The notes beneath the pieces were generated by a model, which worked only from the letters and a program-made list of their open reading frames with translations, searched no databases and was not told the origin of the DNA. A stretch of 64,000 nucleotides of DNA from assembly GCA_038243585.1 (NCBI GenBank), contig JBBSQY010000007.1:5069-69068 (forward strand). The letters run 5' to 3'. The translations under genes were made by a program, and so were the position numbers. Below are positions 1-64,000 of this stretch, in pieces (within the stretch, counting starts at the first letter, position 1; every line of letters begins with the position of its first letter). Origin of the DNA: Candidatus Sumerlaeales bacterium (lineage in GTDB: Bacteria; Sumerlaeota; Sumerlaeia; Sumerlaeales; Sumerlaeaceae).

Positions 1-2
1 GA

Positions 3-554
3 TACGAAGCCATTGTATCAGCTTTACCCATACTTACTGATTGGCAACGTAACCTTAAAACTGTTGCTATTGAACCATTTGAGGCGTGGTCAGCTTCTCG
101 CTGGGATCCCAGCACCGAATCCTTTAAACACGTGGGTTCAGTATCTGCAGCAAACTTTCGCGAATGGGGCTCAGGGTTTTACCGCCTAACCAACAACGGT
201 CCTGTCCCCATAGAAAGGTATGTCTTTGGAGACAATGCTACCGCAACCTTGTATACCGGTGACTGGTACGGCCTCAGGTGGCTTGCGGCTACAATGGATA
301 AATCTGAAAATTATGATGTCGCATGGCATCCAGAGCATGATTCAGAGCACATTGGCACCTTGGTAGTTCCATATTCGCGCAGGTGGCCACTGCTGTATGA
401 AAGAGCGTTAGTTTTGGCAAAGGGCAAACTGCCGGCTCGTGATAGTAATTCGTCACGCTTGCTATACGGCGGAATCCCGTTAAATACAGCAAAGGCATTG
501 GCTGCAAAAGTAGGAGCAAACTTGAAGTGCATAGAGGATTCTAACAATGCATGA
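3..554 (+). CDS. 5'-truncated gene, C-terminus of a Druantia accessory protein (DruH/DruF-like)
   Basis: Frame is open from position 3. The C-terminus RRWPLLYERALVLAKGKLP...LLYGGIP...A..LAAKVG resembles Druantia partner proteins as I recall them. The stop overlaps the DruE start (ATGCATGA, 547-554). Confidence 0.55.
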   Translation, partial: YEAIVSALPILTDWQRNLKTVAIEPFEAWSASRWDPSTESFKHVGSVSAANFREWGSGFYRLTNNGPVPIERYVFGDNATATLYTGDWYGLRWLAATMDKSENYDVAWHPEHDSEHIGTLVVPYSRRWPLLYERALVLAKGKLPARDSNSSRLLYGGIPLNTAKALAAKVGANLKCIEDSNNA

Positions 555-3500
555 TCTGCTGGGCGCTTATGAACGACTGAACCTTGTTTACCGCATGTAT
601 ATCGAAAGCGCCTTTCCACTTAGGTATCCCGGATTATCACGTGAAAGAGCAGAGCTCTTAAAAGGCGACGGCTTCCTTTCGCAAAAGCCGCTGATAGAGC
701 CAGTACCTATCTATCCATCCTCCGGACTTGATTTACAGCAAGCAACCGAGGCGCTGGGCGAAGATTATAGCTGGTTACAAGACCTCGCTAAAAATCTGTT
801 TGAGGGCAATGACTTGTATCAGCATCAGTGGGATGCACTGCGCCTAACATATCCCCGTGACACTACAGCAAAAGACCTAGTTGTAACCACTGGCACCGGG
901 TCGGGGAAAACAGAATGCTTTTTGCTGCCAATTCTAGCGGAGATTGCTCGCGAGGCTAAACTTCAATGGCATGCGACAAATGTACCAGATCCAAAGCGAA
1001 CGTGGTGGGATAATAAACCTGCCAAGTGGACGCCGCAATGGCAACATTCGAATCGGCCGCATGCTATCCGCGCAATGATATTGTATCCACTAAATGCCCT
1101 AGTTGAAGATCAACTTCGTCGACTGCGCGCCACTTTAGACTCACCAGCATCGTTAACATGGTGGGACTCGGACCCCCAACGAAGGGGAAACCGAATTACC
1201 TTTGGCCGGTACACAAGTTTTACAAAGGTTTCCGGGAAGGCTCCCCAAAATGGAGCTGCAAGCGATTCAAAAACAGTGGCTTTGAAAAAGCACCTACAAG
1301 AACTTGCGGCACAGGAGAAGATTCTTCAAAAAAATCTGGCAGATGCTGTGGCGAACGGTAACGTGGAAGCAGCAGACAATATTACCCAACTGCAAAGCCA
1401 TTTTCCAACTATTAGCGGAGGAGAGATGTGGTCTCGCTGGGACATGCAGGCTGCGCCTCCCGATATTTTTATAACTAATTATAGCATGCTTAATGTCACG
1501 CTAATGAGAGAAGTGGAGCATAATATATTCTCAGCCACAGCAGAGTGGCTTCGTTCAGATAAACAGAACAGATTTACACTTGTAATCGATGAACTGCATA
1601 CGTATCGTGGAACACCTGGGACAGAAGTCGCTTATCTTCTTCGCGTCCTATTTCATAGATTAGGCCTCACTCCGGACTCTCCGCAGCTTCGTATCATTGC
1701 TACATCTGCAAGTTTGGATGAGGGGCAAGAGGGGCGAGAATTTTTAAAGCGTTTTTTTGGCCGAGACCAGTTTGAAGTTCTTGCTGGACAACAAGTTAAG
1801 CCAAGCGGCACTTCCCTAGCACGTATTAGTAGCCTAGGTGACACGTTCGCAAAGTTTGCAATAGCAGCTGATTCGACCCCGAACAACAACATTCACGATG
1901 AATTGCTCCTGCCCAAAGGGATTGCTTTATCGGCGGCTGAGATATTACATAGCGCTGTAACACCCAACGGTACATCCTCTACGTTAACAGACGTGTGGGA
2001 GAAACTTGGGATAGCTCTTACAATGCCAGACGTTGATGCTCCAGATGCTTTGCGCTCGGCTTGTGAAAAAGCAATGGGGGAAGTTCGTGCGACCCCAGTA
2101 AAAAAGTTAGATGAAATTCTCTTCCCTGACCATCAACCGCTCGAAGGATCTCTCTGTTCTGATGCATTACGTGGCTTTTTATATGCCATTGCTGTTGCTA
2201 CCGCTAACGGTCGTTCGATTCAACCAGTCCGCGGTCACCTTTTCTTTCAAAATTTAGAAAATCTTTGGGCATGCGTTAATCCTTACTGTGATGGAAGACC
2301 GGGAAGTAATAAAGCCACTGACGGGTACTTTTCACCTCTTGGAGCGTTGTCGCCGGTTCATAGGCTTGCCTGCACGCATTGCAGTAGCAGAGTACTCGAT
2401 CTATTGATATGCCAAACATGTGGTGAAACATTTCTAGGGGGCCACCGGTACGAAGTTAAAACGGGAAATGGTCCGCTGGAACTGTTGGCGGCTGAACAAG
2501 CAGACATTGATACTCTGCCAAATTTCGGATTAGAGCTTCAGTCTCTAAAGCATGACACTTATGGCATTTTTTGGCCCGATGCCAAGCGCACGAAGGCCCA
2601 TGGTAATGAGAAATCATTTACACAGAAATCCGGCACAAAGACCACAGTACATTGGACGCGTTATCAGATCGAATGCAGCACCGGGCGGTTGAAGGCTTAC
2701 AGCGGCAAAGATTCGACGGGGTGGGTAACTGGCTGGTATTATAAGCCGAGTGACAAAAAAGCAGCAGCGTTACCACCAATCTGTCCCCGCTGCGATACAG
2801 ATAAGCGGCGAGCAAAAAAATACCCGTCTCCTATACGAACGCATCGAATGGGCTTCGCCAAGGGTTGCCAGGTTATTACCTCGGCTCTTGTACGTGAAAT
2901 GCCTGCAGAAACTAAAAAACGTAAACTTGTGCTATTTTCGGATAGCAGACAGGATTCAGCCAAGCTGGCTGCTGGTCTTGAAATTGATCATTACAGAGAT
3001 ATGGTCCGGATGGCCCTAACATCCCATACAAACCAGTTCTGGCCAATGTTTGGCGCTTTTCTACGCGATTTAGTGAGGAGAGCGGATGGTCTGCAGGAGT
3101 GGGTTTTAGCTCTAAACCCAAAGCTCGAAAATCTACTCGAAGACCAGATTGAACCTGAACTTAAGGTCGTAGCTCAAAAGTTCCGGCGCATTTTTAAGGA
3201 AAACGCTACCGACTTGGCCGGGTTTGACGCTGAAATGACAGCTGATTCGCCTCATATTAGAGAGGAAAATCGCAGCCTTATCTCTAATTTTGGCGGTCCT
3301 ATCCCACTAAAATTAATTGTGGATCTCGTACATGCTTCCATTTTGGAACTTGGGCATAATCCCGGGGGGAATTCATATGAACTTAGCAATTTTATAGACA
3401 GCTCTCGGAGAAAACGTGCTTGGTCTGATCTTTTTGATTTTACTGTTCCAACACCGGTTAAACAAGCGGGCCTTGATATAACGGGGCTGCCCGAGCAGAT

Positions 3501-6321
3501 CAAACGCCGGCTTAAAAAGGAAATGGTCTATGCCTTATTTCCCCATAAGACACGTACGTTCGAGGGGTTAGGACTGGGAATAGTTACTTCCAAAGTAACT
3601 GACGCTGATGCGGTAATTCCTAGAGAAATTATCGACTCTGTTATTCGATCCCTTTGTACTCGAATGAGATATGCTGGAGCTGATTACTGGTGGGCAGGAA
3701 ATGAAACGGCTCTTCCGCTTGACACAAACCAGTACTTAAAAGCAGTAGGCGCAAGCAAGTCTGAAGTTACGGAACTTTTGATAGCTCATAAGGCAGCAGA
3801 ACCTGGCGACGCCGCTCTGGGCTTATTGCCAGACGGCCTTGCAATAGATTTGCCAAACGGGCAACAAAGACGGCAGTGCCCCGACTGCATGTCAGTTTAT
3901 CTCCATGATGCCGGTGGATACTGCCCTGATTGTTGCACACCAATGGTACCCATGACGGACACGCCAAGTAAAAAAGGTGATTACTACGCGTACCTTTCAA
4001 ACCGTAGTGGTGACCCATTCCGGCTCCATGTAGAAGAGTTAACTGGTCAGACGGATGCGGAGGACAGAACAAAAAGGCAACGATGGTTCCAAGAAATATT
4101 CCTCGAAGGAAATGCGGGTGAATATGACGAGTCAAAAAATAAGCGCGTACTGGGAGTAGATCTTCTCAGCGTCACAACAACAATGGAGGCGGGAGTTGAT
4201 ATTGGTGCCCTTTCCGCTGTCATGCTATCCAATATGCCTCCACGGCGGTTTAACTACCAGCAGCGGGTTGGGCGTGCGGGTCGCCGAGGTCTTGGTGTAT
4301 CCCTGGCAGTAACCTTCTGTCGAGGACGAAGTCATGATGCGTATTATTTTAATCACCCTGAAGCTATTACTGGAGACCCACCTCCTCCACCATATGTTGA
4401 TACTTCCAGTGAACCCATCTTTTTTCGTGTGCTTAACAAGGAGGTATTGCATGCAGCATGGCCGGACAGAGGTTCAGCGAATACTCCAGATAGTGGCCAG
4501 GAGTCCGACGAGGTAGCTGTTGAACGTGAAGCATCCGTGCGATCCAGGGAAAGCGTCCATGGGGAATTCGGAACCGTGGATGAATGGGCGACAAATAAAG
4601 TTACAGTCCAAACATGGCTGAATGAGCCTGCAAATGAACCAGTTTTGAGAGGCCTAATATTAGCCACCGCTCACTTGACAGTGTTATCGGAAAAACACGG
4701 GCCCGCCTTAGTGTCAAATATCGTTACGCAGCTTCGGTCCACCCTCGTATCAGAAGTAGATAATATTGTTAATGATAATCAGTTCACACAGACAAACTTA
4801 AGTGAGCGTTTAGCAAACGGGGGAATGCTGCCCATGTTCGGCTTTCCGACTCGCGTTCGATCATTATACACTAAATGGCCAAACGGTAAACCGTGGCCGC
4901 CTATTTTAGACCGGATCGAGCGAGATTTAGAAATCAGCATTAGCCAGTTCGCACCTGGGTCGGAGCTTGTAAAAGACAAGGCCATACATACAGTCATAGG
5001 TGTGGCGGCGCCAGTTCCGTTTCCTGTTGGGCCAGCAAAGCCGTCTGAAGCATTCCGCCCTCCACTATCCGAACGGAATCCCGTATTAATGGGAATATGC
5101 AGATCTTGCCAGGCGGTTGTTCAAATGAAGGCCGATGACAAGCGCATTGCCGATTTTACCTCGAGTACTGATTCTGACGTTAGGTGCCCGGTTTGCCGCA
5201 CGGACCAAAGCATGAGAATTGTCGATGCAAGAGAGCCGCTTGGCTATGTTACCGACCTGTATCCCCAAGACTACGACGGAGTATTTGAACATGCTCCACG
5301 GGCTACTTACCCTAGTATTCATATAGACTCAACTGCGGCAGTCTGGACGAAGGTTGGGAAGACAAGGATTTGGGCCTTAGATGATGTTGTTCGAAGCGTA
5401 AACGACAACGGGGGTGAAGGCGGGTTTGAGTTTTGCGAGGCGGAAATGAAGCTTTCTCAAGGAGCCCCTGGCTACACCCCTAGCCCCGGCACGTACGTCA
5501 AATATGGTACATCCCCGAACGGAAAGCTCAGAGCAATACCTGATGCTACTCCACACCGAGTTGCGTTACTTTCTCAGAGAAAGACAAACTTACTTCTCGT
5601 AGACATAACAGATTGGCCCGAAGGCGTTTCTGCCTCCCCAAATATTGCGGAAGGTAAAGCCGCGCTGTATTCTTTTGCATTTCTTCTGCGCGCGGCCGCC
5701 TGCCGCTTGCTTGATGTTGACACTAGTGAACTCGACGCGGGAATTCACCCTACTACGGTCGACGGAGAGCTGCGCGGCCAGATCTTCCTCTGCGACAAGC
5801 TCGAAAATGGCGCTGGTTACTGCACAAGATTAGCTGACCCGGAGGTATGGCAGCAACTTGTCCATCAGGTCTGGCTGGAGATTAAATCGTGGCACCATAG
5901 AGAACCATGCGACTCCTCTTGTAATCGCTGCCTTAGAGATTTCCGGAATATGTCTTTTCATGGCCTTCTTGATTGGAGGCTAGCCGTAGATATGGCGAAG
6001 CTGGCCTTTGGAGAACCTTCGTTATTTTTACAAGCGGGTGATGCATGGAATGGTTTAGCCGCAGGAGAAAATTCGTCAATTAGTCGGAACCTTATGGCCA
6101 TCCATTATAGTCCTTCGCCTGAAGCAGGATCCACGCTCCCTCTCTACTGCAAGGAACAGGAATGTACAAAGATGCTGATACTCGCACATCCGTTATGGAA
6201 AGAAAATCATCCCATGATAGTTGAAGCAATAAACGCGGCTGCGAAGTTACAATCTAATGTTCCAGTAGCAGTAGCAAACCCTTTCAGGATCATAAGGCGT
6301 CCTGGTGATTATATTGTGTAA
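547..6321 (+). CDS. druE: Large SF2 DEAD/DEAH helicase with Zn fingers and C-terminal DUF1998 (Druantia DruE-like)
   Basis: 1924 aa. Walker A TTGTGSGKTE, YPLNALVEDQ, DELH, ATSAS, TTTMEAGVDIG, QRVGRAGRR, several CxxC pairs, C-terminal CDSSCNRCL (DUF1998-type). Confidence 0.8.
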   Translation: MHDLLGAYERLNLVYRMYIESAFPLRYPGLSRERAELLKGDGFLSQKPLIEPVPIYPSSGLDLQQATEALGEDYSWLQDLAKNLFEGNDLYQHQWDALRLTYPRDTTAKDLVVTTGTGSGKTECFLLPILAEIAREAKLQWHATNVPDPKRTWWDNKPAKWTPQWQHSNRPHAIRAMILYPLNALVEDQLRRLRATLDSPASLTWWDSDPQRRGNRITFGRYTSFTKVSGKAPQNGAASDSKTVALKKHLQELAAQEKILQKNLADAVANGNVEAADNITQLQSHFPTISGGEMWSRWDMQAAPPDIFITNYSMLNVTLMREVEHNIFSATAEWLRSDKQNRFTLVIDELHTYRGTPGTEVAYLLRVLFHRLGLTPDSPQLRIIATSASLDEGQEGREFLKRFFGRDQFEVLAGQQVKPSGTSLARISSLGDTFAKFAIAADSTPNNNIHDELLLPKGIALSAAEILHSAVTPNGTSSTLTDVWEKLGIALTMPDVDAPDALRSACEKAMGEVRATPVKKLDEILFPDHQPLEGSLCSDALRGFLYAIAVATANGRSIQPVRGHLFFQNLENLWACVNPYCDGRPGSNKATDGYFSPLGALSPVHRLACTHCSSRVLDLLICQTCGETFLGGHRYEVKTGNGPLELLAAEQADIDTLPNFGLELQSLKHDTYGIFWPDAKRTKAHGNEKSFTQKSGTKTTVHWTRYQIECSTGRLKAYSGKDSTGWVTGWYYKPSDKKAAALPPICPRCDTDKRRAKKYPSPIRTHRMGFAKGCQVITSALVREMPAETKKRKLVLFSDSRQDSAKLAAGLEIDHYRDMVRMALTSHTNQFWPMFGAFLRDLVRRADGLQEWVLALNPKLENLLEDQIEPELKVVAQKFRRIFKENATDLAGFDAEMTADSPHIREENRSLISNFGGPIPLKLIVDLVHASILELGHNPGGNSYELSNFIDSSRRKRAWSDLFDFTVPTPVKQAGLDITGLPEQIKRRLKKEMVYALFPHKTRTFEGLGLGIVTSKVTDADAVIPREIIDSVIRSLCTRMRYAGADYWWAGNETALPLDTNQYLKAVGASKSEVTELLIAHKAAEPGDAALGLLPDGLAIDLPNGQQRRQCPDCMSVYLHDAGGYCPDCCTPMVPMTDTPSKKGDYYAYLSNRSGDPFRLHVEELTGQTDAEDRTKRQRWFQEIFLEGNAGEYDESKNKRVLGVDLLSVTTTMEAGVDIGALSAVMLSNMPPRRFNYQQRVGRAGRRGLGVSLAVTFCRGRSHDAYYFNHPEAITGDPPPPPYVDTSSEPIFFRVLNKEVLHAAWPDRGSANTPDSGQESDEVAVEREASVRSRESVHGEFGTVDEWATNKVTVQTWLNEPANEPVLRGLILATAHLTVLSEKHGPALVSNIVTQLRSTLVSEVDNIVNDNQFTQTNLSERLANGGMLPMFGFPTRVRSLYTKWPNGKPWPPILDRIERDLEISISQFAPGSELVKDKAIHTVIGVAAPVPFPVGPAKPSEAFRPPLSERNPVLMGICRSCQAVVQMKADDKRIADFTSSTDSDVRCPVCRTDQSMRIVDAREPLGYVTDLYPQDYDGVFEHAPRATYPSIHIDSTAAVWTKVGKTRIWALDDVVRSVNDNGGEGGFEFCEAEMKLSQGAPGYTPSPGTYVKYGTSPNGKLRAIPDATPHRVALLSQRKTNLLLVDITDWPEGVSASPNIAEGKAALYSFAFLLRAAACRLLDVDTSELDAGIHPTTVDGELRGQIFLCDKLENGAGYCTRLADPEVWQQLVHQVWLEIKSWHHREPCDSSCNRCLRDFRNMSFHGLLDWRLAVDMAKLAFGEPSLFLQAGDAWNGLAAGENSSISRNLMAIHYSPSPEAGSTLPLYCKEQECTKMLILAHPLWKENHPMIVEAINAAAKLQSNVPVAVANPFRIIRRPGDYIV

Positions 6322-6469
6322 GATTGACGACCACGCGTCACAGTCGCGTCGGTACCCTGATGCAGCCGCGCACCTGAGACTGGCTCCTTTGACATACTGA
6401 ATTAACAAAAAGACGCTACGACTTTGAATGGTTGACAGAAGTAACAGGCGAACCGCATTTTTTTAAGCT

Positions 6470-7492
6470 ATGGCTCCTAAAAAACCTACTATTATGAGCA
6501 ATTCAAAGTTTGAGAAATACGAAATCCTAAAGCCCTTTCTCCAAAGGCACATTGTCGAAAGGGTGCTGAAAACGAATCCTCCTGTCTTTGTTGCTATTGA
6601 CTCGTTTGCATGTACGCGCGGGATGAACACCTATGGCTTAAGCCAGGAAGAACGGCTGCTAAAAGAGAAGAAACGCGTTCAGTTTGTTCGCAACCGCAGT
6701 ATTGAAGGTATCAAGAGCGCGTGGGAACAGACGCCGCCTGAGATGCAAAAGCAGATACTCCTTTGTTGGCAGATCGACTGGAGTCGTGAGTTGGAAACAA
6801 CGGATAAGTTTCACTGCAACCCTGCGGCGGTTATAGAAATCGTGCCTAAAGACGACCTCACCGGAACTTCGACATTGGAAACAGAAGCTGTAATCGAACT
6901 TAATGATCCGTTTTCGGAGGAAGATGATGATGGCGAGCTTGCTGCGACTCTTATGTTCTGTTTCGAAAGCTTTCCGGAGCTATTAGAGAGACAGAACCCC
7001 ACAAGTAGTTGGTGGGGTGATTACACTATCCCATTAGAATCGTACAAAGAGTTTGACATTCTGGACGACTTTCCACTGCGTTTGGTAGTTCGGTCATCGG
7101 TGATCACGGAGTATACGCAACTTCCCCATAAGGTAAAACGCGCATTCAGGGCCGCCATGGAAACTCTTCAGCCATATGAAAGAAGCGCAGTATACGCTGT
7201 GTTTTCTACCTGTTGGAGACCAGACAGATGGGGTAAACAGGACGCCTCTCCCAGTGCACGTATAGTACTTCTGCCGGAAGACGAGGAGTCATACGGCTGG
7301 GTCTGGATGCCAGGACCCAGAGTAATCGAAGTAACTGAAGGCATCGTAGTCTCAGAACCGGAACATGCCTTGGTAAAATCTTTTGAAATGATGCTCTTTG
7401 AGTGCATTGTTTATGCAAAGCACAACGAGAAGCCGGTGCCGTGGCTGACTGGCAAAGCATTAAGGCTCGCTCAGGCGCTTAAGGCGCAATAG
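6470..7492 (+). CDS. Hypothetical protein (340 aa) within the defence cluster
   Basis: Long ORF filling the gap between druE and the convergent helicase. No motif recognised. Confidence 0.7.
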   Translation: MAPKKPTIMSNSKFEKYEILKPFLQRHIVERVLKTNPPVFVAIDSFACTRGMNTYGLSQEERLLKEKKRVQFVRNRSIEGIKSAWEQTPPEMQKQILLCWQIDWSRELETTDKFHCNPAAVIEIVPKDDLTGTSTLETEAVIELNDPFSEEDDDGELAATLMFCFESFPELLERQNPTSSWWGDYTIPLESYKEFDILDDFPLRLVVRSSVITEYTQLPHKVKRAFRAAMETLQPYERSAVYAVFSTCWRPDRWGKQDASPSARIVLLPEDEESYGWVWMPGPRVIEVTEGIVVSEPEHALVKSFEMMLFECIVYAKHNEKPVPWLTGKALRLAQALKAQ

Positions 7493-7497
7493 AGGTC

Positions 7498-9579
7498 TTA
7501 AGCGTTGTTTCGCCTCAAATCATCCAGAAACTCCGACGCCGGGTTCGTACCCGTAACTAAGAGAAAATCCCGTGCCCTGGTACACGCCACGTAGAGCAAG
7601 TGACGCTCAGTATTATAAACTTCTTCCAGGTCAGAATCGTCCACAACGTTTTCTATCCGGCTTGCCAAGGGTATTACTTCATCATCACAGGCCATTACGG
7701 CCACGGCGCGAAACTCAAGACCCTTAGCTAAGTGCATCGAGCAGATCGAAACGTGACCGCTCGTGGTATCCATTCGTTCATCCAGGATCTTATACGGTAA
7801 GCCAGTAGCTTCAGCCGCAGCTTGGGCACGAGGCAGCTGCTCCGCCGACCGTACAAAGATTCCCATTTCATGAGGCGTCACCCCGTTGGCACTCTTGTCC
7901 TTCAGCCACTCCCCAACAGCCACAGATTCATTTTCCGCATTGTCGTACGTCGCTACTTCTGGAGCCGGACCATTAAAGACAGAGATCGCGCCCCGGCGCT
8001 CCTCCACATTTCCATCAACATCAGCAATCTGCGGATCAAGAAGCAGGTCCGCCTGGCGGCGTATCTGATGAGAGGTGCGATAGTTGATCTTCAGCGTTTT
8101 TGATCTTCCGCGGATATCCACACCCAACGACTTCCAGGAGAACGGCTGCTGAAAAATCCGCTGCCCCAGATCCCCGGCTAAGAACAGTGCATTCGGCCGA
8201 GCCCCCGCCAGAGCTGCCAGAAACCTGAGCTGCGGGATACTCACATCCTGAGCTTCATCGACCACGATAAAATCAAACGGTGGATTTTTCGAACCGCTTA
8301 TTACCTCGGCCAGCCGTGTAAACATCTCCGCCTCGGTGATCATGCCGCTATCCTTCAGCCTCAGCCGCACTTTTTCGAAGATGCTCCAAAGCACAACACG
8401 CTGTTTCTCCGGCAGCCTGGTCTTCCGGCCCAGCCGCGCCACATCCCGGTAATCTTGCCAGCTGTTCAGCTGCCAGGCATCCACCACTTCCCACCATTCA
8501 GACATGAGGAAATGCGGGGAGAATTTATGATCCTTAACCGTCGTGGCCGCCTCCGCTAACAGCGCACGGATATAGGGCTGCGTCGCAAGCTCCGTCTTTC
8601 CCACATTGCCTTCAAACAGGCGGCGCCCGATCTCACCCATCGACGCCACTTCCAGTCGCTCACCCATCCTGGGCGTATTACTGATCAACCGGCGGAGTTT
8701 TGTCATCAGAGCATTTGCCAGGGTATCAGAAAATGTCGTCAACAGCACCCGCGCATTAGGATGTGCCTTTGCCAGATACACCGCCCGGTGCAGGGCCACA
8801 ATAGTCTTGCCAGTGCCGGCCGTCCCAGCCACTCGGGCCGGACCGTTATAATCCCGCTCGACCATCTGCTTCTGTGCCGGGTGAAGAAATATGGTCCATT
8901 TCTCCCACGGATAATCAAGGGCCTGTTCCAGTTCCTCCACATTTGACATAACACGAAACCGGCGCTGGGCATCCGGGTGTGCAAAGGGATCAGTTCCTGC
9001 CGGTATAGGTTCAGGTGCTACCGGCTTGTTGCCCATAGCCAGCTGTAGCAATGCCTCCCCGGCCTCATGAGGCAGATGCTCCGCAACTTCCAACAGCGTA
9101 TCCTCGTTCGCAGCCAACACGTCTGCCAGCCACTCCTTGGGCACGCCATACCCCAGAAGATCATCCTCGGATAAATGCGCAAACAGCAAAGGCTTCGGTG
9201 GCGCCGGCTGGTCCACGTGCACGTACCGTGGGATTTCTATCTCCCGCACCATCTCCCGGATTTCAACAAACTGCGCCGCGCCTGTCGTTGGGTGCGCTTC
9301 CAGCTTTCGCCGTTCCGCCCATTGATAAGCTTTATCGTGATGATCGACGTAGCAGAGCAAAAGACTCGCCTCCGTCTTGTGGAGGATCAAACGGATATCC
9401 TTGTTAACATAGATGGAATTGAAACGCTTATCCTTGATCTTCTCCAGCTTGTGAAACTTCAACCCTGGATGAGACGGGTCTGCCTGAAGATCATAAGCTG
9501 TAAGTTTCACCGCCTTTTGCTCCTCATTGGTGAGGCGAGCAAGACTTTCAGTGAAGGTATCGGAGATGCGAAAGTTCAC
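7498..9579 (-). CDS. UvrD/Rep-like SF1 helicase with N-terminal RelE/ParE-like domain
   Basis: N-terminus F.ESLARL...PGLKFHKL...SIYVNKDIRLIL...YVDHHDKAY is RelE-like. Helicase motifs GTAGTGKT, VVDEAQD, GDLGQRI, NYRT, HLAKGLEF, LYVACTRAR. Confidence 0.85.
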   Translation of the reverse strand: MNFRISDTFTESLARLTNEEQKAVKLTAYDLQADPSHPGLKFHKLEKIKDKRFNSIYVNKDIRLILHKTEASLLLCYVDHHDKAYQWAERRKLEAHPTTGAAQFVEIREMVREIEIPRYVHVDQPAPPKPLLFAHLSEDDLLGYGVPKEWLADVLAANEDTLLEVAEHLPHEAGEALLQLAMGNKPVAPEPIPAGTDPFAHPDAQRRFRVMSNVEELEQALDYPWEKWTIFLHPAQKQMVERDYNGPARVAGTAGTGKTIVALHRAVYLAKAHPNARVLLTTFSDTLANALMTKLRRLISNTPRMGERLEVASMGEIGRRLFEGNVGKTELATQPYIRALLAEAATTVKDHKFSPHFLMSEWWEVVDAWQLNSWQDYRDVARLGRKTRLPEKQRVVLWSIFEKVRLRLKDSGMITEAEMFTRLAEVISGSKNPPFDFIVVDEAQDVSIPQLRFLAALAGARPNALFLAGDLGQRIFQQPFSWKSLGVDIRGRSKTLKINYRTSHQIRRQADLLLDPQIADVDGNVEERRGAISVFNGPAPEVATYDNAENESVAVGEWLKDKSANGVTPHEMGIFVRSAEQLPRAQAAAEATGLPYKILDERMDTTSGHVSICSMHLAKGLEFRAVAVMACDDEVIPLASRIENVVDDSDLEEVYNTERHLLYVACTRARDFLLVTGTNPASEFLDDLRRNNA

Positions 9580-10166
9580 TAGATGTTCTTTATCAGTTGC
9601 TCGACCAATTGATAGACTGTGGTACCCGTACTTGTAGGCCAGGCTTCTTTGCGGTTCACGTCTCGGGCCTTTGCATTTGTTATGGCATTGCGGATTCTAT
9701 CCTTGGTAAAGTGGTTACCATTAATATGTTTATCATAATCCGGAATGTGATGCTTCAGTTTATCAGTGCAATCTTTGGAACTGCGGACGGCGATATTCCT
9801 AAAATGCAGGAGTAGCCAGTACTCGAATTTAGGACTACTAACAGCAAGACCATATTTTGGAGACGTGCCTGCCCACAATGCACATTCCTTTATATCCGCA
9901 GTTTTCCACGAATCAGTATCAATGACGATCCAGGCAAAGTCCCCTTTACGAAGCCCTTCCTGTTGAATGTATTTCTTAATCCGCTTCAGTACGTATTCGG
10001 GTGAAGTGCGATTTCTTTCAGAAAGACATTTAACTCGAACGATTGTACTATCGCTGTTAAACAACGCGAAATACTGCTCCTCGGTTTCAATGCCTTCGGT
10101 AGCTATAATGAACAACTGACGATAACGGCGGAAAGGAGCTGGTCTCTTAAAACGACTGATTCCCAC
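9579..10166 (-). CDS. rloB: RloB-family (TOPRIM-like) protein
   Basis: ATEG..TE..YF, IVIDTD, SSPKFEYWLLLHF motifs. Start/stop overlaps with both neighbours. Confidence 0.85.
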   Translation of the reverse strand: MGISRFKRPAPFRRYRQLFIIATEGIETEEQYFALFNSDSTIVRVKCLSERNRTSPEYVLKRIKKYIQQEGLRKGDFAWIVIDTDSWKTADIKECALWAGTSPKYGLAVSSPKFEYWLLLHFRNIAVRSSKDCTDKLKHHIPDYDKHINGNHFTKDRIRNAITNAKARDVNRKEAWPTSTGTTVYQLVEQLIKNI

Positions 10167-11506
10167 TAATCTTGTCCAGACATTGATTTAATGTCTGTTA
10201 AGCAAGTGTTAACAAGTACCTTTGGAATTCCTCCCATACGCCCCTGAAGGTAGCTCTTTTGAATGTCTTTGTCACTTCTTACATCTTTATACTCGCTAAA
10301 AGAATGCAATGTGGATGCACCATTTTTAGATTTTTCGGTGATCCACATTTCGTCTCTTCGCAAAATTTCCTGATCCATCAGCATGACGTCGTGGGTAGTC
10401 AAAAACAGTTGGGCGCGGGAATTAGGTGAGCAACTCGTTAAAAAAAGTTGGACGAGCCTTCTTGTCATCAGTGTGTGCAAGCTGCGATCCAGTTCATCGA
10501 TGACAAAGACCTTTTTGCTATTTTTAGCACAAATGGCAAAAAATGCTGGGAGCAAATCTAAAAGTCGTTGAGACCCGTCGGACTCTTGGCGCAAATCAAA
10601 TTTAATTTCTTCGCCCTCCTGACTCGTATGGAAGGTGACGAGTTTCTTCGCGCTTATTTCTCCCTCTTGCCTCGTAATAATAATTCTTTCACTAGTTCGG
10701 CCAACTTCAATCCGGGCAGCATCTCCAGCCTTTAACTTTTCACGAATTTCTGTCTTGAAATTCTCTGGAATTAAAATAGAATCAAATGGCACTTCTTCCC
10801 CGCCTATACTATGGATTCCAGTATCCAATTTTGGCAGAATAGCATTCATAATTGTATAGAGTGAGTGTTCCTCATCCAAAAATTGATCAAATCTAGCGTA
10901 TTGACTGTCCGGGGAAACGAGTTCCAGAGTGTCGTCGAACCAGTCAAAGACGGGCCTGAAAGTTTCTACTTTTTGGGAGATTGCATTGGTAAGGAATAAT
11001 TGATTTTCCCGGGTGCCTTGAAAAGCAAATTGTAAGAATTTCTGATCCGGTAATGCAGAATCAAATTTGCATTTGCCGGACTTTCGGTGATATAACACCT
11101 TCTCGCCAGCAGGTTGTATCTCTGTAAGTTTTTCTTCCAGTACAGTTTTTCTTGTCACGGAAAAACTGAAAATATGAATCCGATCCTCAACCAAAATAGA
11201 GAAAGAAAACTTTGAGGGACTGTCTTTATATTTAGCTTGAAGCTTAAAGGGTTCAACCAAAATAAAGGCATCGGGCCTGGTGCCATCAACAACAAGATCT
11301 TTCACAAAGCTCATAGCCCTGAAAAACGCGGTTTTCCCCGACGCGTTTGCCCCGTAAATCGCCGCTACTGGCAAAATTTTCAGTTTGTATTTAGAAAGTT
11401 GAGGAAGTCTTTCTCCATGCTGCCTCTCACGGCTTGCGGCGGTAGAGAATACGGTTTTGTCCCGAAACGACATCCAATTTTCAATTTGCAGTTCTATTAA
11501 CACCAA
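10166..11506 (-). CDS. RloA/AbiLi-like AAA (AAA_21-type ABC) ATPase
   Basis: IENWMSF, YGANASGKT, ESDGSQRL, VIDELDRSLH, LTTH, YLQGRMGGIP. Lies directly upstream of rloB. Confidence 0.85.
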   Translation of the reverse strand: MVLIELQIENWMSFRDKTVFSTAASRERQHGERLPQLSKYKLKILPVAAIYGANASGKTAFFRAMSFVKDLVVDGTRPDAFILVEPFKLQAKYKDSPSKFSFSILVEDRIHIFSFSVTRKTVLEEKLTEIQPAGEKVLYHRKSGKCKFDSALPDQKFLQFAFQGTRENQLFLTNAISQKVETFRPVFDWFDDTLELVSPDSQYARFDQFLDEEHSLYTIMNAILPKLDTGIHSIGGEEVPFDSILIPENFKTEIREKLKAGDAARIEVGRTSERIIITRQEGEISAKKLVTFHTSQEGEEIKFDLRQESDGSQRLLDLLPAFFAICAKNSKKVFVIDELDRSLHTLMTRRLVQLFLTSCSPNSRAQLFLTTHDVMLMDQEILRRDEMWITEKSKNGASTLHSFSEYKDVRSDKDIQKSYLQGRMGGIPKVLVNTCLTDIKSMSGQD

Positions 11507-11593
11507 TTTGCCTCAATCGAAAATTTCTCTTAAACCATATAGTTTTTGCACCTAAAAGGCTAGAGGCGTGTAATTCAAGAGAAAATGTCTCGC

Positions 11594-14419
11594 TTAAACC
11601 CTAAACACTTTCATCACTTCATCGCCTAGGTGGTTGATCACTTTCACCGCGATTCGTCCGGTTTCCGGTTTGGCGAACGGGCGGGAGGTGTCGCTGTTTA
11701 GTGTATCCCAGGCTTCTTGGTCGATCTCGGCTTTGAGCGTTGTCTTTAGCGACTTATATGGGTCGTTTGCGCCGAGGAAGTACGCCTGTCTTACGAAGAA
11801 ACTTTCTTCGTTATAGTCCGTATCGATGAACCAGCAGGCGATTCCGTCGGCGCCGTCGCTTCTGACTTCTCCTGATGCCGGATGAAAGACGTCTACGCCG
11901 TTCACCCTTACCTGGATTCGGTCGTTGTCGGCCGGCAGGATTTCCACGTCAGGCTCGCCGAAGATCACGAAAAGGTTGCCCTTGCCGGTATTTTTCAGGT
12001 CCGTTGCCATGTGGAGATCAGCGTTCATTCTGGCCTTCAGCACCGGCAGACGGCCCAGCTTACTGAACTCCGTGCTGTGGGCATCATAGGCGAAGGCGCA
12101 ACTGATCAACACATCAAAATCTGCGTCGCCAGCTTCGCGCGCGGCCTCTACCAGGTCCGGGCGTGATACAGTCCCGAACTCCGGACCAAGGAAAACGGCC
12201 GCGCGCTTCTCCTTACCGTTGCCATCGCCGCCGCTTTCCATGTACCGGCCTTCAGCGCAGATACGGTCTCCTGCCCATGGTTTTAGCGATGTGAAGTTGA
12301 TCTTATCTTTCTTGTCCGATTGTTGCACGCCGGATGTCCGCAGGTTCTCAAGGATCATGGAAACAAAGGTTTGTCCTTCACCATAGGCCCCAGAGCCATC
12401 GGCAATCCGGTCGATCAATTCGTCATTTTCATCCAGACCAAGCACCCGGTGGGGAGACAGGCTTTCCACGGTGAAAGGTCCGGCCACGCGGACTTTCTTT
12501 TTATCTTCATAGGGTTTGTCATAAAGATATTCGGTATCGGCGCGGGCGGCGATAGACGCATCGATCTCTTTCTGGCCGGCGATGCGGTTTTCCCACCACT
12601 CCTTGTGAAGAGTGTGGGCTTCCATAGGCCAGGATGGTTCCGCCTCCCGGGGTATCTCCCATTCTTCCCAGGACTTGCCCAAGGTCTTGTTTAGCTTCTC
12701 CCTGATGGGTTCAAGGATTTCCTGGAACTGGTCCCAGATCACATCGATCTCTGTATTATTAGCGATGGATTTCAGGGTGATGTGAGGCACACGCTCATAA
12801 ACGAACCCATGGCGTATATCGCCTCGAGTAGATGCCGATGAAGGTTCGGCGCGGGTGATCTCAGCTTCCTTCTGTTGACCTTCGGAGGAGTCGGCGAGCA
12901 AATAATATGGATATCGGGCCCCCATAATGCGCGCCCGCGCAAGGGCCATAGCTACGCGGGAAGTGTCTACGGTGATCCAACGCCTTCCTAATTGTTCAGC
13001 GACATATGCGGTCGTACCTGATCCCATTGTTGGATCAAGGACGAGATCGCCTGGATCGGTCGCCATCAAAATACAACGCTCAATAACTCGAGGGGATGTC
13101 TCTACTACATAATTCAAACCGACTCCAATTTGCATCGAATCCCACCGTTCTGTTAGGGGAATTACTGCGAAATCGCCAACAAACCTTTTATATCTTACTG
13201 TTTTTCCAGTACTTACTATCCGATCGCTTTTGATAAGTCGACGTAATCCCAATTCTGTAGTTTTCCAGTGAGAACCCCTACGTGTCTCGTAAATCTTTCC
13301 TTGAAAAAGAAGCTCGCGACTCGCGTTTGGTGATTCACCGTCCGAAAACAAAGGAGCTGCTTGCAATCGTTTCAGAAAATCGACAGAAGATGTAGCTTTA
13401 CTTACAGCCTCTTTCTTAAACGGGATAGACTCATGCTGATCATATCGCTCGAGAGACTTCTCTCCCTCCTTTCGCTCTAGGTAAAGCTGCCGAAACTTAG
13501 TACTGGCTCTGTTTTTCCCATACCAGATTATGTAGTCTTGGGTAGACTCGATGAAGTTGCCTTCAATTCCGCCAGTCTTCTGAAATCCGATAAGGACAAT
13601 AAAGTTGTCTGATCCGAAAATCTCATCCATCATTACTCGGACACGGTGGACATTTTCGTCTCCAATCTGGACAAATACTGATCCAGAGTCGGTCAGTAGA
13701 TCTCTCGCCAGTATTAGTCGATCACGCAAATAAGTCAGGTATGAGTGGATACCATCTCGCCATGTATCGCGAAATGCTCTCACCTGCTCCGGCTCACGGG
13801 TGATGTTGTCGGCCTTGCCGTCCTTCACGTCGCGGTTGGTGGTGCTCCACTGGAAGTTGCTATTAAACTTAATGCCGTAAGGGGGATCAAAGTAGATACA
13901 CTGTACCTTGCCTCTCAGCCCCTCGCGCTCGGCCAGAGATGCCATCACCTGGAGGCTATCGCCCAGGATCATGCGGTTTGCCCAATGGGCATCGTGCTGG
14001 TAGAACTCCGTCTTGGCGTCGGAACTCGGCAATCCGTTAAAGTCCGCAAACAGATCAACCTGTTCATCTTCCTCTGGTGGCGCGGCTTTTTTGCTCTGGC
14101 GCACCAGGTCATCAATGAGAACCTTGGGATGAATCTTCTCCTGGATATAAAGCGGCGGCGCCTGCACTACCAGGTCTGACCAATCCTGCTGATCCTTTCC
14201 GCGCCACATCAACTGCGGATCCAAATCCACATTGCGCTGTTCCTTCTCCTGCTCCAGCCCTTCACTACCCCGCCCGTAAATCACCTTAACAGGGTCATGC
14301 TGCTCCTTGGCGACAATAGACTGATACTCAGCCGTAGGAATGTTTTTACGAGTCGCATCCTCATGGACGAGCGTCTCGATAGATTTTGCTGCGGTGGAGG
14401 TGATTCTCTTTGGGGGCAT
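11594..14419 (-). CDS. mod: Type III R-M methyltransferase subunit (beta-class amino-MTase)
   Basis: Catalytic FDPPYG precedes SAM-binding LDPTMGSGTT, with a variable TRD in between. Co-oriented with res. Confidence 0.9.
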   Translation of the reverse strand: MPPKRITSTAAKSIETLVHEDATRKNIPTAEYQSIVAKEQHDPVKVIYGRGSEGLEQEKEQRNVDLDPQLMWRGKDQQDWSDLVVQAPPLYIQEKIHPKVLIDDLVRQSKKAAPPEEDEQVDLFADFNGLPSSDAKTEFYQHDAHWANRMILGDSLQVMASLAEREGLRGKVQCIYFDPPYGIKFNSNFQWSTTNRDVKDGKADNITREPEQVRAFRDTWRDGIHSYLTYLRDRLILARDLLTDSGSVFVQIGDENVHRVRVMMDEIFGSDNFIVLIGFQKTGGIEGNFIESTQDYIIWYGKNRASTKFRQLYLERKEGEKSLERYDQHESIPFKKEAVSKATSSVDFLKRLQAAPLFSDGESPNASRELLFQGKIYETRRGSHWKTTELGLRRLIKSDRIVSTGKTVRYKRFVGDFAVIPLTERWDSMQIGVGLNYVVETSPRVIERCILMATDPGDLVLDPTMGSGTTAYVAEQLGRRWITVDTSRVAMALARARIMGARYPYYLLADSSEGQQKEAEITRAEPSSASTRGDIRHGFVYERVPHITLKSIANNTEIDVIWDQFQEILEPIREKLNKTLGKSWEEWEIPREAEPSWPMEAHTLHKEWWENRIAGQKEIDASIAARADTEYLYDKPYEDKKKVRVAGPFTVESLSPHRVLGLDENDELIDRIADGSGAYGEGQTFVSMILENLRTSGVQQSDKKDKINFTSLKPWAGDRICAEGRYMESGGDGNGKEKRAAVFLGPEFGTVSRPDLVEAAREAGDADFDVLISCAFAYDAHSTEFSKLGRLPVLKARMNADLHMATDLKNTGKGNLFVIFGEPDVEILPADNDRIQVRVNGVDVFHPASGEVRSDGADGIACWFIDTDYNEESFFVRQAYFLGANDPYKSLKTTLKAEIDQEAWDTLNSDTSRPFAKPETGRIAVKVINHLGDEVMKVFRV

Positions 14420-14421
14420 TA

Positions 14422-15267
14422 TTAGTTCTCGTCTTCGGCAGCACTTGGTTTTTTTGTATCGATGTTGGGTAGCGATTTTTCCAGGACTGAGACAACTCCG
14501 TCCACATGCTCATGGAGATCATCATTGATACTCTGTCCCAAAGAGTCAAGGAGGACTTCAACACCTTCACGGCGTGCGACCTTGGCAGCCGGAACGAAGT
14601 CGCTGTCGCCGGTTACCAGAATTATTGTATCAATTTGTTTCTTTAGCGTCAGTGTAGAAATATCAACTCCGATGCGCATATCCACACCCTTTTGACGGAG
14701 CCCCAGGCGAACATCATTGGGAGTTACCGCCTGCCAGGAAGTAACTATCTTTTGGAGCTTGGCAGCTTGCTCCTGCGTTAAAGGAACGGGCTCTTCGCCT
14801 GTTTCCGCTTTTACGATAGCGCCTTCCAGCACATGGACCCAGTCTCGCAGGCGAAGTAGCCGCTTTGTTGTGTCTGTATTAGCTATATGCCAACCGTCTT
14901 CCCGGACCACCTTGCCAAGTCGCAAAGCAAACTTTCGCCTTGTTCGAAGTTCGCGGAATAGCTCGTGGCGAAAGATTGCTTCAGGCGTTCTGTCAAAATG
15001 GATCTGACGGTTCTCCAGTGGGTGGTGTGCCGTTCCGTCGTATGGTAACGCATCATAGTAGAAAAGTCGATACACGTGATCTAGCCAACGTTCATCACTG
15101 GGATGGGCAGACTCCTCCACCAGCTTAAGCACGTGCTCTTTACAAAGAGTCACGGCCCAGTCTGCCACCTCTTTTGGGGTCGTGCATCTATGATGACCGA
15201 CGATCTTCGATACCCGCCGAAGAAAGAATGCGCCATCAATAAGAATGGCAATTCGCCTAATCCGCAT
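14422..15267 (-). CDS. NYN (PIN-like, LabA/DUF88) ribonuclease-domain protein
   Basis: ILIDGAFF, FYYDA, QKGVDMRIGVD, TGDSDFVP, HVDG acidic tetrad. RBS-like AGGAG upstream of the ATG. Confidence 0.9.
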   Translation of the reverse strand: MRIRRIAILIDGAFFLRRVSKIVGHHRCTTPKEVADWAVTLCKEHVLKLVEESAHPSDERWLDHVYRLFYYDALPYDGTAHHPLENRQIHFDRTPEAIFRHELFRELRTRRKFALRLGKVVREDGWHIANTDTTKRLLRLRDWVHVLEGAIVKAETGEEPVPLTQEQAAKLQKIVTSWQAVTPNDVRLGLRQKGVDMRIGVDISTLTLKKQIDTIILVTGDSDFVPAAKVARREGVEVLLDSLGQSINDDLHEHVDGVVSVLEKSLPNIDTKKPSAAEDEN

Positions 15268-15290
15268 AGCTACACTCCTGATCAGGCAAT

Positions 15291-15351
15291 AAAAAAGCCC
15301 CAGGATTTCGGGAACGCTCCGGATTGGTGAGCGCCTCTACTCTCAAGGGGC
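15291..15351 (-). ncRNA. Candidate structured leader/small RNA upstream of the NYN gene
   Basis: Minus strand GCCCCUUGAGAGUAGAGGCGCUCACCAAUCCGGAGCGUUCCCGAAAUCCUGGGGCUUUUUU. Outer stem GCCCC/GGGGC, inner stem GCGCUC/GAGCGU, AGUA/GAA internal loop, U6 tail. Confidence 0.55.
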
Positions 15352-15579
15352 GGATACATAAATTTGGTGTTAATTTAAACAAACCACATACAGTAAAATT
15401 TCGGTTCGCAATAACTTTTCCGACACCTATAGAAAGATTATGCGAGGAGCCACCTGAGAGGCGTTCATAGGTTTCGGGCGAAAAGGATGGTCTCAAAGTT
15501 GGTGTGTTCAAAGTTGTATTTTCCCTGTTAATAAAATTTTAGTGACTACCAGCTCGGGAGGCGTTTGACGCAAGAGAGG

Positions 15580-18500
15580 CTAAACAACAACCTCTTCAAC
15601 CTGAGCATCTATCATTTCATTAAAAGCGGCTTCCACCTTATCACCGAACTCGGCTTCCATGGCAAAGACCTCTTTAAACTCGGCAAAGGCCCACCGTCCA
15701 TATTGCTTTAAATGATTAACGCCGGGTATCCAGTAGGCGTCCATAGTCTGTTTCTTAAACTTGGCATCTTCGCCGCGGTACCCTTTGATCTCCACTACGA
15801 GATGCAGCGGATCCTCTTGGCCATCGTCCACAAGAACAATAAAGTCTGGCCGGTACATGCGGTTTTCAGAACCGAACCGGTATGGCACTTCAAAGCCCAT
15901 GCTATGGTTTTTCACATAAGCTTTGACCCGGGGATGAGTTTCCGCGACCCGGCAAAATTCAGCCTCCCAGTCGCTATCGAGGATGACCCAATTAACATGA
16001 CAGCGATCGGGCGAGGTTTTCCACCGTTCCGTCCTGGAAGTATTGAAGAGAACTGAACTTGTGGAACCTGACGGGCGGTATGGATCAACCACTGCCATTA
16101 TAGGTGAAACGTCTGCCATGGCCAGGGTAATGCCGGTTGTTATCTTTTCGCAGGCCATGTCGGCCAGTTCCTGGTACATAAGCTGGGCAGGGTACGTGCC
16201 GCCAGTGCAGACAAGGCAGGTATCCAGCCACTGCTTGGTGACGCGCCGCATATCATTAATGAGATGAACCTTGGGATCATCCCCCGGCTTACGCCACTTG
16301 GTATATACCAGCCGCTTGGCCAGATGAAAGATCAGAGTGGAAGTACGCATGTCTTCCAAATGCTTTAACGTAAGATCGATCCCCTCACCGATAATACCAT
16401 AGACTTGAACCTGAGACGGACCGACGAGGCGCGGATTCAGTTCGAGAACTGAGTCTTCATCATATTTCGCGATGAGCCGCTCTGATGGCAATTCAACGCG
16501 GTAACCCTGCACCCGAGGGAAAACAATTTCCAGGGCATCGCGATCCGGCCGTATGGCTTTGACGGTAATTGTCTCGCGGGGTGGCTGGGGTTTAGCGACT
16601 ACAGGTTTGGCGTTGAAGTCGAACGGAATGCCAAGGACGTCCGCATACTCGACATTAAAAAGTCCATCTTCGTTGAGATCATAAGACTGCCGGCGCAATG
16701 CGCGGCCAATGACCTGTTCGCACAAAAGCTGAGTTCCAAATGCGCGCACGCCAAGCACGTGGGTAACGGTATTGGCATCCCAACCCTCCGTCAACATAGA
16801 AACCGACACAACACACCGGATGGCTTCACCCAGCCGACCTTTTTTGCCTACGGTGTTCATGACCTCTCGAAGCAGCTCATTGTCCGGGATTGAATCGGCA
16901 TCTATAGATGTGCCGGTTCTGGCGATGATTTCGCGGCGGAATCGTTCTATTTCGTGGGCGGCTATCTTGCGGAAGTTGTCGTCAAGCGCCTCCCCGGACT
17001 CAAGCTGGGCACTATCGATAAGAAGGGTGCGTGGCTGCGGGTGTGGGTTATCATACTCATCGAAGTTGCGGAAAAGTTCCAAGCTACCGCGGACATGACG
17101 GCCAAGACCATCTTCGCCCAATTGCTCAAACCCGGATATGTACTCATATACAAGTTTTGAAATGGCGGTGTTTTGACAGACGACAATGAAGCAGGGCGGA
17201 ACATCAATGCCGCTCTCCTGCCAGAGTTCAAAGGTGGACTTGTAGTGACCGTACAGCGCCTCCAATGCGCTTTTCAGCAGTGTTGGCAGACTCAAAGGAT
17301 CTAGTGATCCCGATTTTGCGCGGCTACTTTTCGGCAGTTTTACTTTACCTTTGCTAAGGTGTTTCCACAAGTCACGGAACATCGGCATCTCGGTTCCCGG
17401 CAGGTTATCTGCAACGGGGACGCGGGGCAACTTAACAATGCCGCTCTCGATGGCATCCATAAGGGAAAAGTCGCTCATGGTCCAGGGAAAGAGAGTTCCC
17501 TCGGCATACCCAGAGCCACTGAGGAAAAAAGGTGTGGCTGATAGATCGACAACGGCATTTAGGCCGAGCTTCCGCTTTACGATTTCAATGCCAGAGATCC
17601 ACAGCCGGGCCGCCTCAGTGTTCTCTTTGGCTTCTGAATCACTCTTTTCGACGGCCACTTCATCGGAGTCACCCGGCTTTTCCCTGTAACAATGATGGGC
17701 CTCGTCGTTGAGTACCATAATGTTCCTGGTGCCCATAAGTGACGGCATCACCCGCTGGATCATCTTCCCTTCGGTTTCCAAGGTCTGAATGTCGGTTCCT
17801 GTGCGTCCCTTCAGCAGCGCGCGATTGCCGGCAGCAATGTCCATGGTCTCGCGGAGCTTAAAGGAATGATAGTTCGTAATGACGATGTTGGCTTTGCCGA
17901 GATCCGGGAGCATGTCTGTCGGAACGAGTTCTCGGGACTTGTAGTAGCTGTCAGGATCAGCTGGCTGCAGTACGCGAAGCCGGTCTTTAATGGTAATGCC
18001 GGGTGTAACAATGAGGAAACCACGGGTGAACTTGTTGCTGCCGGGCCGGCGCACTGCATTAACCGTCTGCCATGCAATGATCATGGCCATTACCGTAGTT
18101 TTGCCGGCACCAGTAGCCAGCTTAAGGGCGATACGCATCAGCTCCGGGTTGGCGTCGCGGTTAGCGTTGGTGATATGCTCCAGGAACTCCTTGTCCACTT
18201 TGCTTTGCGGCGCGACCTCCGTAAGCCATATCAGGGTTTCAGCCGCCTCTACCTGGCAAAAGAATGGTCGTACGCCGTTGAATTCATACTGACGCCAGTG
18301 TTGAAGGAGACGCGCTGTTTCCGGAGTTACCTGCCAGTCGTTTGGGTTTGGGAGCTTGCGCCAGAAATCGACTTTTTGCCGCAATGCATTAATGACAGGA
18401 TTAGGGTCATACTTCTGTTTTTCCGTTGAGACGCCATCACTATCCAGATTAAGCTCAACCTGATCCTTACTGCCAGTCCGCTTCCTGGATTTGGGGATTG

Positions 18501-18636
18501 GTGTGATGAACTCAGCAATCCGCCTGCGCTCGACAATCTGCTGGGTAGGCTGGCCTTCGGTGTCGAGTTCCCAATGACGGGCTGGGTACTCGTAAGGCGA
18601 GTTCAAGATCGGCTGTTCGAAAAAGCGGTTTTCCAT
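15580..18636 (-). CDS. res: Type III restriction endonuclease/helicase subunit
   Basis: KLATGAGKT, NDEAHH, LSATP, QVIGRALR, C-terminal PDFIV...VEIKG nuclease motif. Start placed at MENRFF (18636) rather than 18672. Confidence 0.9.
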   Translation of the reverse strand: MENRFFEQPILNSPYEYPARHWELDTEGQPTQQIVERRRIAEFITPIPKSRKRTGSKDQVELNLDSDGVSTEKQKYDPNPVINALRQKVDFWRKLPNPNDWQVTPETARLLQHWRQYEFNGVRPFFCQVEAAETLIWLTEVAPQSKVDKEFLEHITNANRDANPELMRIALKLATGAGKTTVMAMIIAWQTVNAVRRPGSNKFTRGFLIVTPGITIKDRLRVLQPADPDSYYKSRELVPTDMLPDLGKANIVITNYHSFKLRETMDIAAGNRALLKGRTGTDIQTLETEGKMIQRVMPSLMGTRNIMVLNDEAHHCYREKPGDSDEVAVEKSDSEAKENTEAARLWISGIEIVKRKLGLNAVVDLSATPFFLSGSGYAEGTLFPWTMSDFSLMDAIESGIVKLPRVPVADNLPGTEMPMFRDLWKHLSKGKVKLPKSSRAKSGSLDPLSLPTLLKSALEALYGHYKSTFELWQESGIDVPPCFIVVCQNTAISKLVYEYISGFEQLGEDGLGRHVRGSLELFRNFDEYDNPHPQPRTLLIDSAQLESGEALDDNFRKIAAHEIERFRREIIARTGTSIDADSIPDNELLREVMNTVGKKGRLGEAIRCVVSVSMLTEGWDANTVTHVLGVRAFGTQLLCEQVIGRALRRQSYDLNEDGLFNVEYADVLGIPFDFNAKPVVAKPQPPRETITVKAIRPDRDALEIVFPRVQGYRVELPSERLIAKYDEDSVLELNPRLVGPSQVQVYGIIGEGIDLTLKHLEDMRTSTLIFHLAKRLVYTKWRKPGDDPKVHLINDMRRVTKQWLDTCLVCTGGTYPAQLMYQELADMACEKITTGITLAMADVSPIMAVVDPYRPSGSTSSVLFNTSRTERWKTSPDRCHVNWVILDSDWEAEFCRVAETHPRVKAYVKNHSMGFEVPYRFGSENRMYRPDFIVLVDDGQEDPLHLVVEIKGYRGEDAKFKKQTMDAYWIPGVNHLKQYGRWAFAEFKEVFAMEAEFGDKVEAAFNEMIDAQVEEVVV

Positions 18637-19122
18637 AATTCCATCCCTGCTGCCATTGCGGCTGCGCATCATGCACTAAGTCGTGGCCAGCTGGCACCGT
18701 ATGTCAACTGGTTGCAACCATAAAAGGTACCGTTATTATACCTGCACCCATATCGCTTCCAAGGGCGTTCCACTGGGTGAAAGGCGTTCTCGGCGTCATC
18801 TGGACAGAATGCTGTTTCTGAGATGGAATTGACGAGCGTATATAGTGGGTTTTCTCACAAGTACAAAACCGACCGAGCCCCTGGCAGCCTGCAGACAGCA
18901 TCTGCTTAATTCCCGCAGCAATTATTGCCCTACAGACATCGCAGCCGCACCCAGCGTTACCATGAACTTCAACTGCAGATTAGCTAAACGTAGTATGACT
19001 GAGCCCTACTCTCCGTAGAAGCCCTGCTCACAATGCGCTGACGCGGCAGCGGCGCCTGAGATTTGTGTGCAGCCCTACTAAATACTCCCAGACACACCAG
19101 CCACAACAGCGAGGGAGCTACC

Positions 19123-19425
19123 ATGAAAAAGGCAAAGATCGATACATGCGAAGGCATTAGAGTTGCAGGCAAGACACCGGCAAGATTCAATGGTCTGGAG
19201 GCGGTTCGCAAATGGATACCCTGCGAAGAATTTTGCGAGTTATACAGGCTTCCCATCACCCGGCCTCCAAGGAAGACGCTGGCTAAGTATTCTACTTCAA
19301 AAGCCACGGCGGCCAGGAAATGCTGCGAACGACTAGCTGCGAAAGGACTCATTAAGACGCACCGGATCGACGGTCGCCTGTACGTAGCGATGGAGTCAGT
19401 AAGGTCGTTCGGAGAAAAGGCATGA
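19123..19425 (+). CDS. Small basic winged-helix/excisionase-like protein
   Basis: GAGGGAG RBS before ATG 19123. The C-terminus RLAAKGLIKTHRIDGRLYVAMESV resembles Xis-type HTH wings. Confidence 0.5.
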   Translation: MKKAKIDTCEGIRVAGKTPARFNGLEAVRKWIPCEEFCELYRLPITRPPRKTLAKYSTSKATAARKCCERLAAKGLIKTHRIDGRLYVAMESVRSFGEKA

Positions 19426-19491
19426 AGCAGCCGTCTTTAAACCACCCCACCGGGCTTCTTATGGTCACGACTTTAGCTGCTCTGGCTCAGG

Positions 19492-19636
19492 GTTTCAGTG
19501 ACTTTCGGTGGATTACAAACTCACACGCTACGACATCCAGACTATTGGTGCCGTTACTTTTAGCTGAGCCCGAACCGGCCATAACCTTCTGTCCGGACCT
19601 GACGGCAACCATAAAGCCACCGAAAGTCGCTGAAAC
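19492..19636 (+). repeat. 20-bp inverted repeat closing a long multi-stem structure
   Basis: GTTTCAGTGACTTTCGGTGG (19492-19511) vs CCACCGAAAGTCGCTGAAAC (19617-19636): 19/20 Watson-Crick pairs plus one U.G. Inner stem at 19543-19556/19600-19613. Confidence 0.85.
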
Positions 19637-19754
19637 TATGATACCATGGGCTTCTCGGGCCCCTCCACAATAAGTTTATGGCAAATTAACAAGTACACTC
19701 GCTGGTGCGTTAACCTAGTAATAAACCATAAAATATACGGTATAGGAGCAGCAA

Positions 19755-21956
19755 GTGCTCCTTCTGCCGAAAGGAAGATTTAATATGAGAAGAGTTTTAA
19801 GTACAGAGGACATAGCCAAACTAACTGTCGCTGATGCCGCAGCCGCTTGGAAAACCCAAAGCGAAAAACTGGATCATCGTCATTGCTCCTATCCTTACGT
19901 TTTTCAACCGCAGTACAACTCCAGCGTTGAGAAGTTCCTCCCTAGAGCCTTGGACTTCTTAGCAGACAAAGGAAATGTATTTAACGATCATATCGTTCCA
20001 GTGCCGCAAGCTGTTAATGCTGGATACGGCAGAATGCTAGTCGCAATATTTGATCACGATACTGAGGACATTGCCAAGGCGGCCAGAGCCGCATTTCTTC
20101 ATGAGCGCCATGGTTATGATTTACACCGGGCATATACGCTAAGCAGCGCGGAGCTTGGCCTTGATAGAAACACTGCCAAATCGGCTAATAATGTTGCAGA
20201 AGCGGTTCGCCGCCTGATCCGCTTTTTCAGGACGTGGCTGACAACTTGCTCCACTGTTCTGATCGATAGCCAGTGGCCAGCAACTCCAGCAGACTTAAAG
20301 CGTTCCAAAGCGTCGGTGCTCGTCGGCAGAATACGCAGAGAAATGATTGGGCGCGGCGTACTTGATCCTCGCCACGCTACCCCGAAGATGATTGCTGAGG
20401 CGCTGCGATCCTACACAGATAAATCACATTCTACAGGAGATGTTCGTCACTGGAATTCAAGTCTCAGGGATCTTGTGGCAGCGGTAAAGGATAATCAATT
20501 TGCAGGAATTACAGAAGAGCATCTCTCGGAACTAGCTGAAGTGCGTACGAATCCTCGCAACCCTGCTATGACAATCAGTGAAGAAGAACTCACCCAATTG
20601 TGGCCGGAGTACTTCCCCTCCCTTCCAGGAGACAAAACTCATCTGGATCCAGAGCAGGGAATGCCAGGCTATTTTAACAAACTACTAGCTGCCGAAGCAC
20701 CCTCAAACCCTGCTGGTCATAAGTGTCCACGCGAACGGCAGCTCCACCGGAACGCGCACACAAATAGATTCAGATCAATCCGCCGTTACCTGTACCGTAT
20801 CATACACAAAATCGGATGCGAGAACGGCGGCACAATTACGCTACGAGACGCTTTCGAACCAAGACGAATTCGCGAGTGGCTTGAAGCCGAAATAAAGGCT
20901 AAGGGCAAAGTTCATCACAGCCATAAAGACGGCTACATGCACTCGCTGATGGTTTCAAAGCATTATTTTGGCCACGATGTGGCAGACTTGGAGTCATGGA
21001 GTAGAGAAAACGTGCAATTTCCCGGTGACTGGGAATCTACCCGCGGCGAGCAGGCACTTAGAAACGGAAATCCCAAGACATTAGTAGAGCAGGCAGAGGC
21101 GATGGGGAGGTATGCCACTAGCTCATTGGAACTTTCTTCTAAAAAAGCCGGCTTACGAAGTACCCACTCTGGCGCCGGCCACTATTTGCTTCGAAAATCT
21201 GGCGAGATCGATTGCTGGCTCCGCCTTTTGACAGGCCTGCGGCCAGGAGCTCTGGATGAACTGGAGGTAGCCAACTCACCAGATCGTACTGGCTGCGCAC
21301 CTGCGATTTGGTTCGAATCCAAGGGCTATTATATTCTCTTTGTCCCTCTGCGCTGGATGAAACAGCATCTGGTTAATATATGGGGGAAAAACAATTCCAA
21401 GCGCTTGGATCTTGATTCAGCTACAGGAGAAGTTAAGGGCTTTGAATTTGAGATCCACAGGCCGGAAGCCGTTTCTGCCCTCTCAGATTATCTGCGTGAA
21501 GGTTGGCCTTATGCCAAGGCTGTTCAAGAAAAGCGTACGCGAAAGCTTTATCTCAACAGCAAAGGCGAACCGTTTCAAGACAATGGATTTGCTAAAGCAT
21601 TTACTTCATTGCGAGCCGAAGTTCGACATTTCATACATAAGTCTGAGGGCCGTGAAATTACAGATCACACCCGTTATCAGCATCGCCACATAATGGCCAC
21701 TTTTGTTGAAACTCATCTACCTGGGCACGGTCTAAAAACCACGTATTTGACTCATAGTTCAGATTTTGGATCGAACGCACTTTATGGGAAAACCAATATG
21801 ACACTGTTGCGCGAGGTGATAGACGAACTGCTTGATGGCAAGCCAACAAGGCTGACTCAACAGGAACTCCGGGAAAAAGAGCGGGACGAACAGTTAGTCA
21901 ATTTGCAAAAACAACTTGAAGAGATGATGACCAAATTAAACGATAAAGCCTCGTAA
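19755..21956 (+). CDS. Large, divergent tyrosine recombinase-like protein (733 aa)
   Basis: The C-terminal third has LLTGLRPGAL (R), WMKQH (K), YQHRHIMAT (HxxR-like box), LTHS (H) and ALYG (Y) in canonical order. Long helical N-terminus and coiled-coil tail. Start is GTG 19755 or ATG 19785. Confidence 0.65.
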   Translation: MLLLPKGRFNMRRVLSTEDIAKLTVADAAAAWKTQSEKLDHRHCSYPYVFQPQYNSSVEKFLPRALDFLADKGNVFNDHIVPVPQAVNAGYGRMLVAIFDHDTEDIAKAARAAFLHERHGYDLHRAYTLSSAELGLDRNTAKSANNVAEAVRRLIRFFRTWLTTCSTVLIDSQWPATPADLKRSKASVLVGRIRREMIGRGVLDPRHATPKMIAEALRSYTDKSHSTGDVRHWNSSLRDLVAAVKDNQFAGITEEHLSELAEVRTNPRNPAMTISEEELTQLWPEYFPSLPGDKTHLDPEQGMPGYFNKLLAAEAPSNPAGHKCPRERQLHRNAHTNRFRSIRRYLYRIIHKIGCENGGTITLRDAFEPRRIREWLEAEIKAKGKVHHSHKDGYMHSLMVSKHYFGHDVADLESWSRENVQFPGDWESTRGEQALRNGNPKTLVEQAEAMGRYATSSLELSSKKAGLRSTHSGAGHYLLRKSGEIDCWLRLLTGLRPGALDELEVANSPDRTGCAPAIWFESKGYYILFVPLRWMKQHLVNIWGKNNSKRLDLDSATGEVKGFEFEIHRPEAVSALSDYLREGWPYAKAVQEKRTRKLYLNSKGEPFQDNGFAKAFTSLRAEVRHFIHKSEGREITDHTRYQHRHIMATFVETHLPGHGLKTTYLTHSSDFGSNALYGKTNMTLLREVIDELLDGKPTRLTQQELREKERDEQLVNLQKQLEEMMTKLNDKAS

Positions 21957-21989
21957 TCAGGGAGCATACCAAAGGATTACAGCAGCCAC

Positions 21990-22033
21990 AAAAAATGCCC
22001 CCTGTCTCGCCATTAAGCGCAGGGGGCTTTTTT
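21990..22033. terminator. Bidirectional intrinsic terminator
   Basis: A-tract, GCCCCCTG...CAGGGGGC stem, T6, between convergent genes. Confidence 0.8.
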
Positions 22034-22502
22034 GAGGCCGGCCGCGTGTTAAGTATTGGTCAGGGTGCTAGATCCTTGGAGGAGGCACCTGCTGCACAAT
22101 ATTGTTGTTAGGACCAAGATACCACCGCTATCAGGCACCATCTTTAAGGAGCTAGCTAGCTCAAGCGTATCAGCGCCCAAACAAAAGATTCGGATGTTAA
22201 GAACAGCGGCTAATCCAAGCAAGCTGGAAAGTAAGCACGCCGGAATAAGCTGTTTGAAAGAGCGGCTACAATCTGCCCCTGGTAGCAAATAGCATTCAGG
22301 TTCATCGATAACTCATCACAACACTCGCCACGCAGGGGCGAAAGAGTACACCTAATTTTAATATCAGGTTCAGCATATGCCAACCCGGCTCAATTCCGTT
22401 TTCCTGGAAAATGTTAAACAACATAACCCGGCCTATAGCGTACCTTCGGTTCCGAAAAATATCCTTCGAAACGAACATAACGCAATCCGTTCAGTTCCAT
22501 TG

Positions 22503-23783
22503 TTAAGCGGCAGTTTCAGGTTCAGTCAGTAATAGACTCAATCCTTCAATTTCTTGAAGTGACTGTCCGGCAATCCCTTGCAAATCGCCATATAGCCCAG
22601 CGGTGCAATCAATTACGGTTCGAATCTGTTGCTCACGCTTCGCCCACATGCGGGTCGTGGTGCGTCGCTCCTTTTCCAAATCATCACTCATTTCGGAAAA
22701 TTTTTCCACTATTGCCTGTACTTTTTGCCGGAACTGCGGTCCTGTAAGATACCCGTAAATCCGCTCCATTTTTCCGTGTTGTCCTTCCATAGCAGCACGG
22801 ACCAGGTTAGTTTCAAGTATGGAGAACCGCAATGCAATAGCGACCGGAACCGCACATTGAAACGTGGTAATCCAAACTCCATCGATAAGATCAAAATTTC
22901 CAACATGCTTCGGCACAGCCTGTGAAGCGACGATAGCTATATCTGCTTTTGCGTTTCGCTGGTCATGACGTAATTTCGCCAACCAGGCGTCGCTCCAATT
23001 TTTCGTTCGCTTGCATTCCCACAGAATAGTGCCAGCAGTTTTTCCGGTTTGTCCCATCACCTGGTGAATTATATCACCGCCAGCCTCTCCTTTCGCTACT
23101 GGTAGGAATCTGTCCATCGGAAATGCTGCGCGCAAAGATGCTTCCAGGTCCAGTTCTTGTACTTCTCCCTGCAACTGCTGAGAGCCCTGCTCTGCCTTTC
23201 GTTTCAGTTCTTCAATCTTACGTTGCATACTAGTAATTAGCACTTCTTTCTCAAGCACTTTCAACCCCAGCGAATCCTCCGCTTCTCTGCGGCCCTGTTC
23301 CCGCACAGCATTAAGTGATTCCTGGATGCGCTTTTCAATAGTTAGCGCCATTTCCCGTTTTGCATCATCCAGCTCTCTCGATTTCCGCATCAGTTCCACC
23401 TGGGCCTGTTGTGCTTCCACCAGCTTTACGTCTTGCTGCTCAAGAATCTTGTTTAGCTCATTTAATTTTTGTTCCTTAGCTTCAAAGTTTGCAGCTACTG
23501 CCAGACGTGCTTTCTTTGACTCTTCCGCTGCAATTTTTCCTCTTTCAGCAGCCATTCGCAGGGTGACTTGCTCGTCAACGGACGCCTTCGCTTTCACCAA
23601 TTCGAGTTTCTGTTTTTGCAGCTCTGCCTGCTGCTTGTTCACTTCGATATCTTTGGCGGCGATTGCGGTTTCGTACTGCTTTCGGGTTTGCTCGAGCAGG
23701 GGCGCGGCAAGTGATTCCGTCAACCGGATATCGGCCTTACAAGATGGGCAAAAAACAACTAGTTCGTTCATTAGACTCTCCAA
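22503..23783 (-). CDS. DUF2130-family coiled-coil protein with C-terminal PD-(D/E)xK-like domain
   Basis: N-terminal CPSC, long coiled coil, GSQQLQGEVQELDLE, GDI...ILWECKRTKNWSDAWLAKL. Confidence 0.8.
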   Translation of the reverse strand: MESLMNELVVFCPSCKADIRLTESLAAPLLEQTRKQYETAIAAKDIEVNKQQAELQKQKLELVKAKASVDEQVTLRMAAERGKIAAEESKKARLAVAANFEAKEQKLNELNKILEQQDVKLVEAQQAQVELMRKSRELDDAKREMALTIEKRIQESLNAVREQGRREAEDSLGLKVLEKEVLITSMQRKIEELKRKAEQGSQQLQGEVQELDLEASLRAAFPMDRFLPVAKGEAGGDIIHQVMGQTGKTAGTILWECKRTKNWSDAWLAKLRHDQRNAKADIAIVASQAVPKHVGNFDLIDGVWITTFQCAVPVAIALRFSILETNLVRAAMEGQHGKMERIYGYLTGPQFRQKVQAIVEKFSEMSDDLEKERRTTTRMWAKREQQIRTVIDCTAGLYGDLQGIAGQSLQEIEGLSLLLTEPETAA

Positions 23784-23921
23784 GATTATTATTTATTGTT
23801 GTCCGCTCTTCTGTCAACCGCGCACCATTACGCCGTTTCATGCGCCGATCCAAAAGATTGATTTTTACTCATTGGTTGATGTTGTCACTTTTCTAGAAAG
23901 CCCGGGACAAAGCTCGGGCTA

Positions 23922-24620
23922 TCAATATCCGACCCTGCGGACAACCTCTCCACTAAGGCTTAGGACTTTGGCTTTCGTCAGGTAAAACCAATCTGATTCG
24001 GAAAGAACTGCATCGATGGATTCAACAACCTCGGAAAAACGACTCGGGATTAGATGAATATCCTCTTCCAGATCTGCCAGGAGAAGTTCCGCAGCGGCAT
24101 GCAAAACAGCAAGACGTGCGTCATTGTAGTTCTGAGGTAGGCGTGACTGTAGTGCCGTAAGTACAAAGTCAGAAGCAATCACTCGAATCTGGTGCGGTTG
24201 CAGTAGAAGTGAGCGATTTTTTGCCTCGAATACTTCATCTGATTCAACATCCCGGAGCCAGATGCTTTCGCAACCTAGCCCAAGATTCTCTAGTTTTCCG
24301 TGGTCGGCCACTATCGCGAGCATCCTTGTCTCGATGCCGTTTTCCACACTTACCGGAGACCGCCAGACCTTAAGTGCAACCTCATCCACTAGTGCCACAA
24401 TCGGCAGCATCGAATAATGGTACTGGCAGTTAATCGTTTTAGCTTTTTCCGGTTTTCGCCTGGACTTTTCCGGTAGCACGCTCATCATCTCTAGCACGTA
24501 AACTCGTTGAGAGCTTGATTCGCTATCGGACAGCAGCTGTTCAAATTGCCATTTCAGATATTTCTTCTCACCTCGCGGAACGTCTTCATTAGGGTTTTGA
24601 TCGTCTCCTTTGCTTATCAT
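23922..24620 (-). CDS. Hypothetical protein (232 aa)
   Basis: Translationally coupled (TAATG) to the upstream ORF. No motif recognised. Confidence 0.65.
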   Translation of the reverse strand: MISKGDDQNPNEDVPRGEKKYLKWQFEQLLSDSESSSQRVYVLEMMSVLPEKSRRKPEKAKTINCQYHYSMLPIVALVDEVALKVWRSPVSVENGIETRMLAIVADHGKLENLGLGCESIWLRDVESDEVFEAKNRSLLLQPHQIRVIASDFVLTALQSRLPQNYNDARLAVLHAAAELLLADLEEDIHLIPSRFSEVVESIDAVLSESDWFYLTKAKVLSLSGEVVRRVGY

Positions 24621-24865
24621 TATAGGTTCCTCGTCCGCGTGTCGAAATGCGCTGCCACCTTTGCGGCCGGAATCTGTTTTTTAGTCTGCTGGGTTTTCGA
24701 AATACCACATTCTGAAAGATGCTGTAGATCAGCAGGAGGCTCGCCGGCAGATAAGATGTCGCCCAAATAGGTAACACCTGTACTAATGTACAAAGAGCCG
24801 GAATAGCCGTTCGACGAGAAGACAACGCAACGCGCGATAGGCGCTGAGTCACGGCGCCTTATCAT
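24620..24865 (-). CDS. Hypothetical protein (81 aa)
   Basis: ATGA and TAATG overlaps with both neighbours. Confidence 0.55.
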   Translation of the reverse strand: MIRRRDSAPIARCVVFSSNGYSGSLYISTGVTYLGDILSAGEPPADLQHLSECGISKTQQTKKQIPAAKVAAHFDTRTRNL

Positions 24866-25773
24866 TTACCACCGACCGCAGTCAGCAAATCCGCAACGTA
24901 GGGGACCAGCGCGTCCAGACCGTTTGGAGCAACTTCGTTTAAATTGACTTTTCTAATAACGGATCGGATGATTTCCTCATCTGAAGCCGGTATTGGTCTA
25001 GCCACATTAGCGAAATCAAGCTCGTCCCAGATCTTTTCGACCGCGCGGTTTTCAATATAATTATCCACATCTGCCACAGCTTCGCGGTTGGATTCCATTA
25101 AAACCCAGTCAGAAAAAGTGTTGGGGGGAAATGGTTTGATTACGGCGGCAGATACCCATACGCTGCCGTCTTCGCCAGAATAGATTTCCTCAAAGGCTGC
25201 TCTGACTTTGATAACCTTCTCTCGTAAACCGTCCTGCTCCCACCACCCCATCCTGCCTTCGACCAGCAGTTCCATTTTCCCTTGAAAGGGCCCTCGCCGA
25301 AATTTACGACGAGTTACAGAGGCTATTGTGGAGCCGTTAGCTTCCAACACATACCCGTCTACCCGTTCCATTACAGCGATCCAGTACCTGGCGACCTCTG
25401 GCTTTGGTTCATACTGCGCAGCAATGTTCCACGGGCGAGCCTTGCAGCTAACCCATTTAAAGGCACTACGAGGATCCATCACCAAGTGAATGATCTGCGC
25501 CTGCCTGCTTACCAGCGCTACCCAAGTGCTTCTCGGCGGGTTATTGATCCGCTTTTCGCCGTGCGATACGCTGCACCCCAACTTTACGTATACTGCCCGT
25601 TTTTCAACTGGCGTAGACAGCCACTTTTCCAAATTTTCGAGCTGGCGAGCAGTGGTCAGGTGTTCAATCCCGGATATGCCGCGGTACTTCATAGGCAGGT
25701 ATTCCAGACGGCGAGGACCCCGTGGCTTTTTTTCGGTTACTTGTTCTGCTTTGTTCTGCGAAATGATTTCCAT
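24862..25773 (-). CDS. Hypothetical protein (303 aa), first gene of an operon divergent from the XRE gene
   Basis: Strong RBS (AAGGAG) before the ATG. No motif recognised. Confidence 0.7.
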   Translation of the reverse strand: MEIISQNKAEQVTEKKPRGPRRLEYLPMKYRGISGIEHLTTARQLENLEKWLSTPVEKRAVYVKLGCSVSHGEKRINNPPRSTWVALVSRQAQIIHLVMDPRSAFKWVSCKARPWNIAAQYEPKPEVARYWIAVMERVDGYVLEANGSTIASVTRRKFRRGPFQGKMELLVEGRMGWWEQDGLREKVIKVRAAFEEIYSGEDGSVWVSAAVIKPFPPNTFSDWVLMESNREAVADVDNYIENRAVEKIWDELDFANVARPIPASDEEIIRSVIRKVNLNEVAPNGLDALVPYVADLLTAVGGK

Positions 25774-25776
25774 TGT

Positions 25777-25854
25777 GTTCTCCTTAAGGAACGATATGTG
25801 TGTATAAGTTCCTTTAAAGGAACACTATTCACGAGATTGTTCCGCTAAAGGAAC
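25777..25854. promoter_or_regulatory. Three 16-bp palindromic operators (GTTC-N8-GAAC) at 31-bp spacing
   Basis: GTTCTCCTTAAGGAAC 25777, GTTCCTTTAAAGGAAC 25808 (perfect palindrome), GTTCCGCTAAAGGAAC 25839. Confidence 0.8.
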
Positions 25855-25902
25855 AATAACTTAAAAATAAATGCATTACCCATGATTCTCTAATCGAGCG
25901 CC

Positions 25903-26274
25903 GTGTTGTTGGAAATGATAATGAAACCAGAAAAGCGTTCCAATAGCCCAACTTATCTTCTGCCTCAATCTATCGGACAGGTGATTAATACAGCACGCCA
26001 CGCAAAGGGCTGGAGTCTTCGGCAGTTGGCAGAAGCAGCGGGCGTCGGGCCTACTACGATTCACCGCCTGGAAGGCGGTGACGTACGTATACAGTACGAT
26101 ATCATACTTCGGATATGTGATGCGCTTGCTTTGCGCGGCGCCGAAGGTGAACAGCTGGCTGTTGATCCACCACCGGTGCTGGATCAGGAGCTTGAGATTA
26201 TTGAAGCTCTTCGGTCTGGTAGGATTCCCGAGGCACTTGAAAAAGTTGCCGGCTATCTCCGGCAAAAGAAGTAG
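25903..26274 (+). CDS. XRE/Cro-CI family HTH transcriptional regulator
   Basis: IGQVINTARHAKGWSLRQLAEAAGVGPTTIHRLEGG...ILRICDAL. The true start may be ATG 25921. Confidence 0.85.
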   Translation: MLLEMIMKPEKRSNSPTYLLPQSIGQVINTARHAKGWSLRQLAEAAGVGPTTIHRLEGGDVRIQYDIILRICDALALRGAEGEQLAVDPPPVLDQELEIIEALRSGRIPEALEKVAGYLRQKK

Positions 26275-27162
26275 GCTGAATTTAGCAGCTTTCTGTCTGG
26301 CGGCCTGTTTCATCTTTGCTTCCGGTCTCTCAGAATCTCCCAGATGGGCGCGCATAGGAATCTTCCATAATCTGCAGTGGTTAGGTAAAGAGATTGGAAG
26401 AAGTTCTTGGACGATTAAACAATTACGAATATCGCAATTTATTAAAAGCAGCTCTGTGCCAAACTTAGATTGCCCGCCGTCGAACATGACACACAATTTT
26501 TTCTGATGGAACGCACGGAAATGGCGAGAATTTTCACCCACAGCTTATCAGCCCATCGAAGGCCCCCGCTTTTACATTGCTGCGTGTTCTGACATCCGTT
26601 CATGACCTTTATACTTTGTGCAGCAGAACACACAACGCATCATCGGTGCCAGCTACCTTATTACTGTCATCCTCTTCTGATAGAATCGCAAACCACACCA
26701 CTGTCCGCCGTTCGCACAAATCGGTTGTGCTACATTGCCAGTTGGTGAGTCTAGCAAATGTCTCCCGGATTTTGCCGCTCTCCACGCCAACTTTGGGGAT
26801 ATTATCATCTGTCGGTTTGACAGTATAAGATAGCTTCAGCCATCCAGATTTTTTCGGTCTGCTATCGCTTGTGAGTTTTGTTTTTTCATATTGCAGACAA
26901 CAACTCCGCCAGCACTTTCGTTGCCGTTACCTGTCTGTCCCCGAAGCTTTCCTACACGGTTTTGGCCCTGTCAAAACTCGCGCCCCCGATAGAACAGGCG
27001 GCGTCCCATTTCCAAGATTCGATAGATTTAGCGGTGGTTGATGCTGGCGGGATTGGCTTGTCTCACATCTTAAGGCAGATACCGACCACGCACCTTTTTG
27101 TCACCATGACGGGACACGCTGACAATAGGAAACGCTGTGTTCAACCCTTTTATGAGAGAAAG

Positions 27163-27200
27163 AAAAAACGAGCGGCGGACTGAGAGAGGCCGCCGCCCGT
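27163..27200 (-). terminator. Intrinsic terminator of the 469-aa gene
   Basis: Minus strand ACGGGCGGCGG-loop-CCGCCGCUCGU-U5, immediately after the stop at 27205. Confidence 0.75.
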
Positions 27201-27204
27201 ATGG

Positions 27205-28614
27205 TTAGAATACAGTAAACATTCTTACAAGTGGCATTACAAGGGCCGTCTCTTCAGGCGAGCTTTTGATCACCTGTTCAATGGCATGAAGCAATTCATG
27301 GAACTCCGCAAGGTGCTTTTTCCCATAAGACGACAAGCACTTCTTCGGCAGATCAAATAGTTCCTGAACGGTCGCTGGCAACGCGGGTGGCGTCGATTCA
27401 TCGTCTTTTGGCTTTTCCAGTTGTTTACGAGATTTGTTCACAAGTTTACTCGCGACCTCTTCGTTCACCACTTTGCCATTGTCCAACAGAGCACAAATTT
27501 TATCGACAAGTTTATCGGCGTTCTTCTTTTTGTAGCCGCCGATCAGCAACATTGCCTTCTTCTTGCAGTTTTTAACGTCGATCTCTTGTAAAAGTAAGCC
27601 GCGCTTACTTTTCATCCTCTGCTCAAAAACACCGTAGCGGAAGCAGCGACTTAGAAATGCTTTGCCCCACTGGTCCTCGGGAAAGTTCTCCTCCTTCCAG
27701 ACAAAATATAATCTAGGGCTTTTCAAATCCTGTTTCTTTTTAAGAAGCAGTCTTCCAAGCTGGATCTCATAGCAGAACTGATCTGAAAGGTTGCGTCGCC
27801 CACGTTTCAGACAGCTTCTTTCACTCATGACTCCGCCGTTGAATGCCTTCAAAAGAGCCGGTATTTCCATTTCATCGATATCATCAGAACTATTATAATT
27901 GGTAGCATCGGGCGCATCAACATCTCCTTCGTCGGATGAATGCGGTTCTTCTGTTATAATGGTGCTCTCTAAGTCCTGTTGGGAATCGTAAATACCGAAG
28001 ACGATGGCGGTATCCGACACCAAGTCTGATTCTCCGGATGTCGCCGGCAGACTTTCGTCATTGTTATTATCAGGGGTCTTATTATGAATCGCAACATCAT
28101 TGGCGGTTGGTTCGGGGGGGAGAGTAGCTTGCTCAGTTCCAACCGCCTTTAAAGCCACATGCGGATTGTCAGCAAACGCCTTACAGGCCTTCTTGACGAC
28201 TTCCATTAGTTTAAACGGGCCGCTCTTAAAGTCATTTTCCATGTAATTTTCCAACTCGGTGTAAATTGTTAGTGGAAGAATACCGTTAATGACCAGGGCG
28301 CCAGTCATTACCAGATGAATGCCTTTTGACAGGGAGTTGAGCACCAGCCAGTTGATCAAGGCGTAACCAGAGACGATATTTCCTTCAATGGTTGAGGAAA
28401 CAACGCCGTCCTTATTACGGACAACAAAATCTTTTGGGAGCTTCATGCCCACCGGGTTTTCCCAACCGGCCAGAGATTCGTAGAAACCTAAACCATTCAG
28501 GTACGCAATTGAAGTCTCTGCTTCAATTTTCGCCAAGACTACTTCGCGCCCCTGGGTCTGGTTGGCGGCTTTCTTTTTACGAGGCTCCGTTACTTTTCTT
28601 GATGTTTCGTTCAT
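27205..28614 (-). CDS. Hypothetical protein (469 aa) with acidic linker and possible DUF3102-like segment
   Basis: Long ORF with RBS (AAGGAG) and its own terminator. EIQLGRLLLKKK...FVWKEENF loosely resembles DUF3102. Confidence 0.65.
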   Translation of the reverse strand: MNETSRKVTEPRKKKAANQTQGREVVLAKIEAETSIAYLNGLGFYESLAGWENPVGMKLPKDFVVRNKDGVVSSTIEGNIVSGYALINWLVLNSLSKGIHLVMTGALVINGILPLTIYTELENYMENDFKSGPFKLMEVVKKACKAFADNPHVALKAVGTEQATLPPEPTANDVAIHNKTPDNNNDESLPATSGESDLVSDTAIVFGIYDSQQDLESTIITEEPHSSDEGDVDAPDATNYNSSDDIDEMEIPALLKAFNGGVMSERSCLKRGRRNLSDQFCYEIQLGRLLLKKKQDLKSPRLYFVWKEENFPEDQWGKAFLSRCFRYGVFEQRMKSKRGLLLQEIDVKNCKKKAMLLIGGYKKKNADKLVDKICALLDNGKVVNEEVASKLVNKSRKQLEKPKDDESTPPALPATVQELFDLPKKCLSSYGKKHLAEFHELLHAIEQVIKSSPEETALVMPLVRMFTVF

Positions 28615-28918
28615 TTAAATGAGCTCCTTTGAGTTATATGAGAGCTCATTGTACCCCACCTGATTTTTGGGGTCACAACTTGGTCTCGGCATAACTTAGG
28701 GTAGTCATTTTCAAATTTCAAAAGACCGTACCCCTTGGTTGCCATCCGTTAGAATCCCGTCACGTGCATCAATGCCTAAACGGCCCTTCCCTTGTCCCAA
28801 GCTCTGCTCGGCACCGTGCTCGTTTAGAAATCGTAAGGTGCTACCCTAGCATGTTCCAATAAGCAGATACTGCCGGCTAGACAGGCGTTGATGCGGAAGT
28901 AGCCGAGGGTGGCGACAG

Positions 28919-29383
28919 ATGGAGTCAGACAAAGTTCGGGAAGGAACCGGGGAATTTGAAGATGCCTTTATGCCTCTTCACTATCCCCAAGTACGTGCTG
29001 CAACCGGTCTCAGTGCAAAAAAACTATTGCAACTGATCAAGACTGGAAGCTCTCCGTTTCCTCCTGATGTCCTGCTCTGCTACCCCGATGGCACTCTCCG
29101 TTTTAACCCCGCGCGCTGGCTAAGACACCTGGAGGCCTTACCATGGGCAGGCATGCAAGCGGACCAAAAATCGTTAGTAGAGGAAAAGAGCCAGTCCTGT
29201 ACGCCGTCTTTGCAGACGGCAGCGGGAAGAAAGCCTTCGTCAGGATCAAGGATGAAAACGGAAGGCCCATCAGTCCAGGAGCGCCGCAGCACGAAATTGC
29301 AACAAACGCGTGGCGAATCTTCAACGACCGGCGCCGAGAGGTTACGGATATTACTGAAGATAACAAAACCATCGGAGAACTAA
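28919..29383 (+). CDS. AlpA/excisionase-like HTH protein whose frame runs over the start of the integrase
   Basis: QVRAATGLSAKKLLQLIKTGSSPFP resembles the AlpA pattern V...TGLS...Y..I..G.FP. Lies directly upstream of the integrases. Confidence 0.55.
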   Translation: MESDKVREGTGEFEDAFMPLHYPQVRAATGLSAKKLLQLIKTGSSPFPPDVLLCYPDGTLRFNPARWLRHLEALPWAGMQADQKSLVEEKSQSCTPSLQTAAGRKPSSGSRMKTEGPSVQERRSTKLQQTRGESSTTGAERLRILLKITKPSEN

Positions 29384-30330
29384 CCCTCCGCTACGTAGAG
29401 AGGCGCAGCAAAGGCTGGTCTGATGGTACTATGAAACGATACGTTTCATACCTGGAACAAGTTGACTTGCACCTGGATCCTGCTCTCAGAATTGACGAAT
29501 TTACAGTGGAAGAAGCGGAGGACTTATTAGTCAACGTTGCAGGTTCAACTGGCTGGGCGTCTGGCACCGCTGAGAGGTTCTATTGGTTCTGCAGAGGTGT
29601 TTTTAATTACGCCCGGGATCTCGGTTGGATACTTGGGAACCCGTTTGCTCTTATACCACCACCCCAAGTTGTGCCACTACGAACGGCAGCCCCGTTCTCC
29701 GAAGATGAGGTAAAGAAACTTCTCGCCGTGGCCTATACGCAGTTCCGGTGGTTTTATCCTGCAATCGCAGTCGCTGTGGCGGCGGGTGCACGGCGGTCAG
29801 AGATCTGCGCTCTTCGTGTTGGAAATTATGATCCGATACCGGGGATTTTACACTTCCCCGGCGAAATTACAAAAACCCGTGAGGCAAACGACGTGGGTCT
29901 TCCGCAGTTCGTCAAGGCTGCACTGGATGATTGCGTGAAAGGGCGGTCTCCGCAAGAACAGCTATTCGTTAAGCCGTCTGGAAAGCCGCTTCGCTCCAAG
30001 GATTTTGACCTGACGTGTAAGGAAGGCCGCGATTCACCACGGGTCTGGCGTAAACTCCTGATAGCGGCTGGTCTGGAGTTGCGCGGTGTCCATAAACTCC
30101 GCACAGCCTTTGTCACAAATCTCGTCAACCATGGCAGGTTTACGATCGAAGAGGTAACTGCAGTTACCGGCCAGTCGGTCGAAGTGGCGAAACAGCACTA
30201 TCTAAAACAACGGATCAACCGGCAGGCACCTATTGTCGAACATCTGGAGAAAGTCTATGGGCAGCAGACGGGGCGAATCACTAAACGAGCCAGCCAATGT
30301 TTCATAGGGCACGCCTTCGAAGAGCTGTAG
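29143..30330 (+). CDS. Tyrosine recombinase/integrase (copy 1)
   Basis: GGAGG RBS. GNPF, GARRSE (R), ITKT (K), HKLR, TGQS, QHYL (Y). Confidence 0.9.
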   Translation: MGRHASGPKIVSRGKEPVLYAVFADGSGKKAFVRIKDENGRPISPGAPQHEIATNAWRIFNDRRREVTDITEDNKTIGELTLRYVERRSKGWSDGTMKRYVSYLEQVDLHLDPALRIDEFTVEEAEDLLVNVAGSTGWASGTAERFYWFCRGVFNYARDLGWILGNPFALIPPPQVVPLRTAAPFSEDEVKKLLAVAYTQFRWFYPAIAVAVAAGARRSEICALRVGNYDPIPGILHFPGEITKTREANDVGLPQFVKAALDDCVKGRSPQEQLFVKPSGKPLRSKDFDLTCKEGRDSPRVWRKLLIAAGLELRGVHKLRTAFVTNLVNHGRFTIEEVTAVTGQSVEVAKQHYLKQRINRQAPIVEHLEKVYGQQTGRITKRASQCFIGHAFEEL

Positions 30331-30451
30331 ACTTTGCTGCAGTCGTTGCTGGAACCGTATCATCATTAGTATTTCATTTCTGAATTAACCCTGAATCACT
30401 GCTTGAGGCCACTGTCGGGTTTTGGTGAAATTGATCCGATCGAGGTGTTCC

Positions 30452-31848
<1,397 letters not shown>

Positions 31849-31906
31849 ATACGAACGGCACTACGATTACTGGATGACGCACCTGCTATTCATCATCCTG
31901 GGCGAC

Positions 31907-32155
31907 CTAGGCTATAGCGGTATTGGCCAAAGAGATGTCAATAATGTCTCCGTCTGCCAAAAACGCATCAGCGGTAATGGCCTGGCCTCCGCGGCACAAT
32001 TGAAAGCTGCTAAGCTGGCCAAGAGACTCAGGGTGGGCGGCGCCCAGCCGCGAAAGCAAACTGGCGACTGTCGCGGATTCGTCCAGGTTCAAAAGCTCAA
32101 CCTGTTTGCCGGTAAAGCTCTGCACGATATCATGGTAAACGAGTCTAATCTGCAT
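31907..32155 (-). CDS. MoaD/ThiS-like ubiquitin-fold protein lacking C-terminal Gly-Gly
   Basis: MQIRLVY...TG...L...ATVASLL..L...HPE...L.DGD.I pattern. Ends in NTAIA. Confidence 0.6.
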   Translation of the reverse strand: MQIRLVYHDIVQSFTGKQVELLNLDESATVASLLSRLGAAHPESLGQLSSFQLCRGGQAITADAFLADGDIIDISLANTAIA

Positions 32156-32211
32156 GGTATCCTCCTGCGCATCTAAAGGTATTAGGTCACTGCGTCGGTG
32201 CTGATTAACGT

Positions 32212-33108
32212 TTAGGCGATAGCCGCCGACTTCAGTTCCTGCTCGTCCGCTGATAGATCACTGTCAGTGTCGTCGTTGCCGATCTTATAGCGGTTACGAA
32301 ACACATCAATGCCGGAGCGGAGTTCGTTCATGTCAATAAAAGCGCCTTTGCAAGGACCCATGGGGCGCTTGTTCGTTACTCCAAGAACAGGGAAATACTT
32401 GCCCACGTCCCGGATGCCGGAGATCAAATCCCGCTCACACGCAATGCCGATAATGGCCGCTGGTTTGGTCTGCACAACCTTCTGGCGTGCCTGAGCGCCT
32501 GTGGGTGCCATGTAGAAATCGCAATCATATTCCGCGCTCAGCGACCGAATCTGATCCGCAGTATCGCGATCAATGCAGCGGGGCGACAATACCAGCAGGC
32601 GACCTTTGCTGGGCATACCCATGCGCAGGCGGGTCAGCTCATTATGTATCTCCAGCAGCGAGTAGCCGAGGCGGTCTTTGGAAATGCCGCAGTGTTTTGA
32701 GATCGAAGAGAAAAAATCAAACAATTTAATAGACTGCATACACGCCGCGTCAGCGAGGCGGTTTGGCTTATGGGTTATCAAGACTAAGGTTATAGAACCC
32801 AGCCATACAGCAAAGGCTGCGGCAAAAACGCCCAGCAGCACGATGCTCCCGGTGGCCACAGCGGGATGAATAGACTGAAGCCGTAGATAGAATCCCCACA
32901 CGAGAAAGGAGGCCAGCGAAAAGAATAAGATAAAAGTAAACGCCACAATCCCCAGGAACAACCGTTTGGGTTCCTCAATAAAGCCTTCGTGCGCTTCGAC
33001 GTTTCCGTCCCAGCCATACCACTCGTGACCAAGTTTGCGGTCTGTAATGTGCGTTTCCATATTCGCGGCCATGTTAAACCCCTTTTTTCCGGTAGTGGAG
33101 AAAGTCAA
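32212..33108 (-). CDS. DUF116-family membrane-anchored protein
   Basis: Two N-terminal TM segments. LLVLSPRCI, AIIGIACERDLISGI, RPMGPC. Confidence 0.8.
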   Translation of the reverse strand: MTFSTTGKKGFNMAANMETHITDRKLGHEWYGWDGNVEAHEGFIEEPKRLFLGIVAFTFILFFSLASFLVWGFYLRLQSIHPAVATGSIVLLGVFAAAFAVWLGSITLVLITHKPNRLADAACMQSIKLFDFFSSISKHCGISKDRLGYSLLEIHNELTRLRMGMPSKGRLLVLSPRCIDRDTADQIRSLSAEYDCDFYMAPTGAQARQKVVQTKPAAIIGIACERDLISGIRDVGKYFPVLGVTNKRPMGPCKGAFIDMNELRSGIDVFRNRYKIGNDDTDSDLSADEQELKSAAIA

Positions 33109-33230
33109 ATAAGGTTACGGAAGCCTATCCTCGTTATTCGGCAGGCTGAAACGTGGTGTGCCGTCAATGCCGCGAAGCGGTGGGTATAGGAACGCGGCGA
33201 AGTCGGTCGTGTTTTGATATATACGAGTTA

Positions 33231-33253
33231 CACAGGTGGGACGCCTATGCTAC
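33231..33253 (-). repeat. REP-like element (GTAG family), copy 1
   Basis: Reverse complement GTAGCATAGGCGTCCCACCTGTG; intergenic. Confidence 0.75.
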
Positions 33254-33269
33254 TTGAATCTGCGGCATT

Positions 33270-33303
33270 AAAAAACCTCGCGACAGGTAATCCGCCGCGA
33301 GGT
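33270..33303 (-). terminator. Intrinsic terminator
   Basis: ACCTCGCG...CGCGAGGT stem with an A-tract on the + strand, downstream of the gene at 33339-34037. Confidence 0.65.
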
Positions 33304-33338
33304 ATGTTGGCTATATATATTGGTAAAGTGCTTTGCGT

Positions 33339-34037
33339 TTATTGATCGGCAAAAGGGTTTGCGGCTGTGCTGTCCGTCGTGACGGTATCGTCAGTGGCCG
33401 GCTTGGTTTCACGGTCAAAACGCTTGTTGTCTTTGCCGGTTTTTTTCCCTTTTTCGCCCTTCTTTCCCTTTTCGCCTTTTTTACCTGGCTTGCGTCCTTT
33501 GTCGGGTCTGTCTGCTTTTGAGCGCGTTGACTTGTTGTCGTTGCTGCTCATGCGGTCGCGACCGGCGGTTTTCATTAAATCAGCGGTTTTTGTGTTAACT
33601 TCCGTCAACTGTTCCGGCGTTAAATTGGCTTGCAGAAACGCGTCTGCTTCCTGCTGTGCCGTTTCCATCTTTTGACGCAGAGGTTGCATTATTGCCTGGC
33701 GGGCTTCGCGATCCGTTGCCTGTCGCGCCTGCTTCATCGCTGTGCGCATTTCTTCACGCACCGTATCAGCTTCGGTTTTATGCTGCTCCAGAAAATCGTT
33801 CAGCGCCTGCTTCTGTTCCGTCGAAAGCGTCGGCAGGTTTTTGGCGACCTGGATTTTGGCGAAAGGACCAGCCTGATGGTGTCCCATTTCCCGATTCGGG
33901 CCTTCGGGAGGAGTATGCGGGGCATTCATAGGGGCGGAGCCCATAACGGCAGGGCCGGTCGTAGGCGGCTGTGCCATTGCCACGCCTGCGGCCATGCTCA
34001 TTACTGCAAAAAAAGCGGTGAGGTTCAATCTGTTCAT
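33339..34037 (-). CDS. Secreted Spy/CpxP-like helical protein with Lys/Gly-rich tail
   Basis: Signal peptide, LSTEQ and LTPEQ motifs, KKGEKG repeats. Confidence 0.65.
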   Translation of the reverse strand: MNRLNLTAFFAVMSMAAGVAMAQPPTTGPAVMGSAPMNAPHTPPEGPNREMGHHQAGPFAKIQVAKNLPTLSTEQKQALNDFLEQHKTEADTVREEMRTAMKQARQATDREARQAIMQPLRQKMETAQQEADAFLQANLTPEQLTEVNTKTADLMKTAGRDRMSSNDNKSTRSKADRPDKGRKPGKKGEKGKKGEKGKKTGKDNKRFDRETKPATDDTVTTDSTAANPFADQ

Positions 34038-34329
34038 GAAGGGTCATTCCTTAGTATTAAGATGGTCAACGATTAAGAATGATGCGCAATGGTTGTGCCA
34101 CATCATCTCTGAAGTTAGAATATTGATAATACTGCGGTTGATAAATGATGGGGCCGAAAAACTGTTCGATCCCGTTCTGCTGTACGTGTTCGTCTGACCA
34201 AATAGAACAATCGACACCACACAACGTCTGTCCCGATTTAATAAGCATTTCCGCCCGAACAGTGTACCCTTTTTACTTGTTGTATCCGGGGGGGAACGAT
34301 TTTAAAATGGAAAAAAGGTATGTAATCAG

Positions 34330-35703
34330 ATGACTCGATTTGTCCCTCTAATACTCGTCGCCCTGCTAAGCACCTTCGCCGCCAACGCTTTCGCGGCCAC
34401 TAACGTGCAGGCTAATATTGAAGCACAGGGGCTACTTCTTACCCTCGCCGGCATTTTCTTCGGCGGAATGCTCGTCAGCATGACCCCATGTGTTTATCCG
34501 ATGATCCCCATTACGTTAAGTATCATCGGCGCGCGCAGCGCGGAATCGAAACCGATTGTTGGATTCCTGCGATCTCTCGTGTTCGTTCTGGGCATCGCCA
34601 CCATCTATACGGTGTTGGGCTTGATTGTCGCACTTAGCGGCGGAACCATAGGTTTTCTGCTTCAGAGCAAAGCGTTTCTGATCGTTCTTTCGGTTTTGTT
34701 TATTGTCATGGGATTGAGCATGCTGGGCCTGTTTAATCTGCAATTGCCCCCCGCCTTCACGTCAAAGCTGCAAGGCAGCGGAAATCGCGGCGGGTTCCTT
34801 GGCGCGTTTCTGCTAGGCATTACTACCGGTGTGGTCGCGTCCCCCTGTGGCAGTCCGGTGCTGGTGGGCATTCTTGCCTTGGCCGGAGCGGGCGGCCAGC
34901 CATCCCTGGGTGCCATAATGCTGTTTACCTATGCGCTGGGCATCGGAATGTTGTTCCTGGTACTAGGCACGTTCCCAGCATTTTTAAGTAAAGTTCCAAA
35001 ATCCGGCGTATGGATGGAAGACGTCAAAAAGATGTTGGGTCTGGTGTTGATCATCGCGTCATTTTACTATCTGGGCCTGGCGTTGCCAAAGATGCTTGTG
35101 TGGGGAATGTTGATCGCCACCTGCCTGATGTTCGCGGTGATTATCGCCATTAAAAGCCGCGAGCGGCACCCTTGGCCGAAGCTGTTGTGGGCGTGGCGCG
35201 CAGCAGGTTTGATCCTGGTAGGATTGGCTTTCTACGCGGCCTTTGCGGCTGTGCCGGCATTGTTGGCACAGGAAGCAAAGGTAAACGAACAGAATTCCGG
35301 TATCCCCGGTTTGATGGACGGACGTACGTCAGGCACGCTGGAAGCGCCGCCCGCGGCATGGCTGACTGACGAGCCTGCAGCTCTCGCCATGGGTAAGGAG
35401 TATGGCTGGCCGGTAATAGTGGATTTCGGGGCAGAGTGGTGCGCCGCCTGTCAGGAGCTGGAACACAAAACTTTTGCGGATCCCGCCGTTGAAAAAGTTC
35501 TGGCCGGCTACGTGAAAGTACGCATCGACTGCACAGAAGAGACGCCGGAAAACGCCGCACTTCAGAAGAAGTACAACAGTCCGTCGTTGCCAACCGTATC
35601 GTTTATAAACGCGCAGGGGACCTATCTGCCGGATTTATCTCTTTATGAATTCGAGACGCCAGAGGAATTCCTGGTGCGGTTGTCGCAGGTAACCGGCGAA
35701 TGA
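34330..35703 (+). CDS. DsbD/CcdA-type disulfide interchange protein with C-terminal thioredoxin
   Basis: TPCVYPMIPI, ASPCGSP, many TM helices, DFGAEWCAAC. Confidence 0.9.
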   Translation: MTRFVPLILVALLSTFAANAFAATNVQANIEAQGLLLTLAGIFFGGMLVSMTPCVYPMIPITLSIIGARSAESKPIVGFLRSLVFVLGIATIYTVLGLIVALSGGTIGFLLQSKAFLIVLSVLFIVMGLSMLGLFNLQLPPAFTSKLQGSGNRGGFLGAFLLGITTGVVASPCGSPVLVGILALAGAGGQPSLGAIMLFTYALGIGMLFLVLGTFPAFLSKVPKSGVWMEDVKKMLGLVLIIASFYYLGLALPKMLVWGMLIATCLMFAVIIAIKSRERHPWPKLLWAWRAAGLILVGLAFYAAFAAVPALLAQEAKVNEQNSGIPGLMDGRTSGTLEAPPAAWLTDEPAALAMGKEYGWPVIVDFGAEWCAACQELEHKTFADPAVEKVLAGYVKVRIDCTEETPENAALQKKYNSPSLPTVSFINAQGTYLPDLSLYEFETPEEFLVRLSQVTGE

Positions 35704-35724
35704 GCCCAGCCGTGGAAGGCCGTC

Positions 35725-35940
35725 GTGCCGCCTCTCGGTAAGATGCTTATCATCGGCGGCGTCATGATGATTCTGGCGGGGCTTTTCGTATGGGGCGGAC
35801 CGCGCCTGCCGTGGATTGGCAGGTTGCCCGGCGACATCCGAATAGAAGGCAAAAGCGGGTCCTTTTACTTTCCCGTCGTTACGTGCATCATCATTAGCGT
35901 GGTATTGAGCATCATTTTAAACCTGTTCCGGGGACGCTGA
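35725..35940 (+). CDS. DUF2905-family small membrane protein
   Basis: GRLPGDIRIE...FYFPVVTCIIIS. Confidence 0.85.
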   Translation: MPPLGKMLIIGGVMMILAGLFVWGGPRLPWIGRLPGDIRIEGKSGSFYFPVVTCIIISVVLSIILNLFRGR

Positions 35941-35946
35941 CTTTTC

Positions 35947-36744
35947 ATGACCACTGTTATTGATAACTCTGTCACCGGCGTGGCGGGTATGCAAAATGAC
36001 GATCCGGCTAATGCGCCTGGCGTTCTTATTGAACATCTCACGAAAACCTATGAGGATCTGACGGCTGTGGACGACCTGAACCTGGTCGTGCCACGGGGGG
36101 AATTTCTCTGCTGCCTGGGACCCAACGGTGCCGGAAAAACAACGACCATCAAGATGCTGACCGGGCTCATTCGCCCCACCAGCGGGCGGGTGATGGTGGC
36201 GGGCTACGATGTCCTCAAGCAACCGGTAGAGGCAAAGCGCCGCATTGGTTATGTTCCGGATCAGCCGTACCTTTATGAAAAACTGAGCGGCCGGGAATTC
36301 TTTCATTTTGTGGGAGATCTGTTTTCTGTCCCGCGTGATTTGCAGGAAGAAAAACTGAACTACTTCATGGACTTGTTTGAAATTAAAGGCGTGGCGGACA
36401 AGCTTATCGAAGGCTACAGCCACGGCATGAGGCAAAAGCTGGTGATCAGCGCCAGCCTGATGCACGATCCAGAAGTGGTGGTGGTGGATGAGCCGATGGT
36501 CGGCCTCGATCCGAAAAGCGCCCGAACGGTGAAGCGGCTTTTTCGCCAACAGGCGGAAATGGGACGCACCATATTTCTATGCACCCACGTGCTGAGCGTG
36601 GCGGAGGAACTGGCGGACCGCATTGCCATCTTCAACCACGGCAAAGTGATTTTCCTCGGAACCATGGGCGACCTGCGCGAGCGGCTCGGAAGCGACGATA
36701 GCCTGGAACAACTCTTCCTGGAACTGACAAAAGACGCGGACTAA
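35947..36744 (+). CDS. ABC-2 type transporter ATP-binding protein
   Basis: GPNGAGKTT, YSHGMRQK, VVDEPMVGLDP, CTH. Confidence 0.92.
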   Translation: MTTVIDNSVTGVAGMQNDDPANAPGVLIEHLTKTYEDLTAVDDLNLVVPRGEFLCCLGPNGAGKTTTIKMLTGLIRPTSGRVMVAGYDVLKQPVEAKRRIGYVPDQPYLYEKLSGREFFHFVGDLFSVPRDLQEEKLNYFMDLFEIKGVADKLIEGYSHGMRQKLVISASLMHDPEVVVVDEPMVGLDPKSARTVKRLFRQQAEMGRTIFLCTHVLSVAEELADRIAIFNHGKVIFLGTMGDLRERLGSDDSLEQLFLELTKDAD

Positions 36745-36808
36745 GTGGTCGCGCCGGCGGTCTGATTTTTGTCATTCGCGATCCGCGGGCGTGTCGCACT
36801 TATAAATG

Positions 36809-37060
36809 TTACCGCTGCGGTCGGATGAGCAGGATGTATCCGATGAACACTCCCGCAAAAATTCCGCCGATGACCGTGGCCGCGAACTTCTGAAACACCT
36901 GCCACCACCACCCTGACTCCATATCTGTTGAGGCGGGTTCCTGCAATATCGCTACCAGCCACACGCCCAGGTAATAACCAAATACTGCCATTGAGCATAT
37001 GACCAGCAGGTGCACAACCCACCACATGATCAGCTCCGGAGGAGCGGTATCAGATTTCAC
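36809..37060 (-). CDS. Small two-TM membrane protein
   Basis: Two hydrophobic segments; follows the glycoside hydrolase gene. Confidence 0.5.
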   Translation of the reverse strand: MKSDTAPPELIMWWVVHLLVICSMAVFGYYLGVWLVAILQEPASTDMESGWWWQVFQKFAATVIGGIFAGVFIGYILLIRPQR

Positions 37061-37078
37061 TGCGGTTGACTGGCAGTC

Positions 37079-39805
37079 TTAGTACAACTGCCAGTCGTCA
37101 ACGCCGGAGCTTACCAATTCGAATCGGACGGCGTCCATTACGAACCGGTTACCAGGCGAAGATCCATTTCCGTCAAGATTCTTAAATCGTAGTGTGCCGT
37201 TCGTCCCGGCAGCAAACTGCACGTTTGCAGAAAGTAACGCCCACTGATTTACCAAATTTGCATCTGTAAATACCAGCCGCTTCTGCCCGGTTATGAGAGG
37301 TCCAGAACCTGTAATCGTATATTCCGTCAGGGCATCGTTGTTGTTGCCAGGACCCATCGTCACATAGATGTTATAGCCCCCAGGCACGGGCAGGTTTGGA
37401 CGGAAAGTCGCTGTCTGATTGATCGTGGTGCCATAACGCGCTCCGCTTCCAGTCAATCCGGGAGCGGAACTTTTGCTGGTGGTGGGAAACATGCCCCCGC
37501 TTTCCACATAGGTAGGGGACGGAGTCACGTTGCCGTTGCTCAGGCGGCTCTCGACGATTACATCGGCGCTGACTACGCTCACCGGACCGACCAGGGTCGC
37601 CGTGCCCTTGTTGTTGTAGTCATCGACCGGCACTATTTTATAGTAGTAGTTTCCCGCAGTCGGAAACGGGCCATCGGTGAAGCTGTTGCCTGTGATTGTC
37701 TGCGAGACGCCGACCTGGTTCGAGTATAATTCCCGGACCGATGATGAAGTCGAACGATAGATTAAATAATGGACTGGTACTTCACCGTCAGTGGCAGCCG
37801 CCGGCGTGTTCCAGGTTATGGTAGCATAATACTGCTGGCTGGTTGCGGTCCCGCCAAATATGGCAAGAGGCGGCGTATTGTCATAGCCATCTTTCATCAG
37901 GTAATCCGGCAGCGGCGCGGCGGACGACATGACGTCCGGACCACAAGCAGTAGTCGCACTGCGGATCCGGGAAATCATGCTCGTGCCAAATGCCTGAGAT
38001 GGTATCAACAGGCTCTCGGCGCTGAAAATCCCGCTGCCGTTGAGCGGATACCCGGCTGACTGAGTGTCGCAGATGTTGTCGGCGAGGGCCTGGGCTGTGT
38101 TTGCCGCGTCCGTTGCATCGTCTATCTCAAGCGTAGCGAACAGAGGAGCCACATTGGTGTTTGATCCGGGCATAAGACCATAATCCATGGGGTCGGAAAC
38201 CTGATCGCCGTACAGGGCTTTTGTCATTAGAACACGGTTGGCCCCCGGTGCATTATAACTGCCACCAGGTCCGCCACTGTTCCACTGGCGATAAAACTGC
38301 GGCTGGATTAGATCCTCGGCACCAAAAGTGATGGTACGGTTTGCCGTAGGTATGGCGCTCCACTTTGGCCAGCTTTGAAATACCCGGTTATAGGTATCAT
38401 TGAAGCTGGTCACATAGGCAATGGGAACGGTTCCCACAATCATCCATGGCTTCATATCCGTCACCGCGACATAGGCGTCATGGAGGAATGTCGTAATTAC
38501 TTCCTGCCGTTTTTTCTCAAAGGCAACGCTCTGCGGGTCGGGAGGGGAAGCAGGATTGTAACCCATTTCAATTAGGGCCTGAGGATTATAGCCGAAATTG
38601 TTGCCTTGGTAGCGGATGCGGTCGAAGATGATGCCGTCAAGATCGTAGTTTTGAACCAGGTCTTTCAGGACGTTGATCGTGTGGGCGCGCACATCTGCAC
38701 GACCTGGGTCAGCCCATAGACCCGACTTATCATCACCACCAGTACCCGCGGTTTGTGGAGTAGGTGCCGTACCAGGCCCGCGGTACACGTAGGTGACGCT
38801 GCCCGCCGGCATGGCGGACGGGTAATTATTGTTGCCGTCTGTAACGAGGAAGCAGGAGAATGCCCCATAGACACGCATCCCGAGTTCATGTCCGCGATCA
38901 ATGGCATACTGAACCGGATCATTGCCAGCGTTTGCACCGTTCCCAAAGGGTTCATTGTGCTGGTAAGTGTTGAAGTTGCGATTTTTAATGTAATAATGAT
39001 TGGCCCGGTAGCGAACGAGGATGTCGATGCAGTTAAATCCGTTGGCTTTTGCCTGGGTTATGTAGGTTTCGATATTGGCCAGGCTGGTCAAGCCGTCTCC
39101 GATGGAAATCCAGCAATGGCGCTCTTCGCCGAAACTGCCGGGACCGATGCGTTTGATATTGTCGATGTAAACGGCGCTGGTGTTAGTGGCGACTGGCCAT
39201 GTCGACGCGGATCCGCGGTGAGGGCCCGCAAAATCCGCGTGAGGCTCGCCGGGAGTGCCGATAGGGTCTGTACTGGGGTCTGTGCTGAAATAAAGGGTAA
39301 GATCCTTTGGAAAAGTGCCGCCTGCGGAAACCTGTACTCCAGCACCGATGGTCTGGTAGCCGAATGTCGCAGCGTTTGTGGGTCTGTCCGGCAGGTTCAG
39401 GATGTATCCCGCGTTTACATCGCTGACGCGGGCATTACTAGGCGAGCCGACCTTCGCAGCCATGCCGAAGGTGGCAATGGGTCCCGCGGCGGTGTTGTTG
39501 ACTTTCACGTCGGAGGTAACCATGTAAAATCCGGCTTCGGAGAAGGCGTTCGGAATGGTGACCACGACGCCGTTGACGTTTCCGCCGGGGTCGGTCATCT
39601 GGAGGCGCTGACTGCCGCCTTCGGACGCCACGGAAAATGCGCTGGAAGAGTCGCCGGAGGCGGAGGAATTCGCCCCCGTGGCCCTGGCGATAGTCGGCAG
39701 TGCTCCTTCAAAATCCGACAGTACGACAGTATCGACGGGAGAAGCCGCTAGAAGGCCGGCGGGCAGTAAAGCAAAGAGAATGGAAGTAATATTTTTAAAG
39801 TTCAT
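37079..39805 (-). CDS. Secreted GHL10/DUF187-type glycoside hydrolase with FN3-like and golvesin-like C-terminal domains
   Basis: Signal peptide from MNFKNI (39805). AKANGFN.I...VR, YDLDGIIFDRIRY, FN3-like WNTP...YLIYRS, C-terminal ATFRPNL...G.Y.IY...DAVRF. Confidence 0.75.
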   Translation of the reverse strand: MNFKNITSILFALLPAGLLAASPVDTVVLSDFEGALPTIARATGANSSASGDSSSAFSVASEGGSQRLQMTDPGGNVNGVVVTIPNAFSEAGFYMVTSDVKVNNTAAGPIATFGMAAKVGSPSNARVSDVNAGYILNLPDRPTNAATFGYQTIGAGVQVSAGGTFPKDLTLYFSTDPSTDPIGTPGEPHADFAGPHRGSASTWPVATNTSAVYIDNIKRIGPGSFGEERHCWISIGDGLTSLANIETYITQAKANGFNCIDILVRYRANHYYIKNRNFNTYQHNEPFGNGANAGNDPVQYAIDRGHELGMRVYGAFSCFLVTDGNNNYPSAMPAGSVTYVYRGPGTAPTPQTAGTGGDDKSGLWADPGRADVRAHTINVLKDLVQNYDLDGIIFDRIRYQGNNFGYNPQALIEMGYNPASPPDPQSVAFEKKRQEVITTFLHDAYVAVTDMKPWMIVGTVPIAYVTSFNDTYNRVFQSWPKWSAIPTANRTITFGAEDLIQPQFYRQWNSGGPGGSYNAPGANRVLMTKALYGDQVSDPMDYGLMPGSNTNVAPLFATLEIDDATDAANTAQALADNICDTQSAGYPLNGSGIFSAESLLIPSQAFGTSMISRIRSATTACGPDVMSSAAPLPDYLMKDGYDNTPPLAIFGGTATSQQYYATITWNTPAAATDGEVPVHYLIYRSTSSSVRELYSNQVGVSQTITGNSFTDGPFPTAGNYYYKIVPVDDYNNKGTATLVGPVSVVSADVIVESRLSNGNVTPSPTYVESGGMFPTTSKSSAPGLTGSGARYGTTINQTATFRPNLPVPGGYNIYVTMGPGNNNDALTEYTITGSGPLITGQKRLVFTDANLVNQWALLSANVQFAAGTNGTLRFKNLDGNGSSPGNRFVMDAVRFELVSSGVDDWQLY

Positions 39806-39889
39806 ATAGGGGGACCGTTCGCCAAGGATATAACACGATAAGAAATACTGGTCTGCATAATTGAAATCTGCAAACCAGAAAAATCTTCT

Positions 39890-39907
39890 ATAGAACAAAA
39901 TTTCTAT
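39890..39907. promoter_or_regulatory. Palindrome upstream of recA, candidate LexA (SOS) box
   Basis: ATAGAACAAAATTTCTAT, i.e. GAAC-N4-TTTC, one mismatch from the Gram-positive-type GAAC-N4-GTTC box. Confidence 0.45.
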
Positions 39908-39980
39908 TGATTCTTTCGTTCGTTCGCGAATACCACTGCATAACTTTCACAACATCAACTGCTTTCGAGGAGCCTACACC

Positions 39981-41078
39981 GTGGCAAAAGTTGCCCAGGA
40001 CACCGCAGAATCCGCCAACACCAGTAAAGCCGAATCAAACCGCACAAAGGCTCTTGATCTCGCGTTGACCCAGATCGAGCGTAACCACGGCAAGGGCTCC
40101 ATCATGCGCTATGGGGAAAAATCCGTCGACGAAACCCAGCAGGTGATCACCACGGGTTCCATCTCTATTGATTGCGCGCTAGGCATCTGGGGCTTCCCCA
40201 GAGGCCGGGTTGTGGAAATTTATGGTCCGGAATCCAGCGGAAAAACCACGCTGGCGCTGCACGTGGTAGCAAACGCCCAGCGGCTGGGCGGTGTGGCGGC
40301 GTATATCGACGCTGAACACGCCATGGATCCAAAGTATTGTCGTAACCTCGGCATTAACGTGGACGAGCTTCTGATTTCTCAGCCGGACACGGGCGAGCAG
40401 GCTCTGGACATTACGGAAACGCTGGTGCGCTCAAACGCCGTTGACGTTATTGTAATCGATTCCGTGGCGGCCCTGGTGCCGAAGGCGGAAATCGAAGGCG
40501 AGATGGGCGACTCTTTCATGGGCCTGCAGGCACGCCTTATGAGTCAGGCGTTGCGCAAGCTGACCGCTTCTATCAGCCGCTCAAAAACCTGTGTGATCTT
40601 CATCAACCAGATCCGCGAAAAAATTGGTGTGATGTTTGGAAGCCCGGAAACCACGACTGGTGGTCGTGCGCTGAAGTTTTACTCGTCTATCCGCATCGAC
40701 ATCCGACGCATTGGCGCGATTAAAGAAGGCACAGATAACGTGGGCAACCGTTGCCGCGTGAAGATTGTAAAAAACAAGCTGGCTCCGCCGTTTCGTGAAG
40801 CGGAATTCGATATCATGTTTGGCGAAGGTATCTCCCGCCAGGGCGATCTCGTCGATCTTGGCGTTACTGCACAGGTTGTTGAGAAGAGCGGCTCATGGTT
40901 TTCCTTTAATGGGGAACGCATCGGTCAGGGACGCGAGAACAGCAAGCAGTTCCTTAGGGATCACCCCGAAGTGGCGGATCGTATTGAAAAGCTGATAAAA
41001 GAAAAAATCAATCCAGACATGCTTGAAGGACCGCCGGTGGTCGACGACGACGACGATTTGCCGGAAGATCTGGTATAA
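39981..41078 (+). CDS. recA: Recombinase RecA
   Basis: [49 protein letters not shown]. Confidence 0.99.
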
Positions 41079-41092
41079 ACAGGGCAATCAGG

Positions 41093-41116
41093 GTTCTGGG
41101 CAGAATTGCCCAGAAC
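41093..41116 (+). terminator. Hairpin after recA
   Basis: GTTCTGGGCA-GAAT-TGCCCAGAAC perfect 10-bp stem; no clear U-tract. Confidence 0.55.
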
Positions 41117-41226
41117 TCCTCGGCGGTCGTAATTCGGTTATGCGCCTGCCATGTCAATGATATCTATTTTGTCAATAATAAGGCCCATTTCGTCCATCAA
41201 GTATACCATCCTTAAAAGCCGTACCT

Positions 41227-42198
41227 TTGCAACCTGATCACCATGCGCCCCCTTCCGCGGCCGGCGATCCTGTATTGTCTGCGGAGCACCATGCGCATCA
41301 CGCGCGGCGCGAGCTGATTGGTTTGCTGGAAGGCCTGTTCGCGGTATTCTTTTTTGCCATGACGCTTCCCATGTCCCGTTTTGTGGTGCGCGAGGTCGAT
41401 CCCATTACTACGGGGTTGGTGCGTTGCGCCCTGGCCGGATCGCTTGCCGCGATTATGCTTTTTGTTTCTAAACAACCCTGGCCTAGCCGCCGGCAATATA
41501 AAGGGCTGGCGGCCTGCAGCGTAGGCATTGTCTACGTCTACCCAATTTTTGTCGCCTGGGCAATGAAGTATATTCCATCCAGCCATGGCAGCATCGTTGT
41601 CGGTCTACTGCCCCTGGCGACGGCCGCGGCTGCTGCGTTGCTCGGATATGAGCGTCCCGGTCTCCGCTTTTGGATTGCCGCTGTTGCCGGCAGTCTGATT
41701 GTGATAGCTTACGCGCTATTCCATGGCGGAGGAGGGATGCACGGAGCAGACATCGCGCTGATTATCGCTGTGATATGCAGCGGCGTCGCCTATGCGGAGG
41801 GCGGCTGGCTGGCGCGGGAGATGGGCGGCTGGCAGGTCATCTCCTGGGTCATGGCGCTGAACCTTCCTATTGTCCTCGTTGTGCTGGCCATCAGCCTGGC
41901 GTATAACGGTTTCCATGCGTCCGCTCTCACCATTGTCGTTCTGCTTTTTATGGGAGTTTTCAATCAGTTCATCGCTTTTTTTGGCTGGTATAAAGCCATG
42001 GCTAACGTGGGCGTTGCCCGGGTCAGCCAGCTCCAGCTCCTTCAGCCTTTCATGACCGTCGTCATTGCGGCCGTCACGTTAAACGAGCTCATTACCTGGG
42101 ATACCTGGCTGGCTTTGGTTCTCGTCATGGCCACGGTTCTAATTGCTCGCCGGGCCGTTAAAAAGCCAACCACTCTCGCAGGTACGGGAATAGTATAA
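41227..42198 (+). CDS. DMT/EamA-family transporter
   Basis: About 10 TM segments. LLGYERPG, VSQLQLLQPF, LNE motifs. Confidence 0.88.
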   Translation: MQPDHHAPPSAAGDPVLSAEHHAHHARRELIGLLEGLFAVFFFAMTLPMSRFVVREVDPITTGLVRCALAGSLAAIMLFVSKQPWPSRRQYKGLAACSVGIVYVYPIFVAWAMKYIPSSHGSIVVGLLPLATAAAAALLGYERPGLRFWIAAVAGSLIVIAYALFHGGGGMHGADIALIIAVICSGVAYAEGGWLAREMGGWQVISWVMALNLPIVLVVLAISLAYNGFHASALTIVVLLFMGVFNQFIAFFGWYKAMANVGVARVSQLQLLQPFMTVVIAAVTLNELITWDTWLALVLVMATVLIARRAVKKPTTLAGTGIV

Positions 42199-42334
42199 TC
42201 GTCCGGCACGCAGAAGAAAAATGGTATGTAACTTCTGGGCCACATGGCTAAATCCGACGCTTCGCACTTATGATTCGCATTTCTGTATTCTGTCGGCTTG
42301 TATTTTGCTACAAACACATGAAGAGGTATTACAA

Positions 42335-43066
42335 ATGACAAGAAGTTTTTCTTTCTTACGCAGCTCCACACTGGTAGCTGTTGGCGCTCTTATGATTTCG
42401 CCGGTTAGCGCGCAGGAGTCTGCCAACACCAACATGGCAGCCGCTTCTACAACTTCCGCCACCGCAGCGTCCAACGCGAAATTGTCGCAAGAAGACATTA
42501 AGCTCATGCTTGATCAGGCGGAAAGCAGCGCAAACAAAACCGCCAGTCTCGAGGGAATCCGCTCTACTGGCGGCAAAAAGCGTCCTGGTAAATTTCATAT
42601 TTTTATTGTAGACCGTAACGGAAAAACACTGGGCGGTCGTTCTATGCCCGACGCCTGGACAGGATCATTGGATATCGCACTTTCGAAAGCCCGCACCGCC
42701 GCTTTCTTTTCCAGCAATGAGAATGCCTTCACCAGTCGCCACATCGGTATGCTTTCTCAGTCTCACGGTGCCGACGGCACAGGGCCCGCTGGTGGGCTGT
42801 GGGGCATTGGCCATTCGAACCAAGCCACTTCCGATGCGGGCTTTACTGGGCAAGTCAAACGGAATGGAATTATCACATTCCCTGGCGGCCTTCCTCTCTA
42901 CAAAGATGGAATACTCGTGGGCGGAATAGGCGTTAGTGGTGATAGCGTTGATCAGGATGAGGCTGTCGCCTATGCGGGTGCCAAAGGTTTTATGCCTGGC
43001 TCTGACGTTGGAACGATTGCCCCTCTTGAGCCCAAAGCTGTTGAAATGATACCGGGAGAGAATTAA
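42335..43066 (+). CDS. Secreted GlcG/HbpS-family heme-binding protein
   Basis: Signal peptide from ATG 42335. IVDRNG, IALSKARTAA, FPGGLPL, GGIGVSG...QD. Confidence 0.85.
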   Translation: MTRSFSFLRSSTLVAVGALMISPVSAQESANTNMAAASTTSATAASNAKLSQEDIKLMLDQAESSANKTASLEGIRSTGGKKRPGKFHIFIVDRNGKTLGGRSMPDAWTGSLDIALSKARTAAFFSSNENAFTSRHIGMLSQSHGADGTGPAGGLWGIGHSNQATSDAGFTGQVKRNGIITFPGGLPLYKDGILVGGIGVSGDSVDQDEAVAYAGAKGFMPGSDVGTIAPLEPKAVEMIPGEN

Positions 43067-43232
43067 CAGTTCGACGAAGTTCGTGCTGGCGGTTATGAAC
43101 CAGTGGCGGGTTGTGAGAGCAATCGGGGGCCGAAGCATTCACACGTTACGCGTGTGAAGCTCGGCCAGGAGCCAGTTAGACAAGTTTTTCCTGAATGTAA
43201 CCCGTGTTTGTCCCTTTTGTAATTTCAATGTT

Positions 43233-44477
43233 ATGAATTCACAACCTCTCCAGCTATCAGGCATTGCCTGCCGGCGTCTTCGCACGCCGAAACACATACT
43301 CGACAACGTTTACGTAGAGTTCGATGGTCCGCGGATCGCGATCATGGGAGACTTTAACTCCGTTGCGCTTCCTCCGGGAGTATTTAACGCTCGCGACGAA
43401 GAAATAACGGTAGTCCCAGGCTTAGTCGATGTCCATGTGCATGGAGGCGGCGGTATTGATTTTCTCAATGCTGATCTCGAAGGGATGCGGCTGATCTCAC
43501 GCATTGCCGCTCAGGGCGGAGCCACCACCATGGTGGCAACCACCACTCTCGCCGGCGAGGACCACGATCTTGAAAAGTTTGCCGAGTTTGTTCGTATTTT
43601 GCGCTCGGCTGGTGGCATGGGTTATGATCGGGGTTCCGGCGATAAAACAGTGTCCACGCTGCCCGGCACCCGAGTGGTAGGCATTCATCTCGAAGGGCCG
43701 TTTTTAAATCCTGAACGTCGCGGCGCTTTCACGGACCGCTTTCTTCGCCCCCCGGACCTGAAAATTGCGGAAAAGGTGATGGAGATATGCGGCGATCTTC
43801 TCCTGAAGGTAACGCTGGCGCCCGAACTGCCTGGTGGTGAAGACCTCATCGATTTATTTACCAGCAGCGAGGCCCCCGTGGAAGTCAGCCTGGGACACAC
43901 CACGGCGGATTTCGCACTGGGAATGAAGGTTTTCGAAAACCCTCGTTCCCGCCAGATTACTCATGTTTTTAACGCCATGACCGGTCTTCATCACCGTCAG
44001 GCTAATCTCATTACTGCCGCTCTAATGGATCCGCGTGTCAGCCTGGAAATCATTGGCGACGGGCTCCATGTTTCGCCTCCCGTCATGCAACTGCTCCATC
44101 GCCTTACCGGTGCAAAGAGACTTATCGCCATAACTGATGGAGCGAGCTCCGCCGGCGCTCCGGTCGGACGTGTGTTTGAAGCTTTCAGCGGCCAGGCTCG
44201 CGTCGGCGCAGACAGCGGCGTTCGGCGGACCAACGACAACGTCCTTGTTGGCAGCGCAGCGCTAATGATTGATATATTTAACCGGCTCCAGCATATGTCC
44301 GATATTCCTTTTGAAGACGCGCTGTTAATGTGCACGGAAAATCCGGCGCGCTCAATCAACCGCTTCGATCAGATCGGAAGCATCGACAAAGATAAACGGG
44401 CGGACTTTGTGGTGTTGCGTGATGACCAACATGTGGTCGCCACAATTCGCGACGGGCAACTGGTTTACCAGGCTTAA
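43233..44477 (+). CDS. nagA: N-acetylglucosamine-6-phosphate deacetylase
   Basis: PGLVDVHVHG, GIHLEGPF, TLAPE, SLGHT, THVFNAM, DGLHV, ITD. Confidence 0.93.
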   Translation: MNSQPLQLSGIACRRLRTPKHILDNVYVEFDGPRIAIMGDFNSVALPPGVFNARDEEITVVPGLVDVHVHGGGGIDFLNADLEGMRLISRIAAQGGATTMVATTTLAGEDHDLEKFAEFVRILRSAGGMGYDRGSGDKTVSTLPGTRVVGIHLEGPFLNPERRGAFTDRFLRPPDLKIAEKVMEICGDLLLKVTLAPELPGGEDLIDLFTSSEAPVEVSLGHTTADFALGMKVFENPRSRQITHVFNAMTGLHHRQANLITAALMDPRVSLEIIGDGLHVSPPVMQLLHRLTGAKRLIAITDGASSAGAPVGRVFEAFSGQARVGADSGVRRTNDNVLVGSAALMIDIFNRLQHMSDIPFEDALLMCTENPARSINRFDQIGSIDKDKRADFVVLRDDQHVVATIRDGQLVYQA

Positions 44478-44512
44478 CCAGCCACGATTAAGAACACCAC
44501 GCGTGGGGGGCC

Positions 44513-45286
44513 CTATGGCAACTCATAAATCTGGGCCAGCGAGCGATATACCGCCTGTGGCGCCTGGACAATAATTGGTGTTTTTCGCTTATCCAGGAAC
44601 TGAATCAGCTTTAAAATATTAGCTTCCGTCATGGCAGTGCAGCCGGCCGTTGTGCCCCCCGGCTGACCGATATGGTAGAAAATGCAGGAGCCATGACCCG
44701 CCACCGGCGGGTTTGTGTTATATCCCACAACTATTCCGTACTTGTAGGCATCGGACTCCATGCGCATGGTCTCTGCTGAGTCCCAATCCTTGTCGACCTC
44801 GTCTCCCCGCACGATCTGATTATAATATTTCGACTTAGGGTCGTCCACGCAGAACGTGTTAGTGTCCACTTTGAGATAGTCCATTTTGGCGGAAAGGTCT
44901 TCATAACCGTAAATGCTATCCAGCGGAAAAATACCGGCGGGGGTTTTTCCGTCTCCTTCGATTTTCACCGGCGGCTGGTTCAATTTTGCACGGTGCAAGC
45001 CAGGCCCCCAGGCCATTCCTGCCCGACCAATTTGCACAGCGATGGGCTCAAGTGCCCGCCGCCACCGCCCGCCGACCTTCTCATGAGCCACCAGAACACC
45101 GTCAGTCGCCGACCAGTCAGATGTCGTCACCACCAGTATCTGGCGAGCACCAATTTCCTGGGTCAGGTCCACCTTAGATGAACCGCACCCGGAAAGCAGA
45201 CACGCGGAGATAAAGAGCAAAAACAATTGGCGCAAAATAGTTATGCCGGTTCCGGGAAATGCTTTTTCTTCCAATCGTTCGTCCAT
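44513..45286 (-). CDS. L,D-transpeptidase (YkuD-like) lipoprotein
   Basis: Lipobox LLSGC, EGDGKTPAG, GSCIFYH...TAGC. Start uncertain. Confidence 0.8.
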   Translation of the reverse strand: MDERLEEKAFPGTGITILRQLFLLFISACLLSGCGSSKVDLTQEIGARQILVVTTSDWSATDGVLVAHEKVGGRWRRALEPIAVQIGRAGMAWGPGLHRAKLNQPPVKIEGDGKTPAGIFPLDSIYGYEDLSAKMDYLKVDTNTFCVDDPKSKYYNQIVRGDEVDKDWDSAETMRMESDAYKYGIVVGYNTNPPVAGHGSCIFYHIGQPGGTTAGCTAMTEANILKLIQFLDKRKTPIIVQAPQAVYRSLAQIYELP

Positions 45287-45375
45287 GCATAAAACTTTAG
45301 ATGATGCACCGGAACACAATTTGCCTTCTTTTGTCAGGGAGTTCAGGCGAACGGCAATCAGGTTCAGACATCCTT

Positions 45376-46218
45376 TTACGACTTTAAGACTTCTGGGTTT
45401 TTGAGAGACTTCTTGCCTTCCGATGTTATCCGGCGTTCGACTTTCTTCACGTCTTCGTCCGGCAATAGAGTCTCAGGGCGTATCCCTCGATCTATTAAAG
45501 TAGCACGTACCGCCTGGTTGTTCGTGACATGTTCGCTGGATATGGCCGATTCGCTGGTGTACTGATTTTGCCGCGAATTAAAGATTGTGATTTCCGCGGC
45601 AAAATCTTTAGCTTTGAGGATGATCGTGGGAGCGAAATCCGCGAGAGGGCGTGTATCTGGCACGTTCCACTGGGACTTCATCGCCTTTGTCGTCTTTCCG
45701 AAAAGAGCCTCGTCGCCCTTGCTCCGGATAATCGCGAAATTATCGTTGCCGCCGGTCTGCTCATAGATGACCAGTGACAGTTCCTTTTCTGTATCTGAAA
45801 GCTTCCGTCGCACTGACACCCGCTCGGCGTCCAGCAGCCGCTGCTCAATAAGTTCGGCGCGGCGGGTCTGGTAGGCGAAGTAGGTTTGCGCGAACGCAAT
45901 TTCTTTCTTTTTGGGATCCCCGTTCTGCGCGATCAGATAACAAGCGTAGCGAGTTAGCATAATATCGGCAACTTGTTTTTCCGCGCCTTTCGGCATCGCT
46001 ATCGTTTTGTTGACGTCAACAAAATGATCGGAGCATTGATGCCCGGACACCTCACAGGCGGTTTTCGCTTTCATAACAACAGCCGTAAAATTTCGCCATT
46101 CCGTATACCCCAGCAGTTGTTGCAGGTCGCGGGCCAGCCAGAATTCGACTCCGCCTTCTGTCTTTTGGGCATGACCTTCAAAAGTAGTTGTCAGCGTTTG
46201 CACGATATCCGTTTGCAT
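45376..46218 (-). CDS. dinD: DNA damage-inducible protein D (Bro-N domain)
   Basis: EFWLARDLQQLLGY.EWRNF, LTRYACYLIAQNGDP.K..IAFAQTYFA.QTRRAE. Confidence 0.9.
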   Translation of the reverse strand: MQTDIVQTLTTTFEGHAQKTEGGVEFWLARDLQQLLGYTEWRNFTAVVMKAKTACEVSGHQCSDHFVDVNKTIAMPKGAEKQVADIMLTRYACYLIAQNGDPKKKEIAFAQTYFAYQTRRAELIEQRLLDAERVSVRRKLSDTEKELSLVIYEQTGGNDNFAIIRSKGDEALFGKTTKAMKSQWNVPDTRPLADFAPTIILKAKDFAAEITIFNSRQNQYTSESAISSEHVTNNQAVRATLIDRGIRPETLLPDEDVKKVERRITSEGKKSLKNPEVLKS

Positions 46219-46311
46219 TATCTGTCCGTTCCATCACGGTGCAAAGTTCATTTTATTTCTTACAAACCATGCAATGCACGGTACCCGATGGTCAAACGAA
46301 AAATATCTGCT

Positions 46312-47892
46312 TTAGATCACCCGCACGTATTCTTCACGCTCAATTCGCCAGACGGGGATACCGCAATACCGGTCACCTTCCGGGCAGATTGGCTTTGCGC
46401 CTGCGTGTTTTCGGAGGCCACAGGGGGGCAGAAGCCAGCGCCCGATCTCTGGGTTTACCTTCGTCACTGCAAGCGCCTCGTCCAGGCTGGCTCGCCAGAT
46501 TTCTTCCTGGGCGTTATAGCAGAGGCGCATAGCCATTTTGTGGTGCAGATTGAGAAGATCGCCGCTTTCTGTGAACCGCACCTTGACGGCGTTAGGCAGC
46601 AGGTAGGCCGCGAACTCTGGCGATTCGCCTGCGTCCAGCAGTCCGTTAACCGCGGTCCATGATTCTGCCATAGCATCCTCGTAGCGGCGCTTAACGGCTT
46701 CGTTTACCTTCACCGGTTCGGGGACAATGAAATCCGGCTCGCCAGTGAAATGACGCATCAGCACGGGCCGCGATGCGGGAACCATCCGGTGTCGCTGATC
46801 CTGGCTATCGCCGGCGTGGCTGAGCACCTTCTTGAAGACATAGTGCGCGTGATACATGGCGCGGGAAAGCTTCGAGACGCTGGTCAGGTTCAGGTTCTCA
46901 CCCATCAGGTTGTTCTGTGCAGGGTCAAGCACCAGCCGCAGGGCGTCCACGTCCGGCAGGTCCGCCGTTGCCAGTCCCAATACCTCGCGCACGCCGGAAG
47001 CAACGCTTTGCTCGTTACGCGCGCCCCAGTCTGTCAACACGCTGTACTTGCCGCCCAGTTCCGTGTCAAATTCGGTGGTAAACCGTTTCGCCCCCGCGCG
47101 ATCCACTTCCTGCAGACCAAACTGCTGAAACGCCCGGTATTCAGGCGTCTCTTCCAGCGGCATCGGCTCGCGCAGGATCGACTCAAAATCTGGTTCTGCT
47201 CGCAGCAGCTCGGCCACCATAGCACCCACCACCTGCCGCTGCTCCGCCGGGGTATCGAATTGACCACACAGGCGGTAGTACCGCAGCAATGTCACTACGC
47301 TCACCGTGTGATACAGATAGGCATGCGTCGCCAGGGGCAGCGCATAGCGCCCCACTTCCTGCGCGCGCTTCTTGATGTCCGTCTCGGCTCGTTTCGTATC
47401 GTATCGTCCCCGAAAGCGCGCGTAATACTGCTCAGCGACGACAGGCTTCAGCATCTCCGTCAGCTCGCGGTATGCCTCCATCTGTCGCTGCACGCACGAC
47501 CGAAACGCCGCCTGTCCTGGCGCTGAAAGCCCGTCCGGGACATGGAAATTCTCTTCCTTCACCGAAACGTAACGCTGGCTCACCTGCTCCGAATTGTAAA
47601 ACGGGTGCGAGTGCAGAAAGCTCCAGATAAAATGCCGCGAAATGCCGTCCATGGCGAACTGCGCGTGGGCATGCTGGAGCGTCGTATGATGCCCCGCCTT
47701 AAACAGCGACTGCGCCAGCGCGAATTTCCGTTCCCGCTTCTGCTCCAGCAGGCTCGGCTCCGCGCCTGCTGGCCCAGACACATCTTCATGGGTCACAATG
47801 CCCTTGGCCGAATAACAAGTCCGCGCCGTCGCCACGAAGTTGTCATAGGCATGGCTGAACAGGTTAACAAGGCGGATCGTAGGCGCGGTCAT
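46312..47892 (-). CDS. thyX: FAD-dependent thymidylate synthase, tandem two-domain form
   Basis: Domain 1: GH.TTLQH...SEQVSQRY...RYALP. Domain 2: QDQRHR...AYLLPN...RLC..AQEEI. Confidence 0.8.
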   Translation of the reverse strand: MTAPTIRLVNLFSHAYDNFVATARTCYSAKGIVTHEDVSGPAGAEPSLLEQKRERKFALAQSLFKAGHHTTLQHAHAQFAMDGISRHFIWSFLHSHPFYNSEQVSQRYVSVKEENFHVPDGLSAPGQAAFRSCVQRQMEAYRELTEMLKPVVAEQYYARFRGRYDTKRAETDIKKRAQEVGRYALPLATHAYLYHTVSVVTLLRYYRLCGQFDTPAEQRQVVGAMVAELLRAEPDFESILREPMPLEETPEYRAFQQFGLQEVDRAGAKRFTTEFDTELGGKYSVLTDWGARNEQSVASGVREVLGLATADLPDVDALRLVLDPAQNNLMGENLNLTSVSKLSRAMYHAHYVFKKVLSHAGDSQDQRHRMVPASRPVLMRHFTGEPDFIVPEPVKVNEAVKRRYEDAMAESWTAVNGLLDAGESPEFAAYLLPNAVKVRFTESGDLLNLHHKMAMRLCYNAQEEIWRASLDEALAVTKVNPEIGRWLLPPCGLRKHAGAKPICPEGDRYCGIPVWRIEREEYVRVI

Positions 47893-48083
47893 GGGCAGTT
47901 TCCAGGGTAGATAAATTCTGATGGTGGATTTTGGTCAGGGTTCATCAAACTTGTTGTTAGAACACAAATCACAACCTGGTATTTTACAAGCGTATCAGAA
48001 CGCTTAAACTATGCTGCATCCAAAGCGAGTATCTATTATGAGATGGCTCAGAAAATTGCCAAGGCAATTGCGGAGGATAAAAG

Positions 48084-48362
48084 ATGGAGCAGACTGAAGA
48101 AATATCCGAGTTTGCTTCGGCCGCCTCTGCATTCGCTGCTGCAAAGCGGAACTATTGGAAGATAGCTATCCCGTATTTATTTGTATTAATAATGGAAAGC
48201 GCTTTTACTATATATAAGTTTAAGGCCGACATTTCTGACACCCGCATTTGGCTGCCGGGTTTTTTAAACGGTCTTTTAATGTTTGCTCTTCTACATCCCA
48301 TAATTGTGGTAGCCATATACTTTTGCCAACTCAGCGATTCTTTGAAAAGAAAACCCAGATAA
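48084..48362 (+). CDS. Small membrane hypothetical protein
   Basis: GGAGG RBS, two hydrophobic segments, AT-rich. Confidence 0.55.
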   Translation: MEQTEEISEFASAASAFAAAKRNYWKIAIPYLFVLIMESAFTIYKFKADISDTRIWLPGFLNGLLMFALLHPIIVVAIYFCQLSDSLKRKPR

Positions 48363-48381
48363 ATCCCTGCTTCACGCAATG

Positions 48382-48556
48382 CTATTTTCCTGCCTGATTT
48401 CTTGCGCCCGTCTTCTTTATAACGTTGAATCCTCTTTCCAGCAAATACGTTACTGTATCTTCAAAGCTCTCATTTCTCTCAATAGCATGAAGTTGCACAC
48501 GACGAAATAAGCCGTCTGGGATGTGCAAAGCAGCCTTCAAGCTGCTTTCTCCCTTT

Positions 48557-48567
<11 letters not shown>
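48382..48567 (-). CDS. Small ribbon-helix-helix/antitoxin-like protein
   Basis: KAALHIPDGLFRRVQLHAI....F...V..LLERG matches an RHH pattern. No cognate toxin is adjacent. Confidence 0.4.
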
Positions 48568-50005
<1,438 letters not shown>

Positions 50006-50274
50006 AATGTTTAATAACCCCGGATTGAAAAGCTATGCCAGAAGAAGCTGATAATAGGACGCCCGTAGCCTGACGCCGACTTGTTCAAGTCAGATATTAT
50101 CCCGGCGCTGCCAGAGACGGGTGTTAGTACTATGCGCATGATTATTCTGAATTTCAATTGTTTGACTGCCATCCGCCTCGTTATGTGCAATTGATAATTG
50201 CACGTTCCTATTTTACCCGTTTGTCATACATTATCAGTCATTCATCTTAGTTTTTATCGGCCACGCACCCCATC

Positions 50275-52014
50275 ATGGATATTCCTCGCGCATTCTCCCT
50301 CGAGTTGCTTGAAAATAAACGTATTGCAGTTACATTTCCCTATAACGATGATATAATCAGTCGCCTGCGTTCACTGTCAGACAGAAAATGGGATCCGGAG
50401 AAGAAGCGGTGGGAGGTTAGCATTTGCCACCTCCATGACCTGCTGGATATTTTCGGCCTTCAGATGGCCGATTTGGATCGCAACATCCTCCGGTGCTACC
50501 AGATGTACCGCATCCGCCATGGGCGGGCGCGCATTTCTGTCGGAAACTGCCATGCGGTGCTGTCGGGGGTAAGTCTTCCGCTGGAAAAAATCGACCGTGC
50601 CACGGCGTTTCATGTACCCGGCTACCGATTTATGACGCGTTTTAAAAAGGGGGCCTGGGATGGGAAACGCCATTTGTTTAAGGCGGCGGGACAGACTTTT
50701 CCGAGCGGTTTGGTTTCGAGGGTCTCGCGGATCGTGGGCGAGGCGGGGGTAGACTGTGACATTTGCCTGCCGGAGGAACCCGATTCGTGTCGGCTCAATC
50801 TTTCTATGGGTAGTTATTCGGCTAGGGAAGTGCAGGCAGACCCGAACGGGAAAGGTCCGTCGCCCTGCCGCCCTACCGCTCTACGAGATTATCAAACGGA
50901 ATGCGTGGGAATTGCACTGGCGAAGCGTCGCGGAATTATTGAGATTGCGACAGGCGGCGGCAAAACTTTAATCGCCGCGCATATCATTCGCCACATCGAT
51001 CGACCTGCTCTGTTCCTGGTGCATACCCGGGATCTGCTGTATCAGACCATCCGGGTGCTGGAACGGGAACTGGGGATGCCGATCGGCTGCGCGGGAGACG
51101 GGAAGCTGGACATTCAGCCCGTAACGGTGGGCACTGTGCAGACCTGTGCGCGGGCGCTGGACATTAAACTGGATCAGTCGCCGGACGACGATGAACTGCT
51201 CGAAACGGAACATACGGCATCGACGGGAGGCACGGACGAGCTAACCCAGTTGATCAGGACTGTGCCCGTGGTGTTTTTTGACGAGTGTCATCATCTGCCG
51301 GCGGAAACGGCTTATGGCCTGGCGATGGAAATGGAGGGAGCGGCATGGCGGTACGGGCTGAGCGCAACGCCGTATCGGGCGGATCGGCAGGAGATTTTGA
51401 TGGAGGCGGCGCTGGGGCCAAAGTTTTTTTGCGCCCGGGCATCTCTCCTGATCGACCTGGGTTTTCTTGTGGCTCCAAAAATTAAATTCCTTCATGTGCA
51501 GCCGGCCGCCGCTTGTTCCGGGAAATATGATTACCAGGACGTTTACACTATCTACATTGTGGAAAACAAGGCGCGCAACCGGATGATTGTCGAGGCTGCG
51601 AAGGCACTGGCAGCGGAAGGGAAATCTGTGTTGATCCTGGTCAGTCATGTGCGCCACGGAAATGCGTTAAAGTCGCTCATAGGAGATGCTCAACTGGTCC
51701 AGGGGACAGACCCGGCAGAGCATCGGCAGAGGGCGTTTTCGGCGCTGGCAGATAAGTCAAAACTGATCTTGATTGCGACAACTCTTGCGGATGAAGGGCT
51801 GGATCTGCCTAGTCTGGACTGCGTTATTTTGGCCGGGGCCGGGCGCAGCGAAACGCGGGCGCTGCAACGGATAGGGCGCGCCCTGCGGACGGCGCCGGGG
51901 AAGACCGGAGCTACAATTATTGACTTCATGGATAACGCACCCTACCTTAGGGAGCACGCCGCAGACCGGCTGGAGCTTTACCGATCAGAGCCAAGGTTTG
52001 TGGTGGAATTTTAA
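50275..52014 (+). CDS. SF2 helicase with N-terminal HARP-like and UvsW-like regions
   Basis: FPYN..II..LRSL..RKWDP.KKRW (HARP-like), VPGYRF..RFK.G.WDG, LRDYQ, ATGGGKT, DECHH, LSATP, QRIGRALR. Confidence 0.85.
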   Translation: MDIPRAFSLELLENKRIAVTFPYNDDIISRLRSLSDRKWDPEKKRWEVSICHLHDLLDIFGLQMADLDRNILRCYQMYRIRHGRARISVGNCHAVLSGVSLPLEKIDRATAFHVPGYRFMTRFKKGAWDGKRHLFKAAGQTFPSGLVSRVSRIVGEAGVDCDICLPEEPDSCRLNLSMGSYSAREVQADPNGKGPSPCRPTALRDYQTECVGIALAKRRGIIEIATGGGKTLIAAHIIRHIDRPALFLVHTRDLLYQTIRVLERELGMPIGCAGDGKLDIQPVTVGTVQTCARALDIKLDQSPDDDELLETEHTASTGGTDELTQLIRTVPVVFFDECHHLPAETAYGLAMEMEGAAWRYGLSATPYRADRQEILMEAALGPKFFCARASLLIDLGFLVAPKIKFLHVQPAAACSGKYDYQDVYTIYIVENKARNRMIVEAAKALAAEGKSVLILVSHVRHGNALKSLIGDAQLVQGTDPAEHRQRAFSALADKSKLILIATTLADEGLDLPSLDCVILAGAGRSETRALQRIGRALRTAPGKTGATIIDFMDNAPYLREHAADRLELYRSEPRFVVEF

Positions 52015-52094
52015 AAGCCTGCGAAGACGGCGGCGGCCCGCCACCGCCTAAACTTTAAGCGGGGCGGGGCGGGCAATCACCCCTTGCTCGTTGG

Positions 52095-52117
52095 CACAGG
52101 CGAGACGCCTCTGCTAC
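52095..52117 (-). repeat. REP-like element (GTAG family), copy 2
   Basis: Reverse complement GTAGCAGAGGCGTCTCGCCTGTG, between convergent genes. Confidence 0.7.
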
Positions 52118-52122
52118 TTTAG

Positions 52123-53160
52123 TTAGCGTTTAACTTTTATCCTTTTGCCGGTGGCTGCGCTTTCAAATGCGGCCAGGGCGACGGCCAGGCTGCTGTGGCC
52201 CGCATCTATGCCTGGTATGTCTGTAACTGTTTTCTTACCAAGACAAAACTTGATGAACGATTCCATCTGCAGCGGCCAGTTGTCGAAGCCGTTGAAGCCG
52301 GCGATGGTGGTCTCCTTCTGCGTTGTGGAGCCGTCGGGTTTGGTAATGCCGGTGGTCAACACGCCCTCCTGACCCATGGGCAGGCGAAGGCTGCCTTTGT
52401 CTCCGAAAACTTCTATGCCCGTGAATCCGGAGGAGCTGGTCCAGCCAACTTCCATGTAGCCCAGACACTGGGCCTGTTTGCCGAAGTCGAAGAGCGCTAT
52501 GGCGTTATCGTCCACCTGGATTTTTTTGCGGAGGGTTTTTACTTCCGCCTGGACGGTTTCGATGGGGCCGATGAAGTACTGGCAGATGTCTATGGCGTGG
52601 ATGCCCATATCAAGCATTGCGCCGCCGCCGGCGATGTTCTTTTTGTAGAACCAATCACTTTGCGCCCATCCCGGATAGGGGCCTGTGTGGGCATAGCGCA
52701 CGCGCATCATGTATGGCTTGCCGATGGCGTTTTTGTCGATCAGTTTTTTTGCGGCGGCGTTTGCCATAAAGAAGCGGTGGGAAAAAGCGACCATGAATTT
52801 GACGGGATGCTCTTGCAAATTCTGCTGTAGCTTCCGCGATTCCGCGAGAGTCAGGGTTATGGGTTTTTCCAGCAAAATATTGATATCGGCCTGAATGACG
52901 TCAGAGGCGATTTCAAAATGAAATTTATTTGGAACGCAGACGGAGACGGCGTCGAGGCTTTCGTTGGCCAGCATTTTTTTGTAGTCGCGATACCGCTTCT
53001 CAGGAGCGACGCCAAAGGTCTCGCCCATTTCGTCCAGGCGGGTTTTGTTAATGTCGCAGATGGCGGTGATCTGAACGGTCTTTGGGGCGGCGGCGTAGCC
53101 TTTCAGATGATAGGCGCCTACGGCGCCGACGCCGATGACGCCGATGGAGAGCTTGGGCAT
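52123..53160 (-). CDS. Gfo/Idh/MocA-family oxidoreductase
   Basis: GVIGVGAVG, LEKP, GGGAMLDMGIHAID. Confidence 0.92.
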   Translation of the reverse strand: MPKLSIGVIGVGAVGAYHLKGYAAAPKTVQITAICDINKTRLDEMGETFGVAPEKRYRDYKKMLANESLDAVSVCVPNKFHFEIASDVIQADINILLEKPITLTLAESRKLQQNLQEHPVKFMVAFSHRFFMANAAAKKLIDKNAIGKPYMMRVRYAHTGPYPGWAQSDWFYKKNIAGGGAMLDMGIHAIDICQYFIGPIETVQAEVKTLRKKIQVDDNAIALFDFGKQAQCLGYMEVGWTSSSGFTGIEVFGDKGSLRLPMGQEGVLTTGITKPDGSTTQKETTIAGFNGFDNWPLQMESFIKFCLGKKTVTDIPGIDAGHSSLAVALAAFESAATGKRIKVKR

Positions 53161-53307
53161 TTCCGGGATTCCTTGGTTAATTTGTGGGGCGGTTTGGTTC
53201 TACCGGGATGAGGCGGGTTTAAGCGGTGGGAGTCGCGCATTGTGTGTAATTATCGGCGGCGCAGGCGAAAAGATAGACATTCGTGTCGGTTCGTCTTCGG
53301 TGTTGAG

Positions 53308-54276
53308 TTAGTCGTGTTGTTTTCTGCCTTCGATCAGCCGTTGCATTACTATGAAGAGCAGCAGCAGGGCTGCGATTCCAATCTTCGTCCACCAGGAATT
53401 GAGGCTTCCTTCGAAGGCTATTGACGTCTGGATGATGCCGAAGATGAGCACACCTATGAACGTTCCGAAGACGCCGCCGATGCCGCCGGTGAGGAGGGTG
53501 CCGCCGATGACCACTGCGGCGATGGCATCCAGCTCAAGGGCCACGCCTGTGGTCGCGTTTCCGCTGAAACTGTACATGGTATAAACGATGCCAGCGAGGG
53601 CGGAGCAGAGACCGCTGACGGCGTAAACGCTCACACGGGTCAGGCCGACAGGTATGCCCATCAGCAGCGAGGCGTCTTCGTTCCCGCCGATGGCGTACAC
53701 GTTGCGCCCAAAGGTGGTGTATCGTGCCACGAGGATGCCCAATATGACGATGACTCCGTATACGATGGGCACGGCGCCCATAGCGGTGTTTTCACCCAGG
53801 CTAATGGAGAAACCCAGGAGGCTCCCGTACCACGGATGAACGATGGGAATGGATTCCAGGCTGATGACGAGGGCCAGGCCGCGGCCCATGAACATTCCGG
53901 CCAGCGTAACCAGGAACGCCGGCAGCTTGAACACCTGAATGATGCCGCCCATGATGGCTCCAAAAAGGGTGCCGGCGGCGACCATGATTAGGCCTGCGGA
54001 TACCGGGTGCCATCCCTTCTGTTCGATGAGGACGACCATGCCGATGCTGACCAGGGCAATAACGGACCCGACGGATAAATCAATACCGCCGGACAGGATG
54101 ACAAAGGTCATTCCGACGGCGACGATGCCGAGGACGGCGTTGTCAGACAAAAAATTGACGAACACCTGGAGCGTTGCGAAGTTTTCGAATCGGAACGCGG
54201 AAGCCAGATAGAGCGCCAGGCATACGAGTACGGTGGCGAAACGGGGGATGGATGAGGCGGACAGGGAAAGTTTCAT
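53308..54276 (-). CDS. Sugar ABC transporter permease (YjfF-like)
   Basis: GMTFVILSGGIDLSVGS, GRNVYAIGGN, ELDAIAAVVIGGT. The real start MKLSLS at 54276 overlaps the upstream stop. Confidence 0.9.
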   Translation of the reverse strand: MKLSLSASSIPRFATVLVCLALYLASAFRFENFATLQVFVNFLSDNAVLGIVAVGMTFVILSGGIDLSVGSVIALVSIGMVVLIEQKGWHPVSAGLIMVAAGTLFGAIMGGIIQVFKLPAFLVTLAGMFMGRGLALVISLESIPIVHPWYGSLLGFSISLGENTAMGAVPIVYGVIVILGILVARYTTFGRNVYAIGGNEDASLLMGIPVGLTRVSVYAVSGLCSALAGIVYTMYSFSGNATTGVALELDAIAAVVIGGTLLTGGIGGVFGTFIGVLIFGIIQTSIAFEGSLNSWWTKIGIAALLLLFIVMQRLIEGRKQHD

Positions 54277-55262
54277 GACTGCGCCCCGCGCCGTTTTCTG
54301 AACCCGCCAAACAATTTTTCGCGGACGGTGCTGGATTGCAGGATACATACGATAAGGATGACGGAGGCCTTTACGACCTGCGTCCATTCCATCTGAATGC
54401 CGCGGGCGAGGATCGTCGTGGTGAGGGCCTGCATGAGCAACGCGCCTATGACGGATCCGAGGAGAAGAAAGCGTCCGCCGGTCAGAGCCGTGCCGCCGAT
54501 TACGACGGCGAGGATGGCGTCGAGCTCCGCGTAGAGTCCTGCGGTGTTTGAGTCTGCCGTTCCAATGTCTGCTGCGGCTACGATGCCGGCGAGGGCGGCG
54601 CATATACCGGCGGTGGCATAGGCGAACAGCAGCGTGCCGGGGACTGGCAAGCCGCTGAGGCGGCTGGCTTTCGGGCTGTTGCCTACGGCTTCAATGTATA
54701 GCCCCAAAGCTGTTTTACGGACAAGGAGGCCCAGGATCGTAATGGTAATGACAATGAGGGTTACGCTGAACGGCAACCGCAGGAAAAAGCCGCTTCCGAA
54801 GCGCTCCAGGAAACCGTTGCTGAAGGTTTCCGGCTGACCGTCCGTTAAAAGCTGAGCGACGCCGCGCCCGCTGACCATCAGGATGAGGGTGGCAACAATA
54901 GGTTGAATACCGATAAACGCGACCAGTCCGCCGTTGATAAGGCCGGCCAGCAGGCCCGCCGCCAACGCCATTGCCATGGCTGCGGGGCCGCTCCAGCCGT
55001 CGTTTACAGCGAGGGCGGCGACGGCGCCAGATATGGCCATCACAGAACCGACGCTGAGATCGATGCCGCCAGTGGCAATGACGAGAGTCATGCCGAGGGC
55101 TAACAAAGTGACCGGCGCGGCGCGATCCAGGATGTCAATAAGGCTGCCGTATAAATGACCGTCACGGACTTCGAGGTTGAAAAAACCGGGGGTGAAAATC
55201 GCGTTGAGGCCCAGCAAAAGCGCCAGGGCTATGAGAGCCCAGATAAGATTTTGATTTTTCAT
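54273..55262 (-). CDS. Sugar ABC transporter permease (YtfT-like)
   Basis: DGHLYGSLIDIL, GMTLVIATGGIDLSVG, ELDAILAVVIGGT. Confidence 0.9.
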   Translation of the reverse strand: MKNQNLIWALIALALLLGLNAIFTPGFFNLEVRDGHLYGSLIDILDRAAPVTLLALGMTLVIATGGIDLSVGSVMAISGAVAALAVNDGWSGPAAMAMALAAGLLAGLINGGLVAFIGIQPIVATLILMVSGRGVAQLLTDGQPETFSNGFLERFGSGFFLRLPFSVTLIVITITILGLLVRKTALGLYIEAVGNSPKASRLSGLPVPGTLLFAYATAGICAALAGIVAAADIGTADSNTAGLYAELDAILAVVIGGTALTGGRFLLLGSVIGALLMQALTTTILARGIQMEWTQVVKASVILIVCILQSSTVREKLFGGFRKRRGAQS

Positions 55263-55671
55263 AAGTTAGAACTTTTAGGGATAGTGGGGTTTGTCACGTG
55301 TTAAAAAGCCGAAGTGAAGTTTGATTCATGAAAGCGTGGCGTCAAGGGCTTTGGAGCGGGCGGGGGGGATTTGACACAGAAAAACTGGAGGAAAGGAGAA
55401 GCAAAAGAAAAACGGCGATGTGCCCCTACGCATCTCCTTTGATGACTTTCACTGTCATGCTTTTCGTTTCGGCTACCATGTGTGCGGGCAACATAAACTT
55501 TAGCGGTTAATCAAATTTCAGCTTTGAGTATAGTGTTGTCCCCTTCATAAATAGAGAGACGAATTACTCGCTCAAGTTTTAAGCAATTATTTTTTAGAAA
55601 TGCCTATTTTTTGTTGCAATATGAAGCTGCCTTCGCTTGCATGATGAAATATTATTTCTTAAGGAGAAATC

Positions 55672-55926
55672 ATGTTTAAAAAGGTCGCGGTAGTTGCGGT
55701 TCTTGCCGCAACAGTATTTGCAGTAAGCAGCGCCGAAGCACGTTACGTGCAAAGTTGCAGCTCGCGCTGGGTTCCTGATTACCCGGTGTATCCGCAGGTT
55801 GTGGCACCACCAGTAATTCAGCAGCCGTATTATCCTGTGGCCGCATATCAGCCATATCCATATTATCCGCAGTACCCAATGGGCCATGGGCACCAGCACG
55901 GCAATCATGTCGACTGGTATAATTGA
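55672..55926 (+). CDS. Small secreted Pro/Tyr/Gln-rich protein
   Basis: AAGGAG RBS, signal peptide ending AEA, PYY/QPY-rich body. Confidence 0.7.
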   Translation: MFKKVAVVAVLAATVFAVSSAEARYVQSCSSRWVPDYPVYPQVVAPPVIQQPYYPVAAYQPYPYYPQYPMGHGHQHGNHVDWYN

Positions 55927-56015
55927 TTATACAGTCTCGCCTCGTACTGGTTTGATATGAGAGTATTGCTACTTCGCAGCATGAATCCACATAATTTAAA
56001 TTTAGGAGAACATCA

Positions 56016-56433
56016 ATGAAGCGCATCCTGGGCGGCTTTTTAGTCGCTACGCTTGCTTTTGGAAGCGTTCCAGCGCAAGCTGGCGACACAGCCAATGTTT
56101 TAGGAGGTCTGCTCGCTGTTGGCCTTGTAGGTGCTGCAATTAATAACAGCATGCAGCACCAAAGCCATAACGACCACCATGATAATCATTATAAACCATG
56201 GCTATGCTTATTCAACGCCAGTTTATCAACAGCCGTATGTTTACCAGCAGCCCTATGTATACCAGCAGCCGGTCGTTTATCAACAACCCGTGGCATACCA
56301 GCAGCCTGTTGTTTATCAACAGCCCGCCGCCACCTATGTGCAGCCGGTATCTAGTGGCTATGCCTATCCGCAGAATTATGGCTATACCTATCCAACAACG
56401 AGCTACACCACCGGCTATTCCTACGGGTATTAA
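56016..56433 (+). pseudogene. Secreted Tyr/Gln/Pro-rich repeat protein split by a one-base frameshift (or sequencing error)
   Basis: AGGAG RBS and signal peptide in one frame, VYQQP repeats in another. Removing one A at ~56193-56195 gives ...HDNHYNHGYAYSTPVYQQP. Confidence 0.7.
56221..56328 (+). repeat. Six degenerate 18-bp coding tandem repeats (VYQQPx)
   Basis: gtttatcaacagccgtat / gtttaccagcagccctat / gtataccagcagccggtc / ...; variation mostly at third codon positions. Confidence 0.85.
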
Positions 56434-56471
56434 TAAAGAGCTTTTGTGAGTTTTGCAGCATTTAAAACTAC

Positions 56472-56508
56472 GGCAGCCCTGCTATGCTATTAGCAAGGCT
56501 GCCTTTTT
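56472..56508 (+). terminator. Intrinsic terminator
   Basis: GGCAGCC...GGCTGCC stem followed by T5. Confidence 0.75.
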
Positions 56509-56512
56509 GCGT

Positions 56513-59500
56513 CTAATCGACCACTTTTAGCACTGTTTCGTCTGCGTTGGCGCGGAGCGGTGGGAAATACATGGCGTAGCCGGTGGTGGGCATGGCGTGA
56601 AATGTCCCGGGGATTTCTGCGCGGATGTTGTAGGTCAGGGTGTGTTCGCCCTGGCGCAGAGTTGTTATGAAGAACGCGGTCCAGGCGTCGCGCAGTTCCA
56701 TGTTCGACACCAGGCCGTTGCCGTATTTTGACCCGCTTTGTAGATCGACCGCTTCCATCCCGGCGGGCTTGGGATCTTCAAAGACGAGGTATTCGTAATC
56801 GTTGAGAGACTTGATCTTCAGGGTCACGCGCAGTTCGTCGCCGCTCTTCAGCGGGTCGCCCTCTTTCAGGGGAAGCCACTTGTCGCGGTAGATGACCGAG
56901 GCTTTACCGTTGACGGTTTCCGTGGTTTGTTCGCGATCGAGGATCTCATAGGCACGGGTGACGTAGATTTCATTGCCCGCTTTTTTGATGTCCTCTTCCA
57001 GGGTAAAATACTCGGCGTAGATGGAGTAGTAAACGTTTCCTTCGCCCTCGACGGTGAAGCTGAGGGGGAAGTCGCCGTCGGGAATGGCGTCGCCTCGCAG
57101 AGTGATGCGGCCGTCAAAATCCCAAAAATTCTCAGGAGTTACTTCCAGCGTCTTGATCAGTTCTCCGCCAGCGCGAACCTGGATTTTGACCGGCTTTGCG
57201 GCTTCTTTGCGCTGGAGCATATACTGGGTGAGGGCCAGCACGGATTGGGCGGTGTCACGGGTGCTTTTCCAGCGGCCGCCCTGACGGTTCAGCACCAGCC
57301 ACTTCATGGCCTGGTCAACGACAGGGTCGTCCGGCTTCAGGTCGAGGTAGGCCATCAGGCCAACGGCGGTGGCTTCGACGGGGTCGTCGTACCAGCGCCA
57401 GCCGCCGTCGATGCGGCCCCAGCGGAGGGTGTTGTTTTCAGGGGAAAAGACGGCCATGTTCACCATGTTGCGCAGCACGACTTCCGCGTCGGGCGTGCGG
57501 CCGAGCTTGCCAAGGGTGCGGGCAAGCATAGCGAGGCCGTGGGCGCTCAGCTTGTCGCGACGTGACCACAGAAGTTCCACCGTGCGCGATGACGACTGGT
57601 TGTTCAGGGTAAGCACGTACTCCGCAAACATCAGGTTGTGGAGATTGTTGGGATACCAGTAGGTATCTCGTTCATCGCCAAGGCTTTTGCTGGTCGTGTC
57701 GTCGCGTAGCTCGGATAGGCGGCGCAGTCCACTGTCCATCATGGCGGGTTCCACGGTCACTTCGGCGTCGCGGGCGAGGGTGAGACCGTACATGACGTAG
57801 CTGGTCATGTAGAGATTCTCCGCGTCCTCCGCCCACCAGCCCCAACCGCCGGATGGAAGCTGCATGTCGCTCAGGCGCTTGAGGCTTTCCGCTGTTACTT
57901 TCGGCAGGCGTTCCTGCATGGATTGATCCAGAGGGTAGCCGAGCACCTGGAACGCGCGGGCGGCGACGGCGGCGGGCATAAACCGGCTCATGGTCTGCTC
58001 GACGCATCCGTAGGGGTAGTCAATCATGTAGGGGATAGCTTCGCGGATGGAGGAGGCGAGGGAGGGATTCACGATGATGTCGAGTCGGGTGGTTTCCTTT
58101 ATGCGCTCCACAGGGAGGGAGACCGTTTGCGTTATGATGCGGGCCGTGCCGGAGGTTTCGACGGTGACGCCTGTTGTAGCTTCGTCGCGGGACGTGCCGT
58201 TCCAGGCTACGAATTTATCAATGCCGTGGGGCATCAGCGGCACGGTTGTCTGCATGGCGTCGCTGCCGCCGGGCGACAGCGCCATGAGATTCAGGATGGC
58301 TTCGCCGGGTTGGGCTGATTTGACGTTAACGGTCCAGTCGACCCGCTTTTCGCCGCCGGCTGGGACGGTGACGGTCTGGGTGTTGCCCATGAAATTCTCG
58401 TTGCCGCCGCCGGGCAGAGGCATGGTCGTCGCGCCGTCGAGGGCGACGCCCTGCGTGCGCAGGGTCGCTTCCATGCTTAGATCGGCGTTTGTATAGTTGT
58501 GCAGATTACCGGAGATGGTAACGCTGTCGCGTTCGCGGAAGAACCGCGGCGCCTGAAGCCGCGCCAGCACTTTCTTTCTGGCGACGGTATCTGTGGTTAC
58601 GTTTCCAACGCGGGTATCGGCGGTCAGGCCGACGGCAACCATGCGCCATGTGGTGAGGGAGTCCGGATATTTTATGTCGACCGTCGCACTGCCAGCGGCG
58701 TCCGTGCGGATGGTGGGCGACCAGAACATGCTGTCGCGGAAGTCTGCGCGGATGGCGGGCGTTTCAATTCCCAGTTCTGCTTTAGCCTCAGCAGAATTGT
58801 CAAAGTCGCCCACCATGATATCCGGCAGGCCACTTATCACGGGCGCAGCCTTTGCCGCTGGCGCCGCTTCCGCCATGGCCATGGCCGGCACCCCTGCGGT
58901 GCGGCTGCTTTTACTAAGAGACTTGTCTCGAAACGCCATTTCTTGTCCGGGTACTTCAAAGCGGAACAAGTTGTTTTCGCCGTCGCCTGCCATGTTCAGG
59001 TATCCCGACGCCGGAATAAGAAACCTTCCGTAGGAGCCAGAACTATTTATGGACGCACGAACATCGCTGCGCAGCGGGCGCTTCATGCCGTAGAACATGC
59101 GGCGAATGTCGGGCCGGGTGTCCGGCGCGATGTATGTGATGGCCTGGTCAAAAATCGAGAGGGACAGTTCCGCCGCTACAGGCGCGCCGGCCTCGTCCGT
59201 TGCGCGGATGGACACCTGGCCTGTTTCGCCGGGCTCAACGGTGGACTTTGCCGGCACGACTTCCACGTTGATCACCCGCGACGTGGGCGGGACGATCAGT
59301 TCGACTTCGTCGGTAATAATCGTCTTGTCGCGCACCGCCACGATGTGTATCATGCTGTTGGGCACAAACGCTTCAGTAATGGGTATTGAAACAAAGTTTG
59401 TCCGGTGGAGAAGGGGCAGGACCTGCTTGTGAAGATTGCCGCTGCCGGTGTCGATCCAATACCACGCTACGGCATCTTTGAACTCACTGAGGATCATGAT

Positions 59501-62275
59501 GCGGGCGGTCTCGCCTACGGTGTAGAGGGTTTTATCTGTGATGATTTCCACGCCCTGGTAGCGGGTGGCGATATCCGTGTCGTCGGGCGATGCTGAGTAA
59601 AAACTGGCATAGGCGACAGACTCGCCGCCGAAGGGATCGGCCGCAATATAGGCGAACCGCAGCCGCCCGTGAAGGTCCTCTGCCACGCGCCAATCCAGCA
59701 CCAGGGAACCACTCGCCTCAATAGAAACCGCCTGGCTGGACACAGTGGTGACGTCATCCTCTTCGGCCTTTTCGTTCCACATCAGCTTTTCTATGTAGAG
59801 CGTGCCGCTGCTGGGGACGGGCTTGTCGGCCAGATTTAACGACTTCAGTTCTACCCGCGCATTATCGCCCGGCGTGACGATTGTCCGCTGGGTTTTGGCG
59901 GCGAGATTCAACGCTTTGAGGCCGACGGGGATTACCTGGCTGGCGTCGATGTTGCGCCGGCTGGCATCTGTGACGGTGACCTCGACCTGAAAATCCCAGG
60001 TGGAAGGGGACGGCGGCCAGAACATGCGGCGGCTGGCGCCGTCGCCGCCGTGAAGAGAATTTTCGGTCGGTTGCAACTCGTTATCGGGCACAGTGGAATC
60101 AAAGGTGAGGGTGAAATTGCCATCGGCATCCAGCTTGCCTTCCCCTTGAGAAACGATGACGCCGCCGCTGCCGTGCATTACGGGAGGGCGCTCCGGTGCT
60201 TCCTCAAACCAGCCTAAATCGCGGTCGTCCAGATTCCAGCTCATATTGTCCCACATCGTGCGAAAGCGGGGGCTACGGCGAACCGTGTATTTCACTGTGC
60301 CGTCTGTCACTGGCGATCCGAAGAGATACTTCGCTTCGACCCGCGCCTTGACCGGCTGGCCAACGCGAGCGAAATCGTCTGCCGACTCCACCGACACTTC
60401 AAATTCCGGCTTTTTGTATTCTTCTACGCGAAACTGGCTGTTTCCAAAATGATTCTGCCGCTGGTCCAGAATTTGAATTTGATACTGTCCGAGAGGCGCT
60501 CCCGCGATCAAATCGATTTCGCCTTCCAGGGTTCCGAATTCAGACAGCTTCATATCCTTTTGATCAAGCACGTCCTGTCCCTTCGGATCTCGGACCTTCA
60601 CCTGGTATGTCATTCCCGTGGGCACCCGGTACTCGCCGCCAGCCTGGTTGCGTAAAATGGCGCGCCAGTAGACTTTTTGCTCAGGCCGATATACTGGACG
60701 ATCCGTATAGAGGTATGTGTGAGGCTGTTCCTGTTCACGACCGTGATTAAACCGGGACCAGTGAAAGTTATCAAGGAGCGCAATGTTGTCACCGCTCGCA
60801 GCAACGGCGAAAAGCTGGCCGTTGACGCTTTCACCTTTAAACTCGGCGAACCCATCACTGCCGCTTTCTAAATTGTCGAATTCTGAAAAATACTGAAAGC
60901 TCTTTCCTGTCAGCCAATGATTATCGTTTTTCTGGTTGTGGGCGACGGTGATCGCGGCGCTCGCGCGCGGGCGACCGGTTTTGGCGTCAACGGTCCAGAA
61001 CTCATATCCCTGGGGGCCGGTGTTGCCCACCAGCACCAGATCGCTAATTACCAGCATCGCATTGCAGGTGATTTTACCGTCTACTTCCGCGCGCAGAACG
61101 TAAACGCCGGCCTTTTTAATGTTAAGCGTTACGGTGCGGGTGGTCGAATGAAAATCGCCGTTGTCTTCTACGGAGACGTTTTCAGTAAACGTCGGCTTGC
61201 CCGTCACCGATTTCAGATCGAGGTCAGTAGTTTTTTGCCGTTGAAGTTCCTTCATTACGTTAAAAGGTGTGGCGGTGAACCGTACGCGACTGGTGTTTCT
61301 GGCGGTCAGGTTAAAGGTTATTTTTTCCCCTGGCAGGAACTGGCCCGACAGGGAAAAGATTGCTTCTGAGCGCTTTATCTTTACGATTTCCTCCGCCGCC
61401 ATGCCGGCTTCTTCAGCGCCGGCGAACTGGCTGACCAGCATCGCTAATTCGTAGAGGGCAGGTTCGAATTGCTGGAGGGAGATATAATGTTGGGCCACTT
61501 GCCATTGCGCGGTGGCGGCGGCGCGGGTGCGCGGAAACTCTGCGACGATGCCGCGCCATCCCGCTAACTTGTTATCGACAGGACGATCTGGCGTTTGAGC
61601 GGTCAAGGCTCCCTGGCGGCGGAGCTGCACGTCTGCAATTACCTCCTCCTGCCCTTCCAGAAGAGGAATGACTTTGTCAAAAAACGAGAGAATGTAAGCG
61701 CGATCGGATTCCTCCGGATAACGCAGCGTCGGCAGCTGGCTTTTGATCACATCCATGTAGAAATCAGCAAGGTCAGCCGGCTTTAGATCCGTGAGAATGC
61801 GATCAGCGGCGCGGAGATTCTTTAATGGATTGGTGGTGGAAACATCCAGCCATCGGTTTTGGTCGAGTCCATCCTGTGATCGCCAGAGCGCTCGCCCGGC
61901 CCAGACATCGGAAGGATTCTCTGCAATAAGGGCCTCGAATACGGCTGCGGCCTGGGGATTGTTATGGAGATGCAGCAGCGCCTGTCCCTTGATATATTGC
62001 AGCTCGCGATTCTCATCTGCGGTCAAGGTAGCGGTATCGGATTCATCCGCAGTATCGACGGCGAGCTTCCACGATTTTTCTTCAAAGTAGAAGCGAGCGG
62101 TTTCCAAAGTGCCAGAATTGGGTGGCGTCGCGACCACATGAACGGGAGCGTCGGCATCCGCTTGAAGAACCGCAGGAGGCGAGCCAGGCGCACCATAGCC
62201 AACCGCCCGTTCTGGCTTTGCCTGGATTGTTAACGTGGCAACGGATATACAAACGGCGCAAAGCAGATGTTTCAT
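56513..62275 (-). CDS. Bacterial alpha-2-macroglobulin family protein
   Basis: 1920 aa, signal peptide, TPR-like N-terminus, YTDRPVYRP, FRVEEYKKPEF, PDSLTTWR, thioester motif YPYGCVEQ, WRSTRD-like WKSTRDT. Confidence 0.93.
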   Translation of the reverse strand: MKHLLCAVCISVATLTIQAKPERAVGYGAPGSPPAVLQADADAPVHVVATPPNSGTLETARFYFEEKSWKLAVDTADESDTATLTADENRELQYIKGQALLHLHNNPQAAAVFEALIAENPSDVWAGRALWRSQDGLDQNRWLDVSTTNPLKNLRAADRILTDLKPADLADFYMDVIKSQLPTLRYPEESDRAYILSFFDKVIPLLEGQEEVIADVQLRRQGALTAQTPDRPVDNKLAGWRGIVAEFPRTRAAATAQWQVAQHYISLQQFEPALYELAMLVSQFAGAEEAGMAAEEIVKIKRSEAIFSLSGQFLPGEKITFNLTARNTSRVRFTATPFNVMKELQRQKTTDLDLKSVTGKPTFTENVSVEDNGDFHSTTRTVTLNIKKAGVYVLRAEVDGKITCNAMLVISDLVLVGNTGPQGYEFWTVDAKTGRPRASAAITVAHNQKNDNHWLTGKSFQYFSEFDNLESGSDGFAEFKGESVNGQLFAVAASGDNIALLDNFHWSRFNHGREQEQPHTYLYTDRPVYRPEQKVYWRAILRNQAGGEYRVPTGMTYQVKVRDPKGQDVLDQKDMKLSEFGTLEGEIDLIAGAPLGQYQIQILDQRQNHFGNSQFRVEEYKKPEFEVSVESADDFARVGQPVKARVEAKYLFGSPVTDGTVKYTVRRSPRFRTMWDNMSWNLDDRDLGWFEEAPERPPVMHGSGGVIVSQGEGKLDADGNFTLTFDSTVPDNELQPTENSLHGGDGASRRMFWPPSPSTWDFQVEVTVTDASRRNIDASQVIPVGLKALNLAAKTQRTIVTPGDNARVELKSLNLADKPVPSSGTLYIEKLMWNEKAEEDDVTTVSSQAVSIEASGSLVLDWRVAEDLHGRLRFAYIAADPFGGESVAYASFYSASPDDTDIATRYQGVEIITDKTLYTVGETARIMILSEFKDAVAWYWIDTGSGNLHKQVLPLLHRTNFVSIPITEAFVPNSMIHIVAVRDKTIITDEVELIVPPTSRVINVEVVPAKSTVEPGETGQVSIRATDEAGAPVAAELSLSIFDQAITYIAPDTRPDIRRMFYGMKRPLRSDVRASINSSGSYGRFLIPASGYLNMAGDGENNLFRFEVPGQEMAFRDKSLSKSSRTAGVPAMAMAEAAPAAKAAPVISGLPDIMVGDFDNSAEAKAELGIETPAIRADFRDSMFWSPTIRTDAAGSATVDIKYPDSLTTWRMVAVGLTADTRVGNVTTDTVARKKVLARLQAPRFFRERDSVTISGNLHNYTNADLSMEATLRTQGVALDGATTMPLPGGGNENFMGNTQTVTVPAGGEKRVDWTVNVKSAQPGEAILNLMALSPGGSDAMQTTVPLMPHGIDKFVAWNGTSRDEATTGVTVETSGTARIITQTVSLPVERIKETTRLDIIVNPSLASSIREAIPYMIDYPYGCVEQTMSRFMPAAVAARAFQVLGYPLDQSMQERLPKVTAESLKRLSDMQLPSGGWGWWAEDAENLYMTSYVMYGLTLARDAEVTVEPAMMDSGLRRLSELRDDTTSKSLGDERDTYWYPNNLHNLMFAEYVLTLNNQSSSRTVELLWSRRDKLSAHGLAMLARTLGKLGRTPDAEVVLRNMVNMAVFSPENNTLRWGRIDGGWRWYDDPVEATAVGLMAYLDLKPDDPVVDQAMKWLVLNRQGGRWKSTRDTAQSVLALTQYMLQRKEAAKPVKIQVRAGGELIKTLEVTPENFWDFDGRITLRGDAIPDGDFPLSFTVEGEGNVYYSIYAEYFTLEEDIKKAGNEIYVTRAYEILDREQTTETVNGKASVIYRDKWLPLKEGDPLKSGDELRVTLKIKSLNDYEYLVFEDPKPAGMEAVDLQSGSKYGNGLVSNMELRDAWTAFFITTLRQGEHTLTYNIRAEIPGTFHAMPTTGYAMYFPPLRANADETVLKVVD

Positions 62276-62417
62276 CAGCGGAAGGCTCCTATGGGGTTGG
62301 GTGTAATTGTAAAGGGAAGCGGTTATTTAATGATTCCCCCATACTGACCACCATAACGAGTAAAAGGTTTGGCGTCTGCGAAAACTTTCTTTTCAATTGC
62401 GCCTGACCCCTAATGAA

Positions 62418-62440
62418 GTAGCATAGGCGTCCAGCCTGTG
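62418..62440 (+). repeat. REP-like element (GTAG family), copy 3
   Basis: GTAGCATAGGCGTCCAGCCTGTG; intergenic. Confidence 0.75.
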
Positions 62441-62508
62441 TGGGCATTTTTCGAGCGTTTACCGCAATTGCGTCACGTTCTCCGCAATAGCCTTCTGTCT
62501 GCCTCTGC

Positions 62509-63936
62509 TTAGGAGTCTTTGACCTGGATTTTAATCCAGCTTTCCTGCGCTTTAGGCAGGTCTATACGGTAGGTGTTTTTAAAAGCCTCGGCAAATTTTT
62601 CTTCTTTTGTAAGACGCGTCACCCATTCGCGCAATTTCTCATGGCCGTACTTACGGTTGAGATGGGTCAAAAAATATTTCGAAAGCAGATAGGCAGTTTC
62701 CGCCGTCCCCTTATTCTCGATTCCCTTAAAGGACTCTTCGAGTTGCTCGAAGCTGATCTGGTGTCGCGTAAGAGCAATTCGCACCTGTTCCTGTTCCCGG
62801 TTGTTTTCCCGAAACTGAGGTTCCATCAGCTGGGCAATTCCCTCGTGAAACCAGGCAGGCACTTCCTGCTTCACATTCATGGCCAGAACCGCGTGGGTGT
62901 ACTCGTGAAAAAGGAGGTCGCGCACAAGTTCTGGCGCGCTAAGAAGTTCATCCGTCCGCAGGCGCATCTTGCCGTCAAAAATGCCGATGGCCCATTCAGG
63001 CAGCTTCGCCACTTTGTAAAAATCTTCCTGCGTGTACACCTTCACGTTGACTGCGCGAGCAGGGTAAACTCCCAGGTCCCGCCCGATCACGGTATAGGCG
63101 TCGTTCAGCATGGCAAGCACCTCGGATATAGAGGTGCCACCGTTATAGTCGGCATACTGGAGAACGAAACGTTTTTCATCGTCAATAACCCGGTGGAAGC
63201 GGGATTCCAGGCCGGATTCATCCTGAATCATTTGAAGGCGGTTTTCCAGGTAATCTTTGTTTTCCTGGCTAACGGGTAAGGCGGCGGAATAGCTGCGGGC
63301 GGCACCGGCATAATCGTTGGATTCATAGGCGAGATCGCCAAGAGAGACATGGGCCACACCGTTTTTGCTGTCTAGGCGAACGGCCTGATCCAGCGATTTG
63401 CGGGCGTCGGAGATCTGGTTGCGCTTCATCAGTTCGGTGCCCCATAAGGTGAGCAGGGCGGAGTAGTTTTCGCGAATGCTGGTGCGCGCCTTCGCATCGC
63501 CAAGCTTGGGCAGGGCCCTGCTGGCTCTCTCAAAGTATCCTTGAGCTTCAACAAAGGCCCGCTCATTGGATTGGTCCACGCCAAGATTGTTTAGCGTCGA
63601 CACGTAATTCTTCAGAAGAACCTGATCTTCAGGAGAAAGGCTGAGAGCTTCTTCATAAGCGTCCAGAGCTTCGTCTGTGTCGCCGGTCGTGCTCATGTGT
63701 AGTGCTTTGCTGTTATACGCCGCCAGAAGATTATGGCGGAAGTCTTTGTTCTTCGGGCGACGGTCTACGGCACCGCGCAGATACGTGATTGCCTCATCAT
63801 AACGTTTTGCCTTCAGGGCCTCCACGCCGCGAGTGTTGGCCTCGTAGGGTTCCCGACTGTTGAGGACCATGGGGATAGCAGCCAGTATAAGACCAAGTAA
63901 AGCGACATTTAGCGCTATCAACAGCCAGCGATTCAT
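62509..63936 (-). CDS. Membrane-anchored TPR protein with C-terminal peptidase MA-like zinc domain
   Basis: N-terminal TM, several TPRs, LFHEYTH...PAWFHEGIAQ. Confidence 0.85.
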   Translation of the reverse strand: MNRWLLIALNVALLGLILAAIPMVLNSREPYEANTRGVEALKAKRYDEAITYLRGAVDRRPKNKDFRHNLLAAYNSKALHMSTTGDTDEALDAYEEALSLSPEDQVLLKNYVSTLNNLGVDQSNERAFVEAQGYFERASRALPKLGDAKARTSIRENYSALLTLWGTELMKRNQISDARKSLDQAVRLDSKNGVAHVSLGDLAYESNDYAGAARSYSAALPVSQENKDYLENRLQMIQDESGLESRFHRVIDDEKRFVLQYADYNGGTSISEVLAMLNDAYTVIGRDLGVYPARAVNVKVYTQEDFYKVAKLPEWAIGIFDGKMRLRTDELLSAPELVRDLLFHEYTHAVLAMNVKQEVPAWFHEGIAQLMEPQFRENNREQEQVRIALTRHQISFEQLEESFKGIENKGTAETAYLLSKYFLTHLNRKYGHEKLREWVTRLTKEEKFAEAFKNTYRIDLPKAQESWIKIQVKDS

Positions 63937-64000
63937 AGGTGATTATTTAGCGTGGGGTGTTTGGAAAATTCAGTTTCCCGGGAGGGAGGTGCATGCAGCT

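Follow-up and report, generated by a model that had tools for sequence, protein, structure and literature searches.

Upstream of a predicted nuclease gene in a bacterial type III restriction-modification locus lies a short element that would be transcribed into a two-helix hairpin ending in a run of U residues. Its position raises the question of whether the RNA simply terminates the transcript of the preceding gene or forms part of a genetic unit with the nuclease that follows. We addressed this question by analyzing the window, a 64,000-nucleotide stretch of contig JBBSQY010000007.1 from a Candidatus Sumerlaeales bacterium, and comparing the locus with its homologs in other genomes, plasmids and viral contigs.

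The res-NYN-mod locus and its leader hairpin

The window contains the two components of a type III restriction-modification system, a Res helicase-nuclease that scores 1329.1 bits against NCBIfam NF046055 (BPTD_3080 family restriction endonuclease; cut-off 800) and a Mod methyltransferase (Table 1). The order res-NYN-mod is unusual, the usual type III order being mod-res. The locus is part of a defence island and adjoins AbiLi/AbiLii and a GajB-like helicase. The start codon of mod follows the NYN stop codon after only 2 nt, which places both genes in the same transcription unit, so that the leader also stands before mod; this spacing bears out the proposal, made in an initial sequence-only reading of the locus, that NYN is coupled to mod.

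The protein encoded between res and mod matches the NYN family (PF01936) with 45.8 bits (cut-off 24.2) over residues 190-258 only. Its AlphaFold2 model (pLDDT 89.7) aligns with 2qip (Z 16.6) and the NYN domain of MARF1 (Z 16.4), and Asp residues 11, 72, 196, 202, 221 and 223 are invariant in 38 NYN homologs. Model and alignment agree on a predicted nuclease of NYN fold whose acidic active site is conserved. A profile search of solved-structure sequences returned nothing significant (best E 0.082), and a Pfam search gave no match to Abi_2. A family-specific insertion at about residues 75-190 carries an invariant basic motif, RKxALRLG. This insertion is common to all seven aligned NYN proteins linked to a hairpin and absent from the hairpin-less NYN paralog of the same genome, a comparison of seven sequences with one, all of them kin. 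The subfamily is large, with 6,788 proteins at E ≤ 0.001 among 8,000 candidates scored and at least 571 confirmed genomic stretches. According to excerpts of a previous account, bacterial LabA-type NYN nucleases are without established function (PMC5499597).

Table 1. Features of the res-NYN-mod locus, in window coordinates.
Feature	Position	Strand	Description and basis
Type III mod methyltransferase gene	11594-14419	minus	Pfam N6_N4_Mtase, 113.3 bits; PADLOC MTase_III PDLC03632, 1397.6 bits
NYN (LabA-like, PIN-like fold) nuclease gene, P0001	14422-15267	minus	281 aa; Pfam, AlphaFold2, fold match
Spacer from U-tract to NYN ATG	15268-15290	minus	AGGAG Shine-Dalgarno (15279-15275) within small palindrome CCUGAUCAGG
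NYN leader RNA	15291-15355	minus	65 nt including conserved 5' AUCC; sequence, fold, covariance model R1, covariation
U6 run	15296-15291	minus	sequence
P1 outer stem	15351-15347 with 15301-15297	minus	GCCCC/GGGGC; sequence
2x2 loop	between P1 and P1b	minus	UU/CU; sequence
P1b	15344-15343 with 15305-15304	minus	GA/UC; sequence
Sarcin-ricin-type loop	15341-15338 opposite 15309-15307	minus	AGUA opposite GAA; sequence
P2 apical stem	15334-15329 with 15319-15314	minus	(G)CGCUC/GAGCG(U); sequence
Apical loop	15328-15320	minus	9 nt, ACCAAUCCG, containing conserved AUCC; sequence
5' tail	15355-15352	minus	AUCC; sequence
Putative leader promoter region	15356-15400	minus	AT-rich; placed by homology of position only
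Extra spacer from res stop to leader promoter	15401-15579	minus	just ~60-90 nt between res and hairpin in relatives
Type III res gene (helicase + endonuclease), upstream of leader	15580-18672	minus	Pfam ResIII + RE_endonuc

In the leader RNA, the 5' tail AUCC leads into a 55-nt two-helix hairpin, which is followed by the U6 run. The sequence-only reading had described a 61-nt element about 24 nt before the NYN start and some 230 nt from the res stop, with two stems, an AGUA...GAA loop and a terminal U6. All of these parts could be located by coordinate: the 61 nt correspond, to the base, to the span from the first G of the outer stem to the last U of the U-run, the gap to the NYN start codon is 23 nt, and the res stop codon lies 228 nt from the hairpin stem. 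A pattern describing the motif matched once in the window, never in 100 shuffled versions and once in the whole 3.43-Mb genome. The surroundings yielded little else, with no significant fold in the 326-nt stretch comprising spacer, leader and NYN start (15260-15585; z -0.12), no Rfam match of note in the spacer upstream of the putative promoter and no Pfam family for an 84-aa open reading frame (15257-15511) that overlaps this spacer.

The initial reading had further noted AT-rich, promoter-like DNA in front of the hairpin. The AT-richness is evident, but a sigma-70 consensus scan found no site directly upstream of the window hairpin, nor are there clear -35 and -10 elements at the spacing seen in relatives. 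In the relatives, a sigma-70-type promoter is clear, with TTGAC at about -37 to -33 and a TAnnAT-like hexamer at -15 to -10, counted from the invariant A of AUCC. These fixed distances place the predicted transcription start at the foot of the hairpin, 0-3 nt before AUCC, thereby leaving room for just 4-7 nt before P1, not enough to form a competing fold. Judging from the promoter position, there is thus no upstream aptamer or antiterminator that could compete with the terminator in the manner of a riboswitch-type attenuator.

The 3' end has the sequence of an intrinsic (rho-independent) terminator, GCCCC/GGGGC followed by U6, and a terminator scan of the window picked out 15313-15298 as terminator-like. 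In every one of the 70 instances compared, the stem runs into a U-rich tract, with at least five U residues among the next seven nucleotides in 56 of them, four in 13 and three in one. As far as can be told from sequence, a terminator separates the RNA from the nuclease gene, as it separates RNA and toxin gene in ToxIN-like loci.

Conservation and spread of the hairpin with NYN genes

Taken alone, the window fold is unremarkable, since 39 of 200 shuffled sequences are equally stable (minimum free energy -21.8 kcal/mol, z -0.82), and the case for more than chance rests on the comparison with other loci. Covariance model R1, with which the window element scores 77.1 bits (E 1.9e-21), also finds the element immediately before NYN at 69 of 80 homologous loci, drawn from many phyla, and gave only one additional hit at E ≤ 1e-4 in the 696,802 nt searched on both strands. 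R1 missed 11 loci, seven of which have, according to a script, a stem-closed hairpin with a T-run at its end, and searches of three whole genomes returned one hit each, adjoining NYN. Element and NYN stay together even as the identity of the NYN proteins falls from 66% to about 35%, and both stems show compensatory exchanges. In alignment A2, 92.9% of the cells are paired, compared with 82.7% in shuffles, the counts coming from related sequences uncorrected for shared ancestry; compensatory changes are found at 11 of 15 pairs in both helices (72 cells versus 14.9 expected), and every slid control pairs at 55% or less. The model-fitted alignment A3 raises the number of such pairs to 14 of 15. 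G-U cells outnumber A-C cells by 29 to 2, which identifies the NYN sense strand as the folding strand.

Conservation is not limited to the stems. Across 52 sequences, A18, G19, U20, A21, G50 and A51 reach or exceed 90% conservation, and the AGUA/GAA loop, flanked by co-varying pairs, is near-invariant within the close clade, whereas Bacteroidota-type variants are without AGUA. With AGUA opposite GAA between two helices, the internal loop corresponds, at the sequence level, to a sarcin-ricin or loop E module. The sequence-only reading had considered the element more elaborate than a plain terminator and had named a covarying motif upstream of NYN homologs as a check; such a motif exists, in both helices, and its recurrence upstream of NYN homologs supports the initial view. 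On this comparative evidence, the element is a conserved structured RNA that is tied to the NYN gene, and RNA and NYN together represent the conserved unit. A possible pairing of AUCC with 16S rRNA or the NYN start was also considered and rejected, because a match of four bases is too short and the likeness to the start follows from the MRIRR codons.

The distribution of this unit points to a patchy and mobile cassette. It occurs in the res-NYN-mod family represented by the window, on conjugative plasmids, on a viral contig and among housekeeping genes, with a methylase as the downstream neighbor of NYN in 26 of the 77 loci scanned and a res-like gene as the upstream neighbor in 25 of 78. Within the same phylum, seven of 75 genomes carry it, compared with none of 12 relatives in the same family; it is further present in seven of 81 Neisseriaceae and on 167 plasmid records, 129 of them conjugative. 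Among the plasmid loci, R1 detected the Xanthomonas copy (28.8 bits) and missed those of Aeromonas and Campylobacter, in which an equivalent hairpin was seen by eye only.

Searches that started from the motif led back to the nuclease, with NYN downstream in four of five strong hits from genomes of the same phylum and, among the matches listed, in all five strong metagenome hits. The metagenome pattern was unspecific and does not amount to a census, with seven of 80 loci R1-positive (E ≤ 0.001) among the matches listed, two of these seven being weak and without NYN. The converse association is looser. While NYN proteins of the hairpin-linked subfamily almost never occur without the RNA, RNA-only copies exist, chiefly on viral contigs: six of seven R1-positive viral hits, drawn with a pattern that pre-selects the conserved letters, have no NYN within 1.5 kb, and some viral orphans lack a U-tract. 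The orphan L087 (57.7 bits) precedes an open reading frame that we take, by eye, to be YgfZ/GcvT-like, in a 91%-complete genome in which neither a protein search nor PF01936 revealed any NYN. At another locus (L025), mod is preceded, about 400 nt upstream, by a second copy that has its own promoter. The presence of the hairpin before these non-nuclease genes favors cis regulation no less than an antitoxin role.

Relation to known RNAs and RNA-controlled nucleases

An Rfam search, also suggested by the initial reading, found no family that reaches its threshold for the window element, the nearest, sub-threshold match being TEG147 of Staphylococcus aureus; at E ≤ 10, the five matches in the region 15200-15640 did not include the abiF motif. 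TEG147 (RF03535), a small RNA of ~55-60 nt, shares with the leader the GAGAGUAG...CGAAAUC internal loop, a ~60-nt hairpin and a U-tail. However, with a gathering score of 56.1 bits, TEG147 excludes both the window element (28.9 bits) and all 13 NYN-linked relatives examined, and the best score seen is the 46.6 bits of a viral orphan (L116), so that the relation is probably one of distant homology or a shared module rather than membership. JAR3D predicts a sarcin-ricin loop in TEG147, as stated in excerpts of PMC13085918. We rejected Teg147 as experimental support because, in the part of PMC2873960 that covers strain N315, both of its flanking genes lie on the opposite strand and it leads no NYN gene. 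In the literature on NYN/DUF88/COG1432, RNA motifs, sarcin-ricin, anti-phage defence and restriction-modification, we found no description of the leader RNA, and the main text of Weinberg 2017 contains no occurrence of NYN, LabA, sarcin, loop E or restriction.

The locus bears some resemblance to systems in which RNA controls a nuclease. In the type III toxin-antitoxins ToxIN, CptIN and TenpIN, the antitoxin RNA is made up of short direct repeats in tandem, which the toxin cuts. As in these systems, an RNA gene is followed by a terminator and a predicted ribonuclease gene on mobile DNA, but the NYN locus has a single hairpin instead of a toxin-cut array, with no array detected by Tandem Repeats Finder in 15200-15650 (score 30), and the nuclease fold differs. 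The type III logic envisaged in the sequence-only reading thus holds for the conserved structured RNA and terminator in front of the nuclease, but not for the repeat array, and the occurrence of the hairpin before non-nuclease genes also speaks against a literal type III system. The leaders of rne, rnc and pnp, like eukaryotic Regnase-1 acting on its own stem-loop, illustrate autoregulation through a hairpin in the nuclease's own mRNA. They likewise offer a conserved hairpin as a feedback handle, although they lack a terminator at the transcript start and do not form mobile cassettes. Another parallel is AbiF-RCd22 of Clostridioides difficile, in which, according to excerpts of PMC12373285, a structured RNA located just upstream of an RNA-targeting, toxic defence protein lowers AbiF expression in cis and neutralizes the protein in trans. 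Here, the protein is NYN/PIN-like rather than Abi_2/HEPN-like and the RNA also differs, which places the locus outside the abiF RNA-Abi_2 pairing.

A proposed role for the leader RNA and its alternatives

From the conservation and covariation of the hairpin, the geometry of promoter and U-tract, the association with a single NYN subfamily and the patchy spread of the mobile cassette, we infer termination, recognition of the RNA by NYN and the direction of control. We give an even chance to a model in which the element is a promoter-proximal attenuator or leader that is recognized by NYN and holds down the nuclease and the coupled methylase. The cassette would be self-contained, comprising a promoter, a structured hairpin with a terminator and NYN, with mod translationally coupled behind it in the window. 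Transcription would start 0-3 nt before the invariant AU, and the first ~65 nt would fold into a composite hairpin of P1, the UU/CU loop, the AGUA/GAA S-turn, P2 and the AUCC apical loop. Its GC-rich base and U-tract would act as an intrinsic terminator and, with no upstream sequence able to form an antiterminator, most transcripts would end short, leaving NYN and mod to be expressed from read-through only. NYN may recognize the conserved loops through its basic insertion, and the RNA would keep nuclease levels low by attenuation. In some relatives, it may also occlude the ribosome-binding site within the 3' strand of P1: start codons lie only 3 nt (L057) and 7 nt (L055) past the matched motif end (GGGGCUUU), so that the ribosome-binding site must sit in P1. 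The RNA possibly also binds NYN in trans. We counted against this model the negative promoter scan and the shuffle-like stability of the single-sequence fold in the window, as well as the persistence of orphan copies (L087, viral contigs) without NYN and the absence of a same-strand gene after Teg147, the nearest Rfam match.

Such trans binding is central to the main alternative, possible but on balance doubtful, according to which excess short RNA silences a toxic NYN ribonuclease in the manner of a type III or AbiF-RCd22 antitoxin, until phage infection or cassette loss lowers RNA levels and frees the nuclease for abortive infection or addiction. A conserved terminator without a possible antiterminator would yield more RNA than mRNA, as this mechanism demands, and the mobility of the cassette, its place in a defence island and the near-absence of NYN without RNA, set against the chiefly viral RNA-only copies, point in the same direction; pseudo-antitoxin RNA that counters ToxIN is known from phages. 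However, there is neither a repeat array nor any sign of processing units, the L025 and L087 copies precede non-nuclease genes, and the viral orphans come from a letter-preselecting pattern, some without a U-tract and one (L117) following a tRNA gene of which it may simply be the terminator. By analogy with AbiF-RCd22, an antitoxin-like role in trans is plausible but unproven.

It is improbable that the element is a portable promoter-terminator or insulator hairpin belonging to mobile DNA, similar in type to TEG147 and possibly connected with integration sites. The NYN protein would then be incidental, and its association with the hairpin a result of co-inheritance. Orphans do lie near a serine integrase (L116), the tRNA gene mentioned above and a small terminase subunit (L111), and excerpts of earlier reports place Teg147 on a genomic island (PMC3053349; PMC2873960) and describe it as partly repeated near lukE (PMC2873960). 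Yet each genome searched has a single copy, the stems compensate while the hairpin stays with NYN over a wide range of protein divergence, and the strong metagenome hits listed all lead to NYN.

Slightly less probable still is a positive role, in which the RNA serves NYN as a cofactor, scaffold or specificity element that is needed rather than inhibitory. The strict association of a single RNA with a single nuclease subfamily in different phyla and the sequence-invariant loops would fit, and HEARO, a nuclease-associated RNA motif that proved to be a functional partner of IscB, provides a precedent. However, the variable parts are paired stems, leaving no variable segment to serve as a guide, and the terminator and leader position are better suited to expression control.

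We see an equally slim chance that the hairpin mimics the ribosomal S-turn of the 23S sarcin-ricin loop or 5S loop E. NYN would then be a ribosome-directed toxin checked by a decoy RNA, the RNA-only copies of phages would be counter-defence decoys that disarm it, and the res-NYN-mod arrangement would constitute an RNA-level back-up or controller of restriction. The leader consensus CAGUACG...CCGAACC indeed resembles the S-turn of the sarcin-ricin loop, and NYN is a PIN-like nuclease, but where the rRNA has a GAGA tetraloop, the leader runs on into a helix, and the two may simply have an RNA module in common.

That the element is merely the intrinsic terminator of res, as its position downstream of this gene and the terminator-like site might suggest, is highly improbable and already contradicted by the comparative sequence data, given its distance from the res stop, its recurrence before NYN in loci without res, the promoter between res and hairpin in relatives and the conserved loop sequences, which a plain terminator does not need.

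Collectively, our findings describe a candidate new RNA family that is widespread and, in one family of type III restriction-modification loci, appears to place the methylase behind the leader as well. Earlier RNA motifs adjoining nuclease or defence genes later proved to be working parts, as excerpts of PMC12373285 report for abiF. For the bacterial LabA-type NYN family, a fixed RNA partner would provide the first concrete experimental handle and suggests a nuclease under RNA control that moves together with restriction systems, conjugative plasmids and phages.

Anatomy and conservation of the leader

The element proposed in the sequence-only reading, a 61-nt RNA with two stems, an AGUA/GAA loop and a U-run, is present exactly as described within the leader, the 65-nt folded RNA directly upstream of the NYN gene. 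Its measured distances to the NYN ATG (23 nt from the leader 3' end) and from the res stop (228 nt to the stem) match the roughly 24 and 230 nt claimed, and the suggested coupling of NYN to mod is borne out by the mod ATG, which lies 2 nt past the NYN stop on the minus strand. Directly downstream of mod follow AbiLi/AbiLii and a GajB-like helicase, which make this locus a defence island. At its N-terminus the helicase shows a weak HigB-like match (E 0.0013). The spacer between res and the leader (15401-15579, minus strand) is about 150 nt longer in the window than in relatives; it is AT-rich, does not fold significantly, and neither matches Rfam nor carries an ORF positive in Pfam.

Features of the window locus and the second NYN gene of its genome
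Feature	Coordinates	Strand	Description
res	15580-18672	minus	ResIII + RE_endonuc; NCBIfam NF046055 'BPTD_3080 family restriction endonuclease', 1329.1 bits
res-NYN intergenic region		minus	312 nt, directly after res
Leader 5' AUCC	15355-15352	minus	sequence
Leader stems and loops (5'->3')			P1 GCCCC/GGGGC; UU/CU loop; 2-bp P1b; AGUA opposite GAA; P2 (G)CGCUC/GAGCG(U)
Leader apical loop		minus	9 nt, ACCAAUCCG
Leader U6	15296-15291	minus
NYN	14422-15267	minus	281 aa; Pfam PF01936, 45.8 bits
mod	11594-14419	minus	N6_N4_Mtase; PADLOC MTase_III, 1397.6 bits
AbiLi / AbiLii	10166-11506 / 9579-10166	minus	AAA_21 + RloB; PADLOC 262.6 / 84.8 bits
GajB-like UvrD helicase	7498-9579	minus	beyond AbiLi/AbiLii
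Second NYN of the genome	contig 43, 25821-26222 (L091 1465-2331)		PF01936, 126.4 bits

By itself, the leader fold is not above chance (MFE -21.8 kcal/mol, z -0.82, with 39 of 200 shuffles folding equally well; z -0.12 for the whole intergenic region), and it is the comparison with other loci that establishes it as real. The window's NYN protein (P0001) has 6,788 relatives at E <= 0.001 among 8,000 candidates scored. Our sample comprised the best 80 of at least 571 confirmed genomic stretches, from Verrucomicrobiota, Alpha-, Beta- and Gammaproteobacteria, Acidobacteriota, Planctomycetota, Chloroflexota, Bacteroidota, Binatia and others. With a two-anchor regular expression, 65 sites were picked up shortly before NYN; discounting L065, which is spurious, 64 of these 80 loci remain. 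When the window was aligned with the 51 clear instances, RNAalifold predicted 10 pairs, nine with compensatory changes. In a 15-pair structure, 92.9% of the cells pair, compared with 82.7 +/- 0.6% in shuffles, and 11 pairs contain double changes (72 cells vs 14.9 expected). Slid controls, which unlike the shuffles remove shared ancestry, all remained at or below 55% paired, and they agree.

A covariance model of the leader (R1), run over the window and the 80 loci (696,802 nt, both strands), produced 71 matches at E <= 6.4e-5: the window (77.1 bits), 69 loci directly upstream of NYN and a second copy in one locus, L025. Fitted to the model, an alignment of 73 matches showed compensatory change in 14 of the 15 pairs. 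G-U cells outnumber A-C cells by 29 to 2 among 999, indicating that the NYN sense strand is the folding strand, as expected of an RNA. Pair 22-55, non-Watson-Crick in 33 of 52 sequences, belongs to the non-canonical loop. The 11 R1-negative loci of the sample mainly carry Bacteroidota-type NYNs. In seven, a script detected a hairpin that is closed by a stem and ends in a T-run; L066 and L069 have one by eye, and L053 and L060 showed no clear one. The Bacteroidota-type variants retain GCC-N-A-(N)-CC on the 3' strand and have no AGUA. The proposed search of homologous upstream regions for covariation thus recovers the motif at 69 of the best 80 of at least 571 loci, confirming the initial observation of the leader as a whole.

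To survey promoters, 70 leader instances were lined up at the invariant A of AUCC (position 0; A 100% conserved, U at +1 99%). The hexamer at -15 to -10 is T(.46) A(.41) n a(.43) A(.59) T(.69), and letters resembling TTGAC are most frequent around -37 to -33, giving a 17-nt spacer and an implied transcription start at -3 to 0. With this spacing, the RNA would start at the hairpin foot, leaving no room for a competing upstream fold. The seven bases past the stem include at least five U in 56 instances, four in 13 and three in one, and UUUU directly follows the stem in 46 of the 70. The promoter-like DNA claimed for the window is indeed AT-rich, and the promoter is clear in relatives, but a consensus scan picked up nothing promoter-like immediately before the window's hairpin, and the hexamers found where the spacing predicts them are poor.

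A mobile and patchy RNA-NYN module

Among the best 80 of at least 571 loci, upstream neighbours are ResIII proteins in 24 of 78 cases, plus one truncated RE_endonuc protein (taking the second-nearest ORF for L051 and L062), and downstream neighbours are N6_N4 methylases in 26 of 77, many of which overlap the NYN stop or adjoin it. According to these Pfam scans, the restriction-modification linkage is clade-specific. Unrelated genes flank NYN at the other loci, as they do throughout the clade of 220-250-aa NYNs at 35-42% identity: a Neisseria has bioB and mutS there, a Kingella has der, and recA and dprA also occur. Some of the neighbours are genes of mobility or defence (integrase, resolvase, Bro-N, S24 repressor, HNH, DUF4062). 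In a Bryobacterales genome (L022, 772-3855), the gene directly ahead of leader and NYN encodes a bacterial Pnkp enzyme of RNA repair (PNKP_ligase, 496.9 bits; AAA_33 and Metallophos are also present). Since neighbours vary by clade, the conserved module is the RNA together with NYN.

The distribution of this module is patchy. R1 matches occur in seven of 75 genomes of the window's phylum and in none of 12 of its family, and the Neisseria-type NYN in seven of 81 sampled Neisseriaceae. By tblastn, the NYN subfamily is found on 167 plasmid records (Campylobacter 136, Xanthomonas 14, Aeromonas 8), 129 of them conjugative, and at conjugative-plasmid loci from Campylobacter coli, Xanthomonas and Aeromonas (pAsa5) (L118-L120) NYN lies close to transfer genes (MobP1 relaxase, TraG). 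R1 gives the Xanthomonas leader 28.8 bits, whereas the equivalents in Aeromonas and Campylobacter were recognised by eye only. In L002 (421-492) and L008 (5211-5294), a tRNA gene is located no more than a few kb from a res-NYN-mod or NYN cassette, a proximity often seen at integration hot spots.

Searches were also started from the motif. Three whole genomes each contain a single R1 match, adjoining NYN, and four of five strong matches in the phylum, the window's own included, have NYN downstream. The exception (L087 1501-1568, minus strand) scores 57.7 bits and is followed after 24 nt by an ORF that we take, by eye, to be YgfZ/GcvT-like; P0001 and PF01936 searches found no NYN in its 91%-complete genome. 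In metagenomes, the letter pattern was unspecific (seven of 80 fetched loci R1-positive); among the matches listed, all five strong hits (41.8-84 bits) have NYN directly downstream and both weak ones lack it. Seven of 12 pattern matches in viral contigs were R1-positive at 31-45 bits, scores inflated by pre-selection on conserved letters. One hairpin (L114) leads a NYN gene, whereas six have no NYN within 1.5 kb and form three sequence families: L110 and L117, the latter with a tRNA gene about 110 nt upstream; L116, next to a serine integrase and with 46.6 bits on the Rfam family TEG147; and L109, L115 and L111, near a small terminase subunit, without a U-tract and with a compensatory change in P1 between members.

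Possible modes of action

The AlphaFold2 model of P0001 (pLDDT 89.7) has an NYN-fold core (Z 16.6 to 2qip and 16.4 to the MARF1 NYN domain; Foldseek concurs), and six aspartates are invariant in 38 NYN homologues. An insertion of about 115 residues, containing YRxFYYD...HNP...DF...RKxALRLG...W, splits the domain and is common to all seven aligned hairpin-linked NYNs, Bacteroidota and Neisseria types included. It is absent from the contig-43 paralogue, a canonical 288-aa protein with a long C-terminal extension and no R1 match. Comparing these seven related sequences with the one, the basic insertion is likely the RNA-binding part of the hairpin-linked NYNs.

A promoter followed at once by a terminator hairpin with invariant loops, and 3-72 nt on by the nuclease gene, is a layout that would fit a device holding the nuclease low, presumably read by a protein rather than by an alternative RNA fold. 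We favour, with confidence evenly balanced, a negative leader RNA recognised by NYN. A role in cis is favoured by start codons 3 nt (L057) and 7 nt (L055) past the matched motif end (GGGGCUUU), which place the ribosome-binding site inside P1, by the L087 hairpin before another gene, and by the second copy in L025 (5007-5085). This copy, of another subtype (loop ...GGUGAUCGCGAGC), has its own promoter (TTGATG-17-TAGAGT); some 400 nt downstream of it comes mod, which in L025 is apart from NYN.

The main rival, a purely trans-acting RNA antitoxin, appears rather unlikely. Nevertheless, four observations favour an added, antitoxin-like trans role beside the cis role: the RNA excess implied by a constitutive terminator, the mobile, patchy cassette, the near-absence of NYN without the RNA, and the RNA-only copies in phage-like DNA. 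Because AbiF-RCd22, a tested system, acts in cis as well as in trans, according to the available text of PMC12373285, the NYN-recognised negative leader remains the preferred reading. The RNA-antitoxin logic originally proposed is partly supported, in that a structured RNA is conserved with NYN; a literal type III toxin-antitoxin is ruled out on one defining feature, as there is no repeat array.

A bolder and very improbable reading makes the leader a decoy. Its CAGUACG/CCGAACC segment resembles the sarcin-ricin loop, which the PIN toxin VapC20 cuts, as cited in the available part of a PIN-superfamily survey that also lists NYN.COG1432 proteins as of unknown function (PMC5499597).

Relation to known RNAs

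No Rfam 15 family reaches threshold for the leader. The nearest, TEG147 (28.9 bits vs 56.1 required), shares a GAGAGUAG/CGAAAUC loop with it, which JAR3D classes as sarcin-ricin in the accessible text of PMC13085918. Teg147 is a 55-60-nt transcript seen by RNA-seq in a genomic island, as far as the accessible parts of PMC5826253 and PMC3053349 go, and its neighbours lie on the opposite strand (PMC2873960, supplementary table). TEG147 is a relative or look-alike of the leader and gives no evidence about NYN. Our literature searches turned up no paper on the leader RNA; supplements of motif-discovery papers could hold one.

Collectively, our results partly support the initial interpretation. RNases with a leader or a partner RNA are a logic already known in kind, and the mechanism put forward here is a proposal; the leader itself is a new and widespread RNA motif that covariation supports, and it is coupled with a family of uncharacterised nucleases.

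Follow-up and report, generated by a model that had tools for sequence, protein, structure and literature searches.

What does a tyrosine recombinase act on when it is nearly twice the usual size and no tRNA adjoins its gene? Such a gene lies at positions 19123–22033 of the window, i.e. the whole stretch of 64,000 nucleotides from a Candidatus Sumerlaeales bacterium analysed here. A reading made from the sequence alone described it as part of a self-contained module (small winged-helix gene, structured spacer, atypical recombinase, terminator) and left open whether the enzyme is a resolvase, an invertase, a protelomerase-like enzyme or a recombinase working with the structured nucleic acid next to it. 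Tyrosine recombinases drive much of prokaryotic DNA movement and are standard tools of genome engineering.

A tyrosine recombinase fold with a helical N-terminal extension

The recombinase ORF occupies 19755–21956 on the forward strand and encodes the announced 733 aa when read from GTG. The ATG at 19785 nevertheless appears the likelier start, and would give a protein of 723 aa, because the homologs align from M11 on (733-aa numbering, kept below) and because AAAGGAAG, read by eye, lies upstream of it at 19770–19777. An AF2 model of the protein (mean pLDDT 81.8) was compared to known structures with Foldseek: all matches listed (ranks 1–48) are tyrosine recombinases, with a probability of about 1 and a best E of 4.9e-3. 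The protein is thus predicted to have the tyrosine recombinase fold, in agreement with the sequence-only reading. Alignments of the model to XerA, XerH, Cre, lambda Int and Tn1549 Int start at residues 275–331 and cover the N-terminal domains of these enzymes. These whole-protein alignments place the core-binding domain at about residues 282–430 (20598–21044, + strand). In the model it is N-terminal to the catalytic domain (about residues 431–698; 21045–21848, + strand), as the tyrosine recombinase superfamily requires.

The model is helical to about residue 500. A helical N-terminus of about 450 aa had indeed been read from the sequence, but its residues ~282–430 are an ordinary core-binding domain and only residues ~1–280 are extra. 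From the ATG this extension runs over about residues 11–280 (19785–20594, + strand). The N-terminal 282 aa are predicted to be all helical and do not match the Arm-DNA-bind families of Pfam (E <= 10). Faint signs suggest that the extension possibly holds an additional core-binding-like bundle, which is what can be retained of the duplicated core-binding domains proposed earlier. At the other end, the coiled-coil tail also seen in the first reading appears in the model as a single helix spanning residues 699–732 (21849–21956 on the + strand, stop codon included). All full-length family members have this tail, with variable length.

The catalytic-type residues follow one another within the C-terminal third, as had been noticed: R496 (TGLRP), K536 (MKQ), Y641-Q-H-R644-H645, H667 (YLTH) and Y677-G678. 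R496, K536, Y641, R644, H645, H667 and Y677 are invariant in the nine full-length members of the family (9/9). The R-K-H-R-H/W pentad and the Tyr nucleophile can be recognised in order, with Y641 at the position of His II; this assignment was made by motif and not from the geometry of the model coordinates. Of the 17 sequences spanning position 641, 14 have a Y there (counted by hand in the alignment), H, K and N being found once each. The recombinase is probably an active enzyme.

A rare family without a sequence model

The recombinase has no match in Pfam, NCBIfam, PADLOC or PHROGs, and PF00589 (Phage_integrase) is reached by 0 of 20 family members at E <= 1. The comparison of the family with three canonical integrases by hhalign is not significant (probability 0.4%). 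PDB sequence searches with the recombinase and with the family profile returned coiled-coil noise only (for the profile, coiled-coil chains at E 0.85–4.5). Sequence profiles give no link, and the homology to canonical integrases rests on predicted structure and motifs: the recombinase is inside the tyrosine recombinase superfamily at the level of the fold, and outside the Phage_integrase sequence family as it is modelled.

Twenty-one relatives were found among 1.84 billion representatives. With tblastn no family member was detected among 72,556 records of plasmids and 50,697 of phages, and a word-indexed homology search returned the query itself and nothing else. Searches for related loci gave one metagenome locus and none in genome contigs or viral contigs for query A3, and for query A6 only L010, which is the same contig as L008. 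Within the phylum the family is sporadic (4 of 75 genomes). The nearest clusters in the ESM Atlas are proteins of 570–760 aa, some of them PF00589-positive; we take this as a lead only. A search of the open-access literature found no description of a large recombinase family of this kind. This rare family of large tyrosine recombinases, which has no sequence model, appears to be new, in line with the undescribed subfamily supposed in the first reading.

The surrounding locus could be read for 5 of the 22 family members, four of these five being from one phylum. These loci are that of the window and L004, L007, L008 and L009. Their recombinases are merely 20–43% identical, in every domain. Those of the window and L008 are each other's closest (43% in the catalytic domain), while those of L004, L007 and L009 group together (41–43%).

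Five copies of a locus-specific word precede the recombinase gene

In all five loci, five copies of a word specific to the locus are found upstream of the recombinase start, in the identical order (-)(+)(+)(-)(+) and at about -315, -205, -175, -108 and -57 relative to the start codon. The array covers about 270 bp, with words of 6–10 bp and successive spacings of about 107–120, 29–32, 63–67 and 50–53 bp. In the window the word is CCATAA, present in five copies for 0.24 expected (P about 5e-6), and this five-copy cluster is unique in the 3.43-Mb genome. Site 1 (TTATGG, i.e. CCATAA on the - strand; 19459–19464) is at -326 from the ATG at 19785, its equivalents being at -311 in L004, -315 in L007, -321 in L008 and -300 in L009. 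Site 2 (CCATAA, + strand, 19579–19584, at -206), site 4 (TTATGG, - strand, 19676–19681, at -109) and site 5 (CCATAA, + strand, 19726–19731, at -59) align with the corresponding sites of L008; site 3 (CCATAA, + strand, 19609–19614) is at -176. The clustering is as tight in L004, whose word is matched five times in 19.9 kb, all inside one 260-bp stretch. Distal copies of the words were found neither within ±10 kb of the loci nor in the genome, and the array is intact and single-copy in 5/5 loci. We did not find any earlier description of such a layout next to a large recombinase.

The words of the two closest recombinases are related (CCATAA in the window, CAATAAT in L008), and CCAC[TA]C is common to L004, L007 and L009. 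As far as the sequences tell, the similarity of the words tracks the relatedness of the recombinases, and CCATAA is probably the binding site of the recombinase itself.

A search for a classical core, made of inverted half-sites around a 5–9-bp overlap (10-nt arms, >= 9/10 positions matching, gaps of 5–9), gave no candidate of conserved position in any of the loci; a degenerate core could escape these settings. Outside the window the inverted identity of the words is 8–13 nt, which is not enough for a complete recombination site made of the words alone. The block CGCTGGTGCGT (19700–19710, + strand), located between sites 4 and 5 of the window, has an exact match in L008 at the corresponding position and occurs five times genome-wide; a promoter/operator role and a role as a core-type element are both conceivable.

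Could the five sites be operators only, bound by the small HTH protein or by a host regulator, while the recombinase acts on a site elsewhere? Sites 4 and 5 bracket, in all five loci, the 45–50 bp directly upstream of the ribosome-binding site, as operators might, and no core site was found in the array. Short repeated words are common targets of HTH proteins, and those of the array would suit the binding of such a protein. But L008 has all five sites without a small HTH ORF, and words that follow the relatedness of the recombinases are not what this explanation would lead one to expect. Simple repression, we infer, would also not usually need five phased sites along 270 bp that persist at 20–43% protein identity. 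A purely regulatory array is thus unlikely in our view.

The small gene, the spacer and the terminator

The first gene of the module (19123–19425, + strand) encodes a protein of 100 aa, probably a winged-HTH or excisionase-like accessory protein. The gene is real and conserved: four homologs, each of 99 aa, are 64–90% identical to it, residues 29–90 being the most conserved part. The winged-helix identity given to it by the sequence-only reading is only weakly supported, with a GntR winged-HTH of the PDB at E 0.097; no match was found in Pfam, NCBIfam, PHROG or PADLOC. At the same position, the gene of L004 matches Pfam HTH_17 (27.2 bits for a cut-off of 27) and the counterpart in L007 matches PHROG 66 ‘excisionase’ (E 1.3e-3). 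The window protein shows no significant similarity to these HTH_17-like proteins of other loci; with hhalign its family and the small proteins of L004, L007 and L009 are collinear, but weakly so (E 0.0012, probability 19%). The predicted complex of the recombinase with the small protein has an ipSAE of 0.00, uninformative either way. In four of the five loci a small HTH gene lies ahead of the array, L008 having kept the array without such an ORF.

The spacer of the window contains a 28-nt inverted repeat, with its left arm at 19487–19514, where the tandem words CACCGAAAGT / CACTGAAAC are read on the - strand, and its partner at 19614–19641. The arms are 86% complementary and 99 nt apart, and the 21-nt core of the repeat is found nowhere else in the genome. 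The repeat is kept in the closest relative and was seen only in the lineage of the window, of which it is an extra feature. An ORF at 19422–19673 was found in one close relative only (74% identity, stop not conserved), and the five spacers have no conserved protein in common; we treat this ORF as presumably non-coding.

The whole spacer folds with a z of -3.4, so that the structured spacer of the first reading is real in this respect. Its interior, between the arms or between sites 1 and 2, is however at the level of shuffled sequences (z -1.6 to +1.6 in ten of ten tests, both strands). The signal of the spacer is one of repeated DNA words and not of a fold, and the idea of a recombinase partnered with a structured nucleic acid is not supported.

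The fold of the whole spacer and the large size of the protein could also suit a protelomerase-like, hairpin-forming resolvase, or an enzyme acting on a folded RNA or a single-stranded DNA hairpin from the spacer, as known for attC sites and guide RNAs. The invariant Tyr three residues before Arg II is a further point in favour: Y641 lies at what we take, from the residue numbering of ResT, to be the position of its second tyrosine. In PMC11317167 this second active-site tyrosine (ResT Y293, TelA Y363) is described as otherwise absent from recombinases. We nevertheless hold this possibility for very improbable.

The inverted repeat and the opposite orientation of site 1 relative to sites 2 and 3 raise the possibility of a DNA-inversion switch, in which the ~100-bp segment between these sites, or between the 28-nt arms of the window, would be flipped together with a promoter or another signal. 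An inverted pair 107–120 bp apart is conserved in 5/5 loci, the window adds its longer repeat, and the recombinase gene adjoins the candidate segment, as is the case in known invertons. The inverted identity of just 8–13 nt in the four other loci is however too short for a full crossover site, about 100 bp is very short for inversion, no other targets exist in the genome and the spacer has no predicted sigma-70-like promoter. The assembled contigs of two runs, which as contigs say nothing on inversion or excision, display no alternative orientation, joints or variants. An inversion switch is accordingly quite unlikely.

Downstream of the recombinase, an intrinsic-terminator-like hairpin is found at 21990–22033 (+ strand), composed of an A-run, GCCCCCTG...CAGGGGGC and T6. 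The region 21957–22045 folds at -34.3 kcal/mol (z -2.67), as expected from the strong terminator initially described; the consensus scan missed it because the loop of the hairpin is long.

The module is carried by defence islands

The tRNA nearest to the module is a tRNA-Ala at 31773–31848 (- strand), 9.8 kb off, so no tRNA adjoins the module, as first stated. This tRNA-Ala bounds a defence island that holds the module and, at 29143–31837, two ordinary integrases, 7 kb from the module and unrelated to it. In the islands of both the window and L008 canonical Phage_integrase genes adjoin a tRNA, and both islands are missing from related genomes. The module is self-contained, as proposed, but it is cargo of strain-specific defence islands and not the integrase of the island. 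It is always found in variable, island-like DNA, and housekeeping genes or others of chromosomal appearance are present on its contigs too. For the second end of the island, no partial tRNA repeat is present on contig C7; a full copy of the tRNA-Ala, 99% identical, is on contig C92. An empty-site comparison was precluded for G011 and G053, whose relatives have diverged too far in DNA sequence. The longest matches of the non-coding parts of the module to the genome, searched for attB-like identity, are 14–16 nt, the chance level. The surroundings of the module showed neither a DDE transposase nor terminal repeats.

These data bear on a more conventional explanation, that of an integrase with an attP-like site, in which the words would flank a cryptic core as arm-type sites, and integration and excision between attP and attB would be helped by the Xis-like small protein. 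The attP of lambda contains five arm-type sites within about 240 bp, and the array likewise offers five arm-type-like sites, in both orientations, over ~270 bp, beside an integrase-type gene and an HTH_17-type gene. The constant presence of the module in island-like DNA would fit as well. Yet integration would leave one part of attP at each end of the element, and the array is unsplit in 5/5 loci; neither further copies of the words nor an attB-like identity above chance was found, and two islands already have their canonical integrases beside the tRNA. The arm-binding (AB) domain of lambda-type integrases is moreover a small beta-sheet fold, while the N-terminal domain here is helical and has no Arm-DNA-bind match. 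An attP-type function is, on balance, improbable.

Discussion

Among the closest known systems are the ‘simple’ tyrosine recombinases of Xer/Cre type, XerA, XerH, XerD and Cre. The window protein, about twice as large, adds an N-terminal extension of 280 aa and a coiled-coil tail; it has a Tyr at His II, and no sequence model matches its family. Xer and Cre enzymes use a core of ~30 bp where this family has a five-site array of 270 bp. Its sporadic occurrence in the phylum means that it is not a housekeeping dimer-resolution system. In Tn4430 and Tn5401, several copies of the recombinase-binding word of TnpI lie directly upstream of the recombinase gene (IRS), overlapping the promoter region, and the site is intact after recombination. 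The array resembles the IRS in its repeated word directly upstream of the recombinase gene, overlapping the promoter region; it differs from it by the lack of a closely spaced inverted core pair, by five sites instead of four, spread over 270 bp, by a protein 2.5 times larger, and by the lack of DDE transposase and terminal repeats nearby.

Compared to the lambda-type heterobivalent integrases and their Xis, the extension is helical and of 280 aa instead of a small beta-sheet AB domain, no core was found with the arms and gaps searched, and division of the array between attL and attR is never seen; AB-domain tyrosine recombinases are treated by Smyshlyaev et al. 2021 (PMC8138268). Oversized proteins with a tyrosine recombinase fold are also found in RitA and in Tfp/GinC of the SE and GInt elements. 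PMC8138268 gives RitA of the ‘recombinase in trio’ elements two sequential CB domains. PMC10214605 describes filtered Tfp orthologs of at least 550 aa with a central recombinase fold, a C-terminal coiled coil in Srap/GinD, and operons of three or four recombinase-fold genes, e.g. intA-tfp-intB-srap, for SE/GInt-type elements. Unlike the SE, GInt, RIT and Tn554 elements, the module has a single recombinase gene, between the 100-aa gene and the terminator. Tfp and GinC are, by their descriptions, set apart from the window family, in which the catalytic residues that they lack are invariant. With ResT and TelA the family would share a second tyrosine before Arg II (PMC11317167; the match of positions is by motif) as well as membership of the same superfamily as large multidomain enzymes.

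The reading that we favour, tentatively and at a little under even confidence, is that of a self-contained site-plus-recombinase cassette, which recombines identical copies of its intact array. By analogy with the arm-type sites of lambda-type integrases, the recombinase itself would bind the five words, possibly through its N-terminal extension. The coiled-coil tail may aid oligomerisation, and the array would be wrapped into a defined nucleoprotein complex that marks the enzyme's own recombination locus. This complex would probably also repress the recombinase gene, because the DNA immediately in front of the ribosome-binding site is flanked by sites 4 and 5. The reaction would take place between two identical copies of the locus, as for res, loxP and dif, which we think most likely because the array is intact and single-copy wherever it is seen. 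The outcome would be the resolution or the fusion of molecules each bearing the cassette. An attP x attB integration is not expected, as it would split the array. For the small HTH protein we propose an architectural role or one in directionality. A point against recombination between identical sites is that we can name no need for a resolution-type cassette in a chromosomal island.

A bolder version, which we regard as rather improbable, makes the cassette a portable docking system able to fuse or separate any two DNAs with the same array, so that circular pieces of defence islands could be captured at the array or swapped between genomes. It would combine the landing-pad logic of integrons with a heterobivalent-like recombinase having duplicated core-binding-type domains.

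As no sequence model exists, domain-based annotation presumably misses this large recombinase family. The architecture of the family is new: a helical module is added at the N-terminus, His II is replaced by a Tyr, and the protein ends in a coiled-coil tail. The family is accompanied by a candidate cognate site, constant in layout and variable in sequence from one locus to another, and thereby brings a natural series of candidate enzyme/site pairs for the evolution of specificity. If the enzymes are active, they could be orthogonal recombinases with long, specific sites. Their repeated presence in defence islands raises the question of whether they have a role in assembling or stabilising these islands.

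The recombinase gene and its surroundings

The recombinase ORF lies at 19755–21956 (+) and encodes 733 aa from a GTG. The protein is probably 723 aa long, with ATG 19785 as its predicted start, since alignment with the homologs begins at residue 11 of the 733-aa frame and AAAGGAAG stands, as read by eye, 7 nt before this ATG; residues are numbered here in the 733-aa frame. Upstream is a small ORF of 100 codons (19123–19425, +), followed by 359 nt without a convincing gene, and downstream of the recombinase an A-run, a GC hairpin and a T-run follow one another at 21990–22033. The elements that the sequence-only reading had listed (small gene, spacer, large recombinase ORF and terminator) are all present where it had placed them. 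Contigs of the public run break at 19040–19064, about 60–80 nt upstream of the small gene (depth 8.41 on one side, 9.54 on the other), perhaps no more than a usual gap in the assembly.

Predicted fold and active site of the recombinase

No model of Pfam, NCBIfam, PHROGs or PADLOC matches the recombinase, and Pfam Phage_integrase, even at E ≤ 1, matches 0 of the 20 family members in the alignment. PDB sequence searches returned coiled-coil noise from the tail only, and a word-indexed homology search recovered the query alone. Searched exhaustively with HMMER, 1.84 billion representatives yielded 21 relatives; nine are full-length (672–769 aa, 25–36% identity) and the others fragments.

The AlphaFold2 model, built on the family alignment, is confident (mean pLDDT 81.8). 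The Foldseek matches listed (ranks 1–48: lambda Int, Tn1549 Int, XerH, XerD, Cre and XerA) are tyrosine recombinases only, with a probability of ~1 and a best E of only 4.9e-3. In structure comparisons with the model XerA, XerH and Cre score 11.9, 11.5 and ~11 over residues ~282–711, and the catalytic domain alone (3nkh_A, XerD CTD, topo IB, lambda Int core) scores 8.9–11.0 with an rmsd of 3.0–4.5 A. The protein as modelled is a tyrosine recombinase by fold, as had been proposed from the sequence, and lies outside every sequence model searched.

Columns invariant in the nine full-length members include R496 (TGLRP), K536 (MKQ), Y641, R644, H645, H667 (YLTH) and Y677-G678. The classical R-K-H-R-H/W-Y pattern is complete except for His II, three residues before Arg II, which is a tyrosine (Y641); by hand count this column holds Y in 14 of the 17 sequences that cover it, and H, K and N once each. 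The telomere resolvases have a second tyrosine in the active site (ResT Y293, TelA Y363), which PMC11317167 describes as not otherwise present in recombinases. From the Y-x-x-R spacing and the residue numbering of ResT, we infer that Y641 may stand at the corresponding position. The protelomerases TelA, ResT and TelK score 4.0–4.9 against the model and unrelated rows at most 3.9; a mechanism of protelomerase type, or one acting on a folded nucleic acid, appears very improbable.

Residues ~1–280 are outside the recombinase structural match. Modelled alone they are all-helical and confident (pLDDT 83.2), and Foldseek gives no significant match for this model (best E 1.0). Integrases contribute eight of its best 16 rows through their SAM-like core-binding domains; seven of these fall on model residues ~157–262 and one, 2oxo_A, on 13–153. 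These rows hint at, and do not prove, an extra core-binding-like bundle in the extension, for which the RitA recombinases, with "two sequential CB domains" (PMC8138268), are a precedent. The C-terminus is modelled as one long helix (699–732), and the alignment places a tail of variable length in all full-length members.

Five phased words upstream of the recombinase gene

The array was compared at five loci, i.e. 5 of the 22 recombinase family members: the window, L004, L007 and L008 (three other genomes of the phylum) and L009 (a metagenome contig). Each locus has its own word, five copies of which precede the start codon with the orientations (-)(+)(+)(-)(+). Sites 1 to 5 stand at -326, -206, -176, -109 and -59 in the window (word CCATAA), at -311, -200, -169, -106 and -53 in L004 (CCACTCAG), at -315, -204, -175, -110 and -58 in L007 (CCACACAG), at -321, -214, -182, -117 and -67 in L008 (GCAATAAT) and at -300, -192, -162, -97 and -46 in L009 (ACCACTCA). 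Successive intervals are 107–120, 29–32, 63–67 and 50–53 nt over the five loci, the recombinases of which share only 20–43% identity, in every domain. All five copies are exact in L004, where the word has five matches in 19.9 kb, all within one 260-bp stretch; two copies in L007 match at only 6/8, and L009 has one additional copy at -76.

The window's word emerged when its spacer was aligned with the spacer of L008, the locus most closely related to it. The 340-nt spacer holds five copies of CCATAA vs 0.24 expected (P about 5e-6) and is the sole stretch of the 3.43-Mb genome with at least five per 340 nt. Between sites 4 and 5 the window (19700–19710) and L008 (about -92 from the start codon, in gene orientation) share an exact 11-nt block, CGCTGGTGCGT; the array words of the two loci differ. 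In L008 a short imperfect palindrome, seen by eye, is centred on the block, which could be an element of core or promoter type.

The spacer had been described as structured. A 28-nt inverted repeat (19487–19514 / 19614–19641) is indeed real and the whole window spacer folds at z -3.4, but the segment between sites 1 and 2 shows no folding beyond that of dinucleotide shuffles, whichever strand is taken (z -1.6 to +1.6 in 10 of 10 tests). We read the words as predicted protein-binding DNA sites rather than an RNA fold, because this segment folds like its shuffles, the spacer matches no Rfam family, and each locus repeats one word at its five sites, as RNA stems would have no need to do. The 28-nt repeat carries a word other than CCATAA, encloses sites 2 and 3, has no further occurrence in the window's genome and is kept in the closest relative; in the window's lineage it comes in addition to the array. 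A search of the five loci for a core crossover site (inverted 10-nt arms matching at ≥ 9 of 10 positions, gaps of 5–9 nt) gave none at a conserved place. We hold it quite doubtful that the array, with words on both strands, forms a small inversion switch.

The small gene and the binding of the words

A small ORF precedes the array at four of the five loci, L008 having all five sites and no recognisable small HTH ORF. The small protein of L004 scores at the Pfam HTH_17 threshold (27.2 bits vs a cut-off of 27), and that of L007 matches PHROG 66 "excisionase and transcriptional regulator" (E 1.3e-3); L004 and L007 share 52–58% identity, L007 and L009 35%. The window's small gene, previously called Xis-like, is real and conserved (four homologs, 64–90% identity), but its Xis identity is plausible and unproven: the hhalign alignment with the small proteins of other loci is collinear but weak (E 0.0012, probability 19%), as are the match to GntR winged-HTH (E 0.097) and the link given by an Atlas score of 0.88.

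Related words stand in the window and L008, whose recombinases are mutually closest (43% identity of the catalytic domains). The word CCAC[TA]C is common to L004, L007 and L009, and their recombinases likewise form a group (41–43%). At the sequence level word similarity follows recombinase relatedness, which, with the array of L008 standing without a small HTH ORF, favours, short of proof, the recombinase rather than the small protein as putative binder of the words.

The recombinase as cargo of variable islands

The module lies within lower-GC DNA, together with a helicase resembling Druantia DruE, the two genes of an AbiL pair plus a UvrD/GajB-like helicase, a restriction-modification system of type III that includes an NYN gene, and two tandem canonical integrases adjoining tRNA-Ala. 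By sequence comparison at least 14000–31770 is a strain-specific island, since, of window 14000–33900, the two same-genus genomes have nothing but the tRNA-Ala, a portion of the integrase next to it and the gene on its right. At L008 a canonical HTH_17 gene and integrase adjoin tRNA-Gly, and the island side is missing from 10 related genomes, one of the same genus. Neighbours elsewhere are Mrr at L004, TerB, BrxC/D and HigB at L007, and XRE and DUF6119 genes at L009. Members of the family are scattered, occurring in 4 of the phylum's 75 genomes, and there is none in 72,556 plasmid or 50,697 phage records. The recombinase is thus cargo of variable islands. In at least two loci, the window and L008, canonical integrases stand beside the tRNA, and the recombinase is not the enzyme that set the island there.

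In the window, the 1924-aa helicase (547–6321, +; Pfam DEAD, Helicase_C, MZB) is a full-length match to Druantia DruE (PADLOC DruE4/DruE2, E 0); its upstream partner genes would precede the window start, and the 340-aa ORF that follows (6470–7492) has no match in Pfam or PADLOC. AbiLi (AAA_21), AbiLii (RloB) and the UvrD/GajB-like helicase share one direction (7498–11506, -) and may be a three-gene variant of AbiL. The type III-like operon (11594–18672, -) has a 941-aa methyltransferase, the NYN-domain gene between Mod and Res, and an endonuclease of the BPTD_3080 family (NCBIfam, 1329 bits); its promoter region is a 450-nt stretch in common with the module's small gene, which is divergent to it.

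Beyond the module, 22503–28614 (-) encodes a DUF2130 protein (426 aa) and ORFs of 232, 303 and 469 aa, the first two without a match in Pfam, NCBIfam, PHROGs or PADLOC and the third without one in Pfam, PHROGs or PADLOC; an XRE-type HTH (25903–26274, +) lies within this unexplained cargo. The tandem integrases (29143–31848) are 32% identical to each other and abut tRNA-Ala(cgc). The second (30422–31837) overlaps the opposite-strand tRNA gene by about 65 nt, and a full copy of the tRNA, 99% identical, is on another contig (G000:C92:1736-1816). At L004 the segment 5024–5631, next to the Mrr-type endonuclease gene, is repeated at 91% identity on a second contig of its genome (G011:C20), and short fragments of it turn up on several contigs, which probably marks it as a repeat or an insertion sequence. 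Downstream of the L007 recombinase a TerB_N/TerB/TerB_C protein, a BrxC/D-family ATPase and a DEAD/ResIII helicase stand in a row (1734–7774, -) next to the HigB toxin gene, which looks like a defence-type cluster.

Comparison with known systems and proposed mode of action

In its predicted structure the recombinase is nearest Xer/Cre, and the logic of the module is like that of lambda-type heterobivalent integrases and of TnpI-IRS resolution modules. In size the protein is like RitA, and like Tfp and GinC from the SE and GInt elements; the module is without the multi-gene operons of these systems (PMC10214605). No description of the family or of the five-site array was found in the open-access literature or the four libraries searched. 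Both are apparently undescribed, as the sequence-only reading had supposed for the subfamily.

The preferred reading, which we hold tentatively, is a self-contained cassette of sites and recombinase. It has weak points: the search for a core crossover site gave none, the rearrangement evidence comes from assembled contigs, which show no joints, and no benefit of such a cassette to a chromosomal island can be named. Integration by attP x attB produces a split site, and recombination between identical sites, after the logic of res, loxP or dif, regenerates the site. The array is intact in 5/5 loci, and no further word copies occur nearby (L004 locus, 19.9 kb) or in the window's genome, which argues for identical-site recombination; an attP-type integrase is unlikely. 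There is likewise only a small chance that the words, two of which would bracket the promoter region, are purely regulatory operators. In the proposed cassette the recombinase would occupy the five phased words, oligomerise and wrap the array, and repress its own promoter region between sites 4 and 5. With the small HTH protein as accessory factor, it would recombine two copies of the locus when these meet.

Follow-up and report, generated by a model that had tools for sequence, protein, structure and literature searches.

A five-site motif array of conserved layout precedes the gene of a large predicted tyrosine recombinase and is probably its DNA binding site

The enzymes of the Cre/loxP and Xer/dif systems act at a single core of 28-34 bp, without arm sites. 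TnpI is a small recombinase, and the IRS of Tn4430 lies directly upstream of tnpI, doubling as the tnpI operator. The IS110 recombinases belong to a family other than the tyrosine recombinases. Four motifs sharing 9 bp are described as bound by TnpI within the 116-bp IRS of Tn4430 (PMC2847244), and five arm-type sites are described for lambda Int in an att site of 240 bp (PMC4880445). The bridge RNA of IS110 is reported to adopt a conserved two-loop fold (PMC11208160), and a second active-site tyrosine is reported for the telomere resolvases ResT (Y293) and TelA (Y363) (PMC11317167).

Here we analyse a locus within a 64 kb stretch of DNA from a Candidatus Sumerlaeales bacterium (contig JBBSQY010000007.1), hereafter the window, in which a tyrosine recombinase gene (19785-21956, + strand; 723 aa, P0001) is preceded by an array of short repeated motifs. 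The large recombinase announced by the original prediction is real, as its open reading frame has a predicted fold that matches tyrosine recombinases. The AF2 model of P0001 has a pLDDT of 80.7, its top Foldseek matches are all tyrosine recombinases (probability 1.00), and 75 chains reach a Z of at least 8. The model aligns with Cre over 287 residues (model residues 306-701; Z 12.7, rmsd 8.5), and the Z values for XerH, XerA, IntI, Tn1549 Int and lambda Int are 12.0, 12.0, 11.4, 11.1 and 9.3, respectively. P0001 is thus, as modelled, a Cre/Xer-like tyrosine recombinase with the two-domain fold, namely, a helical core-binding domain and a catalytic domain (residues ~265-701), to which a long helix (689-722) and an N-terminal extension of ~265-268 residues (~1-265), folded in the model as two extra helical subdomains, are added. 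The best matches of this extension are weak, namely, 3nrw (Z 5.4), 2khq (4.9), XerD (4.9), 3lys (4.7), XerA (4.5) and lambda Int (4.5); these are N-terminal SAM-like DNA-binding domains of tyrosine recombinases, at Z values (5.4 or less) below the level of trust. Residues R486 (in TGLRPG), K526 (in MKQHK), R634, H657 and Y667 are invariant in the ten sequences of alignment A1, and we presume them to be catalytic by setting the sequence pattern, not a residue-level superposition, against the consensus R, K, H-x-x-R, H/W, Y. The position of the first catalytic histidine is a tyrosine, Y631, in at least 90% of the A1 sequences.

At the sequence level P0001 stands apart. It has no match to families at E ≤0.01, none of the ten family members matches PF00589 (Phage_integrase) at E ≤1, no recombinase is found among PDB sequences at E ≤1 or at E ≤10, and an hhalign comparison with the window's two integrases yields a probability of 0.2. 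Only 22 relatives were found among 1.84 billion representative proteins, and the family, which neither Pfam nor NCBIfam models, has been located so far only in Sumerlaeota genomes and in soil or sediment metagenomes. Six further full-length members (P0003, P0004, P0005, P0007, P0008 and P0013) are singleton clusters, encoded on contigs of 6-38 kb. No homologue came from a search of genome contigs with P0001 only, none was found in viral contigs, plasmids or phages, and a word-based protein search with P0001 recovered its own protein alone. Both the protein and the array region are single-copy in their own genome.

The array occupies 19459-19731 of the window, where five copies of TTATGG/CCATAA, reported in the original prediction and confirmed here, span ~270 bp in both orientations. 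From left to right these are F1 (TTATGG, 19459-19464, + strand; 326 nt from the recombinase ATG), R1 (CCATAA, 19579-19584, - strand), R2 (CCATAA, 19609-19614, - strand; 30 bp from R1), F2 (TTATGG, 19676-19681, + strand) and R3 (CCATAA, 19726-19731, - strand; 59 nt from the ATG), that is, five copies of the consensus TTTATGGY in the order F-R-R-F-R. The whole window holds 19 TTATGG and 26 CCATAA, and only 2 of 1000 dinucleotide shuffles contained five copies of one 6-mer within a stretch of 336 nt. An open reading frame of 83 aa (19422-19673) overlaps the array and was treated as spurious; the array-overlapping frames of the window and of two homologous loci (L003 and L007) are mutually dissimilar and, judged by eye, read the motifs in different frames.

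The same layout recurs beside homologous genes. We compared five loci, namely, the window, L003, L005, L006 and L007, whose encoded recombinases are 28-35% identical. Each of them has, within the ~330 bp that precede the recombinase gene, exactly five copies of one locus-specific motif of 7-11 nt, always in the orientation F-R-R-F-R, with the F1-equivalent site at -299 to -326. Centre-to-centre spacings are 108-120, 29-32, 63-68 and 49-52 bp, the R1-R2 gap being 29-32 bp in all five loci. The motifs themselves differ: TTTATGGY in the window, GATTATTnCCG in L003, TGTGTGGY in L005, TGAGTGGTCG in L006 and CCTGAGTGGY in L007, and their similarity tracks that of the proteins, which separates the window and L003 from L005, L006 and L007. 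The only shared word of at least 7 nt at matching positions of the window and L003 is CGCTGGTGCGT (19700-19710), midway between F2 and R3 and identical at the matching relative place in L003. A position-weight scan recovered only these five sites per locus, with no weaker copy within 450 nt.

A chance origin of these five-copy arrays is excluded. None of 1000 shuffles reached five copies of an 8-mer, as in L006 and L007, and 6 of 1000 reached five copies of a 6-mer, as in L003; for L005, with four exact copies and one degenerate, the figure is 70 of 1000. The array 8-mers of L006 and L007 are confined to the array within these 12-kb loci, and in genome G009 (5.1 Mb) the motif 9-mer has 25 matches versus 17 for the control, the array being the only cluster. 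What is conserved is the layout of the array, with diverged sequence, and not the 20-bp repeat that had been highlighted earlier. In all five loci (contigs of 34-259 kb) the array is contiguous and unsplit beside its gene, and the module is placed in accessory or mobile DNA; restriction or defence genes lie nearby in four of the five, and some loci have ordinary integrases of their own.

Taking these observations together, we consider it probable that 19459-19731 is a double-stranded DNA array of arm-type or accessory binding sites, the recombinase's own nucleoprotein site, with the lambda attP arms and the Tn4430 IRS as parallels. The recombinase itself would bind the five copies in an arm-type or accessory manner, using the additional domains at its N terminus, and the array would serve to assemble a higher-order nucleoprotein complex where the enzyme recombines its own site, with strand exchange presumably in or near the array; the recombinase promoter would probably also come under the control of the enzyme. 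One sequence repeated five times in both orientations suits a single DNA-binding domain, and separate RNA helices would need no such repetition. The original suggestion that CCATAA may be the binding half-site of the recombinase is likewise favoured by the sequence comparison of the five loci. Moreover, no locus has an array that is broken up or parted from its gene, which suits recombination with an identical or simple partner, as in resolution, inversion or capture, better than a split integration site.

Searches for the core and for partners of the proposed site gave the following results. First, no classical core, that is, two inverted half-sites 6-8 bp apart, was found, although core sites are often degenerate and could be missed; the nearest motif copies lie 29-32 bp apart and are direct. 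Second, neither a conserved contiguous palindrome with a spacer of up to 8 nor a contiguous palindrome of the tel type occurs in the five loci. Third, in a search for direct repeats of at least 13-14 nt, one 13-mer was the only att-like repeat to connect 18600-19800 or 21900-22600 with other parts of the window. A second motif cluster was found in none of L006, L007 and genome G009, and a recombination product or partner array in none of these or the window.

One alternative, which we regard as unlikely, is that the array serves as an operator only, through which a helix-turn-helix (HTH) protein, or the recombinase as a pure repressor, controls the recombinase gene with no strand exchange. The open reading frame list places an excisionase-like HTH gene directly upstream on the same strand (19123-19425, + strand; 100 aa from the ATG at 19123), and the presence of homologous small genes at the same place in four of the five loci (alignment A4) speaks for this alternative. 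Two of these four genes have weak, below-cut-off matches to TIGR01764 'excise' and one has a match to phrog_66; the copy in the window matches no family. The small HTH protein could be the array binder instead of the recombinase. However, L003 keeps the full array in the absence of a same-strand small HTH gene, which points to the recombinase as the binder. Also in favour of an operator, the final ~50 bp ahead of the leader, the expected place of a promoter, are enclosed by F2 and R3, and arrays of repeated operators are common; yet five sites of fixed spacing across 270 bp exceed the needs of repression, and a sigma-70-like promoter has no consistent place near or among the sites of the five loci, bearing in mind that this consensus may not be that of the phylum. 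The presumed 5' leader carries a hairpin found by palindrome scan (19744-19762, + strand; stem of 7 bp, loop of 5 nt), similar to one in L005 only, and, after it, a purine-rich stretch that resembles a Shine-Dalgarno sequence by eye (19772-19777, + strand).

Another possibility comes from the 20-bp inverted repeat, whose left arm (19492-19511, GTTTCAGTGACTTTCGGTGG) lies in the F1-R1 interval and whose right arm (19617-19636) follows directly after R2. The arms are complementary at 19 of 20 positions, as originally described, the exception being T19499 opposite G19629, which reads as U.G on the + strand and as A.C on the - strand. This repeat is far beyond chance for a region of 336 nt, and the binding-site array leaves it unexplained. 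In an invertible switch, the recombinase would exchange strands within the arms and flip the 105-bp segment 19512-19616; such an inversion would carry R1 and R2 along and alter the geometry of the array, and it is compatible with a protein-binding DNA array. In favour of a switch, the left arm lies within the F1-R1 interval, and L003, the closest homologous locus, has two inverted copies of a similar block: the exact F1-R1 midpoint is taken up by a perfect 15-mer, TTTCGCGACGCCCGG, with an inverted copy 730 bp upstream, and a match of 15 nt was reached by 0 of 147 control intervals. For the R2-F2 and F2-R3 intervals, long-range repeats were at noise level. The sequence TTTCAGYGAC of the left arm resembles this 15-mer, and window arm and L003 block agree in TTTC(A)GCGAC at 9 of 9 positions with one gap, a similarity that shuffles reached in 40 of 5000 cases for the right arm and in 339 of 5000 for the left.

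Nevertheless, we find inversion rather unlikely. No comparable repeat was found in L005 or L006, and a 12-mer in L007 is not significant (22 of 145 controls). The partner position differs between the window and L003, as does the content of the enclosed segments. Neither arm is in itself a core site with dyad symmetry, and 105 bp is a short segment for synapsis by a tyrosine recombinase. Finally, Logan contigs of two runs (word depth ~9.5) show one orientation of 19512-19616 and no joints, although contigs drop minor forms.

The original prediction had favoured a structured + strand RNA, either a leader or a recombinase-associated ncRNA, or a folded ssDNA, in which motifs and arms pair; this we consider quite improbable. 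Several of its pairings were found in the sequence, namely, 19459-19466/19577-19584 (7 of 8 matched plus one T:G), 19484-19490/19564-19570 (7 of 7) and the hairpins at 19648-19662 and 19675-19732, whereas the nested stem 19543-19556/19600-19613, although present with 11 of 14 positions matched and one further T:G, has two true mismatches and is weak. The region 19459-19780 does fold better than shuffles on the + strand (-102 versus -80.7 +/- 4.8 kcal/mol, z -4.42, 0 of 100 as good), in agreement with the expectation stated for it, but the - strand folds as well (-111.9 versus -91.8 +/- 4.7, z -4.30), and homologous regions are not uniformly significant. From F1 to the ATG, z values (+/- strand) run from -3.9/-3.6 down to -1.3/-0.8 among the five loci, with no preference for the + strand; for the window and L007, both strands are far more stable than their shuffles, and in three of the five loci the + strand value is only -1.3 to -1.7.

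The imperfections in three of the pairings are T:G on the + strand, as an RNA would have it, yet the G.U bias claimed from them depends on single positions, and mismatches between forward and reverse motif copies run the other way (16 G.U-compatible on the + strand, 42 on the - strand, 59 others). Forward and reverse copies do co-vary between loci, which is formally covariation; five mutually complementary copies, however, specify no unique fold. RNAalifold found 0 pairs on a MAFFT alignment of the five regions, which is a poor alignment, and on a motif-anchored alignment it returned motif-motif pairs (F1:R3 and R1:F2) and one 4-bp helix only. The check for covariation thus yielded no consensus structure beyond motif-motif complementarity, in sequences so barely alignable that weak structure could escape. 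Rfam 15 has no real match to 18500-20500 at E ≤1, the sole hit being a chance-level snoRNA (19089-19223, - strand; 21 bits versus a gathering score of 100), and no match at gathering score in L003, L005, L006 or L007. Co-transcription with the upstream HTH gene, which is possible, would place the region in an mRNA, but in L005, L006 and L007 the upstream coding sequence runs into F1. With strands that fold equally, a 20-bp stem that none of the other four loci has at a corresponding position and no Rfam family, the RNA or ssDNA fold is not supported.

It is very improbable that the five motifs act in RNA form within the recombinase mRNA, as a decoy of the DNA site or by pairing, in the role of guide or scaffold, with motif-bearing DNA; no earlier RNA-assisted member of the tyrosine recombinase superfamily would then be known, and no RNA-guided tyrosine recombinase appears in the titles and abstract openings of the literature among the matches listed. 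As a separate observation, the motif varies by locus, as guide sequences do, and the regions of the window and L007 fold far beyond chance.

If the binding-site array is the correct explanation, the locus would reveal a family of large tyrosine recombinases that is both new and extremely rare, together with its probable DNA site. Five homologues with the same layout and different motifs would then be a natural series of specificity variants for the reading of arm-type sites, and might supply orthogonal site-specific recombinases. For annotation, dense base pairing in an intergenic region beside a recombinase gene can thus reflect an array of binding sites and not an RNA. The locus also raises the question of what role a second, elaborate recombination module has in accessory or mobile DNA.

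Compared with known systems, the locus resembles IS110, with its bridge RNA or seekRNA, in having a structured-looking non-coding stretch of ~300 nt upstream of the recombinase gene in a mobile element, but it has no conserved fold and its protein is a tyrosine recombinase. With the telomere resolvases TelA, ResT and TelK, P0001 shares a large size for a relative of tyrosine recombinases and the tyrosine Y631, which precedes the second catalytic arginine by three residues, at a position that is histidine in most recombinases and that corresponds to the Y-x-x-R position of ResT Y293 and TelA Y363; unlike them, it has a fold much nearer to Cre/Xer (Z 12-12.7) than to the resolvases TelA (4.7) and TelK (4.0), and none of the five loci has a tel-type palindrome. 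In structure, residues ~265-701 match the enzymes of Cre/loxP and Xer/dif best, although P0001 is roughly double their length and is accompanied by an array of five sites.

The locus is also like lambda attP, the site of a heterobivalent integrase, namely, in five copies of one motif in both orientations over ~240-270 bp beside the recombinase gene, a recombinase with a predicted extra N-terminal DNA-binding part, and an excisionase-like partner gene. The differences are that no core-type inverted pair is recognisable here, that the sites follow the order F-R-R-F-R, that the extension, with ~265 helical residues and weakly SAM-like, is not a small arm-binding domain, and that the protein lacks a sequence match to Pfam Phage_integrase. 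In addition, the array is unsplit in the chromosomal contigs of all five loci, with no attL/attR-like split, and is therefore not a used attP of the lambda type. The Tn4430 system differs in that its IRS has an IR1-IR2 core with a 4-bp spacer, the like of which was not found here, and measures 116 bp versus 270 bp; P0001, with 723 aa, contrasts with TnpI, and neither a dimer substrate nor a second copy of the site came to light. As in the IRS, however, direct and inverted motif copies make up one intact site beside the recombinase gene, and since a resolution site is intact after recombination, such a site would explain why the array is unsplit.

The gene at 19785–21956, which encodes the 723-aa recombinase P0001, is preceded by a conserved array of five putative binding sites, as judged from comparison of the window with the DNA around four homologous genes. 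These come from genome G050 (L003, with the paired extract L008), genome G067 (L005, with L009), genome G009, a Candidatus Sumerlaeaceae MAG (L007, with L004), and a metagenome contig of 254 kb (L006). In all five loci, the approximately 330 bp before the ATG hold five copies of one locus-specific motif, always in the order forward, reverse, reverse, forward, reverse (F1, R1, R2, F2 and R3). Relative to the ATG, these are TTTATGGY at −326, −206, −176, −109 and −59 in the window; GATTATTnCCG at −321, −212, −180, −117 and −65 in L003; TGTGTGGY at −312, −204, −175, −107 and −58 in L005; TGAGTGGTCG at −299, −191, −161, −96 and −45 in L006; and CCTGAGTGGY at −309, −200, −169, −104 and −53 in L007. 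The original prediction had counted five such copies in the window, which are indeed present (TTATGG at 19459 and 19676; CCATAA at 19579, 19609 and 19726), and its remark that CCATAA may provide binding half-sites gains support from the fixed layout in five of five loci and becomes our main finding.

The array is discrete and hard to obtain by chance. First, a weight-matrix scan of the five loci found exactly five sites in each, with no weaker copy within 450 nt; the 8-mers of the arrays are absent elsewhere in the 12-kb loci, and the 9-mer of L007 clusters nowhere else in the 5.1-Mb genome. Second, an 8-mer present five times, as in L006 and L007, appeared in 0 of 1000 shuffles, and a 6-mer present five times in 2 of 1000 (window) and 6 of 1000 (L003), while the four exact copies plus one degenerate copy of L005 were reached in 70 of 1000. 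Third, motif relatedness parallels protein relatedness, namely, window and L003 versus L005, L006 and L007, and CGCTGGTGCGT, common to window and L003, lies exactly midway between F2 and R3. A single sequence that recurs five times, facing both ways and with set spacing, is the mark of one DNA-binding module. In three loci, the coding sequence before the array runs into F1, and in L007 its stop codon falls within the motif. An 83-aa plus-strand ORF (19422–19673) crosses the array of the window, as other ORFs do in L003 and L007; lacking similarity or a common frame, these are probably not genes.

The 20-bp inverted repeat of the window (19492–19511/19617–19636) is far beyond chance, and it pairs as predicted at 19 of 20 positions, the sole exception being T19499 opposite G19629. 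That the recombinase flips the 105-bp segment between these arms (19512–19616), as an invertible switch, seems to us unlikely. What keeps inversion alive is L003 (reverse strand), where a perfect 15-bp inverted repeat, TTTCGCGACGCCCGG, occupies −273 to −259 and −1007 to −993 relative to the ATG, one copy at the exact F1–R1 midpoint and its inverted partner 730 bp upstream, just before an AlpA-like gene adjoining an ordinary integrase. Its match length was equalled in 0 of 147 control intervals, and it resembles the window arms through TTTC(A)GCGAC (reached with the right arm in 40 and with the left arm in 339 of 5000 shuffles). However, GCAGCACACA(C) in L007, found at −256, −2281 and −4057 relative to the ATG, forward once at the F1–R1 midpoint and inverted twice upstream, is low-complexity sequence, and its 12-mer match, reached by 22 of 145 controls, has no significance on its own; no counterpart of the midpoint repeat was found in L005 or L006. 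Assembled contigs of two sequencing runs hold one orientation of 19512–19616, although contigs cannot show minor forms.

An RNA or single-stranded DNA fold, the other reading originally proposed, is not supported, since both strands fold, the 20-bp stem is not conserved and RNAalifold finds little beyond motif pairs. The competing pairings at 19459–19466/19577–19584 and 19484–19490/19564–19570 exist as predicted, whereas the nested stem (19543–19556/19600–19613) is present but weak, with 11 of 14 matches, one T:G and two mismatches. Folding is better than in shuffles, as expected, but lacks the predicted strand specificity: z is −4.42 on the plus and −4.30 on the minus strand, so the pairing density is real without being strand-specific. 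Plus/minus z-scores of the five regions were −3.9/−3.6, −1.6/−3.0, −1.7/−4.0, −1.3/−0.8 and −3.7/−4.2. In none of the other four loci does anything correspond in position to the 20-bp stem, the main argument for RNA; the strong inverted repeats there all consist of motif copies. With a motif-anchored alignment of the five loci, RNAalifold paired F1 with R3 and R1 with F2, plus one 4-bp helix only, and with a plain MAFFT alignment it found no pairs; no Rfam family matched the array region. Mismatches between forward and reverse copies, in pairs that are not independent, comprised 16 wobble-compatible on the plus strand, 42 on the minus strand and 59 others. All five copies being mutually complementary, no unique fold is specified, and helices that form separately could do with different sequences; the array thus reads as a set of DNA sites and not as RNA.

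Each of the five loci is embedded in accessory or mobile DNA, and the family's gene occurs in 4 of the 75 genomes of the phylum examined; no homologue turned up in collections of plasmids, phages or viral contigs. Upstream of the array, on the same strand, four of the five loci carry a small excisionase-like HTH gene, the remaining neighbours not being conserved. L003 retains the array without a same-strand HTH gene, which favours the recombinase as its binder. Positions 1–31200 of the window are a defence-type accessory island; five genomes from its genus or family have almost no DNA match to it up to about 31200, and conserved core-genome matches start near 31220. It carries a type III restriction-modification system, and encodes a 1924-aa DEAD/Helicase_C/MZB protein (547–6321), a UvrD-like helicase (7498–9579), RloB (9579–10166), AAA_21 (10166–11506), a 941-aa N6_N4 methylase (11594–14419), an NYN-domain protein (14422–15267), a type III res subunit with an endonuclease domain (15580–18672) and DUF2130 (22503–23783). 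Four minus-strand ORFs downstream of the recombinase (23922–28614; 232, 303, 221 and 469 aa) had no Pfam or PHROGs match. Two tandem, ordinary Phage_integrase (Pfam) genes on the plus strand (29143–30330 and 30422–31837) close the island and probably encode its own integrases; they adjoin a minus-strand tRNA-Ala(cgc) (31773–31848), which the second ORF overlaps. Elsewhere, neighbouring genes encode an Mrr-type nuclease in L007, HsdM_N and DUF6119 in L006 and, at a distance of 1.3 kb in L008, an ordinary integrase that has an arm-binding domain. In L009 (G067:C48), the homologous module is flanked (1734–8399 and 13054–19646) by a DEAD/ResIII helicase, a BrxC/D-type ATPase, a TerB-domain protein and a HigB-like toxin on one side, and by an AAA_25/KaiC-like ATPase and a plasmid-type replication initiator (RPA) on the other, which point to an integrated plasmid-like element.

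P0001 itself had no match in Pfam, NCBIfam, PHROGs or PDB sequences, and among 1.84 billion representatives, all scanned with HMMER, only 22 relatives came up, about 10 of them full length; nine of nine clusters looked up were singletons, and two, from Sumerlaeia or Sumerlaeaceae MAGs, are labelled 'hypothetical protein'. In its AlphaFold2 model (pLDDT 80.7), however, P0001 is a recombinase of the Cre/Xer type that carries some 265 additional residues, and as modelled it represents a new and very small family of large tyrosine recombinases. The top Foldseek matches were all tyrosine recombinases, and VIA-align gave Z of 12.7 with Cre (287 residues; model 306–701), 12.0 with XerH and XerA, 11.4 with IntI, 11.1 with Tn1549 Int and 9.3 with lambda Int. 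Residues 1 to ~265, modelled alone (pLDDT 75.5), form two helical subdomains whose best structural matches are weak (Z ≤5.4), mostly N-terminal SAM-like DNA-binding domains of recombinases; residues 689–722 are modelled as a single long helix. R486 (TGLRPG), K526 (MKQHK), R634, H657 and Y667 are invariant in the family alignment. Y631 (21675–21677), three residues before R634, which we take to be catalytic, is nearly invariant and presumably occupies the first-histidine position, where most tyrosine recombinases have histidine. Only ResT and TelA are credited with a second active-site tyrosine in the excerpt of PMC11317167. Despite Y631, the fold is much closer to Cre/Xer than to protelomerases, for which Z was only 4.0–4.7.

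We classify the array and the P0001 gene as a multi-site recombination or regulatory locus. In the mechanism we propose, the five copies would serve as arm-type or accessory sites to which the extra N-terminal subdomains attach, and the canonical core-binding and catalytic domains would work on a core of weak conservation, within the array or close to it; the resulting complex may also govern the promoter of the recombinase gene. The main weakness of this mechanism is that repeat, palindrome, motif-cluster and weight-matrix scans found no core, partner or product. The array is unsplit in every locus, and a reaction that regenerates the site, which could be resolution, inversion or capture of a simple partner, is therefore more likely than completed lambda-type integration. 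Precedents for such multi-site arrays are lambda attP, whose 240 bp hold five arm-type sites (PMC4880445), and the 116-bp IRS of Tn4430, where four motifs have 9 bp in common (PMC2847244).
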